A DNA stretch of 64,000 nt from Antedon mediterranea. Lineage: Eukaryota > Animalia > Echinodermata. The translations under genes and the position numbers were made by a program. The notes beneath the pieces are model-generated. The model did not search any database, was not told the origin of the DNA, and saw nothing but the letters and a program-made list of their open reading frames with translations. How positions within the stretch are numbered: position 1 is the first letter of the stretch; each line of letters begins with the position of its first letter. The DNA is taken from the NCBI RefSeq assembly GCF_964355755.1, contig NC_092671.1, positions 34,420,304 through 34,484,303 of the forward strand, read 5' to 3'. This document shows, in pieces, positions 1 through 64,000 of the stretch.

Positions 1-2523
1 AAGGCAATCGTCTCTTTTATGTGCCATCACTGCTGAAGAAGGATGAAGGTGACGAAATGGTATCACTTGATAAACTGACAAAGTCAAAGAATACTGCGGT
101 ATTTTACGTTGACTTTGATGGTTTCCTACCTGAAGGACTGTACTATCGACTCGTAGTGAGAATCGTGCATTGGTCACAACAGAGGTCACATGATGAGAGA
201 TATGATCCTAGACTCTTTTACCAGCAGGTGAAGGTATACATTGATCTAAATCATGATGCAATCATCAGGATCCTACCTGAAAGAAGATCTTGTATTCAGG
301 TAGGCTAGGAGTGTTTGCAGCCAGTGTATTACAAGTATGCCCTTAAAATCCTAAAGGTCAAATTTTCCATACTTAGTCCAAGAATTATCTTTCCATAATC
401 ATGACATTTGTTTGATAAAACAACTTTCATTCTGAGGCACAAGTTCTCATATAAGTTAAAGTGTTAAACATGAAAAAAGAAAATTAATAAAACAGACTTT
501 AAATACCTCTTGTTTTAATCAAGTTAATCACTTTCATAGAAATTAAAAAACACCAGAAAATTAATGTTTCAGTTATAAAAAGATACATTAAACGGTTAAA
601 TCAAACCAAAAACCCACTGTCTGGCAGCCAATTTGACTATTTGTTGTTTTAAACTACAGTTAAAATAATTTGTTTTAGGGCCAATTTTTTGACAAAATGA
701 AAAAATATTACATGTCATTAAAATGGCTTATTCAACAACAAAAATTAAACACAATTTTCAGGGAACAATTTTTTATTATTATTATTATTTATTTATTTTT
801 AATTTAAATTGTTAAACAAATCCTGAATATAAAATTGTTATTACAATCAAGTAAATTTGTTTTTATTCTATTACACTGTAGGTGGTTATTTACAGACTTA
901 AAGTTGATGATGATAAAGAGCTTGAACCATCACCGCGTGTATGCAAAGAGGTGAGTGATGAATGTTGTATTCCAACTTCTTCAATATGGTGAGAGAGTAT
1001 CTATATATAAATTATGGTTAATTCTGACATTGGCGAGCACAGTGGAAAAGCTTCGGGACAAATCTCCGCCTTGGTCCTTGGATACCCACCTTATCTATCT
1101 CAGATGTACCGCAAAACGTAGATTTGATAACATTAGTTTTCACTAATACGATATTGTCCATTTCTATCTTAGGAAGATATTATAAAGAGTTTTATAACAA
1201 ACTTTATTATTTCATCGGTAGATTTTTAACTTTACGCGCGGTAGAAGTCATTTCCTGGTTTACGGTAAGGTGTAAACCTCGGTTTAATACCTTTAGTAGA
1301 GCCTCTTTATTTGATTTAGGTATCATTAACACATGGAACTCATTACCCTTTCACATTGTTTCAAGCCCAACACTTAACACTTTCAAGCAAAAATATGACA
1401 CACACATAAACAGTAGGAGAGGAGGCAGCCTCTACGAGTAAATACAGTTTGACATTATCCCGAAAGAAACTTTCCAGATTAAACGCATATTGGTCTTGTG
1501 ACGCATTATTGATAAATTAAATGTATCCTGATGTTATGGCTAGGTTATACAAAAAAATGCATGCTGTAACAGGCACAGCAGATCTCAAGCCATGTTTAAG
1601 TACATAACTAGAATTGAGTAAAATGAATTAAGTAGTGACCAAAAATGTGCTTCTGATTATAGATGATACAGCTCCTCAAGAAAAACTTAAAGGACATCTG
1701 CCAAAAATGGATGAAACATGTTGCTTTTAACTTATGTGTTCTATCCACCGATCGTTTGGAGAAGGTCCTCTTGCACAAACTTGATGACTGCCTAAAGTCA
1801 ACTGGATGTCGACATCATGATCGAATGGATAATTCCAAAATTAGGCGTTTGTTTGGAGAGGAAATTTCAGGTACTGCTTAAAATCACTCTTAAAACAAAA
1901 ATATTTTAAATACCTGTAGGGCAAAACGCCATCCGGAAAATATCCATGACTTTCTATTACATGTCGAGGCTAAATACAGAATTAAACGTCCAAGTTAAAG
2001 TATAGTATCTTTTTTTCAAAACGTTTGAGCAGCAATCTTTTAAACTTGTCACCGTTAAACAATTATCATGGGGCTGCAGTTATACATTATGTCAAGGGTT
2101 AAAACAATCTAATCAAATAGAATAAAAAGCTTGGTTTTATAACAGCAACAATTTCTTTTAGTCTGCCAAGTCACTGATGCTCAAGGAACCTCAAATGTTC
2201 CAGGATTTCTGCGAAATCTCATTGGTGTCTATAAAGATATCTTTTCACCTATCCTGCCATTTGAAATCATGACAGAGGTTTGTGTTCTCCTTGATCCTCC
2301 ACAACCACGTGCTAATGACTGGCGTAGTGTAGCATGTAAGGTTGGCTATGATCATTATATCAACTACTTGATGGTCATGATGAAAAGTCCGACTATGGCT
2401 GTAATGCATGGATGTTATGAGAAAGGTTGGTCATTGGAAGACTTCGAAAAGTGTATGATTGACATACAACGTCATGATGTTGCAAGTTTGATCAATAAAT
2501 ATCTTTCTACTAAAGAGGAATGA
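1..2523 (+). CDS. ROCO protein paralog A, 3' part only (end of COR region plus C-terminal death domain)
   Basis: Exons <1-299, 882-950, 1663-1870, 2162-2523(TGA) join in frame at GT-AG sites. Each exon aligns to a paralog B exon (FYVDFDGFLPEGLYYRLVVR; LLDPPQPRANDWRSVACKVG...RHDVASLI, a death-domain pattern like DAPK1 LLDPPDP..DW). Confidence 0.9.
1270..1440 (+). mobile_element. CR1-type LINE 3' fragment in an intron
   Basis: Translates to IINTWNSLPFHIVSSPTLNTFKQKYD, matching the CR1/L2 ORF2 C-terminal motif (WNxLP...S.N.FK..LD). Confidence 0.65.
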
Positions 2524-3229
2524 ACATGCATAACAAACCAGAATGCTCTTTGTCGATATGATTTTTCAGACTAATTTTATATTTTAGAACAATTACAGTA
2601 TTGGTAAGAAGTCAGAGTTTATGTCATAAAGTGAAAATACATAATGACATGAAGAAGATATTAATAAGATAACTAAAAATAATAACAAATAGCAACAACC
2701 TAAACACATGTTATCATTAGCATGATCATGTGATATATTTTCATTAAATTTGTTTAGACTTTTGGGGCCCACATGAAAATGAGGAACCAGTTTTTTTTCA
2801 TAATTGTTTTTATTATCTACACTATGTGGTTAGCTGTGTTGGTTTAGTTTAAAATGATATTATAATTATGTCATTTTCATATTTGTATTTGAAAACTGAA
2901 ATTGAAATTGGTATAAACAAGTAACAGTAATTACTTTATCGGTGTTTCGACATTATTTTATATGTGACATAACATAACCATTTATTATGTTGAGGTTTTA
3001 GTGTTTTGTAACAAATAGGCATTTATTCCATGACATACTGTACGTACTGTTTAATTGTTTTGGACTTTTAAATTAATTGCACTTTTCTCCTAAACTTCAC
3101 ATATGGTTTTTTGTACCTCAGAAATTATTTTTCTGTGTATATTGTGTAGCAAGATGCAAGAGAATTTACATATTATTTTATCGTATTTCTAGTACTAATC
3201 AAAAGTTTAATTAAATAGTATAGTAGTAT

Positions 3230-4830
3230 AATAATCAATGTATCCTCAAAACTCTTTACAAAGTGTATTTATTTACATTTGAACAATGCATATTATAGTA
3301 TTTCTTCATCTGCAATGATGCCACATATTTGGTGGGTTTTTTTTTATGAATGTTTGTAGTTAAGTTGCACAACATTTTAGTCTTTCATTTACGTATTTAT
3401 CGTTTTTAAAAAATCCATTAATGTATGATATAATTGGTAGAAAAATATTACCCATGAAACTGATGTCATTTTGTTGTAGAGAGTCTGACGGATTCGAGTC
3501 TGACCTGCTTCCCGTTTTAAGATATTAATGACACCAACATCCAGAAGTTAACAAGTTTCCTTTAATTTCTTGATATTAACCATTTATCATCAATTATTAA
3601 CATAACATTAACATATGTTTTCTACTAATCCAGTATGTCTAATGTCCAGTAAGTATTCATTCAATAGGCATTCACCATTTTTTAAGTTGGATCCTTTTTT
3701 TCTCTTAATTTTTTATAATATTCTATATAGGCCTAACAGTTTTATTTTTTATTATAACATAAATGTTTAATATATCCTTTATGTTATGCTTGAATTCAGT
3801 TTACAAAGTACTATCCAAGGGTGTAGGCTAATGAGATAGGGGCACTAGTTTAAAAAAAGATTGAATAATATATGAGGGGGTATCTGAAAATAATATATGT
3901 ATTGGTCACAAAGAATATAAGATAATAAATAGAATTGAAGAAGTAGTACCTGATTGAAACTTGTAATAAACAAATAATTAAAGTTATTGTTTGTTTTTTT
4001 TATTATTTGTTGTCGTATCTACCTCGTCCCTATTATCACACTATGTTCTCATACCGACAAGGAACCCTTATTAATAAGTCGTCAGTAAAATTGTGTAGGT
4101 CTAGTTTTGTTATTTTATTGACATGATTTTAAAAAGTCTTTAATTTTTCACTTTTTGTAAAGTGGATTGCCTGATAACAAATCTGATAAAACACAATGAC
4201 ACAAGAGTCTTTTTGAAAAATAAATATTTGAGTGTATGGCGTGGGCAGATACTAAAAAACATTCATATTCAATGATAAAAGGAATAAGAAAATTGCTTTT
4301 ACAGGGAACTATCACTTGAATATAATGGGTTTCACGGTCTGTAGCTAACGCAGTATACGCCCATTTGTTTTATTATCAAACATCTATTGACAATTTCTTG
4401 TTAAAAATGTGTAAATCTCCTTGTAATAGTCTATAATTATACTAATTCATCGATCTAAGCTCCTAAAAGCACCCCTGTTGGCATACCATACCGGTACTGA
4501 AATGTATAAATGGACTCATTCATATTGATGAATAATAAACATTTTCCTAAAATATAAGTTTGAAAAAAGAGATTCGTGATTTTAATATTTAATAAAGTCA
4601 TTAATATAAAACCCCTATGCATGGACTGTACCATTTTTCGGAACATAGTTTTATAACATACTCTACCAAGTTTAACCTATAAATGGAACCCATATGGATT
4701 TGCCAAGGGTAACTTCTGAATTCTCTATGAGCTGTACATTCCGTTTATTGGAGATACATGGATACCTGATTGAAATTGCTCAAATATTTCTGAAAGACAT
4801 TGTACTGTATAGTAATAGTATTATTCCCCT
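3230..4830 (-). mobile_element. Possible highly decayed L1/Tx1-like LINE remnant
   Basis: Minus-strand fragments ICGIIADEE...ALFKC (zf-RVT-like) near 3270-3335 and WKG near 4830. Many stops; boundaries are approximate. Confidence 0.25.
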
Positions 4831-5829
4831 TCCACACCTCTTTGAATTAAATCCGCCCTGATAGGCTCTTATGTACAGGATTTCAAAGCAATAATCACAC
4901 TTATATTTTTCAAACAGTATAATCTATTATATTGAATAAAAATATCTATTATAAACAATTTGCCGTTCGTATGCCATGTCGTTATTTAGATGAGAAAAAC
5001 AGGTCAAAGGTTAAAATTACAGAAAAATAGGTGTTTCAGTCACTTTTTGAAAACAATGTTGCATTATGGCAAGTATAAACATATATATTGTGAACAATTT
5101 GACACCAAAATTGGCTCCTTACGACAAATATTTATTAATTTATGTTTTTATAACCTTATTCAATTATGTCAAAGGTTAATAACCACACTTCCGGTCATTT
5201 TCAAGCAATATCATCTGTTACACTGAATATAAATGTATATCTTGGGAACAATTTGCTCCTATTTTTAATTCTCTCCGACCTGCCGTTACTTAGATACAGC
5301 AAAAAGAGGTCAAAGGTCAAAATTGCTAACAATGGGGTTTCCGGTCAATTTTACAAAGAAAGTTCTGTTAGAGCTAATATAAACATATACATTGTGAACA
5401 ATTTGACACCAAAATTATCTCACTACGTCTAGAATTTCCAGAGATATAGCATGTTTTTATATTGGTCAATTTTGAACTTTGACCCTTATATCTCGAAAAC
5501 GCTTCCTATCCTGATCGATTACCTTCCATATTCGTAATCTACAGAAAATTCTGGTCTAGAAAAGTTGGATGGCAATTTGTCCCCTTTCGGGTGGTGATAT
5601 CCCCACCTCCTGCCACTGGTATCTTCAGCTTTAGCTTGCATCATTTAATATACCATTTTTCTGTCCAAAAAAATCTTTACGTTGTGGTGCGATGTTGCGT
5701 GTGTTTTAAAGAGAATTCCCAGGCTTGATCAGTATTGTTTAGTGTACATTTGCCACCTGCGTTATATCTAAATTAAGCCTTCTTTTCTCCCTAATATACA
5801 TTATAAATAGACTGATATTACGGGAATAA

Positions 5830-5925
5830 TATATATACTTTGTATATATACTTAATAAATATATATATATAATATATATACTTAATATATATACTTTATA
5901 TATATATATATATATATATATACTT
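5830..5925. repeat. Interrupted (TA)n microsatellite
   Basis: Runs of tatata directly upstream of the putative ROCO-B promoter motif. Confidence 0.85.
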
Positions 5926-5933
5926 TATAATAT

Positions 5934-5947
5934 TTCCGGGAAGTCCC
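5934..5947. promoter_or_regulatory. Overlapping STAT GAS-like and NF-kB-like site upstream of ROCO-B
   Basis: TTCCGGGAA (5934-5942) fits TTCN3GAA. GGGAAGTCCC (5938-5947) reads GGGACTTCCC on the minus strand and fits GGGRNWYYCC. It lies ~280 bp upstream of a strong donor (ACCG|gtaagt at 6220) that probably ends a non-coding first exon. Confidence 0.5.
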
Positions 5948-6889
5948 CCACACCGTTTTCGAAACCAATAGAGTATTTCTGACTGACAATGGTCTGAATA
6001 AAATAAAGAAAGATAGTTCTGTCACCTTGCCAATACATATGAACCATGAAACCATTGATAACTATCTATATTATGGTCTGTGGGCTCATAAAATGCTGCT
6101 GCTATTCATTGGTTTTGCTCATTGCACGTTATTCATCTAGCTTAGAAAGATATATATATACAAATTGCTTGATTTCAGTATAAATATCTTATGGCGTTTT
6201 CCTTATAAATAAAATAACCGGTAAGTAGATTTGAAATTTTAATATTTACATTTTTGATTATGATCATCATTGTTTAGAACGTCTCTAAAGACGATTATTT
6301 TGCTTCAATGTACTTCAAATTGTAGACAAAAATTGATTGTTAGACATACAATACTCTACATACATGATTACAGTTGACTTTATATTTTTATTTATATACT
6401 CATGATATAACAAGTCTATTGCAAAATAATTATTTGGTAAAACTTACTTCATCGAGATAACCATTAGGAGACTACATTGAAATAATTAATTTATAATTTT
6501 TTTTTTTTAATTTTAAACGACTCTGTGTTATACATGCATCTTTTGACTTCATAAATCCCGCATTTCTTTTGTTTTTATTGATATTTTTTTAGTTTTCATA
6601 TGTATATTTTTCAATATTGATGTTTTTTATACTATGTTCATGTTGAGATGCCAAATAAAATGAAATGAAAAAAAAACCAAGACACATGGTGGTATCATAA
6701 TTATTTCTAAAAAATGCTTTCTCTCTAACTATAATGTTACACATATAGGCTAGTTTGTCTGCCTACAAGTTTCTAATTCAGAAACAACATTTTAAATTTT
6801 AAAGGTTGAACATTTTAAAAGAAGATAGATGTACCAACAAATATATTTTCAATTAATTAGGCATATTAAATTGAAGTACTGTACTTGTA

Positions 6890-9800
6890 ATGGCATTTAA
6901 TTTTGAAACCGAGGCAGAAGGCAGCAGGAAGAAAGAAAAGAAGAAAAAACGGTAATTATGTGTTAATTATGTATGCCTCGCTATAAAAATAGTAGTAGGC
7001 CTAAATAGAAAGTATGAACAATTAAATGATAAATATTGTGGTCTAGATGTCAATATTATTAGTAAGACAATTAAATAATTGATGCTGTTTTGTAAAGTAT
7101 CATTATACAAATAATTAATTAATACTGTATTAACATGTATTAATCATTGTATATACTAAAAATATTTTAAACAATTCAATATTGGTCAATTAATGGAAAT
7201 TTGAATTCTTTTGGCAATATATATGTATACACATTAACATTAACCTACTTAACGATCCATCATTGCAGTCACGAGTGTTGAGTTATTGTTACTAAACTAG
7301 AATCGGGTAAAAACTGATTTCGGTATAAAAGATAGTGAAAGTACATTTACCCTGCTAACACCTTAACAAATATAATTGTATTGATCATATGTACGGTATG
7401 CTATCTTTAATACGCTTGGCCACTTTTTACAACCAGTTCGAATTTCCCTTTTTTCATTTTGATCCATTACCATAACAACATAATAAGCCTATATAAAAAA
7501 AATAGTACGGTGAATTATCTATTACCATAGTTTCTACATTGTATTTAAAAACAAGTGCCCCAATACTAGGCTACAGTGAGCATCGAATTCCATTTCCTTG
7601 CTTATATATTGTAGTCTGTGAAAATTTTACAGCCATACCTGCTCAAAACTTAGTAATAATTGTACGACAATGTATTCGTCGGGATATTTAGAAAACAACA
7701 CATTCAGTCAGCATAATGTTCCTTCTCTCTGATATAACCTAAAGTAGTTCAATACTTTATTTTTACAGAGTTTCTACCTCAATCCCAGAATTGGAGTAAG
7801 TATGCTGTAACTATACTTAATGCCTTTAATATTAAAGTAAAACTTATGCTAATACCATGTAGAATCATGATGATTATTTTGTTGGTAATTTCAAACTGAA
7901 TGGTTCTTTGATAGAAATAAACTGATAAGCAGTTAATTTTATCACATTTATTTTCACTCCAGTAATGGTTATTACTTTAAAAAATACTAAATGCAAGCAT
8001 TTCATTGTTTTGACATTGTTAAATTTTTAGTATAATATAAGAAACGTTTCTATCATTATTACAAGGTACGAAATACAATAATAAAAAATACATAGAACAA
8101 ATTGTATAGAATACAAGAAAAAATAAAGTAATAATAGGATGAGTAAAAATGATTGTCAATATATAATGGATTGTAAACAATTCAGAATTATTTATACATT
8201 ATATCTATGTAAACATTACTGATGAAAGTTAAATCTTTTTTACAGAGAATGGAGAAGCCAAGAACTAGAGTAAATATCAACTTAGAATATTTTAATACTT
8301 TACTTTCAAAGTGTGAAATTTACTCATTATATGTCAGTACAAAAATCATATTCTAATCTAGATTGCTATGAAACTATTAGCATAACAACGTCAAATGGCA
8401 TTCACGAACTTTCTACACTATTTAGTGCTTAGGCAAATTTAAACATTATTGTCTAAAAGAAGAAATGTTGTTTGCCAAATTATAACATGTTGACGACTTT
8501 TAAATCGCGAACAAAGTTTCAAATCGAACAAAAATCAGTTTAAATAAAAATAATAAGCTACTGTACTAAACAATATAGGATGAAAAATAACAAAATACTG
8601 TATTTTATAGTCCAATTGTATCTAAATAATAGAATATCAGACATTAATTATGTACACATACTAATGAACCATTTAAATTATCTTTACAGAAAAGAGGGAA
8701 AATTTAAAAAGTAAGTATATTTTTTACTGTTTACAATAATTAGTGTGAAATTTAAAAGTACCTTCAAAGGTGGCTTACTGTAAATCGTATAAAAATATAT
8801 AATGGAAATGCCTTTTATATGCACTGCATTAAAATATTCCTAAACTTCCTAATGCATAAGAATATTTTTTTTTAATTAAAAAGCTGCTACAGCTGTGTAA
8901 ATAATAAAAACACCTTATAATATAACTTACGACAGTCAAACAATACAGAACTAATTATTAGACATTAATTACTAACCTACTAATAATGAAACTTCATTTT
9001 TATAGACTACAAAGAAAAATCTCTGAGACGTAAGTAACACTTAAACTATCTGTTTAACTTAAACTATGTCACTCTAAAGTAGCACTGTAGTATAATGAAA
9101 TATAACTTCATGAATAAACGTGCATAATGACAAACTCAACAAAATAAAATTGCATATAAATACTATCTAAATCTTGGGAATTGGTATTGAATGTATGTCC
9201 CACAAGGCGAAACGCAAGCGTGTTAACCAATAAAAAGCGTCAGTTTGATTAGTCAATCGCTCGTAAATGGTCAAATTACTTACGTTGCACTTACGTCCTT
9301 GTATTGCTCCGTAGTGTTATTGTGTAATTACACATACTAATAGATCATAATAATTTGTTTCAGGGAACAGAGAAGAGGGTAAGTAATACACTAATTATCT
9401 AATAATATTAGTTTAAAATATTATTTAAAACATGTGAAATTTAATGTTAAACAGTTTTAGTACAGTAGTATAATAGTGAATTATACTTTATGGTTGAACT
9501 TGTATATAAAAAACATAACAAAATAATCATTAAATTTAAACTGTTTTCTATGAGCAGGGATGAGTTTTGGTCGGTGATTGATAAAATTTCAAGTGAAATT
9601 GCAGTTTATGATCTACAGATGCTGAAGGTCGCCCTCTATGACATAATAAAAAACAAAAATGAATTAGATGCAGCATCAGCTAATACTTTGTTCAGACTAT
9701 TACATTCAGAAGGTTACATTGAAATTGGTCATGTTGTTAACTGTGATCTATTATTTGAAGTATTTGATGTAACAGGACTTCAAATACTACTTAAAATGCT

Positions 9801-12800
9801 CTCCAAGAAATATCACAGACGGAATCAGGCAAACAAAATCACAGGCTACAGACGGATGCTAGTTAAACTCGGCAGATCATTGAATAGTCAACAGGTGGAC
9901 ATTCTTGCAAAACTCTTCAATATTGAAAGAAATCCGAAAAATGCTTGGGATTTAATTAAGAGATTGACTCAAGAAAAGATTGAAAACACTATAGCATCAT
10001 TGAAGAATGTTGAAGCACTTGTGAAGGGCAAACAAGAATTGAGTCATGTACTTACCATTGTAAGATCATTTGGTATGTAGGCCTATTGCTTCTTTTTTTT
10101 CTACCAGGACTGTGGTGGTTGATATAACAAATAACTTTACATTTCATTTTTGATTTTTAAAAAATAGCTCTGAAATCTATAGCAATATTGTTATTGTTTA
10201 CTTTTTTTCAGTGCAACTGAAGAAACTGAATGACGGTAAATATAACAGTTTAAGAAAATGATGATATAACTTGAACAAAAAAGTGTTTTTTATTTCTCCA
10301 AAATCCCTGTTTCAAAATTAGTTTTTCATTGACTCCTTTAATATAGTTTCTGATAAATATAATTCTTAATTCTGTGTATTTGCATTATTTTTTATCAAAA
10401 TATTAGTTCCCCTTGAGGTTTTGGCAAGAGGTAAAGAGGCTAATGATGCATTTCTTAATGCCATACAAGAAGGCAGCAAACCTATATACCAAACACGTCT
10501 AATGCTTGTAGGACAAGAACGTGTTGGGAAAACGAGTCTAACTAAAGCACTCACTGATCAACCGTAAGTACTGTATTTAGGTCTACATTTTTGTTTTATG
10601 TTGTGTTTTGCGCAGTTCAAAAACAGAGGTTGATAATAACTATCAATACATAAATGAAACAATTAAACCCTTTCCATAAATATACTACCCAGCCCTTTGA
10701 GTAAACAGTACTGCTATTACGGTTTGTCATAGTGTTACTAAATTCGTTATCTGAAAAACAGGCTTCTTGTTCTATTGTTTTAGTGGCACACTACATTGCT
10801 ATAAACGTTTTTGTTCAATAAGTGTAAGTTTTAAAGGCTTTTTTATGTTATGCATAATATAATTCTTTAAATATTATTTAGGTTTAATGCTACTGAGAAA
10901 GTAACTAATGGAATTGAAGCATCATTGTCTTGTACAATTAGTGTTAAACATACTAATAACTGGAAACCAAATGAAAATAAAGGTAGTCTTATAATTAACA
11001 TCCAAATTCTTAAAAATAAATTCCATGATCAAATAATTATTACATCTAAAAGACCCATTAACTCTAAATACAGAAAGATAATACATTTAAAAAAAAATCT
11101 ATAACGTAAATTGCTTACCATTCAACAATTTAAAGGTCAATATTGCATACTTTTTTTTTAATTTATAGCAACGGGTGAGGCAAGAAAGGAATATATAAGA
11201 ACTCTTGCAGAAAGGATGGCACACGACATCTGGAGGAAACAACATGAGGTTAGAAAAATGCCTAGTTTCCCAAATTTCCTATATAAATATATGAAAGAAA
11301 TATTATTTCAATACAAGTGTTTGCAATACATGTTTTGTGACGATGGAAAGAAGAAACAGTATGAAAATCACAAATTTAAACTTTTAATACCTACCATCTT
11401 TATGCTAAATTTTTACAATATACAGAAATTAAAGGAAGATGGACAAGAAAATAAAGAAGTTGGCAGTGTTGCTAGGCCAGAGGAAGAAAATTTATTACCT
11501 TATACAAATGAAGGTGAAATATTTGCGTACGGTATTGTAAGACAAGCATTTCTTCAGGAAACATAGTAAATAATGTTATTCTATTTCCTTCCAACGATGG
11601 AGTAATAAGGTAGCATGTTTCAAAACAATAACAACATATACAATTGTTTGGGTACAGAGAATTAAATAATATAAGGCCCACGACACAAATGGAACGCATT
11701 GGAATAAAGTTTTTTGCAGCTACACAACACCCTAGAAAGCAAATTGTATCATACATTATTACTTTAATTACTAGGACAAGAAAAGATTAGGTTTTAAAAA
11801 AAAGACGCCTGGGTGGCGAAATTAGATTGGTGTTTCAATCATATGTACTGCTTTTCTTTTGATAGGGAATGAAGGTAGAGAATTGAACGAAAGACCTGAT
11901 GTGGAAAATGTGCCAATAAAGGTAAAAAATAAAGACAAACTTCGGGTTTGAAGACAATTGTAATAAAGATGTTGGAAAACATTAATTATTATTGTTGTTA
12001 ATGTTTTTGTTGTTAATAATAATGTTATTTTTATGGTTGAATATGATGTTGATGATGTGGATGTTGTTTTCCCTCTTCCTTTATTGATCCCACAGAATGA
12101 AACTATATAACAAGTAATAATTATACTGTATCATACTGTATCATACTGTTTCATACTGTATTTGATAGATTAATCTACTGTAGTTTTATATAATTTGTTC
12201 TATTTTGCTGTTTGCAAACTGTACTTTGATTTAAATAATTATAGAGATTTGGAAGGAAGAAACGGGAATATGAAGAGAAATTTGGTAAGAAAATTCTATT
12301 TGAAGGGACAGCAGAAATTCAACCAAAAGCATGTTTGTTCTTCCTTGTTCTTCCTATCTAGTCAGTGTATTTGACACCGCTTTTGTGAACACAATGATGT
12401 AAAACATTATTTTAAAGATTCGTTTCAGATTGTTTTAAATTTTTTTAAACAATGAATTCGAAACGCTGAAAAAATTCTAAAAATTGTAATATAAAATATC
12501 CTTAGTAAAACAAAATATTTTTGTAATGAATTTAAAAAGCCTAAACATCTACTAATTGTACATTTCACAATTCACTAATGAATGAAAGATAAATTAAAAA
12601 GACGCTCAAAGTAAACAAGTAATACGACTGAAAATGATGTATTTATGAATTTTCAAATTATTCCTTTCTTTTACTTTATTTAGCCTCATTTACACAATTA
12701 CGTTACATTACTAAAAATGCAATCCACTCAAAAGGAAGAATTCAGCAATACATTAATTCAAATGGATAATTTCGTACCTTTATGTGGTAAAATCTTTCGT

Positions 12801-15800
12801 AATAAGACACTGTAAGCAAACAATTCACTTACGGGAACAGTAGGCCTACCAGTAATAAAATATTTGTGATAATAATATAAGCTATGTTTATTGGGCATTA
12901 TCATAGGCCTAACATCGGATATTCAAGAAGAAGTATTTGAACTTGTTGAACACATTCTCGGAGAAAAGAAAAAAGACGGAGAGACGGATGTGTTGATAGA
13001 GAGTAAAGAGTTACAAGAGGCAATTGATGATCTGACTCTCAGCATTTGGGATTTTGCTGGACAAGATCTGTATTACATTACACATCAGGTAGAATATAGA
13101 TATTATTATAAGGTCACAACCCACAAAAAAATTCTTTAAATTTACCGCTTAAATGGGTCACACAATATCATCAACTTGAAGATCTAACATCTAGGAGTAG
13201 TTACATTTTGAAGGGGAAGGATAAGGCCAAGGTTACAATCCACAAAACTCAAATTATTTAAAAGAAACACTTCCCTCTGCAACATTGAACCTGTTTCCAC
13301 TCATGAAATGGACTAGACTCATTAAACCAAACTTATCATCGAGTTTTCACTATCTTCAATATTAAATAGTCACTCTCAGTTTTTGAAGACATCATTTATT
13401 TATTTCTTTGGTTTGTCGACAGATGTTTCTGGTATCTCGTGCTATTTACATCATCTGTTTCAATCTCTGCCATGACCTCAATGCACCATCAAGAGTAAAG
13501 TTTTTTCATAGAGATTATGGAAAGGTAACCAACAGATATTTAAAATTATGGTTTGATATGTATTCACATGCACTAATAAGGAAGGATTAGTATTATCCGA
13601 AAGCTTTTATGTTATTTTATTTGTATCTCTATTGAGATCCAGTTATTGATAACCACAACATTGTAATTTTTTTTAAATAAAAAAGTTAAAAATCAAACAG
13701 TAAAAACACATTTTTTCGTATTTATTTTTGGATTGGCCTAAACCAATACACTTTCAATATTGTTCTCTGTTAAATAACGTATGTTTGGTATGATTATCTT
13801 GGTAATTGTTTAAATTCTAACTTGTACAGATTTCAGACACTGACCACTACATGACCAACTTGGATCGTGTGGTTTTCTGGGCACAATCAATTTACTCACA
13901 TACGAGTACGACTAAAAATTCAACCCTGAAGCAGTATTCACCACCAATATTTATCGTTGGCACTCACAGAGAAATCCTTCCAGGCAATGACGAAAAGAAA
14001 GAAGCTCTTGTAAGATTTCCCGCTGCCAGTTAAGACTATGTTTTAATTATGCATATTAAATACAATTTAACTTTTAAACATATTATTTTTATTTTTCATA
14101 CACTTCCAACAGCGAGTAAGCCCGCCAATTACAGGATGGATAAACAACTTTTTGAATAATTTATCGTGTTTATAAGCCAAGGCCCGTTTGAAGCTTAGGG
14201 AGTTGAAAGAGTTGTGAGTTACAATCCTGGCACTAGGTCAGGATTAAACCCGGACCTTAGGATTGGAAGGCAAGCACGTTAACCACCAAGCTACAGCTCC
14301 ACTACAAATTATTAAAATAATGTTATTTGGTTTTCAGACTGAAGAGAAGTTTTCACTGATAAGAGAAGCATTTAAGGGTAAACCATACGAACACCATATT
14401 GTGTGTAAGTATTATGCCCTTGACAACAGCGTCCTATCAGAATTTGATATTTTATCAATTTTTAAGCTTAGACGTCATATCACAGAGGTAGCTAAGAACG
14501 AACCATATATGGGAGAGAGGATGCCCATAAGTTGGTTGAATTTTATGGGTGAAATTGAGCAATTACGTGACCAGCATAAGCACTCAATTAACTTCAAACA
14601 GGCAAGTAATTATGGTCATGTAGACTAGACTAGAACTACCTAGTCCAAGAGCATTAAATCAAAATAAGCCCTAAACCTGGACATTTCTGGTAGCAAACTG
14701 ATTTTTATCTTAAGGTGTGTTACATGAATACGTCTGATTAACGTACTAAAGGTCCTCGTTGATACAAAATTATAATTAAATGCTCTTGGCTTAACCCCTG
14801 TGTCTCACTAAAACAAAAGTAGGCCTACAGCACATGTCAAACAAGCAAACATTGTTTCTTGAATCCCATACAATACGAAAACAAACTAGATATTAATCGG
14901 TTCTCTACTATCATTTAAGATTATTTCAAATCTCAGGAATAAATGAATTGACCGAGCATTGGATTGTATAGTTATTTATTATCATCTCATTCTAATCTGA
15001 AATTAATATTCATGATCTGAGTTATATGACTAATGACAAATATAGGTATTTAGTTTATTAATATTTTTAATTTCAGGTAACTAAACTAGCTTTCAAGTGT
15101 CATATTGACAAAGATGATCAATTGTTTGTTATGTTACATTTTTACCACGACCTTGGTAATATTGTTTACTACGGAGAACGGGACACACCAAATAGCCCCC
15201 TGAATGACATCATCATTCTTATACCACAATGGCTGATTTACATTTTCAAGCTAGTTATCACAGTTAAAGATCCTTCGGAACAAGTATGAGGTTTTTTTTT
15301 ATGTTTGAGTTTACCATTAACGATTTAAAATGTTTTCATAGTAGAATGTTATGATCATGGTGCGAATTTTATAGTTACACATCTTGGCCTACCGAGTAAT
15401 AGTATTTTTATGGTAGGCCTAGAGTACATTGTAAGAGGAGGGTAGAACACATTCTGGAATTCAATCACGACTGCAATGATGCGATTTAATTTCTAGCCGG
15501 GAAAAAATCTAATAGTGAACAAAGACCATGTTTCCGCAGCCAAAACAAAAATTATTGGTTTAATGTTTTAACCAATCAGGTAATTACTTAAGAGATAATG
15601 TGCGCATGATCAATCATTACCAAACAACCGATAATTATCCGATTTGAATTATCGGTTAATTTTTCTCGAGTAGAATCGGTTAAATCCCTTTCCACCGGCA
15701 GTTCGGTCACACGGCCTAAATAGTTGGTGGCACCTTTACTGTTATTGTTTTGTTTGTTTTTTGTAGTATGCAGAGTTTAGAAGCTCTTGGAAAAAGCTTG

Positions 15801-18325
15801 ATGAAGAGGGTCTCCTAGAGGAGAGACTACTTAGACGTATGTGGCATGACTGTTTAAAGCAATTTGAAGCATTAATACAGCTGATGCAGAAATTTGACTT
15901 GCTATGTGTCAAGACTCAATCTTCTCAGGTACAACTTAATTGCAGTTATTGGTTTTATTTAATTAATTTTGTTTGATTATTTGTCTTTGCAGTTCATTAT
16001 TATTAGTACTATATTGCAGAAATATAAACACACAATCTGAATGTTCATATGTTTGGATTATGAAACCCTTTGCATTTTAGTAAAACCATTTATTATAGCC
16101 TTTTACCAGCAATTAATTTCAATCTTTAAACTTTTCAAAAGACAAAATGTACAAAAGTTGATCGTCTCTTCTATGTGCCATCATTGCTGAAGAAGAACCA
16201 AGGTGATGAAATGGCGTCACTTGACAAACTGACAAAGTCAAAGACTGCTTCAGTTCTGTACGTTGACTTTAATGGTTTTCTACCTGAAGGACTGTACTAT
16301 CGGCTGGTAGTAAGAATCGTACATTGGTCACAACAGAGGTCACTTAATAAAGGATATAATCCTAGGCTCTTTTACCAGCAGGTGAAAGTATACATTGATC
16401 AGAATCATGATGCAATCATCCGGATTCTACCTGAAAGAAGATCTTGTATCCAGGTAGGCTATCAGTGTATTCGTGTCCTTAAAACAAGTTTATTTGTTTG
16501 TTTGTCATCATCGCCCGAATTTCTATTTTTGTCCTTTAATTAGCTTTAAGTTAATTAGAATAAATTTAGACTCAGACAAATAATGAGGTTACTAAAATAT
16601 AAGCAAATATAAATTATTTGAATTTCAAAATATGTATTAGGCCTACAAAAACGTGAGACCAAGGCAATCTAACAACAGGATGCTGACTCCGTTAGATCAA
16701 AGGTTTTATCTGTGGTTGCGACATGATCAGTTCCACGCAACTAAAGAGAAACTGGAGAATAATGTACTTGGTAGTGTAACCGCAACTAGTATAAATTTTG
16801 CCGCAGCCAATCATAAGATCAAAGGACTGTTATAAGTTCCTACCTTGACAAGACAAACTCGGCTTCATGTTGTTAGATTGCCTTGACAAACAACCACACG
16901 AAATGTATTAGTTAATTTTGATTGAGAATTGTATTGTTCAAGTTTCAATCATATTTTTATTATCTGCTGTAGGTGATTATTTACAGGCTTAAAGTTGATG
17001 AAGATGAAGAACCATCACCAAGTGTCTGCAAAGACGTAAGTGCTGAATTATAATAAGTAGGTTTATGCGTTGACACAACTGCAAACATTTATTTTTTAGA
17101 TCGTCAAACTGCACAAAATTCCAAATATAAATATTTCTAGATTATTATTATATATAAGATATAGACTTGCCCCAAGTATGTAGTTATTGTCTTTTATTAT
17201 GCTAGATCACAAGTCGGCGTTTCGATTTTTGTCTGAAAATGTGAGCTTTTACCATTTTAACTCCATTTTATGTGTATTGCTTGTTATCTTTTCTTGTTGT
17301 CTTGTAAACATATTGTTGACAATTATTAGTTTGACCAAATAAAATGAATGAATTGATTGTACATGTTAATATATTTCTGATTTACAGATACTAAAACTCA
17401 TTGAGGAAAATCTACTGGACATTAATCACAAGTGGTCGAAACGTGTTGTTTTTAACTTCTGTGTCCTGTGCAGCGTCTGTCCTATGAAGAACATCCACTT
17501 GCACAAACTTAACGATTGCCTAGAGTCAACGCCTCGATGTGGGACGGCTGCTGGAATGAATACTTCCAAAATTAGACGTTTATTTGGAAAAGTTGAAGCA
17601 AATCCAGGTACGATAGGAATTAAAGCACTCCCAGTGACATTTAGATAGGGATGAAAGGAGGGAGAGATCGGAGAGTTGTTAATTAATGCCATCTTGCCAC
17701 TTGCATTTTTTTAGCATTACATATCATTTCTCCTTTCTGAACATAATAAGTAAATTGGCTATAATAAAATGGGTCTCAAAGAAAAAAACACTGGTTCCTT
17801 CATTAATAGTCATAATCATCTAACCGGAAAGATTTTAAATTATTAAAGATGAGGATCTGAGAGTTCCATTTTGATTGAACCCTATATTTTTTCTTATGAA
17901 CAGACAAAAGGATGGAAAGCACAACATAATTAGCAACCATTTGTATTATTACAGGCTGTCCAGTCACTGCTACTCAAGTAATCCCCAAGGTTCCAGGGTT
18001 TTTGAGATTTCTCATTGGCGTATATAAAGACATACCGTCACCTATCCTTCCATTTGAAGTCATGACAGAGGTTTGCGTTCTTCTGGACCCTCCACACCCA
18101 CGTGCTAATGACTGGCGTAGAGTAGCATGTAAGATTGGCTATGATCGTTATATCAACTACTTGATGGACATGATGAGAAGTCCTACTATGTGTGTAATGC
18201 AAGGATGGTCTGAGCAAGGTTTGTCGTTGGATGATTTTAAAACGGGTATGATTGAAATTAATCGCCATGATGTTGTATCTTTGATTGAGGAACATCTTAC
18301 AAAAACAAAGAATTATCCAGTGTAA
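6890..18325 (+). CDS. ROCO protein paralog B: basic N-terminus, tandem DED, Roc GTPase, COR, death domain (~1098 aa)
   Basis: 24 in-frame exons: 6890-6951, 7769-7795, 8246-8269, 8690-8710, 9006-9029, 9364-9378, 9558-10072, 10212-10235, 10407-10563, 10882-10982, 11169-11248, 11426-11513, 11866-11921, 12245-12284, 12907-13088, 13423-13524, 13830-14009, 14338-14601, 15077-15283, 15767-15928, 16142-16453, 16973-17035, 17388-17607, 17955-18325 (3297 nt). Motifs: P-loop LMLVGQERVGKTSL, switch I TNGI, G3 IWDFAGQ, G4 IVGTHRE, COR LHFYHDLG...IILIPQWL, death domain LLDPPHPRANDWRRVA. Confidence 0.88.
14095..14300 (-). mobile_element. tRNA-derived SINE
   Basis: The minus strand starts GGAGCTGTAGCTTGGTGGTTAACGTGCTTGCCTTCCAATCCTAAGGTCCGGGTTTAATCC, a tRNA-like head with an A box and a degenerate B box, followed by a non-tRNA body. 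Confidence 0.65.
16660..16885. mobile_element. MITE with CAAGGCAATCTAACAACA terminal inverted repeats
   Basis: Perfect 18-bp TIRs. A second, inverted copy lies at 38510-38708. Confidence 0.8.
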
Positions 18326-19849
18326 ACGGAACTAGATGATGGGTGAGATGCGATTGTCCACAGTGATAATAATTAAAAGGCGGTATTGTAAACACGGTTT
18401 ATGAAGCTAATCTGACATTCTGGTTGGTGATCGTGATACACTGTGACTGTGAATGTGGAAATTATATGCTAAATAAATAAATGAGTTTATTGTATGAGTG
18501 GTGCTTGGATAGGTAATGTTTGTAAGGTCTCACATGGGGATTTATTAGAATAGAAGGCCATGTCATGATGATGCCTGGCAGGGTTTTTTAATCAGTTTCA
18601 GCTAGGCCTAATAGTAGAAAAAAGAGGCAGCAAAGTTTTCGCTTTTAAACGCAGTTATAAATTTGGTGAAACTAATTAATTGAAGAATATTTTTCAACTA
18701 AAGAGATACTTTAGTAGTAAAACATCTGGTAGTTGTTGTGCCAGCAATAGTGCTGTTCTTCCTCAGCTTGCCTTGGGATCGGCCTTGCAAACCTGGATCT
18801 AGTGGCACAGGAACTGTTAAAATGGAGTGCCATTAAGGTGTTTGGTGACTGGTTCTGTTCCACTATCCACATATTCCACTCGAAATACTAGCATTGCGCC
18901 AAGTACACCGATACGGTACATGTCTTTCAAATGACTGGCACCGGTATAGTAATATAGGCGTTTCAAAAGCAGAAAACATTATAAGAAATAATGATAATGA
19001 TAATAATAATTATACTGTTCTTTATATTGTTATTTAGTTGTATATTTTTGTTGGTTTCATCACCCTTGTTCCAATGTTAGAATGTATTTTTTTATTTTTT
19101 TTTTTCTGTTTGTTTATTGTAACAGTAACGTGAAAAAATAAATAATTGTCCTATTTTGCTCGATTTCTACTTGTTTTCGAGATATACGATATACAATTTG
19201 ACGTTGCAGATATCATATTATACTATGCGCACAAATTGTAGGCATATTACAATATTCAAGTAGTTACACATTTACATAAACATTATTGCAAAACACCTCA
19301 TAAAATTATGAATCGTATTGTTACTGACAAGATGTACGGTATTGAAATATTATTATACAAAACAATAGCATAATTATGTAGTAAATCACACCTGGTGAAT
19401 AATTAAAAAAATGTTTTTTATATAATTTAATCCTTTATATAAATGCAGCAAAAGAATATGCTTTAATTGAATAACGTATTCTATCATCTACACATCTACA
19501 CGGTCAGTATTACCAATTATCAATCTATCAGATATCTTCATTTCTAAAATTAATTTTCATATTATGCTAAACTGTATTTACTATCCACAGTATTATTAAT
19601 GTATTTTTTGTCATTATGTCAGTCGGTAGCAAGTCGTATGTACACGAATCACGAATATTAACTTATACGCATTCTCCTTAATTGTGTGTTTTATATTGTT
19701 GTCAATAATTGGAATGTCAGTTTAAATATAATTTAAATTTAAATATATAAGTTTAAAATGAAGACAAGTTTTGGAAATATCTTTTAATCGAGTAACGATA
19801 TGCACATCAGACGTCTTATTGTCTTTACGCAGCATATTATCCCAAAGTA

Positions 19850-20125
19850 CCGGGTACGTAGATGTCCCCCAAAAACATGAAAAATGAAGATTAATACAAT
19901 CCAATGCCATTTTGCAGTTTTAACAAAGTTATTCACTTACGTAGAAAGAAAAACGTCACTTTCACTTATAAAAACATTTAGCGAAGCAATTTTTACAAAT
20001 AAACAATATTTTTATTCAATTTTTGGTCAAAGTGAGTACCGAAATATTATGTGACATTAAAATGGCATATCATCAAAAAACAAATTGTTTTAATTATTTT
20101 TTCAGGGGAACAATATATCGTTTCA
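19850..20125. mobile_element. Interspersed MITE-like repeat (AAAGATGTATTGTCCC-type ends)
   Basis: Similar sequence recurs at ~700-770, 50750-50987, ~62200-62465 and 63806-64000. Confidence 0.55.
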
Positions 20126-20435
20126 TATTAATGAACCCCGTTTATTATTATATGTTTTACTCGATGTATTTTGCCTACCTAGAGGTATTCTCTGCGGGAA
20201 TTATATTTTTCTCAAAGAAAAATCTCCAAGGAAGATATCAAATGTTATAATGCACCGATAGAAAAGGAATAATGTAAATAATAACTAATGATAATAATAA
20301 ATGTTACTAATTGGTAAATTCTTTGACCAATCTCGTCCACGTATTACGAATTTAGTTAAGGAGATGGGGAAATGTGTCCCTTCCTTTAGAGACGCAAACT
20401 CTACCATACAATATGTTTTTAGCCTTTTTCAGACG

Positions 20436-21690
20436 ATGCTGTTGGTTGTTTTACTAAGTATCTTGACTATAAGCCTACAAAATACTGCCGAAACTAAGTG
20501 TAAGTAGGCATAATAATATAATAATAATAATAATAACACTAATAATAATAATAATAATATAATATATCCACGAATGATATTTGGAAGAACAATATTTGTA
20601 TATAGGTCTACTCCTCTATTGCTATAACCTATTTAAGTTTTAAAATCTTAGCTTGTCTTTATTAATTTTATTTATTTATTTATTTTTATTTTTTTTTTAT
20701 TTATTTTTTATTTATTCGGTATATAAAAATATATTACAAAACGACAGCCAAGGGCTGAAATGAAATGTATTACAAATGACTAAAAATTAGTTAAAATTGC
20801 TATAAAAATAGAAACATCTTAATAAAATTAGATATCGTACCATACAATTAAAAACAACTAAGAATAACAACTAAGAATTAACTATTCTTTTAAAAATAAG
20901 ATAGGTCTATTTATAATCTTTCTAAAGCACATTTTGTATTTCTTAATAGGCCTGCACGAGTACTTACTGCATAAGTAAACTTATTATGTATGGAAAGTAA
21001 CTGTAGAAATAATGTTTTCTTTTATTTAAAGCAATGGTTGGCGAAAACATGGTGGGACAAGGTAAAAAGTCAACAAATTTTACTTTAACACTTCTACTAA
21101 AACATTTATTTTATATAAATCTATAGGCCTATATTTTGCATATATTGTATTTGCATTAATAAATAAAGCGATATGGTGATAAGATAAGATAAGATAATAA
21201 GATTTATTAAGTGCACATATCCACCAAGTGCTCAAGGTGCTTGTGAAAACCATTGAAAATACCGATGATAATCATCTCCAACACTTTGAAGCGGCTCCCA
21301 TGAGAGCTCACCGGAACAGTGAAAAGTATCTAGTCCAATAAAAACAAAGTTTCTTAGAAGAAAACTAAACAATGTGCTAGAGGAACGATTTAAGCTAATG
21401 TATTAAAACAAATAAATAAAAAAAAAGGAACACAGACAAACATTTGATTAGTAGGCCTAAGCAAACATATGTGATTTTAAAAAGACAATACTTTTTAAAA
21501 TAGATGGCTCTTGTAGGCCTACAAGTCTACAATTGATGCAAAGAAAAGACATTTAAAAAACACTTAATTTTATTTGTATTTTTCAGCTCATGAAGGACAT
21601 CGAATAAATCGCCAATCCCATCCAGGGTGTAGATTTAATTTGCCTACATGTCGCGAAAATATCGTTGAGGAACCAACACCCATTGAGTAG
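20436..21690 (+). CDS. Putative 65-aa secreted peptide precursor with a Cys-x6-Cys loop
   Basis: Exons 20436-20499, 21032-21061, 21587-21690 have phase-1 GT-AG introns with pyrimidine tracts. They give MLLVVLLSILTISLQNTAETKSMVGENMVGQAHEGHRINRQSHPGCRFNLPTCRENIVEEPTPIE*. AATAAA follows at 21708. An acceptor at 20431-32 implies an upstream non-coding exon. Confidence 0.65.
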
Positions 21691-22744
21691 GCCCTAAAAT
21701 GCTGACCAATAAATAATCATGGAGTTCGAAACATAGTCAAGAAATAAAATTCCTTTAAAAAACCTGTCTCATGGTTTACTTTGTGTGATGTTATTAAATG
21801 TAGCCTATATATTGCAATTATTAGTTGCAAAGAACGGATTCGACGACCAACTATAAGAGATAACTTAGTAACTTTTATTCATAATGCATTCTGGAAACTA
21901 AGAACCATGATGCCACACAAACAACATTGTCAAAACAATCCTTCTTCTATGGTAAAGGAAAGGTCGTGTATATAGATGAAGAATTGTTTGATTAATGAGT
22001 ACACGTGTCGGCGGCTTGGGTGTGTGGGTCACTACGGCCTTATGGAGTACGCCTCTACCCCGGAATACGTACAGACAGTAGGTACAGTTTAGGACTTTTA
22101 CGGTAGGACGTTCATTTCAGACTATAGACAAAATATTTACTACTGATTGTTCAACAAAATTAATTGATAATAAATCATTATTTCTTATATTAAATAGAAT
22201 ATCAATTTTGAAAATGCATAATTAAATGAATGAATGAAGAAAGAAACAATAATTAAAACTGTTACGTCAAAAAGTCGAGCGGCATTTGTGAAATATTTCT
22301 TCAACAATAACTTACTATTCGTACTAATATTATTCTGTGATACTAAAACCACGCCCTCAACATTAACAATATTATTCCACCAAAAAAGGACCAGGTATAG
22401 CTTGGCGGTTGCAGCACACAGGTGAGTGTTTTTTAAGTCTTAAATCTCGGACATGATATAATAATTATAAAATACAATACTAACTTCTAAAAATAATACG
22501 ATTATAAAGATAACTTGAATGAGTTTGGTTCAGTTAAGAATAAGACGTATAGTAGGTCATGTAGCTTTCTACCTAGGCATGTTGCAGGCCAGGGCATATG
22601 GGCATGATACGGATATGATACAGGATGGATTGCTGATCGGGAACTTACGGGTACCGTACGTACTTAAATCAAATCCTATTGCGCAGTTGGGCCTTTTTAG
22701 TACTTGGAATCAATTCGAATCAAACTTGATATATTATAGATGCA

Positions 22745-25700
22745 ATGTCAAAGCTACACACAAGAATATACACTTGGCAGGAGGTTAATTGTAAAGATGG
22801 TAAATTGAACCCCGAAAAGTGGATTGTTATTGATAATGAGGTATACGATGTGACCAACTGGGGAAGAAAACACCCAGGCGGTAGTAGAGTTATGACACAT
22901 TATGCTGGACAAGATGCGTCTGTAAGTAGTAACATTATGCATGGAAAAGTAGGCCTAGAGGCCTATTACCTGTATGCGAAATTAGGTGTGGTAATGGGAA
23001 TTAATGTGCAATCTTGGTACATGTCAATCAAACTGTGTTCAATCGTATGATCTCTGGCTTGTATGATTCTAATTAGCATAGAGATAAAGAAAGTCCAAAG
23101 TTTGAGTTTGATTCTGGCGCTAAAATGCAATGCTATTATTAATCTCAAAAGTCCATCTATTGATAATATTGATATACTTTACATTGATAATTTATATTGC
23201 CCTAGTTTCTATGAACTCTAAAACATATTTTTCCAACTTCTATTGCAACAGATTTTTTTAATGAAATTATGTATATTTTAAATTTGTTATCGTGTTTGTA
23301 GTTATATAATTTGGCAGGGAAAAAAAATAAATTTTGTATGAAAAAAAATCAATGTTTTTTGTTACTTTTTCAGGAAGCATTTACTGCTTTCCATAAGAAC
23401 CAAAAATATGCTAGAAAATTTATGAAAGCCCTGCACATTGGTCGTGTAGAATCAACAGTAACCAATAGAAACCAAAGTGTTATTAAAGATGTACTTAATC
23501 TTCGACAGACAGCTGAAAAAATGGTTTGTTTAATTTTGGATGTTTCATTTTTCAATAATCTTCATTAACTCCTACACCATCTTTATAATTGACTTTGATA
23601 ACTCCAGAGGGCACAATATTTCAAAGGTCAATCGGGGGCGGGGGAAAATGTCCATATGGAACTTTTTGTCCTGATTGCCCTTTGAGGTATGGCGCCCTCT
23701 AGAGTTATCGAAGTCGCTTACTGTAATTGTACAACTGGATTGCCCTTATGCTTTACTGGAAAATAAGGAAACTTAATGCAGTTTAATTAGAATTAAGATT
23801 ATGCCCTCTACAGACCAGCCAACATGAATACAGAGAACCTAACATGCACACTGTGTAAGATGCTCGCTCCTCTGTTCTGTTAAGCTCTGTCGACACTATC
23901 AAACTTTATGTGAGAAAAAAATGTGATGTGCCCATATATGGACACAATGACATCATATCACTACCAGTACCATATTTGGTACTGTAGACAGAGCTTTAAA
24001 TAGTATATACCAAGTTCTTTAGTGTAAACTGTATGTACACGGAACCAAGAGTTTTACATCCCATCTGAAGGCCGAGGCAAACAAGGCTTTGAGTCAATAT
24101 GGCACAGATAGGCTTGAACTTTATATAACTGATCTAAAGAAAACCAGTGTTTCAACATGATACAGCCATATATGCCAACTCTCATATGCCTGTTTCTCAT
24201 ATATTCATACCATTGTGGTTGCTTATTCTTCACCATGAAATGATTTATTGTTTTAAATTTGTTTTTATTTGTTTGTTTCAGGGTTTATTCACAGCTAGCA
24301 AACTATTCTATGTAGTCCATGCTTTGCAGATCATCCTTCTAATTGTTTCAGGTTACTTCCTAATGTATTATTTTGGAGTAACCATGGCTACGTATACCTT
24401 GGCAATATTTATTTTAGGCACAGCGCAGGTAATTATTGTTTCATGTTTTGTATATGTTTTATTGTGAGTGGCCGAGCGGTTAAGACAGTGGAAGACCCAC
24501 GTCTCGCTCCATGGTTCTGGTGGTAGAACATGTCTTCTCAAATAAGAACTATAAACCGTAGGTCCAGTGTACACACATTGCTTGTGTGCACTTTAAAGAC
24601 CCTAGTACATCTTTCAAGGGTCAAGTTACCCCAGTGTACTAGTTCACACACCGCCACTGTGTTGTGGACAGAAGGGGGAGCACTAGAATTAGCAGCACTG
24701 ACATGACATGAGCCTTAGGGGAGAAGCATGTAGTTGAAAAGTGTAACATCTGAGTCCACAGCACCATGACCAATGACCCATTCATTGGAATCATTTTTCC
24801 TTTTTCATTTTTGTTAAATTTTTTAAGGACTCTAACCCACATTTTTCCTGCTTGGCATTCATTTAATTTTAGTTGATTCTAAGTAGTTGATAATAGTAAC
24901 ATATTTTCTCATTGCAGGCTCAGGCAGCTTGGTTACAACATGACTTCGGACACAACTCCGTATTTAAAAACAATAAATGGAACCGACTAGTACATTTCCT
25001 AATTATGGGTACTCTTAAGGTAAATCATGTTGTGATCCCATGCTCGTCTTAAACACCTTATCTTATAATAATCTCATGTTTGTATCGCAGTCTCATTATT
25101 TTAACTTGATCAGCTTGTGATCCTATCATTATATCATGATCGTATCATTATATTATGATAGTATAATCATGATCATATCATGATCAGCAAAATTTCGGAC
25201 CTGCTTAAAATATTGAAAATTCATTTTTTCACAATCTCTGTTGGATACCATGGATGTTCCTTTATTCTCAAGGGAGACACACCTTCCAATGATTTTTTTT
25301 TTTTTTTTTGGTATATAACTGTTAAATTTTATTTGAGCCTTGATCATATAAATATATCTGTTTCATAATCTAATGATCGGCTTTTTATAGGGTGCATCAA
25401 GTAAATGGTGGACCCATATGCACAACCAACACCATTCAAAACCCAACGTGGTAAGAGACAAATCAAAATGAATATAAATCGTTTAATTTAATTGTAATAC
25501 TAGTATAGAGCAAGTTTTGCGGTACACCACAAGGATCTGAATCACTAGGTGTACCACAAATAAAACTTTACTAATACAAATTTTCTTATCTGATTTGATT
25601 TGATTTTATTCAGGTTTCGACATAAAATTACAAGACAAAAATTAAAAATACAAATTGAAACATGCAATATAGAATATACCTTATCTACTGATTCTTCTTT

Positions 25701-28700
25701 ATTGTATCAAACAAAAAACAATTTCAATACAAAAGGTAGCCAAGGTATAGCCGAAGCTAATCAAGCTTGGTACCTATTATCTATTAATCTTGATTCAAAA
25801 GGGTACAAACTGTGATATTTACACAAAATTGGAGGTCGTGGGTCAAATACTGAGGTCATAGAGTGTATACCATTTTGCAGTGTACTGATAGGGAAGGACT
25901 TTAGCACATAGCTAACGAACAAAGAAATAAAAAAAAATACTAATTTTGTTTTGCTTCAATGTAGATTGGCAAAGATCCGGATGTTAGGCTTGAGGCATTG
26001 TTTGTGGTTGGTGAGAAAATGCCAGTAGATGTTGCTAAGAATGGCAAGTCCAAGATGCCATACAATCATCAACACAAGTATTTTATGATTAGTGAGTATA
26101 AACTTGGCTTAATTAACTATTCAAATATAACTGTGGCACTCTGTATGTAATTTTAGCATACATCAGATCTATTTAGATGTACTGTAACAATAAAAATATG
26201 CTTTAATCATGATTGAGCTGGTGGATAGGTACATGGAATTAATGGTAGGCCATAATTATGGATATTGAACTATTTACCACCTAAGAGTATTTTCAAACTC
26301 ATGGCTTGACGAAACAAGTAGGTACTGTACAACACCTTGATTTTTAATGCTACAGATCACATTGCGTAATATAAGCAAATCTAATCTAACCTGATAAAGT
26401 CTGAATGTTGCTTAAGAAGTTCTCATGAATATGTATATTAGATAAATGTACAAATGTTATTATATTTTCAGTTGGGCCGCCACTTTTGTTTCCAGTTTAT
26501 TTTCAGTTTATGCTATTCTGGTACATTTTAACAAGAAAAGAATGGTCGGTAAGTAAATTGTCATGAATTCTCCATTTTTTTTCTCACTTGAAGTCAAATC
26601 CCAAAGAAATTTTAAATGGAATTTCAAAAGATTTAAATAATTATACTTAACACGATTTTACATTACATTTATTTTGTGTTTTATTTTCTCCAGGACCTCT
26701 TCTTTACACTGTCTTTTTATGTATTGTTTGGTGCCGTATTTGGTAGCCTAATGTCTTGGTGGAAGGTGATTTTACTTTATGAAGGAATGAGGTATTAAAA
26801 AATACAAATTAATAAAAGTGATGAGATTAAAATGAAGATGTATACCCAATATATTTTTGCTGTTCAAAATAGAATGAATTTGTGTATTTACATGCATTTA
26901 AATATATAGTCTTGGTTGGTGTATACATAAAGTTTAGGTCAAAGGTCAAATTAATATTAAAAACTTGATTTTGACCTTGTGTATTGAAAGACATCTTAGA
27001 TTTCTTTTGTTACTTATGATTTTGTTTGTACTAATGTGCTAATTATAATTCTTAACAAAATAATTTGTATTATTATTTGTTCATTTTATGCATGGATTTT
27101 TCATTTTCACTTTTATAATAAGAATTATGCATTTACAATAAAAACCAAGGATCCAATGGTCATTCCTCAGTAGAATCTCAATGTTTATGTAAATTGTAAT
27201 TTTAAATATTAATCACAGTTTGTTGTAAATTATTGTATTATTACTATATTAAAGCAATCTAGAATTTCTTTTATTAAAAGCATTAATAATTGTTGTTTCA
27301 TAGAGTTTTAGAGAGTATCTGGTTTACATGGGTGGCACAAGCTAACCATATACCAATGGAAATTGACAAAGATTTGCAACGGCCATGGTTAGAGCTACAG
27401 TTGAAAGCAACCTGCAACATTGAGAAGTCTGTGTTCAACGACTGGTTTACTGGTCATCTCAACTTCCAAATTGAGCACCAGTAGGTTGTCTCAGTAACCA
27501 TACACCCTCTGAAAATGACCAATGTCTAAAAAATGACCAGTGTCTAAAAAATAGATATCACTCACTATCAGTCACTTATTATTTTCCTTTATTCTTAGCA
27601 TTTTTTTGAATTTTTATGTTAAAATCTACAAATTACTTTTTTCAACATGGCATTTTTCTTGCAATATTTTAATTGAAAAATTGGAATGGAATCATGGCAA
27701 CTAACATGAAAATTATGTTTGTTGATTCTAATAATAAATCCTATTACTTTAGCGTCAATACGCAATTCTCAATTTCCACCATGGAGGTATAAAATACCTC
27801 CATGATCCCACCATGCATTATTTGTTATCTGTCTTTTGAAATTAAAATTCTAAACAGATTTTCTAGATGCAATGACAATGGCATTTTGCATTGATTCAAT
27901 TGTTTCCAAAAGAAAAAATCTGCATACTTACTAACAAATAAATGTGCTAAATGATCAAAAATGGAATGGTAAATGTGTTCAAGGAATGTAAAAGGACAAC
28001 AAATTTCACTGATAAATTAAAATAGTTAATTATTAAAATAGTTAATTAAAGCACTGAGGAGCGTCAAGATCTGTCAAATGGCTTGTCTCTCATTTGTGAT
28101 GAATTTAAAAAGGCCTTTGCTTTCCTTGATCAATTAATTTCCTTGTTTATTTACTGCAGTTTAAATACAGAAAACTTCAAAATAGAAAAACCATGGGCAA
28201 CCAAATTGACCATTCCACTGCAGAAATGATGATAATTATAAAAATTCTAAAATATCATTCTATACAAACTGTTCAATCAAGAGCACCTAAATATTAATGA
28301 CAAACAATTGTTTCTTCTTTTTTCCAGTCTTTTTCCTTGTATGCCAAGGCATAACTTACACAGGATAGCACCTCTTGTTAAATCAGTCTGCAGGAAGCAT
28401 GACATAGAGTATAGAGTAAAGACACTTAGTGAAGGCCTAACAGATATCTTGAGGTAGGTACAGATTTACATTTACTTTGGTAGAGAAGAAATATCAACTC
28501 AATTTCTAAACTACCTGATTGGCTAGCAAAAGTAGGTTTGGTTATAACATAGTGTTTATTCTCAGTGTCCGGTCATCCCACATAAACCTAGAGGTGAAAC
28601 GAAAATAATTACAGTATTAGTGTGCAGTTGACAACCCAAATAATGGACTGTACCATTTTTGCAAATGCTTGTGGAGTATTTAGTTATGTTCTTTTGTTTC

Positions 28701-28942
28701 CAATGAAATAGTTGCTTGCTTAATAATTTTCTTCCAAATACATTCTTGCCTACTCCCTAAACTTGACCAACTCTTTAGTGTTCATTAAAATGTTTGAAGA
28801 TAATATGAAAATTATACCTGTAATATGAATATTTTATATTATGTCCCAACTAATCTATGCTTTATCATTTTTCGTCAGATCACTTCATAAATCTGGACAG
28901 ATTTGGTTTGATGCGTACTATCATCTTCGTCATGATCTTTAA
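22745..28942 (+). CDS. FADS: Front-end fatty acyl desaturase (FADS1/FADS2 family, cytochrome b5 fusion), ~434 aa
   Basis: 11 coding exons: 22745-22921, 23374-23523, 24282-24428, 24918-25019, 25391-25450, 25965-26091, 26472-26548, 26694-26791, 27304-27480, 28328-28453, 28879-28942. Contains the HPGG heme motif and His boxes HDFGH, HNQHH, QIEHH. A probable 5' UTR exon ends at 22421 (CAG|gtgagt). Confidence 0.95.
23883..23995. mobile_element. PIF/Tourist-like MITE, internally deleted copy
   Basis: AGCTCTGTC...GACAGAGCT ends flanked by TTA. Same family as 29337-29496 and 32952-33087. Confidence 0.75.
24468..24660 (+). mobile_element. tRNA-derived SINE with a Deu/Nin-domain-like core
   Basis: A-box-like GTGGCCGAGCGGTTAAG, then TATAAACCGTAGGTCC...GCACTTTAAAGACCC...TTACCCCAGTGT, resembling the DeuSINE/Nin core from memory. 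A related piece lies on the minus strand near 50030-50092. Confidence 0.55.
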
Positions 28943-29232
28943 TTGCTAGTATGTATAACATTGAGGTGACCAAGGCATCAGGTTCAAGTAAAGTGGGGCC
29001 AACTAAAAATTGTTTAGCATATCATTTCTGTTTTCAATACCAACAATTTTGTTTTAAAAACAATTTTTTTTTTAAATAACAAAAATAACTTGTAAGTTAT
29101 TAATTTCACATTTTATTTATTAAAAAAATTCTGGAAGTTATTAAGAAACTGGGTGTTTTAGCCTAGAACCTTTTTCCATATGTAGAAAAACACTGCTAAA
29201 CATATTTTTTACTTGTCCATTAGGTAAAGAAA

Positions 29233-29270
<38 letters not shown>

Positions 29271-29336
29271 GTATTAATAGATCAGTTTTATGATTTTCAT
29301 TTAGTGGCATTTATGTCACAATTTAAACACCTTTAA

Positions 29337-29496
29337 AGCTCTCTCTACACTATAAAACTTTATGTGAAAAAATGTGATGTGCCCATATATATATGGACAT
29401 GATGGTGTCATATCACTACCATATTTGGGAATATCACTACCACATTTGGGCACATCACACTTTTTTTGTCAAACTAGTTTGATAGTTGACAGAACT
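29337..29496. mobile_element. PIF/Tourist-like MITE
   Basis: AGCTCTCTACACTAT... / ...TTTGATAGTTGACAGAACT ends, flanked by TAA on both sides. Confidence 0.75.
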
Positions 29497-29914
29497 TAAG
29501 TGATGTAAAATATGATGCAGCTGTTATGTAAAAAAATATTGTATTATTTTATTACCATAATATTAATGTTTGCAATATCGATGTGCAAAATTGCCATACA
29601 GATGGATAATTACCTTAAAGGGACATCTAGAAGATTGGACATCTTTTCATGTTAGTTTTTAGAAAAAAAAAAGTACAATATAAGACAAATATTAAAAAAA
29701 AAATGTGTGGTTACTTATTAATACAACACTTTAAAATTCCAATAGATAATGATTATTCTAAATTATTTTCAAAAAAATTGCGAGTAATATATTTATATTA
29801 ATATAATAATAATAGTGTGATAGCATACAGTGGTTTAGAAAGGTTTCCTAGGTAGAAGTAGTATAAAAACTGAGCAATTTGATACTGCCAGTAAAAGCAA
29901 CTGTCCTATATAGA

Positions 29915-30250
29915 AAGAATTGCCATGGCGTATGAATCTTACCAGATTGACTAACAATTCGTTATTGAACTACCCTCTTTGAAGAAGAGGCGTGTGTGTT
30001 GACGTGGCGGATGTAACAATTAGCATAATGTCTAAAGAACATGTCATGGGATATGAATCTTACCAGATGATTGGCTAACAGTTCGATAAACGTTTCCTAT
30101 CCCATTAATCAATTTGAGATACCACAAGTCAAATTATAACATTATTGAACTCTTCTCTTTTGTTTAGCCGTACAAGATGTGTTGACAAGCATAATTTCCA
30201 AAAAAACACATGGCATGGTATATGAATCTTACCAGATGATTGGCTAAAAC
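29915..30250. repeat. Three degenerate direct repeats
   Basis: The core CATGG..TATGAATCTTACCAGA(TGA)TTG.CTAA occurs at ~29923, ~30045 and ~30214. Confidence 0.7.
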
Positions 30251-32951
30251 ATAAAATTGTTTAAAATTTGCTGTCATGAGATGATTATTTCTTTTACAAA
30301 TTCAGTACAGGAGTATGTGATTTTTTCCCTTTATTTCTGACCTTCATTTCCCCGGATCAGGCCAAGCATACATTTATAAAGCTGGCATAAATATGGCGAA
30401 ATAATCAGTACATAATAATCAGTTAAAATAAAATTAGTTTTTGCCCTCATATATACTATCTCTTGATTGATGATCTGCTAGTGTGTTGTCCTTGGAATAT
30501 GAAAAGCCCAAAAATGGTATTGTGTTTTGACACCATGATATGAGGCATCGCATCACGATATCAGGCATAAGGTGCTGAATATCCTTATTTAAAACGATTT
30601 GTTTGTTATCTCTGCTGTTTTTAAAATGCTGCCCCATAATCTTAAGGACTGGTTGATTGGGAATATAGTTCTTTTTCATTTAATAGCATGTTATTGCTAA
30701 CCATCTGGATTCTATACTGCCACCACAGCACCAGAAGCATCTTAGAATAACCCGAGGGTGCTGAAGGGTATCACATGGATGGGAAGATATAGTCTTAGTC
30801 TATATGTGCGGGGCTGAAGAGCTCTAAACACCCTCTAGTCCTCTATAAAAGTTGGAATGTGCACAACTCCTTATTACATGGGTTGCCATCATTGTAAACA
30901 AGGTGGCATCATACTTCATCCCCTGTTGAAGCTGTTACATGCAATTTCAGAATATTGTTTAAATACTTTAACATGTGCCCAGACAGCCTCTTCCTTGTAC
31001 TTCCGAATATAGACCACAAATTTGTCGCCTTCAAGTTAGTGTATCTGTGTGAGGTTCCTCCCTCATTTGTAAAACATACATAGATGCATTCAGATGCATA
31101 ATTCTTTCTGAGAATTCTTTGGAAGTTCTTTGGTTGTCTGATTTCATTTGAGCGACTCAGCAGTGATCTTTTTGCTCTGTATCATGTTATTGTTGACGGC
31201 AAGTTACTGTTTGTTCAATCTTAAATGTATCCACATTTTAAATGCTCATAATTGATTGAACGTATATTTTGAAATCGCGCTCTAATATCATGAGGACTTT
31301 GTCTTCAATCATTTTTCAAAATCCTATGCAAAATCGATTTGTTCTTTGTCAATATTTGTAAAATGGGCATCATTTATTACCCATTTATTTCAACTAAAAA
31401 TTTGTTTCGTTGATTTATGTTCTTTGGGCACAATCTTGGGTTGAATGACTGAACACTACTCGTATTTCCATACTTGTTTGAAAGATTTATATGAGATCCT
31501 GCCTTAATAAGAATATTGCTATATGTCTGAATTTAGCAGTTATATTTTAATAGTGTTTACTAATCCCCCTGCTTTGTGAGAGTGTAAAGTGGCATACATT
31601 CCCACATTTACTCTAGATGATGGGAACCGTTCCAGCATTGTTTTACAAACTTCTTCTTCTTGGCACTGAATTTTGTGTTAAAAGCCTGAACACTACACTA
31701 GTGTCCATACTTTTTTGAAAGATTTATGTTGGATCCTGCTTCAATGAGAAAATGGCAACTGCGTTGAGCAGTAGTTTTCAATCTTTAATAATTCCCTCCC
31801 TGGAGAGATAAGATAGTAATGTGGCATATATTCCTACATTTACTCTAGAGTATGGTATAATGGTAGGCCTACATTTTGTAGTATAAATTACCCGTACCCG
31901 TATTTTCAAGATTTCAAACTTGTCTATTATTGGTTTCATGATTTAAATTACAACTATCATTGACTGTAACAGCCATAAGTGTAATGTTATTATTTTTATT
32001 TAAAACATATTTAGGCAGGCAGGATAACATAATTCAGAAAAGAAAAAATCACAAAATTTCTGTTTTTCAATATGGTCCTGTATTGAAACAACTATAAAAA
32101 AAAGAAAAAATATAACAACCAGTAAATATAGAACGTTAATAATAATACGTAGGAAATACAATTATTTTTTTAAGAAATGCTTTTTATAATTAATTTTCAA
32201 ACTATTTACAGGCAAGCTTTTGCTCCTGCAATCTTTAGTTCAATAATAAGCAATTTGGCATAGGTGGTATAACATTCAGAGATTGGGAATATCTCGTAGA
32301 GTATCCATGTTGGTCGTAAACCATTTCAATATCAGGGAAGTGCAATACCATGTATACATTTGTACATAATACATAATAATACAATATTATTTTCTTATTG
32401 AAACTTGTCTCCAATATTCTCATCCAGATGCTTCATATTAGATCCATCTTTAACTAGCATCAGCAGCAATGATTGCATTAAACAGTAATGATTGCATTAA
32501 ACAGTATAGGAATCATGCTATTTAATTTACAATACATAGCTCATGGTAGCCTGTCATCTAATATACATCTTTATAATATAAAGATATCTATCTCTCGCAC
32601 TGTCTTTTTTTTCCAAGACCGTGCTGTTTTTCTTCATTCTTTATGTTCAAGTTACAGAGTTGTTATTGTTTTTAGATTTTCCTCAAATATATTTTTATCT
32701 GCCTAATTTTCCATTGTTTTATTATGTTTAATAACTTTTTGTATCTGACTTTCAACATAAATTGTGTAGCAACTGGTGTATAAGATGAGGTGTTAACTCC
32801 AATATTCTTCTGCTAAACCTACTTCATAAAATGGTTCTTGGATTAAAGGGTGATTGCTAAAATGTGCATCTTATAGTAAATGATGTACCTTCCCACATTT
32901 CCTAATAAATCATACAGAACAGTAATAACATTTATGGGTTACCTTCTCTTA

Positions 32952-33087
32952 AGCTCTGTCTACACTATCAAACTTTATGTGACAAAAATGTGATGTGTCC
33001 ATATATGGACTTTGATGATGTCATATCACTACCATATCTGGGCACATCACACTTTTGTCAAACTAGATTGATAGCGTAGACAGAGCT
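32952..33087. mobile_element. PIF/Tourist-like MITE, near-complete
   Basis: TIRs AGCTCTGTCTACACTATCAA / TTGATAGCGTAGACAGAGCT with a TTA target-site duplication. Confidence 0.85.
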
Positions 33088-33299
33088 TTATCTATTCTTC
33101 TAGATAGCCTTTATCTTTTAACTACGAACTAGATAATACTGTAGGTGATATATGTTTCCACTACCAAACAGTCCTTACTTATCAGTACTGTGTAATACCA
33201 ATGACTGCCCAACACAGGAATTACCGATAATTAAAGTCTAATGTCACCTAGCTTGTTGAGGTTGACTCGATTTATTTCTTGCCGCAAAATAACTTCTTT

Positions 33300-36010
33300 G
33301 AATCAAATTCTCCAATAGTTCATTGATTAGTAATTTGCATCAACTCCTTCTTGCAACAAGAATATGCAATATTTTGCAATGTCATTGATGCGCCATGCTA
33401 TATAAGACATGTCACATGTGAATGACCTGGTATAGAAAATATTTACCAGGTTTGACTACTTGGCTTGATCAAATTCTCCAATAGTTTGTTGATTAATAAT
33501 TTGTATCAACTCCTTCTTGCAACAAGAATATGCAATAACTGCGTTTTGCGGCAATATTTTGCGATGTCATTGATGCCCCATTCTCTATGAGACATGTCAC
33601 ATGTGAATGACCTGGTATAGAAAGTATTTACCAGGATTAGCCACTTGGCTTGATCAAATTCTCCAATAGTTCATTGATTATTTGCATCAACTCCTTCTTG
33701 CAACACGAATATGCAATAACTGCGTTTTGCAGCAATATTTTGCAATGTAATTGATGCACCATGTTATATGAGACATGTCACATGTGAATGACCTGGTATA
33801 GAAAATATTTACCAGGTTTGGCCACTTGGCTTGATCAAATTCTCCAATAGTTCATTGATTATTTGCATCAACTCCTTCTTGCAACACGAATATGCAATAA
33901 CTGCGTTTTGCAGCAATATTTTGCAATGTAATTGATGCACCATGTTATATGAGACATGTCACATGTGAATGACCTGGTATAGAAAATATTTACCAGGTTT
34001 GGCCACTTGGCTTGATCAAATTCTCCAATAGTTCATTGATTATTTGCATCAACTCCTTCTTGCAACAAGAATATGCAATAACTGCGTTTTGCAGCAATAT
34101 TTTGCAATGTAATTGATGCACCATGTTATATGAGACATTTCACATGTGAATGACCTGGTATAGAAAATATTTACCAGGTTTGACTACTTGGCTTGATCAA
34201 ATTCTCCAATAGTTTGTTGATTAATAATTTGTATCAACTCCTTCTTGCAACAAGAATATGCAATAACTGCGTTTTGCGGCAATATTTTGCGATGTCATTG
34301 ATGCCCCATTCTCTATGAGACATGTCACATGTGAATGACCTGGTATAGAAAGTATTTACCAGGATTAGCCACTTGGCTTGATCAAATTCTCCAATAGTTC
34401 ATTGATTATTTGCATCAACTCCTTCTTGCAACACGAATATGCAATAACTGCGTTTTGCAGCAATACAGTATTTTGCAATGTAATTGATGCACCATGTTAT
34501 ATGAGACATGTCACATGTGAATGACCTGGTATAGAAAATATTTACCAGGTTTGGCCACTTGGCTTGATCAAATTCTCCAATAGTTCATTGATTATTTGCA
34601 TCAACTCCTTCTTGCAACAAGAATATGCAATAACTGCGTTTTGCAGCAATATTTTGCAATGTAATTGATGCACCATGTTATATGAGACATTTCACATGTG
34701 AATGACCTGGTATAGAAAATATTTACCAGGTTTGACTACTTGGCTTGATCAAATTCTCCAATAGTTTGTTGATTAATAATTTGTATCAACTCCTTCTTGC
34801 AACAAGAATATGCAATAACTGCGTTTTGCGGCAATATTTTGCAATGTCATTGATGCCCCATTCTCTATGAGACATGTCACATGTGAATGACCTGGTATAG
34901 AAAGTATTTACCAGGATTAGCCACTTGGCTTGATCAAATTCTCCAATAGTTCATTGATTATTTGCATCAACTCCTTCTTGCAACACGAATATGCAATAAC
35001 TGCGTTTTGCAGCAATACAGTATTTTGCAATGTAATTGATGCACCATGTTATATGAGACATGTCACATGTGAATGACCTGGTATAGAAAATATTTACCAG
35101 GTTTGGCCACTTGGCTTGATCAAATTCTCCAATAGTTCATTGATTATTTGCATCAACTCCTTCTTGCAACAAGAATATGCAATAACTGCGTTTTGCAGCA
35201 ATATTTTGCAATGTAATTGATGCACCATGTTATATGAGACATTTCACATGTGAATGACCTGGTATAGAAAATATTTACCAGGTTTGACTACTTGGCTTGA
35301 TCAAATTCTCCAATAGTTTGTTGATTAATAATTTGTATCAACTCCTTCTTGCAACAAGAATATGCAATAACTGCGTTTTGCGGCAATATTTTGCGATGTC
35401 ATTGATGCCCCATTCTCTATGAGACATGTCACATGTGAATGACCTGGTATAGAAAGTATTTACCAGGATTAGCCACTTGGCTTGATCAAATTCTCCAATA
35501 GTTCATTGATTATTTGCATCAACTCCTTCTTGCAACACGAATATGCAATAACTGCGTTTTGCAGCAATACAGTATTTTGCAATGTAATTGATGCACCATG
35601 TTATATGAGACATGTCACATGTGAATGACCTGGTATAGAAAATATTTACCAGGTTTGGCCACTTGGCTTGATCAAATTCTCCAATAGTTCATTGATTATT
35701 TGCATCAACTCCTTGCAACAAGAATATGCAATAACTGCATTTTGCAGCAATATTTTGCAATTTCATTGATGCACCATGTTATATGAGACATGTGAATGAC
35801 CTGGTATAGAAAATATTTACCAGGTTTGGCCACTTGGCTTGATCAAATTCTCCAATAGTTCATTGATTATTTTCATCAACTCCTTCTTGCAACAAGAATA
35901 TGCAATAACTGCGTTTTGCAGCAATATTTTGCAATGTCATTGATGCACCATGTTATATGAGACATGTCACATGTGAATGACCTGGTATAGAAAATATTTT
36001 GGATTAACCA
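33300..36010. repeat. Satellite of ~15 units (181-186 bp) with a 552-bp higher-order repeat
   Basis: GATCAAATTCTCCAATAG anchors at 33467, 33652, 33833, 34014, 34195, 34380, 34566, 34747, 34932, 35118, 35299, 35484, 35670, 35841. One more partial unit lies at ~36770-36925. Confidence 0.95.
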
Positions 36011-36294
36011 CTCTAAACTAATGTTTCGTCACTCTTCAAATTTTGTTGGCCACCGACTGAAACTGTAGTAACTGACATAGCAGAATCAAAAGCAATATAA
36101 TAGTAGTAACAATTATTACAAATTATAAATTTTAACTGTACTTAATTGTTTCAGTTTTATGGTTTACATCTGCTCCCTTGACTAAAATACTTAATGATTG
36201 CATTTGATGCACCATACTTTATGAGAATTGTCTTTTGAATGTCCTGGTATAGTATATGTTATTGCCAATGTCTATTATTAATTTTAATAATTAT

Positions 36295-36772
36295 TTTACT
36301 AGTGGATTGGTTTTTTAACCTGTCCTTTACCAATTCCTTTACTAGTGGATGGTTTATCAACATATCCTTTACCAATTACTTCACTAGTGAATTGGTTTAT
36401 CAACATATCGTTAACCAATTCCTTCACTAGTAGATTGGTTTATCAACATATCCGTAACCAATTCCTTCACTAGTGAATTGGTTTGTCAACTACCAATTAC
36501 TTCACTAGTGAATTGGTTTATCAACATATCCTTAGCCAATCCTTCACTAGTGGATTTGTTTATCAACCTATCCTTAACCAATTCATTCACTAATGAATTG
36601 GTTTTTCAACCTATCCTTAACCAATTCCTTTACTAGTGGGTTGATTTGTCAACCTATCCTTAACCAATTCCTTCACTAGTGATTTGGTTTGTCAACCTAT
36701 CCTTTACCAAATCCGTCACTAGTCAATTGGTTTGTTATAACCTATCCTTAACCAATTCCTTCACTAGTGGAT
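36295..36772. repeat. ~43-bp minisatellite (~11 copies) with a palindromic core
   Basis: Unit ACCAATTCCTTCACTAGTG(G/A)ATTGGTTTATCAACCTATCCTTA. Confidence 0.9.
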
Positions 36773-38509
36773 TTTGCAATGTTGTTGATGCCCCATTCTC
36801 TATGAGACATGTCACATGTGAATGACCTGGTATAGAAAATATTTACTATAGGTTTGGCCACTTGACTTGATCAAATTCTCCAATAGTTCATTGATTAATA
36901 ATTTTCATCCACTTCTTGCAACAAGATGTCTCATTAATGCATCATTCTTGATTAGACAAGTCTTTTTTAATTTAATGCTTTCTATTTCACTTCAGAGTTG
37001 ATGAAGTCATTTTAATTTTCTTATCTAGTTTTTTATCACTTCCTGCTTGTGACAACACCAATATACAATGGTGTTGATGCACCATCCTGTAGAAAGAATT
37101 TGTGGTCTTTTGATAGTCAACTTTATCAGCAAAATATGATGGTGTGGATGTACCAATGTTATAGTACCAATTCTATATGGTGATGCCCATCCTATGGAGA
37201 ATCAGACATAAGTTAGAATTTTCAAAATTGAGATTTTTACAAGATACTGAAACTAGATAATCCTAGATTTTAAATACTGAAAAAAATAAACCATGTTTAC
37301 TTCCAGAGATATCTCAGTCTAAAGTGTTGGTTGTTACAATCAGTGTTTTGAGAAAAATGCTTTTAAAGTTAAGGAAATGACAAGTACAAAAAAAAAAAAC
37401 AGGGAGTTTAAGTTTACGCCTTTCAAAAGGGTATTCTAATTGTTGTATTTCAATGAAACTTCGCACCTTTGTTCATTAACTATTCTATTTATTATGCTCA
37501 ATTTTTATTAAAAACCACCCGTGACAACATTTTCAATTTAAGCATAAAACATGATAGGTTTTAAGAAAATCATACACAAGTTACACCATTTTTTAACCAA
37601 TTGACGACACAAAAATGTTAAAATTCCTGCATTTATTTGTCTAAAAATAGAAAAAACCCAATGTAATGTTTCAACTATTATTTTCCGTAAAAAAAATTTG
37701 TTTAGCCTTTTATGGTTTTTGGCTGTCTATACAAAACTCTATGCAACTTATGTCTGATTTCACTTGAGTGTGCCACATTTGTGATCTTTCGACAATTTAA
37801 ATAAGCTCTATGACTATGTAAAAACTGTGTTTAGATTTTAGGCCTACCTACAATGATTTTGGTGACCATCCTTTATAGATTTGTGTTTTTTGATAAATTA
37901 AAGCCCACTCCGTACCTTCGTCTAACGTACAGTATGTAAAGACTGTGTTTATTATACAATAAATCCAATCATCGAATGGACTTGTATAGCAGATAGACAG
38001 TGTAATATTTTCTTTGCTTTAAGAATACATTTTGTAGTTGTTTAAAAACAACGTACTTTTGTATGAATTGAATTCTTTTAAAAGTTATTTACATGATTGT
38101 AGAAACGTAAGTTTACAGCTTTTACGCTCATTGATGTCTTGGATCTGGTCAGGTTGCAATAAAATTGAAATATAATTTAGCATTTCTCTGTGAATTTCAG
38201 CAGCAGTAGTAGTAGTAGTCACCAATACAACTAAAGTTCCTAGGTTGACTCGCCTTGTGCAACACAATTTAAGTCGGATTGATTTGTATACAACAATTAA
38301 AAACAAAACCAAAACAGGAGAACATGAATACATGAGTGTGAACAATATGATAGAATGCCGTTTTACATTTTACTTGATCAGTTATCCAATCCTCCATTTT
38401 TTATAATCAGAAAATGCAGTTTTAAGATGTTTTGAGATGAACTGAATTAGCTTGTAGACATTCCAACTTTAAATTCCATTAGTTTTGCTATCACACTGTT
38501 ATTTCTTTA

Positions 38510-38708
38510 CAAGGCAATCTAACAACAATAATATGCTGAGCTCGCTCTGCCAGTCGTTTGATCTTATGATTGGCTGCGACAAATTCATACTAGCTGCGGT
38601 TATAGTACCAAGTACATTATTCTCCAGTTTCTGTTTAGAGGGTCGTGTCGCAACCACAGAAGAAACCTTTCATCTAACAGAGCTCAATATCCTGTTGTTA
38701 GTTTGCCT
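38510..38708. mobile_element. Second copy of the CAAGGCAATCTAACAACA MITE
   Basis: Reverse-complement match to 16660-16885. Confidence 0.75.
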
Positions 38709-39361
38709 ATATTTACATCTGTCAATACATTTTAAATGAATGACAATAAATCCTTACATATTGTAATGTATACTTTTTGTTTTACTTTTTTTTATTCAAA
38801 TTTCGTTATTTTTCTATTATATTTTCAACATTTTTATTTTTTGACATAACTGGTTACTATGGCTCTATAAGAGATTAATAACACAATGTTATTTCTTTTA
38901 ATTAATGATGTTTCGATCTTTGTCTCCTGTGTATATTCATTGTATTTTATCTGTAATTGTTGTTGTAATGCTGAAATAAATTGAATGTGCATATATATAG
39001 TATTTACCGCATAATTGAATTTTGAATTAAGGAAGTCAATATATTTTTTTCATTTTTCGAATTGACATGCTCAGAATCACATAATCTGTTCTGCGCATGT
39101 TACCTCAATACTAAGAAAGTCAATATTTTGGTTATTTCATTTAATCCCTGTACTATATTAAAAAAAAATTGGAAAAATTTTCAAAAAATGTACAAATAAT
39201 TTTTATTATCTGTTCTGTACATTTTACCTCAATACATAATTATCGTATTTATTCAAATAAACGCCCACATAGAACATAATTTTGAATAATAACGCCCGGT
39301 CCGGGGCCTTTATTTTATTTCCTGGAATAAACGCCCCACCCCATACATTGAAATAAATATA

Positions 39362-40587
39362 AACTAGATTTGAACTCGTCACTACGGACGAGTTAGGTTA
39401 TCCGCAGTGCAAAAGCCACGTGCACGTCATACGTTAGAATAGTGCGCGCAAAAAAATAAAACGATTATGGCATTGAAAAATGTTAGTGCGCTCTCTATGT
39501 TGCGTCGCGTCTAAGTATATACGGTATAACACTATATACTGTATACGTACTACATACAGTGCAGAATAGGTGAAAATAAGTGACCAAAGTTATTGACGCA
39601 TTTGAACATGATGACGTCATCACAATTTTTAAAATGGTGGATCATGCGAAAGGTAATTGATTGATCTAGACAATATAAAATAATTGAGTGAAATGGAATA
39701 AGGATAAGTAGAGATGCGCTCTATTAAATTGACGAGCTATGACGAAAGAGAAAAAAATCCTATATTTTATATTCGGGTGGCCATACGATGACGTCACAAT
39801 GTCTGGTTAGCCATATCAATGCATGATTCGAGAAAAACAACTATCTACTTCCAGAATCTGAAATTTTAAATATTTTCACCTCGGAGTTTAGAATCTATGA
39901 CTTTTTAAAAAAAGGCATAATTTTCACAAATTTTTGAACTTTTTCATCAAAAACGCGCGCAAATTGTTCAATTCTACGTGCTCGTATGACGTGATTTTAA
40001 GTCGAAATTGATTGAAAATTGGTAAATGTACTAGAAAAGGCTGAAAAAACAAAAATCAAGCAAAAAAAAGATGTTTTTGCGCTACGTGCGCACGCGCGCG
40101 TGAAAAAGATGCGCACGCGTGGGAATTTTTGAAATGCTCAAAATGACCTGAAACGCGTAGAAAGTTGATTAGAAATGAATTTTTCGCAATTTGAAATTTT
40201 AAACGCGCGTGCGCGCGTAACTTTATGTCAAACATGCCATTTTTAATCCATAGAAAGTTTGCCCTTGATATGACTTAAATGTTCACCAAGTGTCATTACA
40301 AAATGACTTTTGCTTTTTAGTCTATGTTAAATACGCGAAATTCATAAAATCGCGCGTAGCTTACGCTGCGCGACTCTAAAGTAAAAAAACGAGCTGTCCT
40401 GCACTTCTACACATAGAGGTAAATCTTCTGACAAAGTTATACGATGTAATGTTGATCAGAATTTGAGATACACGTGACACAAAATTTTGGGAAAGAAAGA
40501 AGAATAACATAGAAAAAAAAAAAAAAAAAAAAAAAAAAAGATCCTGACAATAACAAGAGGTTATCCGCCAAGTGCGGATAACCAATA
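39362..40587 (-). mobile_element. Non-autonomous Helentron (HINE/DINE-1-like)
   Basis: Minus strand reads: 5' subTIR GGTTATCCGCA (40573-83), adjacent inverted copy (40559-68), poly-T tract, 3' subTIR TGCGGATAACC (39396-406), stem-loop AACTCGTC-N6-GACGAGTT (39373-94), and a terminal CTAGTT. Confidence 0.8.
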
Positions 40588-40988
40588 ACAATATTAAATA
40601 CATTTCTATTTGTAGTATAATTCATTGATTAACATGATCTACAATTTACCAAAGCATTTTGGTACAATTTTTACTGCATGTTATCACTCGGTAGTAATAA
40701 CCAATAGATGCAATGATTATGTTTAAATACCGGTAACATAGTATAAAACTGACTCCAAAAAACGAGAGGCAAGCCATGATTCAACATTTTGATCTTTATT
40801 TGATCATAATCTGGAATGATGATCAAAGATCGATATTAATTGCGTTGTATTTTTTCAAATCTATGGGGTATTTATTTGTTACATATTACGCCAGAAAAAA
40901 AATCAAATAAATATGATAATTCAATATTTTGGGTAGTTTTAGAAAAAAATCCCTGTACCATAGTACAGAGACATTTTTGAACAATTAA

Positions 40989-41641
40989 GGGTATGTTCAG
41001 ACTCATGGAGTTACGGTGGAGTTATGTAAGCGGCGTACATATTTTTGTGTCTGAACCATGCCGCGGATTAGCGTTAGGGAGCTGTTACTCCGCGCCAGTG
41101 GCGTTAATAACTCTAGCGGGAGAGGGTAGATTTCATAACGCTAATCCAGTGATGCATCAGTGATTTTAACCTTAACCAATGAAAATACACGACCACTATT
41201 AGCAGACAGCAACTACATACCCGTACCCTATGATACGACAGCAAAATAGCTATGTCAAATGTATTTTCAGGTTCAGATTTTAAAGAACAGTAAAGTTGGC
41301 GTCAGTGATATGATATATTCATAAATTTAATCAATTAATCAGATAATTGTCCGTGTAACAATTACGTTTTAAATTATTTTGAATTAAAATGCAATTCTAC
41401 AAGTAGTAACAAATCAGTATATTTGAATAAACATTATATAAATAAAAAAAAACAAAAAAACAATGTATTGTCATGAATGTATACATATAGTTCTATCTGC
41501 TTTGACCTGATCAGAGTGTTTTAAACACAAGGCATTGGAATGTTGGTTGTTGTGTCTGAACACCTTGGCTTTTAACGCCACGGATTACCGTACGCCTTGC
41601 GTAGCTAACTCTACCGTAACTCCGTGAGTCTGAACATACCC
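40989..41641. mobile_element. PIF/Harbinger-type non-autonomous element
   Basis: ~35-bp TIRs GGGTATGTTCAGACTCA(T/C)GGAGTTACGGT..., with a TAA duplication at 40986-88 and 41642-44. Confidence 0.85.
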
Positions 41642-42166
41642 TAAAACACGCAAAATAACATATTTTCTCTGCATGTTCTCAATACATAATTAGTTAGTTG
41701 ATATTTCGGTAATTTTCCGAAAAAAAATCCCTGTATATAGCACTGAGAATTTTTCGCTAAAATTGACAAGTGCAGAATCACATACTGTAATCTGTTTTGC
41801 ACATGTTACCTCAATATATTATTCTATAAGTCGATATTTCGGTCAATTTTCGAAAGGGAATTTCTTGAAAAATGCCCAAAATATATATATTATAACAAAA
41901 CATTTGTTAGATAGTCCCCTTTATATTCATATTTATTTTAGGCAAGCCAAGGTTTATGAGCACTGTAATTTCCATTAATATTTTGGACAATAAATGAATC
42001 TGGTATCTGTATATAAAATTCCATTATAATGCGATAATATGGCTATAAATAAATTTCTTTTTTTTTTCTTTTTTTTTTTTTGGTTGTTCTAAAATAAATT
42101 TTATTTACTGTAATACATTCCACAACCAGATGAAATTCTTCCAAAATATGGCTATATATGTGAATA

Positions 42167-43014
42167 CCGTAAAACCTTGAAAAACAGCCCATGGGCTTCT
42201 TCTTCTTTTAGTGCTCTTGGGTGGGCTTCTTTTCGAGAGTACTTTTGCAAGCTGTAGCGGGGGGCTTCTTTTCGAAATGAATGCTGTAAATTTTTTGAAT
42301 TTCTACTACAATAATATCACTTTTCATCTAGAATTAAAGGACACCATGTTTTTCAGTACAATTACGAAATAAACGAAGAAATGATATTTAAATTGGAACC
42401 CGAAAAACATGAAAATTCTAGCCAGAAATGCAATCAATGTATGTTCGTTGAATGGTGTAGATGTTGGACATGTTCCTGAATGTTTGGCTCAGATAATAGC
42501 TCCGCTGATGAAAGATAGGACACTAGTGCAGCTTAAAGCCAAGATAACTGGAATGGAACAAACGGCCCCAGAAGGAAAATGGGTACTTGGTGGTGGAGGT
42601 GTGGAAATTCCCTGCCGATTTTACATATTTGCCAACAAAGCAGACAAGAAAAAGATACAAGATGCGATCAAAGCACCATTTGGATGACAATAATAAACAC
42701 AATCATACATATTAATTATTATCATTAGTCTGCATCACAAGTATCTGGCATTAAATTATTATTATTAAGTAACTCTTAAGTAATCACGTGTTTGTATTGT
42801 TTATTTCTGTTCATTTGATGATCAGTTAATAAACCTACATTCTTAACATTATATAGTCTATATCGAAAAGAAGCCCATACTATCTTGAAAAGCATTTCGA
42901 GATGGGCTTCTTTTCGAGAGTGCGGTACTTTTGCAAACTGTAGAGGGGGCTTCTTTTCGAGATGGGCTTCTTTTCGAGGTTTAAGCCCATGGGCTTCTTT
43001 TCAAGGTTTTACTG
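42167..43014 (+). mobile_element. TA-flanked TIR element (Tc1/mariner-pogo type ends) carrying a HIRAN-like pseudo-ORF
   Basis: TIR C(C/A)GTAAAACCTTGAAAA..AGCCCATGGGCTT, TA duplication, and subterminal GGGCTTCTTTTCGA repeats. An extra solo right end lies at ~43478-43517. Confidence 0.8.
42321..42687 (+). pseudogene. HIRAN-like domain ORF, frameshifted
   Basis: SRIKGHHVF...FKLEPE in one frame continues after a frameshift as RNAINV...VGHVP...LAQIIAPLM...KITG...GGGVEIPC, the pattern of HIRAN domains (N..D.NA(I/V).V...(I/V)G(H/Y)(V/I)P). Confidence 0.6.
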
Positions 43015-45339
43015 TATATTGCTTTGTATCACCTTAATAGAGCCATATTCAAAAAATAAAAAGGTCAATATTTAGGCAATTTTCGAAAAAATCCCTGTAC
43101 TATATTACAGGCATTTTTATCGAAAAATTCCTAAAATATCGACTTTTTAAATTCCATTATAATGCGATAATATGGCTATATATGTACATATATTGCTTTG
43201 TATCATCTTATAGAGCCATATTGACCATTTTTTTCGAAAAATGAAAAGGTCGAAATTTAGCAATTTTTTGAAAAAATTCCCTTTACAGGGATTTTTGTGA
43301 AAAATGCCCAAAATATTGACCTTTTAAAATTCCATTATTATGCGATAATATGGCTATATATGTGCATATATATGTGCTAAATATTGACTTTTTTTTCGTC
43401 AAAACTGGTTAATATGGCTCTATAAGCCTTTTTTTCGTCAAAACTGGTTAATATGGCTCTATAACCTCTATATATATGAGGTTTAAGCCCATGGGCTTCT
43501 TTTCAAGGTTTTACGGTATATTGCTTTTTATCACCTTATAGAGCCACATTCGAAAAAAAAAAGGTCAATATTTAGTCAATTTTGGAAAAAATCCCTGTAC
43601 AGAGAAATTTACAAACAAAATCAAATCAATTTCGAACAATTGACACGCGCAAAACCACAAAAATTACGTAACTGTCGCTGGTCATTGGTGAACACGACTT
43701 GCATTGCGTTACGTCCTAGTGGGAACCAAGCTTAACCGACAAAGTTCAATTTTGATCACGATTCCTTAAATTAAAATAGGCCTCTATAAATCCAGTCCAG
43801 TATCATATACAAATTCTGTGATAGAGCACTCTAGCCTAACCCTTAACCTTACCTTTCATGACTAAATATTGAATATACACTGACATAATATGATACTGGA
43901 GAAATATTGTACAGATACAATCGGCTGCTGATAATGACAACTTACACAATAGAATAATCGACTATAACAAGGTGTATCACACATGTAACATTTACTTTAG
44001 TTCGTATAGTAGCTTAAAGGTACAAAATGCATTACGGTATAATAGCTATCTACACAGAAGCACACGCAAAGAATAAAAATTAATGTGAGGTTATTGGTAC
44101 AGTTGACCAGTCGTGTGAATTAAGGTTTTCTATCAGCACGGTCGACCATGCATTTAAAACTAATATTGTCTATCAACACGGTTGATCGTGCTGATGTTAC
44201 TAATAATTGGTGTGTAGCGGATATCGACTCACAAGGAATTAGCACACAGTCGACTGTATCGATAGAAAATAATAAAAAAATCCACTTCGACATTACTGTT
44301 TCAAATACTTTTTATCTAATTTAATATAACATTAGATTATTAAATTGCTTTCAAATGTTCTACAGAATGAAAACACTAGGGGTCAATGAACTAGAAATAT
44401 CAAATACACGCATCGAAATGGGCATCAAATTTCATACTTATATTATTATTATTCAAACATTTTTTATAGTAGCATTTTTATTTGTCTGTAGGCCATAACA
44501 TAAAAATATTTTTCAACAAATGTTAACTGACTTCGAGAAGAAAGTGATGATTTTTGTCTTTGTGTTGAACTTATAAAGTTACAAAAAATGTAGGTAAATA
44601 ATACCTGGATACATTAAACTTTAAAAACAATTGGTAAAATGGACTAATTAAACAACGATGACAAATGATAATTTAATAATTACAATAAATTAAAAAGTAT
44701 AAAATTATCAATTACAGAAAAATATTGTTATCTACTTTATATATTTCTTAGAATATCACAAATAAATACAAAATGTAATTGTTATTATAATTTAAAAAAG
44801 GAAAATTAAAACATTTTAAAAACATTTAAAATCCTGCCAATAAAATTAATGAATTGGAATATATGTAATTATTTTATTGATTTATTCAATTAAATTGTTA
44901 AAAAGTGATATAAAAGTAAGTCAAAAGAGATAGAAAGAGATTCAGACGGTGGGTGTCGGAACTAGCAAAATAAAAAATGTCAATATTATAATTATTTTAA
45001 GAGGTCGTTTTACAATAATAATTTAAAAGGGTATTCCTAATATTAAACTGTAGATTTGATGAACTATGTTTTATAATATAAATATTTGCAATACTATTAC
45101 ATTTGATCATAAGCAGCTGGATTGTTCAAAATATTAATGGGTATTACGTCTGAAAAACAGCCAACTCTAGCTATTGTATCTAGACAATTACCATGATACA
45201 ATGAATAACAGGATAAAATGTCATAATTGATTAATAGTAGAATAACAACAATAACAGAATTATTTATTGCATTATAAATAATGCAATAAATAATTTGTAG
45301 AAGCATTAAGCAAGAATAGGGTACACAAACAATTGGTGT

Positions 45340-46522
45340 AGTGTAGGTACCATGAATGGTTTAGATACCATGAATGGTTTAGATACCATGCATGGTGTAG
45401 ATACCATGCATGGTGTATATGTACCATGAATGGTGTGTGTACCATGAATGGTGTATGTACCATGCATGGTTTAGATACCATGCATGGTGTATGTACCATG
45501 AATGGTGTGTTTACCATGAATGGTGTGTGTACCATGCATGGTGTATGTATCATGAATGGTTTAGATACCATGAATGGTTTAGATACCATGCATGGTGTAT
45601 GTACCATGAATGGTGTATATGTACCATGAATGGTGTGTGTACCATGAATGGTGTATATGTACCATGCATGGTTTAGATACCATGCATGGTTTAGATACCA
45701 TGCATGGTGTATGTACCATGAATGGTGTGTGCACCATGCATGGTGTATGTATCATGAATGGTGTAGGTACCATGAATGGTGTAGATACCATGCATGGTGT
45801 ATGTACCATGAATAGTGTAGATACCATGCATGGTGTATGTACCATGAATGGTGTGTGTACCATTAATGGTGTATGTAACATGAATGGTGTATGTATCATG
45901 GATGGTGTAGGTACCCTAAATGGTGTAGATATCATGAATGGTGTGTGTACCAAGAATGGTGTATGTACCATGAATGGTGTAGGTATCATGAATGGTGTAG
46001 ATACCATGCATGGTGTATGTACCATGAATGGTGTATATATCATGAATGGTGTAGGTACCATGAATGGTGTAGGTATCATGAATGGTGTAGATACCATGCA
46101 TGGTGTATGTACCATGAATGGTGTATATATCATGAATGGTGTGTGTACCAAGAATGGTGTATGTAACATGAATGGTGTATGTATCATGAATGTTGTATGT
46201 ACCATGAATGGTGTAGGTACCATGAATGGTGTAGATACCATGCATGGTGTATGTACCATGAATGGTGTATATATCATGAATGGTGTGTGTACCAAGAATG
46301 GTGTATGTAACATGAATGGTGTATGTATCATGAATGGTGTAGGTACCATGAATGGTGTAGGTACCATGCATGGTGTAGGTACCATGCATGGTGTAGGTAC
46401 CATGAATGGTGTATGTACTATGAATGGTGTAGGTACCATGCATGGTGTAGGTACCATGAATGGTGTATGTACAATGAATGGTGTAGGTACCATTAATGGT
46501 GTAGGTACCATGAATGGTGTAT
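45340..46522. repeat. 18-bp minisatellite (~65 units)
   Basis: Unit GTACCATG(A/C)ATGGTGTA(T/G) with a palindromic core ACCATGCATGGT. Confidence 0.95.
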
Positions 46523-48791
46523 CTATTTAAATTTGGCAGACCAATTACATAATATGCTAAATCAGCAACATCTGATAGAAGGTCTAGAAGTTTTGTTAAT
46601 GGTGGAAATACAATTTTGAAATTAAGGACATATAACACAGAAATCAAGAAGAGGGATACAGAGACAAACTAAACAAATTTAAATAATAATTTTTTTTTTT
46701 TAAATGAATCTAACTATAAAAAAGGATTTCTGGTGCATTTTCATTCTGCTATCATGGAAAAATAAACATAGCAAACAACTTTCAATAACTGCTGACCCGA
46801 TTAGCTAATAGTTTCTTTTTTGGTATAGAAAATATGAATACATATTGTGACATCATCATTGTTACTACAGACGAAATTACTAAACACAGAACTGACTAAT
46901 GGAAGCCTAAACACCGGGTTTCAAAATAGTACTGACAAATATCTTAATTACGAGCTACAGACTGACAAAGTGTGCTACAGTAAGTTGGATAATTTGCGAG
47001 TAGTTGAGCCTTGCTGTGAAATTTGTATAATAAGCCTATATGTGTGATTAATGGCTAGTGTTGCCCGAAAGCTCTGCTAATTTTTCTGGCGGTTTATCAT
47101 TTTGATTTAGCTTTTTGCTTATTTTATTTTGTATCTCCATTGAGATTTAGCCACCGATACCCACAGCATTATCATTTGTTCAGTAATTGCCTTTGAATTT
47201 ATATATTGTGTGTATATAATAGTTAGCAAATCCTCACGGAAAAAATATTAGGCACTTTTTTTTTCTATGAGGTTAAGGCAGAAATCATGAATAATTCATT
47301 AGGGCCCTGAGTTTGATGCTCATTAACATCATCCATGTTATCACTTTAATAGTTGAGATTATTTGGAGGGTTCAGTCATATTTAGGAAATAGGTCAGGTA
47401 TTTTTAAATTCTTTATCATAAAATCTAGGCTTGTAAGTTATTTATGATTTCTACCTTAACCTTCAATGCCCCACAACAGTTATAAAACTTGTCTATATAA
47501 TGTTATTTTAACAATGAGGGAGGAGAGGAGGAATTTGGGAATCTACATGTAGTTTGGTAATTTATAACTGCATAATATAATTAATTAAAACAATACGTCT
47601 TTTCTGTACATTTTCATCAATATTATTACATAATAAGTTTATCTATAGCAGTTAAAATTGTATCCCACGGTGTCTGTACATTATGTCAACAATGGCAAAA
47701 AAAATGTTTAAACAAACAACATACTTGGCTACAGCACGTACAATATGCAAAATATACGTAGTGCAGCATATAATACACAACCTATACACTTGTTTGTACA
47801 AACCCAATTAGCATTTCCAATTGCTTTTTTGCTACCAAATTCTTTCGGACACTGGTGCAAAACTGGACGATGATATGGACGACAATTTATATTACAGAAC
47901 ATTATTTTACAGCGCCAGAAAAAAAAAACTGGCAAGGAATTATATTTTTAACTTGGTTCCTTCCTAACTTGGTTTATTGCACATGGAGAACTAAAGCAAT
48001 AGCATTCTAATTATATTCATATTTTTAGTTATAACGTATTGTTCCCAACAACAGTTTTCAAACGTTTTTAGGAATTTACTAAACGGAGCCATGATTCAAA
48101 CATGTGAACAAATTTTCAAGGTATTACACAACACATTATCAGATGAGAGATGGCTCGCTGGCTGGTTCATACCTATGACTGTTTCCAACAACCTTTGATA
48201 CAGTAAGAGCCCTTCTTTTGTCAGGGGACAACCCTATTAAGGGGAGATTTTCATATTAAACCAACGAGGGACAATATTATGCTATTGTTGACCCCTATGG
48301 GGACAGCTTTGCGACTTAATAATGCCAGGGTGTCCCATAAATTGGGGTTAGCCATAGGATTAAAACATACAGTATTGTCCTTTGTTAGTTTTACTGCAAA
48401 AGTATCCCTTCCCATATGAGAGATTCTAATGTTTTAACACTACCGGTACCTCCCTATTCAAGGAACACCACCTTAATAGGGATGTCTACTGCATATAAAG
48501 TTGATAATACAACAGAGCACATGTACAAGCGCTATTAAATCATGGCCCTTGTTCAACAATTGGTTATCACAACAATAACCTTTATGTTGGAATTTAGTGT
48601 TGTGGCCTACAATAGCCAGCTACTAGACCTCCAACAACCACACGAAAGCTGTACAAGAAGACCATAACCAGGCTCTCCTCTCTAACCCTGCCTAAAACGA
48701 CACTGCCAATCCTCGAATCATCACAGAGCGATACGCAAGTATCTTGACTGCTTCCGTGAATACTGATGTATATCATCAAGTTTACGAGATG

Positions 48792-51700
48792 TCATGACAA
48801 GATGGCTGCCTTAAATCGTGGTGTAATTGCGTCAGCACTTTGAGAACGAGGGAGTTGTACGCCTATTTCTTGTAGTTTATCTTCGCATAATCTTGAAATT
48901 GCCTACAAAAACAACCAACAAATTTAATTATATATCAAAAATTTAAATAGACCTTGATTTTTTTCATAAACATTACTGTTAGTTTGTTTGTTGAAACTTC
49001 ATACCTCTAATTTCATGGCACGCTCTTTGGTTAATGATTCCACTGGAAAGTGCAGATCGTTTAATTCAGCCAAGGTTCGGAGGTCAAAGTAATACTTAGC
49101 GTACACACTCGATGGAACATTTATGTTAAATTGAAGTAGCTCTAAAAACTGCCTTTCTAGTTCATTCCTAAAAATAATAAAAGATATATTAGGTCACATT
49201 CAAGTTTAAAAAATCCTAGTTTATCATTTAAGAATTTCCATTATTTTTTGTTTCGCTGTGTAACCGTCATCCAATCAGGGGCTATGTCTAGGTAAGAGAC
49301 ACACATTTAAAAATGACACGGCAGCGGATATAGCATTTATATCCTTGTACACACAAACCAAATACAGGTCGCCTTTGTTGTTGATTGGTTACAGGGTAAA
49401 CATGTTGGAATGATCATATTGCCAAATCTTACGGTGGACCAAATACTGCATAATGTATGTGCTTGCATAAACACCTAAAAATTAATTTTCAAACTATTTT
49501 TGTATGGGCCTAGTTTTTAGCTTAGTTTTCAATCTATTTGAAAGTATGGAGGTACAGTATACAATAATACTGTTTTATCATTTATACTTCCATGGTGAAA
49601 GGGTATATTTATTTTCAATGATCAACACATCTACACTAACTAATTATTATGCATAAATAATAGATTATAAAACGTAAACAAAACGCTAGAGAGTACCAGC
49701 AATACTAAACAAACAAGAGCAGTGAAGTGTACGGAGTACTGTACGACCTACATTTACAGGGGGTTTCGTTAATGCCAAGCTGATCTTATATTGACTGCCC
49801 AACATATACATTTACTGATACAAAGAGGCCTAAATACAAACTTGAAGTGAAGAATAAAACAAATACACAAAACAACAATCAATTATTTCCCATTGTGCAA
49901 CCCTTGTGGTTTCCATAACAAAGTAATAGCATGGTTGTTAGTCCAACATAGTGATTACCGAAAGGGGCTGAAATAGACCAACAGCAGGGTAATGCGCTAC
50001 TCTTTCTGAAAGATTTATTTATTCCTTGCCTACAAACCAGATGTGTACACAGGACCTCTAGTTTCAAGTCTTTATCCCAAGACTCGACCACCAGTACTAT
50101 AGTATAGTATCATATACCGATATCATGACTGTGGTTTTTAATACAGTTTAAAATTCAATTTGTCATGGAAAGTCAGCCGTATGTTATGGCTGTAGTTTGC
50201 AGCACCCCAATCACTTGGCCACTCCACTTGATATGGTTGTCTTTGAAATTCAGTTTGTTTGTGAAAAGTCAAACATGTTTTTCTTCATTACACAAATAAC
50301 GGTACCAGCAAAATACACTAGACAGAATAACTTACATGTCTTCAACTGTTAATTCTTTAAGTATCTGACAATAGTCTACATTCCAGACAGCCTGGTCATC
50401 CCACACTTTTGACGCCAGAAGGATCGCTCCTAACACTGTCCGTTTCCAATTTGAAGGAATGATGTCGATTTCAGCATAAGTTAATAACCGTTCTATGTAC
50501 ACCTACGAAAAAATATTGTTTGGTTTTTAATCTGAATAAGAAATAAACAGAAATTTTTCAGCAAAAACATTTTTACCAATTTCCTTACGCCCTAATCTCC
50601 AAATTCTGGATCCGTCGCTCAAACACATACGTTTTACACTACCAAACTAAATAACAAACTATGGAAGGACCAGTACAATGTATTTTAGTGTGGATGTATA
50701 TTTATGTTTTTATAGTTTTTATGCAATAATTTTGATACAGTAAGAATTTAAAGATGTATTGTCCCTCTAAAAAAAATTGGATCGGAAAGAAAATGTATTT
50801 ACCTAAAAAACTATAGTCAAACTGCTTTTTGAATTTAACCATTTATTTTGTCAATTTATAAGTAAAATCATTTTTTTTGTCTACGGAAGTGATTAACTTT
50901 ATTAAAACTACAAAATAATCTATTAAAAGTCCGGATTTTATTAATCTTTATTTTTCATGTTTTTGGGTGACAATATTGTACATCTTTAACATATTGAACC
51001 ATAAATCCTGTAACAGTATCGCATTTATTTATTTAAATTTTAAATACGGTAGGAAACTGACAAATCACTCAATATTAATTAGGGATAATTAGGATGTTTG
51101 AGAGTAGAAGTCCTACAACAGCCATTACGTAAAGGTCGAAAGTAAGATAGTAGCAAATTTATAACAATTTTATAACATGACAAAAAAATTGAACCTATAA
51201 TTATAAAGTAATAAAGAATTAACATGTAACTTATTGACGATTATCATTGTATGGACAAAGGTTAATGTGAGAAGTGGATGATAAATGATAAGATAATATT
51301 TTAGATAACGTTTATAGACTGTTCAGTCATAGAATATAAATGCCTGGGGTCAAATTTATCCAAAACACTTAGAAAACCAAAATTTTATTTGTGTTTTCAG
51401 TTAATTTTCCGATTTTTTTGTCCCCATTTAGTTTCAAAATAGCTACAGTAGCAGAAAATGTCAAGACTAGTTAAGAATAGTTACTTTTGTAAATTCTCAT
51501 AGAATTAATTTCCAAAAAATGTTCTTACTTGATAGCAAGGTGGCAATTTTGTTTAGTTTGAAATATAGTAAAGCCTATTCTTAACATATTTATTTGAAAA
51601 AAAAAATGTATATGCTAGCCTTGGACTGCACACATGGTAAGGGAATGGTGAATAGAAGAGCTGGTAGTATTGTGAAGGATCTTTATATTTCATTTATCAT

Positions 51701-54700
51701 ACTAAAGGTAATAACATATAGAATACTATACAATCTGAATCCATATTGTAGACTAAACCATACCCACTATTATGCAAGAAATTGGGGTTTAGGCAAAATT
51801 GAAATTTATCACAATGCTATATTATCTTCTCTTCTTCATCTTCTTATTTGGAGCCAACTTCAGATGTGAAGACTCTGCTCCTCCAGCGCTGTTTTGCTAG
51901 CTCTACAGTATTTAGTTGTGTGGTATTATTCTATTAATGTATTCTTTTACAGAAAGAAACTGACTCTTATTTATTTATAATTATTATTATTATTATTTTT
52001 TCCCTTGCTTCTCCTTTCACTTTTCATTTTTTTTTCTTCTTCTTTTCTTCCTATTCCCTTTTCTGTTTTTTTTTTACTTATATAAATATATATACAGTGC
52101 CTCAGCACCTTGTATTCAGTGATAGTTCTGAGCATTAGAGTTTGCCCACTAGCATATTTTGTAAAAACACTTGCAATAGAAAAGAACGCTTAATGGGTCA
52201 CATACCAACGTAACAATAGCACACTCTGCCGTAAGTTGAGCAGCATTGAAAAGTAGACGTATAAACTTGTATATATGTTTGTGTTCTGGATTACGCGTTG
52301 CATAATCTTCAGGCAACGAATCCCTCTGCAAAGAAAAAAAAATTTCAAAATATATTATTACTTTCAATCCAAACATTGATTGTAGCAAGAGTTAAAAATT
52401 AATATGCAAATTAGAATTTTTTTTACCCCCAACCATAGACCAACTATTAGCCACCATACACCACAAAAATAATTACAAAATTATCTCATGTAGTATTTTT
52501 TACAATTTATGACAAAAACAGCTGTTTTTCTTAAATAAATGTTATGCACAGAGGTGGGACTAGCACTGCGCTGTGAAAGGGTTTGTACAGTACAATCATA
52601 AAAACCAAATTTAATGTTTTCGCAATGGTTTGCGGAATAACTTACAGCAAGCGGGTGTAGTTTTTCATCAAAAATCTTCAACCCTCTGTTACCTTCTCTG
52701 TTTCGTATCAGATAATATATCGCTAGAGCAACACTGAAAAAAGGAGAATATAATACTGTAAATTGGATGCAGTACCAGTAAATTAAAAATGCTGGGTTAT
52801 TACTAAATCTTCCTAGAAATGAATTGATGATTATGATGATGAATTTTATCAGACTTGTGTGTGTGTGTAATGTTATCATTTTTTACAAAATGAGGAAGGA
52901 TGTTACTGTAAAATACTTGATTTCTTGTTTCTTCAATGATTTATTGATTTTTGCAAGTTATGAATTATTTTAATATGAAATTCTACATTTTAACTACATT
53001 AACGGACAATTGTTGGACCTTGAACTACAAAATACAGAATTACAGTACTGTAGGCTAAATAAAACAAGAAAACTTAAAAAAACACATGATTTTGATACAA
53101 AGATTAATACTTGGCTAAGCACCTACTGTATGTAGTACTGTACATTGACATTATGAAATTACAGTTTTCCTATAAAAACAGTTCATAATTGAATAAATTA
53201 GGGGGTGTAGGATTATAAAACAAGCATGGGATTAATCAAACATGGGATTATCTTATAATCGAGCATGGGATTATAAATGGACATCATTTATAGTACGCTT
53301 GTATTTTGACACACTAATAGTCAATAATCTGTATTTACAGTACTTTACATTATCTTTGTAGAACGGATTACGTTTGGCTCAAAGCGGTTACGATAGCTCA
53401 TTAAATACAACTCAATTCTTATGGGAATGCATCTGAACTTTCTAACCTCGCATTAAAATATATAGAGATTACATTTGTTCAAAAATTTTGAACTATAATT
53501 TAAAAGGGTAGCTTCTGTGTTCAGTATATTTGTTTTAAAGTACGCTTGTCTGAAATTATGAAAAATTAAGTAAATACAAATTGTAGAATATTACAGTAAT
53601 TCTGTATATAAATATAAATTATTAGACATACATACAGTACATGTACACACTTACAAGAGTCAAAAACAAGCTCCGCCATTGTTAATGTCAGTGGAGTCGC
53701 ATATCGGTATGTTTTTTAAATAATTTTAAACACCGACCTACAGTATCCTTTAGAACTATCTTTTAAAAAAATAATTAAAAATGTACTATACAGTATTGTA
53801 CTGTATGTTGCACCAGTAACATTTCTTAAGCATTATTAGGCCTACTGTACAATCTGACACGTTTAATTTTCTGTAGTTTTTGATAAGTGTTTGAGTAACG
53901 CTAATTAGGAAACATAAAAGCAAGCCTATATATCCAAGGATAACAACAATGGCGCGGCTATACTTTAAAACAGCTTACAAATTACAACATTACATACTTT
54001 AATTTACAAATGCAATTTCTCTGTTATTGATGCAAGCATTTAAACCTTTTGTACAATCAACTTTCCATAATATGAAAGGTCTGCATAACCTTTAGATCTT
54101 AAAACGGCCGCATTATGTGGTTCATTAAATAACCACTTGTAAGATGAATGGCAACATTAACATAAATGTTAAAATAACAAATATATGCAATACTGTTCTG
54201 TAAAAAGAAATATAGTATCTATATTTTAACTTATTGAAGCCCTAATTATGCATTAATTACCTCAAAATGGATAATCATGCCAAGATCTTTATTATTTACA
54301 TTAACTTATGAAAATTAAACTATTTAAATTTTATTCTATTAATTAATAACCCACAGATTCCAATTAAAATTGGTACAGATATTAGCTTTTCGCAAAAATT
54401 GAACTTTTATATTATCAAAATGTGTTAATACTAAATTCTGTATGAGTACTTTACGCTTTACAATATAAATGATTAGCCGGTCTACAGGATTTTTATGGTG
54501 TCTAGGAGGGAGGGGGTGGAGGGAGAAAAATAGTGTCTCACGAGCAAGGCCTATTTATTAATCACTCCTGCTGCAGCTGTACTGGTCTCCATTTTGAACA
54601 GGCCACTTCAGGATTCAAAGTCTGGCTATGGCTTGCATATAACCATCGTGAAAAAAAATTGGGTATGATCCTAATGTAGTCAACCACTATAGTATCAGGA

Positions 54701-57700
54701 TGCTTTGGATGTCCTTTGCACTAACGTAATTCCCCATGTACTGTATGTACCTTTGACCCTTCATTTTTTAAATGCCCAGTTCTGTCTGAAAGGGACAATC
54801 ATTGAACCGTAACAAATGAAGTTTTGTAACATTTAAGGTCCAGTGCGTAGTATTAAAATGTTTAGTCTTTACAGGAAACTAAGGAACGGCTTAACATCCC
54901 ATCTGAAAGATGATGTAATGATGAGAATAAGGGTACATTATGCTTTAGACTTGGGGCAGCTCAGGGCACAAAGATACTGGTTAGCATTATGCGTGTGGTA
55001 GGATCGCAAATGTAGATTAACACCATGCATACATATAACGCAAGCAGAAATTGGAAAAAATGCTACTTTTATTTACTGTAATCTATGATTTTAACGCAGG
55101 CAACAGACAAACCCACAATCTCAGTGGAACTTTTACATTACAAAAGTCAATTGTCTGAATACCTTGACTATAAAAGTCACAGAATATTCAAATGTTAATA
55201 CCAATTATAAGGATGAAAACCCCTAAAATTTACATGAAGCATCGACTTTAACTCGTATCACAAAACGTGTTTAGGCAGGTTTTTTTTTCTCGAATGCCCG
55301 ACGTCCCAACCCTTTCCTCACATACAGTACCGTATACAGTAAAAAAAGTTAAGCACACTTGTTCAATACACTACATCCAATGAGAAAATTTTTATTATAA
55401 TTTATAAATACATGAGAGAGCACAGGCAAGTCTGGTTATGCAATCTAGCCCATAGAACAATAAGGAAATTATAACAAAGGCAGATTAAAACAACAATGTA
55501 ATGAAAGAAATCATGTAGGAAAGTAAAAGTCTGAGCTGATGATAAATGTCTTAAGCTTTGATTTCAGGAGTTCAATGTATTGTAATAGAGCACTTACCAT
55601 TTGATGGTTGCCTTTAAGTTAGGTTGACTAACAGTGCTATCGTCTAGGTAGATTGTTGAACATGAGCTACGACGTTTTAATCCACTGCTGTGATGCCTAT
55701 TGTTTGTGTCATGCCCTACGGTAAAATAAATGGACAATCAACTCGCCCAAAAACCGAAACACCCTTGGGCTAGGCCAAATGTCTGGTTTCAAGAAAATGT
55801 CTGGTTGTGAGAATGCATTTTGATTTCTAAATTTAATTTAAACCAATTGCAATAAAAACTCTGGTACAAAACACTGGTAATTGTAATGGTTTTTAATCAG
55901 AACAGAGAGCCACTTAAAAACATAGTTCTGGTGATAGAAATTTAAATTTTTTTAAAAACATGATGTTCACAGTATTTTAAATTTATCAGGCCTGAAATTA
56001 AGTGCTGATTTAAATCTGATGATCTTAATTGCATTAAAAATGTGGACATTTTTTTAATCTGACATAATAATCTACACAGTCCAAGAACAAAACTAAATTC
56101 TTATTTTTCTTCACTAATTTTTTTCACATTGTACAGTACCACCACAAAAAAAGCATATTTATGTTTTAGTCAATATAAACCATAATCTCCACATCTCTTG
56201 TTATACCAGATTATGAAATGATTGGATCACCATCAAGGGCAGTGAGATAATTATAATAAGACAACAGGATGATATTGATAATATAATTAGAAATTGTGAA
56301 AAATTAATGATAATTTGAAGGCGAGATAATTTGAAATATTTTCTGGATATTATCCATAATAATGTAATTAAGAAATTCATTTGACTTGGTAAAACAGCAA
56401 TATTAACTCATAAATAGTGATTAAACTTGGGGAATGCATAAATTGTTGATAAAAATATAATTAAAAGAGCAGAATAAAAAACATTCCATGTACTAAAATT
56501 AACATTAATAACAAACTTTTTGTTGATTTGGTCTTGAATTTATAATAAGTAAAGCACATTTCAAAAAGGTCTTGACAACTGTGAAGATGTATTATGAAAA
56601 CTCAGTGTATTAATTTAATGTCTCGTCTAAATTATTATTTTTTAATCATATCAATATTTAAATGATATACTTTTTTCCAATTTACCAATTGTATTTGAGA
56701 ACAAAATATTGATTTGATTTTTTATTTATTATTTCGACCAAAGATGGATAGTCAAAACAATTTCAGATTTTGCTCTTACCCTAAAACACTGTCAGACAAC
56801 TTACCTTTTTTAGGATAAAAAGTCAAAAACATAGTTCTTGCTCCTGGTTGTAGAGAAGGATCTGTATCTGAAAAATAGATTTTTTTTTTTTTATTTCAGA
56901 ACATACTATACCATGATAGGATGTCTGTATGTGTATATCATCACTGATATACTGTAGGCAGAACGGTCCAAGATTTATTTATTTATTAACTATATTTAAC
57001 CAGGGTGGCCCAATCAGTCAAAAAGACTGGTCTCCCTTAGGGCCGTGGGTACAATAGTACATTTTAAACTAAAATATAAAAATAACAGTAACACAATAAA
57101 ACTTAAACTACAGTAATGCCTTAAAGTTATTTTTGAAAACATTTAAATTACTTGAAAATTTAGTTTCTTCAATTAATGTGTTAAAAAGATCAGCACCTTT
57201 CCATGACTCTTTGCTTACTGCACCGTAGGCTCAACTACAGTATTTAGTATATTAATATTAGCATCTTAATTTTTGTTAATGATTATTTTTTAATGCCGTC
57301 ACCTGAATTTTTACAAACCTTAAAATGAAGGTATACTTGATTAAATATAAACCTACTAACATTTGACTTCATACTACAAAATTATTATTAAATTCTGAAT
57401 TTCACTATTAATTGACACTGTGTCATTACCAAATGATTTATTGAGCAATATACACTTTACAGGTAAAGCCTTTTAGTTAATCAAGAATATCTAAATCAGA
57501 TGTAAACTAATAACAGAATGTACAGTGTATAATGGATTCAATACTACCTGGCCAATTTTGGCATATTTTACCTCCGCCAAGGAGATATATATAGTCGATT
57601 GCGTTTGTCTGTTTGTTTGTTAGCAAGATTAAGTAATTACAAGATCTTTACCAAAATGAAAATACAGATAAATATGTGGTCAAGAACCATTCCATTAAAT

Positions 57701-60700
57701 TGTGGGACCACGGTCCCAATTCTGGACCACTTTTTAGTATAATTTTCAGGCCTGCTAGTGTTAAAAGATAGGACAGAATTTTTTTAAAGCCGGCAAGCAG
57801 TCTTAAAGTAACAAGTAAACTGAAATTGCATTTTCTCGAGAACTACTTGTCCAAAAAACTTCATTTTTGTACAAGAGGCAAAAGTTACAATGTGTGATTT
57901 GCAATTTTAAAACATACAGTAATTTGATTTAATTTACAGGTTTTTTAATATGAGTAGTTTTAAAAAACCTATTTCTTTTTATTTGTTTTTGGTGTTGCTG
58001 TTCTATTGTTAGTCAACTGATACTAAATTGTTAGTTGAAAGGCTGGTTTCATAACCATTTAAACCAAATTCGCATACACATGCTTATGTAGGAGAATTTC
58101 ACAGTAGGCGGAGGTATGCATTCTAGGAGTGGCTTTCTTGTTTATTTCTGTAATCAAAACATGTCATACAGTGAGGATCCACGATGTTTAAATAGGGGGT
58201 TGGAAAAGAAAGTGGCAGAGAAGGGTCACTAAAATAAACCAGGGCTGGCAGAGTACCTGGCATGTCGTAAATTGGTCACATCTTTGAAGAAAAAGAAAAC
58301 AGTGGCAGATCCAGGATTTTAATTGATTGATTGATTGAATTTATTTGGTTCATACATAAAATACATTATAAAATAGACGATAAACAGAAGAGAGAGGGTC
58401 AGATTTACTGATAGTATGATTCTATTCTACCGTACAGTAGTACAGTAGTACTGAGAATCTTTGCATTGCACTATTTATAGCACCCTCTATTAAGATTCTA
58501 ATTGATGTCATGTCATTTCCCGTAACTTTAGCAACCAGTAAGCTTGGATAAGGTCAGTGGCTATGAGCGCTCACTGGCTAAACCCAGGGGCCATGGAGCT
58601 TATGGGGAACCCCTGAGCAGTGCTAAGAGAAAAAAACAGGCATTAAAATACCGTTTGTCGAAATGGGCTAAAAATACATGAGGCCTCCAGCATTGGAGGG
58701 CCACTTACGGTTCCTAAACCTGGGGCCTCATTTATCTGCATTACGCCACTGGATAAGGTACCATAATAATATAACTTAGACACAACGTAAAAAATGGCAT
58801 TATTGTTTATGAATTTTTTATAAATTAATGAATCATCATTTATGTTGATTGTATACAGTGACAACCGAGATTGAAAGATCAGCGTTTCAAAACCTACTAA
58901 AAGGCCTACTACTAGTCTGACCATTGAGGTATACCTACCTCCATAGTATAACCTTCAAGTTCAAGGAATTGTATTATTATAGCATGGGGTATTAGAGGGT
59001 ATTTTCACAGGATTTGAAAAGGTACTTTTAACGTTTTAGTTTTACTTTCACATTGCAATGAATACAGTTAAGTGACCCACCAGTGTGTAGTGATCAGTGA
59101 TACTGTACTTTCGCACCTATAACATAGTGGAACTGGGCATAATAAGACTTCACACAATCACCCACCATTATCGCAATAGGTATATGTTTTTTAATTGTGC
59201 TACGCTCAACAGATTGAGTTCCAAAATTACAAAGATATATACTGTGTACAATTGTTATGTGTGGAAGTACAGTATAGTACCCAGTAATCTACTGTAATTG
59301 TAGCTGTGAATGCTTTGTCAATTGTATGACGTACTATACTACTACTACATACTATGTATACCGCCTTCTGGAGAGGTACAGTGCGTCAATTACAAATTAT
59401 TAAAGATACGGAGGAGCGGCATCAAAAAACCAAAAATTGGTACATCATATCTATGAATATAGTGCATCAGGGGTTACTTACCAAAATGGTACATCATATC
59501 TATGAATATAGTGCATCAGGGGTTACTTACCAAAATGGGCAGTCATGGTGCATCATTGTTCTTTAAAAGGTCGATCACTGATTTAAATGAAAATGTGTAC
59601 TGTAGTGTAAGTGTCACTTTTTTTTTGCATAATTGTATGTGATTAACATCAGACAAATGATGCACCTCTTCCGGGGATAGTATAATGCATTATACAATTG
59701 ACAATATTGCATTCATATTATACCGTCTAAAAGGTTATGTCACGTTGTTAAATATGAAAGAGTAATTTTTATTTGAAAATTTGCAAGACTGTATTATAAA
59801 TATTGTCCATCCCATGATGATGATTATTTAAATTTTCGCCGTGGCTAAAGATACGGTACCGTATCCTAACTTCCGTTTGCTAAAGGTACGGTAAGATTGC
59901 ATTACGTCATGATCAGCAAATGGAGTGCTGGTACGTGTGTGACGTCATCATATAAGGACTTTGGATTTTTTTTCATATCGCGAAAACAGTGATCAACCGC
60001 TTAACATTTTCTTTATGCTTCATTTAATTATTGCTATTATCGCCGTCGTGTGTGACAAAAACTAAATGTATAGCCTACGTCTGTTATTATTGAAAAGCCA
60101 AACATGTTGATTTTAATTCTGGAATACAGAAAACCGTTTCAAAAGAGGCCTAGGCCTACTACTGTACGTACTATCCTCATTATATGAGTTTGTTTGTGTA
60201 GAAAGCGGTTCCAGGCTTGGCCAGATGCATGTGTGCGCTGATTTCTGTGACTCAGCCCTAGGGCTACTGTCTAAATCATAGTATTTGAGGGCCCCTTTAT
60301 TGTCCGCATTTGCTTGTTGTTTATGGTCACCATCACTATAAAAAAATATAGGCCTAAATAGGCCATCTGGAATAAACATAAAACCCTATAGTAACTATGG
60401 ACGAATAACTAGACTAAGACGCAACACAATTTCCAACATTTAATTACAATGCCTTTACTTCTAATTTGGCTATCAACATATCGGATTATAATACTACTAC
60501 TGTATGTTGTATAATGGAATAATATTTGAGATTGAGTGCATGTTTTAAACGCCCACCAACCACATGAACTTGCTCTATTACTACAACATCGACGTTGTCG
60601 CCCGTTATTAAACTTCTGGATTCAACATTGCTAGGTCTAGCTACGGGGCTGAGTCACAGAATCAAAACGCACACATCCATGCAGCCTGGCGCCGCCGATA

Positions 60701-61229
60701 GGCATTCATAGTGCAGACACGATATGAACAAAAATCCTTATATGATGACGTCACACACCTACCAGCATCCCAGCTGATTATGACGTATTACAATTTTACC
60801 GTACCTTTAGTAAACGGAAGTTAGGATACGGTATCGTATCTTTAGCCACGGCGTTAAATTTTATTTTTATTTCAAGACTTCAAGAGGCAATCACAACAGG
60901 ATACATATAAATGGCAAGTTAAGTAAAATATTATTAATATAAGTATAATGAATACAGTAGGCCTAAGGCCTAGTGTAGTAGCCTTATATTTTAATTAGTT
61001 TATGATGTAATAATAACAAAAAACACAAACCTTCATCATCTGCAGGTTCTCTGTCACTGATGTGTGGCAATTGATTCACACTATCTGCTTCACCAGACGA
61101 AACATTTAAACCTCCATCTTGCTGTTGATAGCTTATTTCTCTAGGCCCAGTGTCTTTACTGTTAAGTGGCGTCCTATGCCGCGAGAAAACTGCACAGCAG
61201 CAGCGGGACGATGAATTTTTGTTACCCAT
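48792..61229 (-). CDS. CCNY: Cyclin Y (~342 aa)
   Basis: Exons 61229-61031, 56867-56805, 55715-55598, 52733-52646, 52325-52206, 50502-50336, 49167-49005, 48902-48792. Motifs: MGN...CCC lipidation motif, [88 protein letters not shown]. Confidence 0.96.
56975..57205 (-). mobile_element. L2/CR1-type LINE 3' fragment
   Basis: Minus-strand [26 protein letters not shown], then a stem-loop region and an (AATA)n tail. Confidence 0.55.
57568..58142 (+). mobile_element. Non-autonomous Helentron (HINE-like), second family
   Basis: 5' ACCTCCGCCAAGGAG, then a (GTTT/GTCT)n microsatellite, 3' subTIR GGCGGAGGT (58107-15), a degenerate stem-loop and a T-rich end. Confidence 0.75.
58555..58751. mobile_element. 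hAT-type MITE
   Basis: CAGTGGC...GCCACTG ends with a perfect 8-bp duplication GATAAGGT (58547-54, 58752-59). Confidence 0.8.
59430..59540. repeat. 50-bp tandem duplication
   Basis: CCAAAA(T/A)TGGTACATCATATCTATGAATATAGTGCATCAGGGGTTACTTA occurs twice. Confidence 0.85.
59837..60853. mobile_element. Mutator/foldback-type non-autonomous element in CCNY intron 1
   Basis: ~125-bp imperfect TIRs starting CGCCGTGGCTAAAGATACG, an inner inverted pair (~60210-60270 and ~60635-60690), and a perfect 9-bp duplication TTAAATTTT (59828-36, 60854-62). Confidence 0.85.
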
Positions 61230-64000
61230 CCTTCTGCAAAAGGCCTAGCCGAGTGCGAAGGCCTAACGACCTGCAGTGTAGCTGACAGACTCTGAGCAGC
61301 TAGCCTACCTCTAGCTGGCTACGCCTTACGTTTGCAAAGACACGACTACCTGGTGAAATCCCTCTTTCTCCTGCAAACTGAGACAATCATTAGTTTTCTT
61401 AAATACAATCCATAAGCCTTATTAATGTATGTTAACAAGTTATGGAAGGTTTACATCTTTTCGCATGTTTTCCATCATCAATCTTTTTTTAGAGGGTAGG
61501 GAATTTAGCACTTCCGGATTATTACAAGATAGGACGAAAATAGCCGACGAGGTCCAGCCGCGCACAATATATATAATGTGTTATGTTACATGTTTTAGTA
61601 CTTGATACGCTTTGATGGCCACAGAATAAAAAATAATGCCAAATAAATTTATATAATTAACAACAACTTTGATCAATGTATGCAAGGTTGAATGCATTAA
61701 ATTAAAATTATCCAAAAAATATTGTTTTCAGTGGGCTAGCGACTGAAGCATAGGCTAAAACATATATCTTACATGTTGGTGGCGCAGAGTATGTTGTTCA
61801 ATCATGGAGGTTTTATACCTCCATGGTTCAATCTACCCAGGGATTTTTATCGCCCTCCTATTATAACTATCCTAATGTCTTACTCTTTCAAATACATTAG
61901 TTACGTCGTTTTACAATCAGTTTTACAATAGTGCTTCAATGACATATTTCTAAAAAAAGTTACGTAAAAGTAATTAATATTACAAACTAGACCTAATTAC
62001 ATTTCATTTTTAAATTTACTACATTAAACTACAGGAAAAATGGTTGCGCCCTCTTTTTATTATTAGCTCCAACCAAAGATCTTATATCTTTGCTCCAACA
62101 GGAGGAGTGATTGTAACCACTAGATGGAGTGAATTAGTTAATATTAGCGATACAATTATTACAAGCCTATTAAATTTGGAAACACTAATTTAAAATAAAA
62201 CGTCACTTCATGAAAATTATTTTAAAAAATAATTAAAAATGCCTAAACCAATTTTTTAAATGGTAGACCCGCCTACATCAATCATTGAAATGTGAACAAT
62301 TAAAATTAATAAAACCAGACTTTGAATAGGTATTTTGAAGTTTTAATAATGAAGTTCAAAATAGGAATATCCCCAAAAAGTTAGACTATTATGTGAGATT
62401 AAAATGGCATATATTCAACAAAAGCATTTGTTTTTATTATTTTGTCAGGGGAAAAATACATCTTTAAATTATACGTAGGCATATTTAATTATAATTTTTA
62501 ACTGTTTTGCATTTATTTCACGTAGACCTATATTACAAAAAAAAAAGACACATCGACTATATACATAATTATTTGAGTATTGATTGACCTCCCAAAAGTG
62601 TCAAAGCAGGTATAGTTTCGAATGCTTGAGGGGGAACTAGGCCTATTTCATTTGTTATGTTTTTTATTATTTAGTTTTCGGTACCGGAACGCCTTATGTG
62701 GCGGTTTCGGTCTCAAAATATGTTCTCATATCTCTCACTTCTGTTTTGCATAATTTGGGTATTTAATTTATAAAACAAACACTTCTGTAGGCCTAATCTA
62801 ATTTAGTTTGAATAGTGAAACATTTTTCATTTCTTTTCATGTTATATGTTTGTTCTTTTTTTATCCTTTGTGGTTCAACACCACCTGTATTTCATTCAAT
62901 GCTTCATTACAAATTTCTAAACATTTTCTATCTTTTTTCATTATTTTCTGTTTTTCTTTAGTATCATACCATTAATACAAAGTACTTCTTAATATTCTTT
63001 TGTTTGTTAAATCCTCTATTATTTACAATAACCAATTGTACATTTGACTAAATGGTACTTAACTCCATACATCAAATGCATTGTATGGTGTATGTACTAC
63101 GATTAACCTCACACCCACACAGTCTACACACATGTAAACATACACATTCATTTATATAATATAATTTGTCCAAATTTAACAAATATGAATTGTATTTATT
63201 ATTCATAATATTATAAACACTTTTAAGTGAAATGTAATTTATTACAAAATATTGAATTCTTGTCTCCATTTTAGTTCATAGACTACAACTGTTTGTCCTT
63301 TCTAAATTCAATTCAAATTGATACCACCATATCTTACTTTGTTTCATTTTAAAATGTTCGACGATTAAAAGAGAATATTAATGGCACTGCGGCATCAAGT
63401 GGGTCATTCGGTCTCTTTTTCAAATTAATTAATTTTTCCTTTTTCAATTAATTATGGTCAATTAATTCAATTAATTCAATTAATATGGAACTTAATTCGT
63501 CCGTGAACCGATCATTTAGCGTAATGAGCTGATGCGCCGAACATTTTGAAGTAGGCCCAGACTAACTGTACAACCTTCAAGATTGTGCTGTTTATATATC
63601 GAAAGCCTTAGGCCTATATTAATATAAAATAAATAATTTGAAATGTTCTTATATTGCCAACTCAAATTATTAACAACAGGGAGGTAATATTAATTATGCG
63701 ACAACCCTGGTTTATTTGTTGGTGTATTGTATGTGTGTGTAGGTATACGTGTGGGTGTTTAGTTTGAGTAAAATTTGAAAAACGTGTAGACTTTACGATT
63801 ATTGAAGAATATGTATTGTCCCCTGAACATTTTTTTTATATATTTTGAATATGTCATTTTAATGTCACAATAGTTATTCACTTTGACCTAAAATTAAATC
63901 GGGAAAAATTATTTACCTGAAAAAACTGTAATTTAAAGCAAAAAAATTAAATTGGCTGCTAGCGAATGGGTTTTTGGTTGAATTCAATTGTCTATTTTGT

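What the first reader, a model, noticed from the sequence alone, without database searches (positions are those of the whole stretch)
6890..18325. ROCO GTPase with death-fold domains at both ends (DED-DED-Roc-COR-DD): candidate innate-immune or cell-death switch
Seen: one in-frame 24-exon model joins a ~170-aa two-repeat helical exon (9558-10072; FWSVIDKISSEI..DLQMLK..L and ITGYRRMLVKLGRSL, resembling the caspase-8/cFLIP tandem DED) to a Roc GTPase, COR and a DAPK1-like death domain. It has no kinase, LRR or ankyrin domain. Established: vertebrate ROCOs are LRRK1/2, MFHAS1 and DAPK1 (kinase-ANK-Roc-COR-DD); DED and DD are the FADD/caspase-8 interaction modules; Roc-COR undergoes nucleotide-dependent dimerisation. 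Inference: this resembles a FADD-like adaptor with a built-in GTPase switch that could nucleate caspase-8 filaments, analogous to STAND/NLR proteins.
Basis: partly seen in the sequence, partly recalled or inferred. Interest (0 to 1): 0.85.

Follow-up and report, generated by a model that had tools for sequence, protein, structure and literature searches.

The report
Feather-star GTP switch between death domains
A feather-star gene, one of several near copies, joins a predicted caspase-8-like pair of death-effector domains, an LRRK2-type GTP switch and a death domain in one protein that likely serves as a switchable scaffold in immune or cell-death signalling, but it lacks the surface residues that human caspase-8 needs for filaments, so it probably does not act as a FADD mimic.

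Summary
The gene is real. Twenty-four exons (6890-18325) splice into 1,098 open codons. NCBI's Antedon mediterranea model XP_071941112.1 makes the same 10072-10212-10407 joins. One contig from a paralog skips the intron after the DED exon; no spliced contig of this copy was seen, and exons 1-4 are unsupported. Exon 7 is predicted to fold as a tandem DED (pLDDT 94; Z 17.0 to caspase-8). Roc, COR and the death domain are confirmed. The protein belongs to an echinoderm branch of kinase-less Roc-COR-DD proteins whose N-terminus is swapped (tandem DED, Macro, DD, TAZ). The caspase-8-nucleator reading is weakened: the Y8 pocket position is Asp and the F122 position is Lys in 5 of 5 paralogs, and a crinoid caspase's second DED pair matches four other crinoid proteins (two NACHT) at 70-76% but this gene at 27%. 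Best reading: a GTP-timed scaffold with DED input and death-domain output. Death folds on both sides of Roc-COR are already listed for a sponge and a coral, and this scan noted other DED-bearing ROCO genes elsewhere in this genome. New variant of a known kind.

The parts
6890..6951 (+). Exon 1, predicted start; basic N-terminal tract (unsupported by NCBI model or RNA)
   Evidence: one of two ATG-donor candidates in 5000-7700
7769..7795 (+). Exon 2, 27-nt phase-2 micro-exon (predicted)
8246..8269 (+). Exon 3, 24-nt micro-exon (predicted)
8690..8710 (+). Exon 4, 21-nt micro-exon (predicted; missed by the strict scan)
9006..9029 (+). Exon 5, 24-nt micro-exon; NCBI model starts upstream in the intron at 8986
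9364..9378 (+). Exon 6, 15-nt micro-exon
9558..10072 (+). Exon 7, tandem death effector domains (DED1 and DED2), 171 aa
   Evidence: Pfam DED 8.6e-5; profile hits to caspase-8 2-155, cFLIP, FADD; model pLDDT 94.3, Z 17.0 to 4zbw
9580..9582 (+). Asp (D28 of P0001) at the position of the caspase-8 Y8 pocket residue
   Evidence: profile alignments; 5 of 5 paralogs, 0 of 44 other crinoid units
9910..9915 (+). Lys-Leu (K138-L139 of P0001) at the position of the caspase-8 F122-L123 motif
10212..10235 (+). Exon 8, 24-nt linker
   Evidence: the intron before it is skipped in one paralog-level contig
10407..10563 (+). Exon 9, Roc alpha-0 helix and P-loop (G1, K241 of P0001)
10882..10982 (+). Exon 10, switch I (G2, T260 of P0001)
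11169..11248 (+). Exon 11, charged insert inside Roc
11426..11513 (+). Exon 12, charged insert inside Roc
11866..11921 (+). Exon 13, charged insert inside Roc
12245..12284 (+). Exon 14, insert; NCBI model uses a donor 48 nt further on
   Evidence: paralog isoforms P0005/P0094 differ at this join
12907..13088 (+). Exon 15, Roc switch II (G3 WDFAGQ)
13423..13524 (+). Exon 16, Roc
13830..14009 (+). Exon 17, Roc G4 (THRE, no Asp in the fourth place)
14338..14601 (+). Exon 18, end of Roc and start of COR-A; GC donor
15077..15283 (+). Exon 19, COR-A
   Evidence: Pfam 8.3e-8
15767..15928 (+). Exon 20, COR-A
   Evidence: Pfam 0.0026
16142..16453 (+). Exon 21, COR-B
   Evidence: Pfam weak
16973..17035 (+). 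Exon 22, end of COR-B
17388..17607 (+). Exon 23, Cys/His motif between COR and DD (possible zinc site, inferred)
   Evidence: pattern recurs across the family alignment
17955..18325 (+). Exon 24, death domain and stop
   Evidence: Pfam Death 8.9e-9; best solved match UNC5B
3..2523 (+). Last four exons (3-299, 882-950, 1663-1870, 2162-2523) of the tandem upstream paralog (gene of P0002): COR-B, eroded Cys motif, death domain; open frame

Best explanation
The gene encodes a kinase-less ROCO protein (predicted tandem DED, Roc, COR, death domain) that likely works as a GTP-timed scaffold in crinoid immune or cell-death signalling, with the DED pair predicted to be the swappable input and the death domain the output. 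Shown: the open reading frame, the domains, the paralog cluster and the residue changes. Predicted: the DED fold. Inferred step 1: the DED pair docks on kin DEDs (its own paralogs or the DED-only protein P0006) rather than on caspase-8-type surfaces. Inferred step 2: docking clusters the protein and drives the Roc-COR monomer-dimer cycle known from other ROCO proteins (PMC6337361, passages). Inferred step 3: the repositioned death domains recruit death-domain partners that signal downstream. No partner, ligand or output has been tested.
For: The core is a conserved Roc-COR-DD unit: 44 of 63 hits carry a precomputed Death domain. In front of Roc, relatives instead carry Macro, DED+Macro, DD+Macro, DD, TAZ or NHR, so the DED pair sits in the slot that is swapped. 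In the Roc-COR tree of 45 of those 63 proteins, the four Antedon tDED proteins form one clade (SH-aLRT 100) beside the Macro-bearing crinoid proteins, within an echinoderm-only branch (99) that radiated separately in each class. The same DED-pair family is fused to NACHT-LRR, a caspase, NHL repeats, DDs and other ROCOs; all 17 of 21 hits looked up are crinoid. Against P0001 the DED pair of three paralogs is 63-69% identical, Roc 79-87%, COR 75-82% and DD 72-84% (two paralogs). G1, G2 and G3 are intact. The nearest DED pair is the Antedon DED-only P0006 (38%; SH-aLRT 90). Several copies lie on one 40.9-Mb contig, two in tandem in this window, and paralog transcripts appear spliced.
Against: The direction of signal rests on architecture alone; DEDs often diverge fast without being sensors (own knowledge). 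G4 reads THRE and has Asp in only 7 of 45 family members, so GTP specificity is not assured, although G4-G5 variation is known in Roc domains (PMC6337361, passage). The C-terminus is not constant: 19 of 63 hits lack a precomputed Death domain. No immune-challenge expression data were found. Splicing of this copy and its first four exons are unconfirmed. Both trees are quick searches rooted at the midpoint, and warns of long branches meeting.
Confidence: 0.45

Rival explanations
1. FADD-like nucleator: the death domain docks on a receptor and the GTP cycle exposes the DED pair, which seeds a caspase-8 filament.
For: The fold matches caspase-8 tDED best (Z 17.0, rmsd 2.6 over 160 residues). A crinoid caspase carries the same DED-pair family (P0015). 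That caspase also lacks the FL motif, so crinoids may use other surfaces and human rules may not transfer.
Against: Asp at Y8 and Lys at F122 in 5 of 5 paralogs; Y8D and F122G/L123G cripple recruitment and chains in human caspase-8 (PMC4819448, PMC3477315, PMC7864959, passages). The caspase's second DED pair is 70-76% identical to four other crinoid proteins (two NACHT, one LRR, one unannotated) and its first pair 45-55% to NACHT proteins and kin, but both are 26-27% to this gene. No Antedon caspase with this DED family appeared among the 12 hits or the 17 of 21 hits that were looked up; those searches were limited.
Confidence: 0.2
2. Brake: like cFLIP-S or viral MC159, the altered DED pair would cap DED chains made by crinoid NLRs and caspases, and the GTPase would time its release.
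For: Both canonical chain-forming surfaces are changed. MC159, cFLIP and vFLIP are the next-best fold matches (Z 12-14). The closest kin is a DED-only protein of cFLIP-S-like layout.
Against: A cap still needs one surface that binds the chain, and both appear altered. Loss of the FL Phe is family-wide (F in 1 of 44 other units), so it does not mark inhibitors.
Confidence: 0.15
3. A by-product of birth-and-death duplication and exon shuffling, or a non-immune signalling protein: the fusion would be young and tolerated, with no dedicated death-signalling role.
For: The copies are young and include a truncated model (P0003) and an upstream copy with an eroded Cys motif. NCBI's start for this copy reads in from an intron. 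In the other crinoid a different DED subclade was fused to the same Roc branch (P0013). The DD's best solved match is the netrin receptor UNC5B.
Against: The frame stays open over 24 exons with G1-G3 intact. Repeated, independent joining of death folds to this core in crinoids and an urchin, and likely in sea stars, suggests selection. Paralog transcripts appear spliced.
Confidence: 0.2

Closest known systems
Sponge and coral ROCO (AP-GTPase+COR) proteins with death folds on both sides, in Kaur et al. 2021 (PMC8195603; main-text passages; rows of supplementary file 4): Amphimedon XP_019861208.1 DED+TRADD-N+Ankyrin+APGTPase+COR+Death; Acropora XP_015757179.1 TRADD-N+Death+APGTPase+COR+Death+Death
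   Same: N-terminal death fold, Roc-COR core, C-terminal death domain, no kinase; read there as lineage-specific immunity or apoptosis modules
   Different: Here a tandem DED abuts Roc directly, with no TRADD-N and no repeat sensor; homology of those cores to this branch was not tested
Invertebrate NHR-Roc-COR-DD-TIR proteins ('neuralized PATS1', Saccoglossus P0033; Antedon's own P0038; compare the Aplysia MyD88-like ROCO in PMC9334734, passages)
   Same: Nearest conserved relatives of the Roc-COR-Cys-DD core, 29-35% identity over the region; same G1, G3 and TH[RK]x G4
   Different: They have NHR in front and TIR behind and form a separate clade; this gene has neither
Trichoplax ROCO repertoire (Civiero et al. 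2014, PMC4104024; section 5 part 1 and passages read, figure not seen)
   Same: Expanded kinase-less Roc-COR genes flanked by CARD and death domains
   Different: The word DED does not occur in the main text; no tandem DED described
Caspase-8 / cFLIP / MC159 tandem DED
   Same: Same predicted two-DED fold, TM 0.75, Z 17.0
   Different: 19% identity; no FL motif, Asp at the Y8 pocket, no RxDL; fused to a GTPase, not a protease
FADD
   Same: DED and DD in one chain
   Different: FADD has one DED with an exposed FL motif next to its DD; here two DEDs and the DD are about 800 residues apart, with Roc-COR between
DAPK1
   Same: Roc-COR followed by a C-terminal DD; a DAPK1 cluster ranks 8th by features at 0.90
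   Different: No kinase or ankyrin repeats; DAPK1 was not in the tree

Membership tests
ROCO proteins | Roc G-domain followed by COR | tested here: met
   Pfam Roc 1.2e-15, COR-A 5.7e-16, COR-B 2.8e-4; best solved match a prokaryotic Roc-COR, 4wnr, E 1.2e-13
ROCO proteins | G1 P-loop, G2 Thr and G3 DxxG intact | tested here: met
   GQERVGKT, T260 and WDFAGQ
ROCO proteins | G4 guanine-specificity motif with Asp in the fourth place | tested here: inconclusive
   THRE here; fourth place is N in 16, E in 14, D in 7 of 45; G4-G5 are known to vary in Roc (PMC6337361, passage)
ROCO proteins | GTP binding, hydrolysis and COR-dependent monomer-dimer cycle | not testable with these tools
   needs purified protein
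Tandem-DED proteins (caspase-8/cFLIP type) | Two packed DED folds | tested here: met
   model pLDDT 94.3, pTM 0.88 from a 16-sequence alignment; Z 17.0, rmsd 2.6, 160 of 171 residues to 4zbw; a profile without any caspase hits caspase-8 over both DEDs, E 4.8e-6
Tandem-DED proteins (caspase-8/cFLIP type) | Pfam DED above the curated cut-off | tested here: not met
   23.1 bits against 35.9; 12 of 19 scanned relatives do pass
Tandem-DED proteins (caspase-8/cFLIP type) | DED2 FL motif (F122/L123) and DED1 Y8 pocket for type I chains | tested here: not met
   K138-L139 and D28 by profile alignment; register not checked on coordinates
Tandem-DED proteins (caspase-8/cFLIP type) | RxDL motif (feature recalled, from no call) | tested here: not met
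   absent here; present anywhere in 2 of 56 crinoid units
FADD-like adaptor | Single DED with exposed FL motif joined to a DD | tested here: not met
   two DEDs, no FL motif, Roc-COR in between
FADD-like adaptor | Binds and nucleates caspase-8 | not testable with these tools
   needs co-precipitation and filament assays with the Antedon caspase
DAPK1 | N-terminal CaM-regulated kinase and ankyrin repeats | tested here: not met
   no kinase or ankyrin match at E<=0.1
NHR-Roc-COR-DD-TIR orthologues | NHR and TIR domains; place in the conserved clade | tested here: not met
   neither domain; separate clade, and Antedon has its own member P0038
NLR / STAND receptors | NACHT or NB-ARC ATPase with repeat sensor | tested here: not met
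   none in Pfam; analogy only
Echinoderm kinase-less Roc-COR-DD branch (defined here) | Core groups with echinoderm-only paralogs apart from the NHR-TIR clade | tested here: met
   SH-aLRT 99 for the branch, 100 for the crinoid clade; quick tree, midpoint root, 45 of 63 hits

The most novel reading that the evidence does not exclude
The Asp at the Y8 pocket and the Lys at F122 are the two halves of the same head-to-tail DED contact, recoded from hydrophobic to a salt bridge. These ROCO proteins (with the DED-only P0006, which has Arg at F122) would then form a private, GTP-gated DED polymer insulated from the caspase-8 channel, converting a DED signal into a death-domain signal, the reverse of FADD. 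It would be a natural orthogonal DED code and a GTPase-controlled death-fold signalosome.
Probability: 0.15. Interest if true: 0.75.

Novelty: new variant of a known kind. Interest (0 to 1): 0.42.

Why it matters
It is a minimal animal ROCO with no kinase and no repeat sensor, so the Roc-COR cycle can be studied with only interaction domains as input and output. That bears on the open question of what the switch in LRRK2 and DAPK1 actually moves. It also shows crinoids reusing one DED pair across NLRs, a caspase and GTPases, with paired surface changes that offer a direct test of how death-fold networks keep their channels apart. The layout itself is not unprecedented, and no function is shown.

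Tried and rejected
Single-sequence fold of exon 7: pLDDT 43.5, uninformative. Single-sequence search of exon 7 against solved structures: nothing relevant. Foldseek alone gave no row at E<=0.001, although all listed rows are tandem DEDs with TM up to 0.76. Profile-profile test of DED1 against DED2 as an internal repeat: probability 6%, so the halves are not detectably repeated at sequence level. Complex prediction of the DED pair with the Anneissia caspase prodomain (residues 1-362): no answer, score 0.02, alignments not used; this says nothing for or against binding. No run is on record as RNA. X2 and X4 behave as DNA. X1 also holds intron pieces (such as 10227-10393), so its 229-letter exact match on the last exon is only a weak hint that this copy is expressed. 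Summed contig depth over the Roc exon is many times single-copy depth but is not a copy number. Alternative central exons: 12096-12113 breaks the frame, and 12684-12786 is open but not used by NCBI's model. No whole genome was held, so a genome-wide count of paralogs and a search for an Antedon caspase partner could not be done. The profile search for longer DED-pair proteins timed out. Pfam found no DED in the sea-star N-termini P0058 and P0063; Atlas structure rows point to DED but under the bar, so this is a lead only. Literature searches for this architecture listed no paper describing tandem DED-Roc-COR-DD. Passages of PMC6321704, PMC2575513, PMC12373286 and PMC11874512 hold no Roc or COR; PMC5094078 and PMC7159879 describe other ROCO fusions. 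Subscription papers are not covered. Supplementary file 4 of PMC8195603 was cut when stored, only 20 of its 923 'AP-GTPase' places were seen, file 13 was not searched, and other papers' supplements were not read. A look-up of earlier scan notes by sequence found nothing.


Full report
Observation. I rebuilt the gene from the sequence. Twenty-four exons from 6890 to 18325 give 3,297 nt and 1,098 residues with a single terminal stop. Of 23 introns 22 are GT-AG and one is GC-AG, and exons are 38% GC against 28% in introns. A search with exon 7 found NCBI protein P0001 (XP_071941112.1, Antedon mediterranea, uncharacterized, 1076 aa) at 100% identity. It agrees with my model from exon 5 to the end, including the 10072-10212-10407 joins, and differs in starting inside intron 4 and in a later exon 14 donor. 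Exons 1-4 therefore rest on splice signals alone; a strict scan recovers 3 of the 5 micro-exons 2-6, against about 0.6 expected.

RNA. No run is on record as RNA. At 80% likeness, run X1 has one contig that skips exactly the 139-nt GT-AG intron after exon 7, with 23 letters on the short side. That stretch had no X1 cover at 90%, so the contig comes from a paralog. Loose ends in X1 at 9561 and 10565 read, by eye, as the neighbouring exons of paralog P0005, whereas the DNA runs show intron sequence at the corresponding ends. The exon 8 to exon 9 join was not listed. Splicing is thus seen for the family, not for this copy.

Domains. On P0001 Pfam gives Roc, COR-A and Death above cut-off, COR-B weakly, and no kinase, LRR or ankyrin. 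Roc is split by a charged insert of about 130 residues, the least conserved part among paralogs (33-40%). G1, G2 and G3 are intact. G4 is THRE, and across 45 relatives its fourth place is N 16, E 14, D 7. A Cys/His pattern recurs between COR and DD. The DD's best solved match is UNC5B; whether it is closer to DAPK1 was not tested.

Tandem DED. Exon 7 alone scores Pfam DED below cut-off and only in its first half. Of 21 relatives among 1.8 billion representatives, 19 new ones were scanned and 18 carry a DED match, 12 above cut-off. A 16-sequence profile with no caspase in it hits human caspase-8 across both DEDs (E 4.8e-6), then FADD, cFLIP and MC159. The model from that alignment has pLDDT 94.3 and pTM 0.88 and matches caspase-8 tDED at Z 17.0, rmsd 2.6 over 160 residues, above MC159 (13.8) and well above PYD, DD and CARD folds (under 10).

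Family context. At least five Antedon proteins on one 40.9-Mb contig share this DED pair at 64-69%, and the last four exons of one lie just upstream in the window, open and with a DD. The Roc-COR-DD region finds 63 proteins; 44 carry a precomputed Death domain and 1 a DED. A quick tree of 45 of them (18 left out by my choice, mostly near-duplicates, weaker hits and a few with other architectures; no LRRK or DAPK outgroup; midpoint root; long-branch warning) separates the conserved NHR-Roc-COR-DD-TIR clade from an echinoderm-only branch with separate radiations in urchins, brittle stars, sea stars and crinoids. Within it the N-terminus varies: tandem DED, Macro, DED+Macro (P0029), DD+Macro (P0030), DD (P0077), TAZ (P0050), and a DED-like segment in sea stars that is only a lead. 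In Anneissia a different DED subclade is fused to the same Roc branch (P0013). The DED-pair family is also fused to NACHT-LRR, a caspase, NHL repeats and other ROCOs; 17 of the 21 hits were looked up and all are crinoid.

Mechanism. Caspase-8 chains form when DED2 F122/L123 enters the DED1 pocket around Y8; F122G/L123G blocks chains and Y8D blocks recruitment (PMC3477315, PMC4819448, PMC7864959; passages). By two profile alignments these positions are K138-L139 and D28 here. After dropping isoform duplicates (49 of 56 units kept), D and K are present in 5 of 5 Antedon ROCO pairs; among the 44 others D occurs in 0 (40 have a residue there) and K in 1. The five are close kin and count as one event. 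Against over-reading: F is present in only 1 of the 44 others, and the crinoid caspase lacks it too, so human surface rules may not transfer. Still, that caspase's second DED pair is 70-76% identical to those of four other crinoid proteins (two NACHT, one LRR, one unannotated) and 27% to this one, and in the DED tree its pairs sit with NACHT proteins and their kin while the ROCO pairs sit with the DED-only protein P0006 (SH-aLRT 90). I therefore read the DED pair as the swappable input, the Roc-COR cycle (PMC6337361, passages) as timer, and the DD as output (0.45). Rivals are the FADD-like nucleator (0.2), a cFLIP-like brake (0.15) and a tolerated shuffling product or non-immune protein (0.2). 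All mechanistic steps are inferred.

Known kin and novelty. ROCO proteins with CARD and death domains are described in Trichoplax (PMC4104024, section 5 part 1 and passages), with TIR and death domains in Aplysia and anemones (PMC9334734, PMC5094078, passages), and as conflict systems in bacteria (PMC8195603, PMC7159879, passages). Supplementary file 4 of PMC8195603 lists a sponge DED+TRADD-N+Ankyrin+APGTPase+COR+Death and a coral TRADD-N+Death+APGTPase+COR+Death+Death, so death folds at both ends of Roc-COR are in print. Eight literature searches listed no description of a tandem DED directly on Roc-COR-DD or of this echinoderm branch; the library is incomplete and unread supplements may bear on this. 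Earlier notes of this scan report ankyrin-cassette and CBP-bait ROCO genes with DEDs elsewhere in this genome and NHR-ROCO-TIR genes in molluscs; they are unchecked leads, not support.

Verdict. Observation confirmed; interpretation partly supported; new variant of a known kind; interest 0.42. The boldest reading not excluded is a charge-recoded, private DED interface gated by a GTPase (probability 0.15, interest 0.75 if true).

Noticed in passing
window 3-2523: The upstream tandem paralog's last four exons read open through a death domain, although the database model P0002 stops early by reading into the intron after 950; several Cys residues of the COR-DD motif are lost in this copy.
   Followed up: partly
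window 17388-17607: A Cys/His pattern between COR-B and DD recurs across echinoderm, hemichordate, amphioxus and mollusc relatives, with no Pfam match; possibly an undescribed zinc-binding module.
   Followed up: partly
window 13830-14009: G4 is TH[RKQ]x in 45 of 45 family members, with Asp in fourth place in only 7; nucleotide preference of this whole ROCO branch is open.
   Followed up: partly
window 12096-12113 and 12684-12786: Two further stretches with good splice signals in introns 13 and 14; the second could replace exon 14 in frame. Paralog isoforms P0005/P0094 differ at the exon 14-15 join.
   Followed up: partly
P0015 (Anneissia), residues 8-360: A caspase-8-like protein with four DEDs whose second pair is 70-76% identical to the DED pairs of P0088-P0091 (two NACHT, one LRR, one unannotated): candidate matched sensor-caspase pairs.
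   Followed up: partly
P0006 (Antedon), 197 aa: DED-pair-only protein, nearest kin of the ROCO DED pairs, with Arg at the F122 position; a cFLIP-S-like layout and the best candidate partner.
   Followed up: partly
P0028-P0031, P0042, P0049, P0050: Macro domains sit in front of Roc-COR in crinoids and, on a separate branch, in a brittle star; an urchin member has a TAZ finger there.
   Followed up: partly
P0058 and P0063, residues 1-110: Sea-star members have a roughly 100-residue helical N-terminus that Atlas structure rows place with DEDs (TM about 0.65, under the naming bar); Pfam finds nothing.
   Followed up: partly
window 22730-24464: Downstream gene with a cytochrome b5 domain (Pfam 6.3e-15) and a hydrophobic exon; likely a fatty-acid desaturase (label from recall).
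   Followed up: no
window 42385-42684: Open frame with a HIRAN domain match (Pfam 1.5e-5).
   Followed up: no
window 45275-46668: Minisatellite-like tract giving long repetitive open frames on both strands and a local GC-skew peak.
   Followed up: no
window 14118-14310 and 16373-17274: High-copy repeats inside introns 17, 21 and 22, seen as very high contig depth and many loose ends.
   Followed up: no
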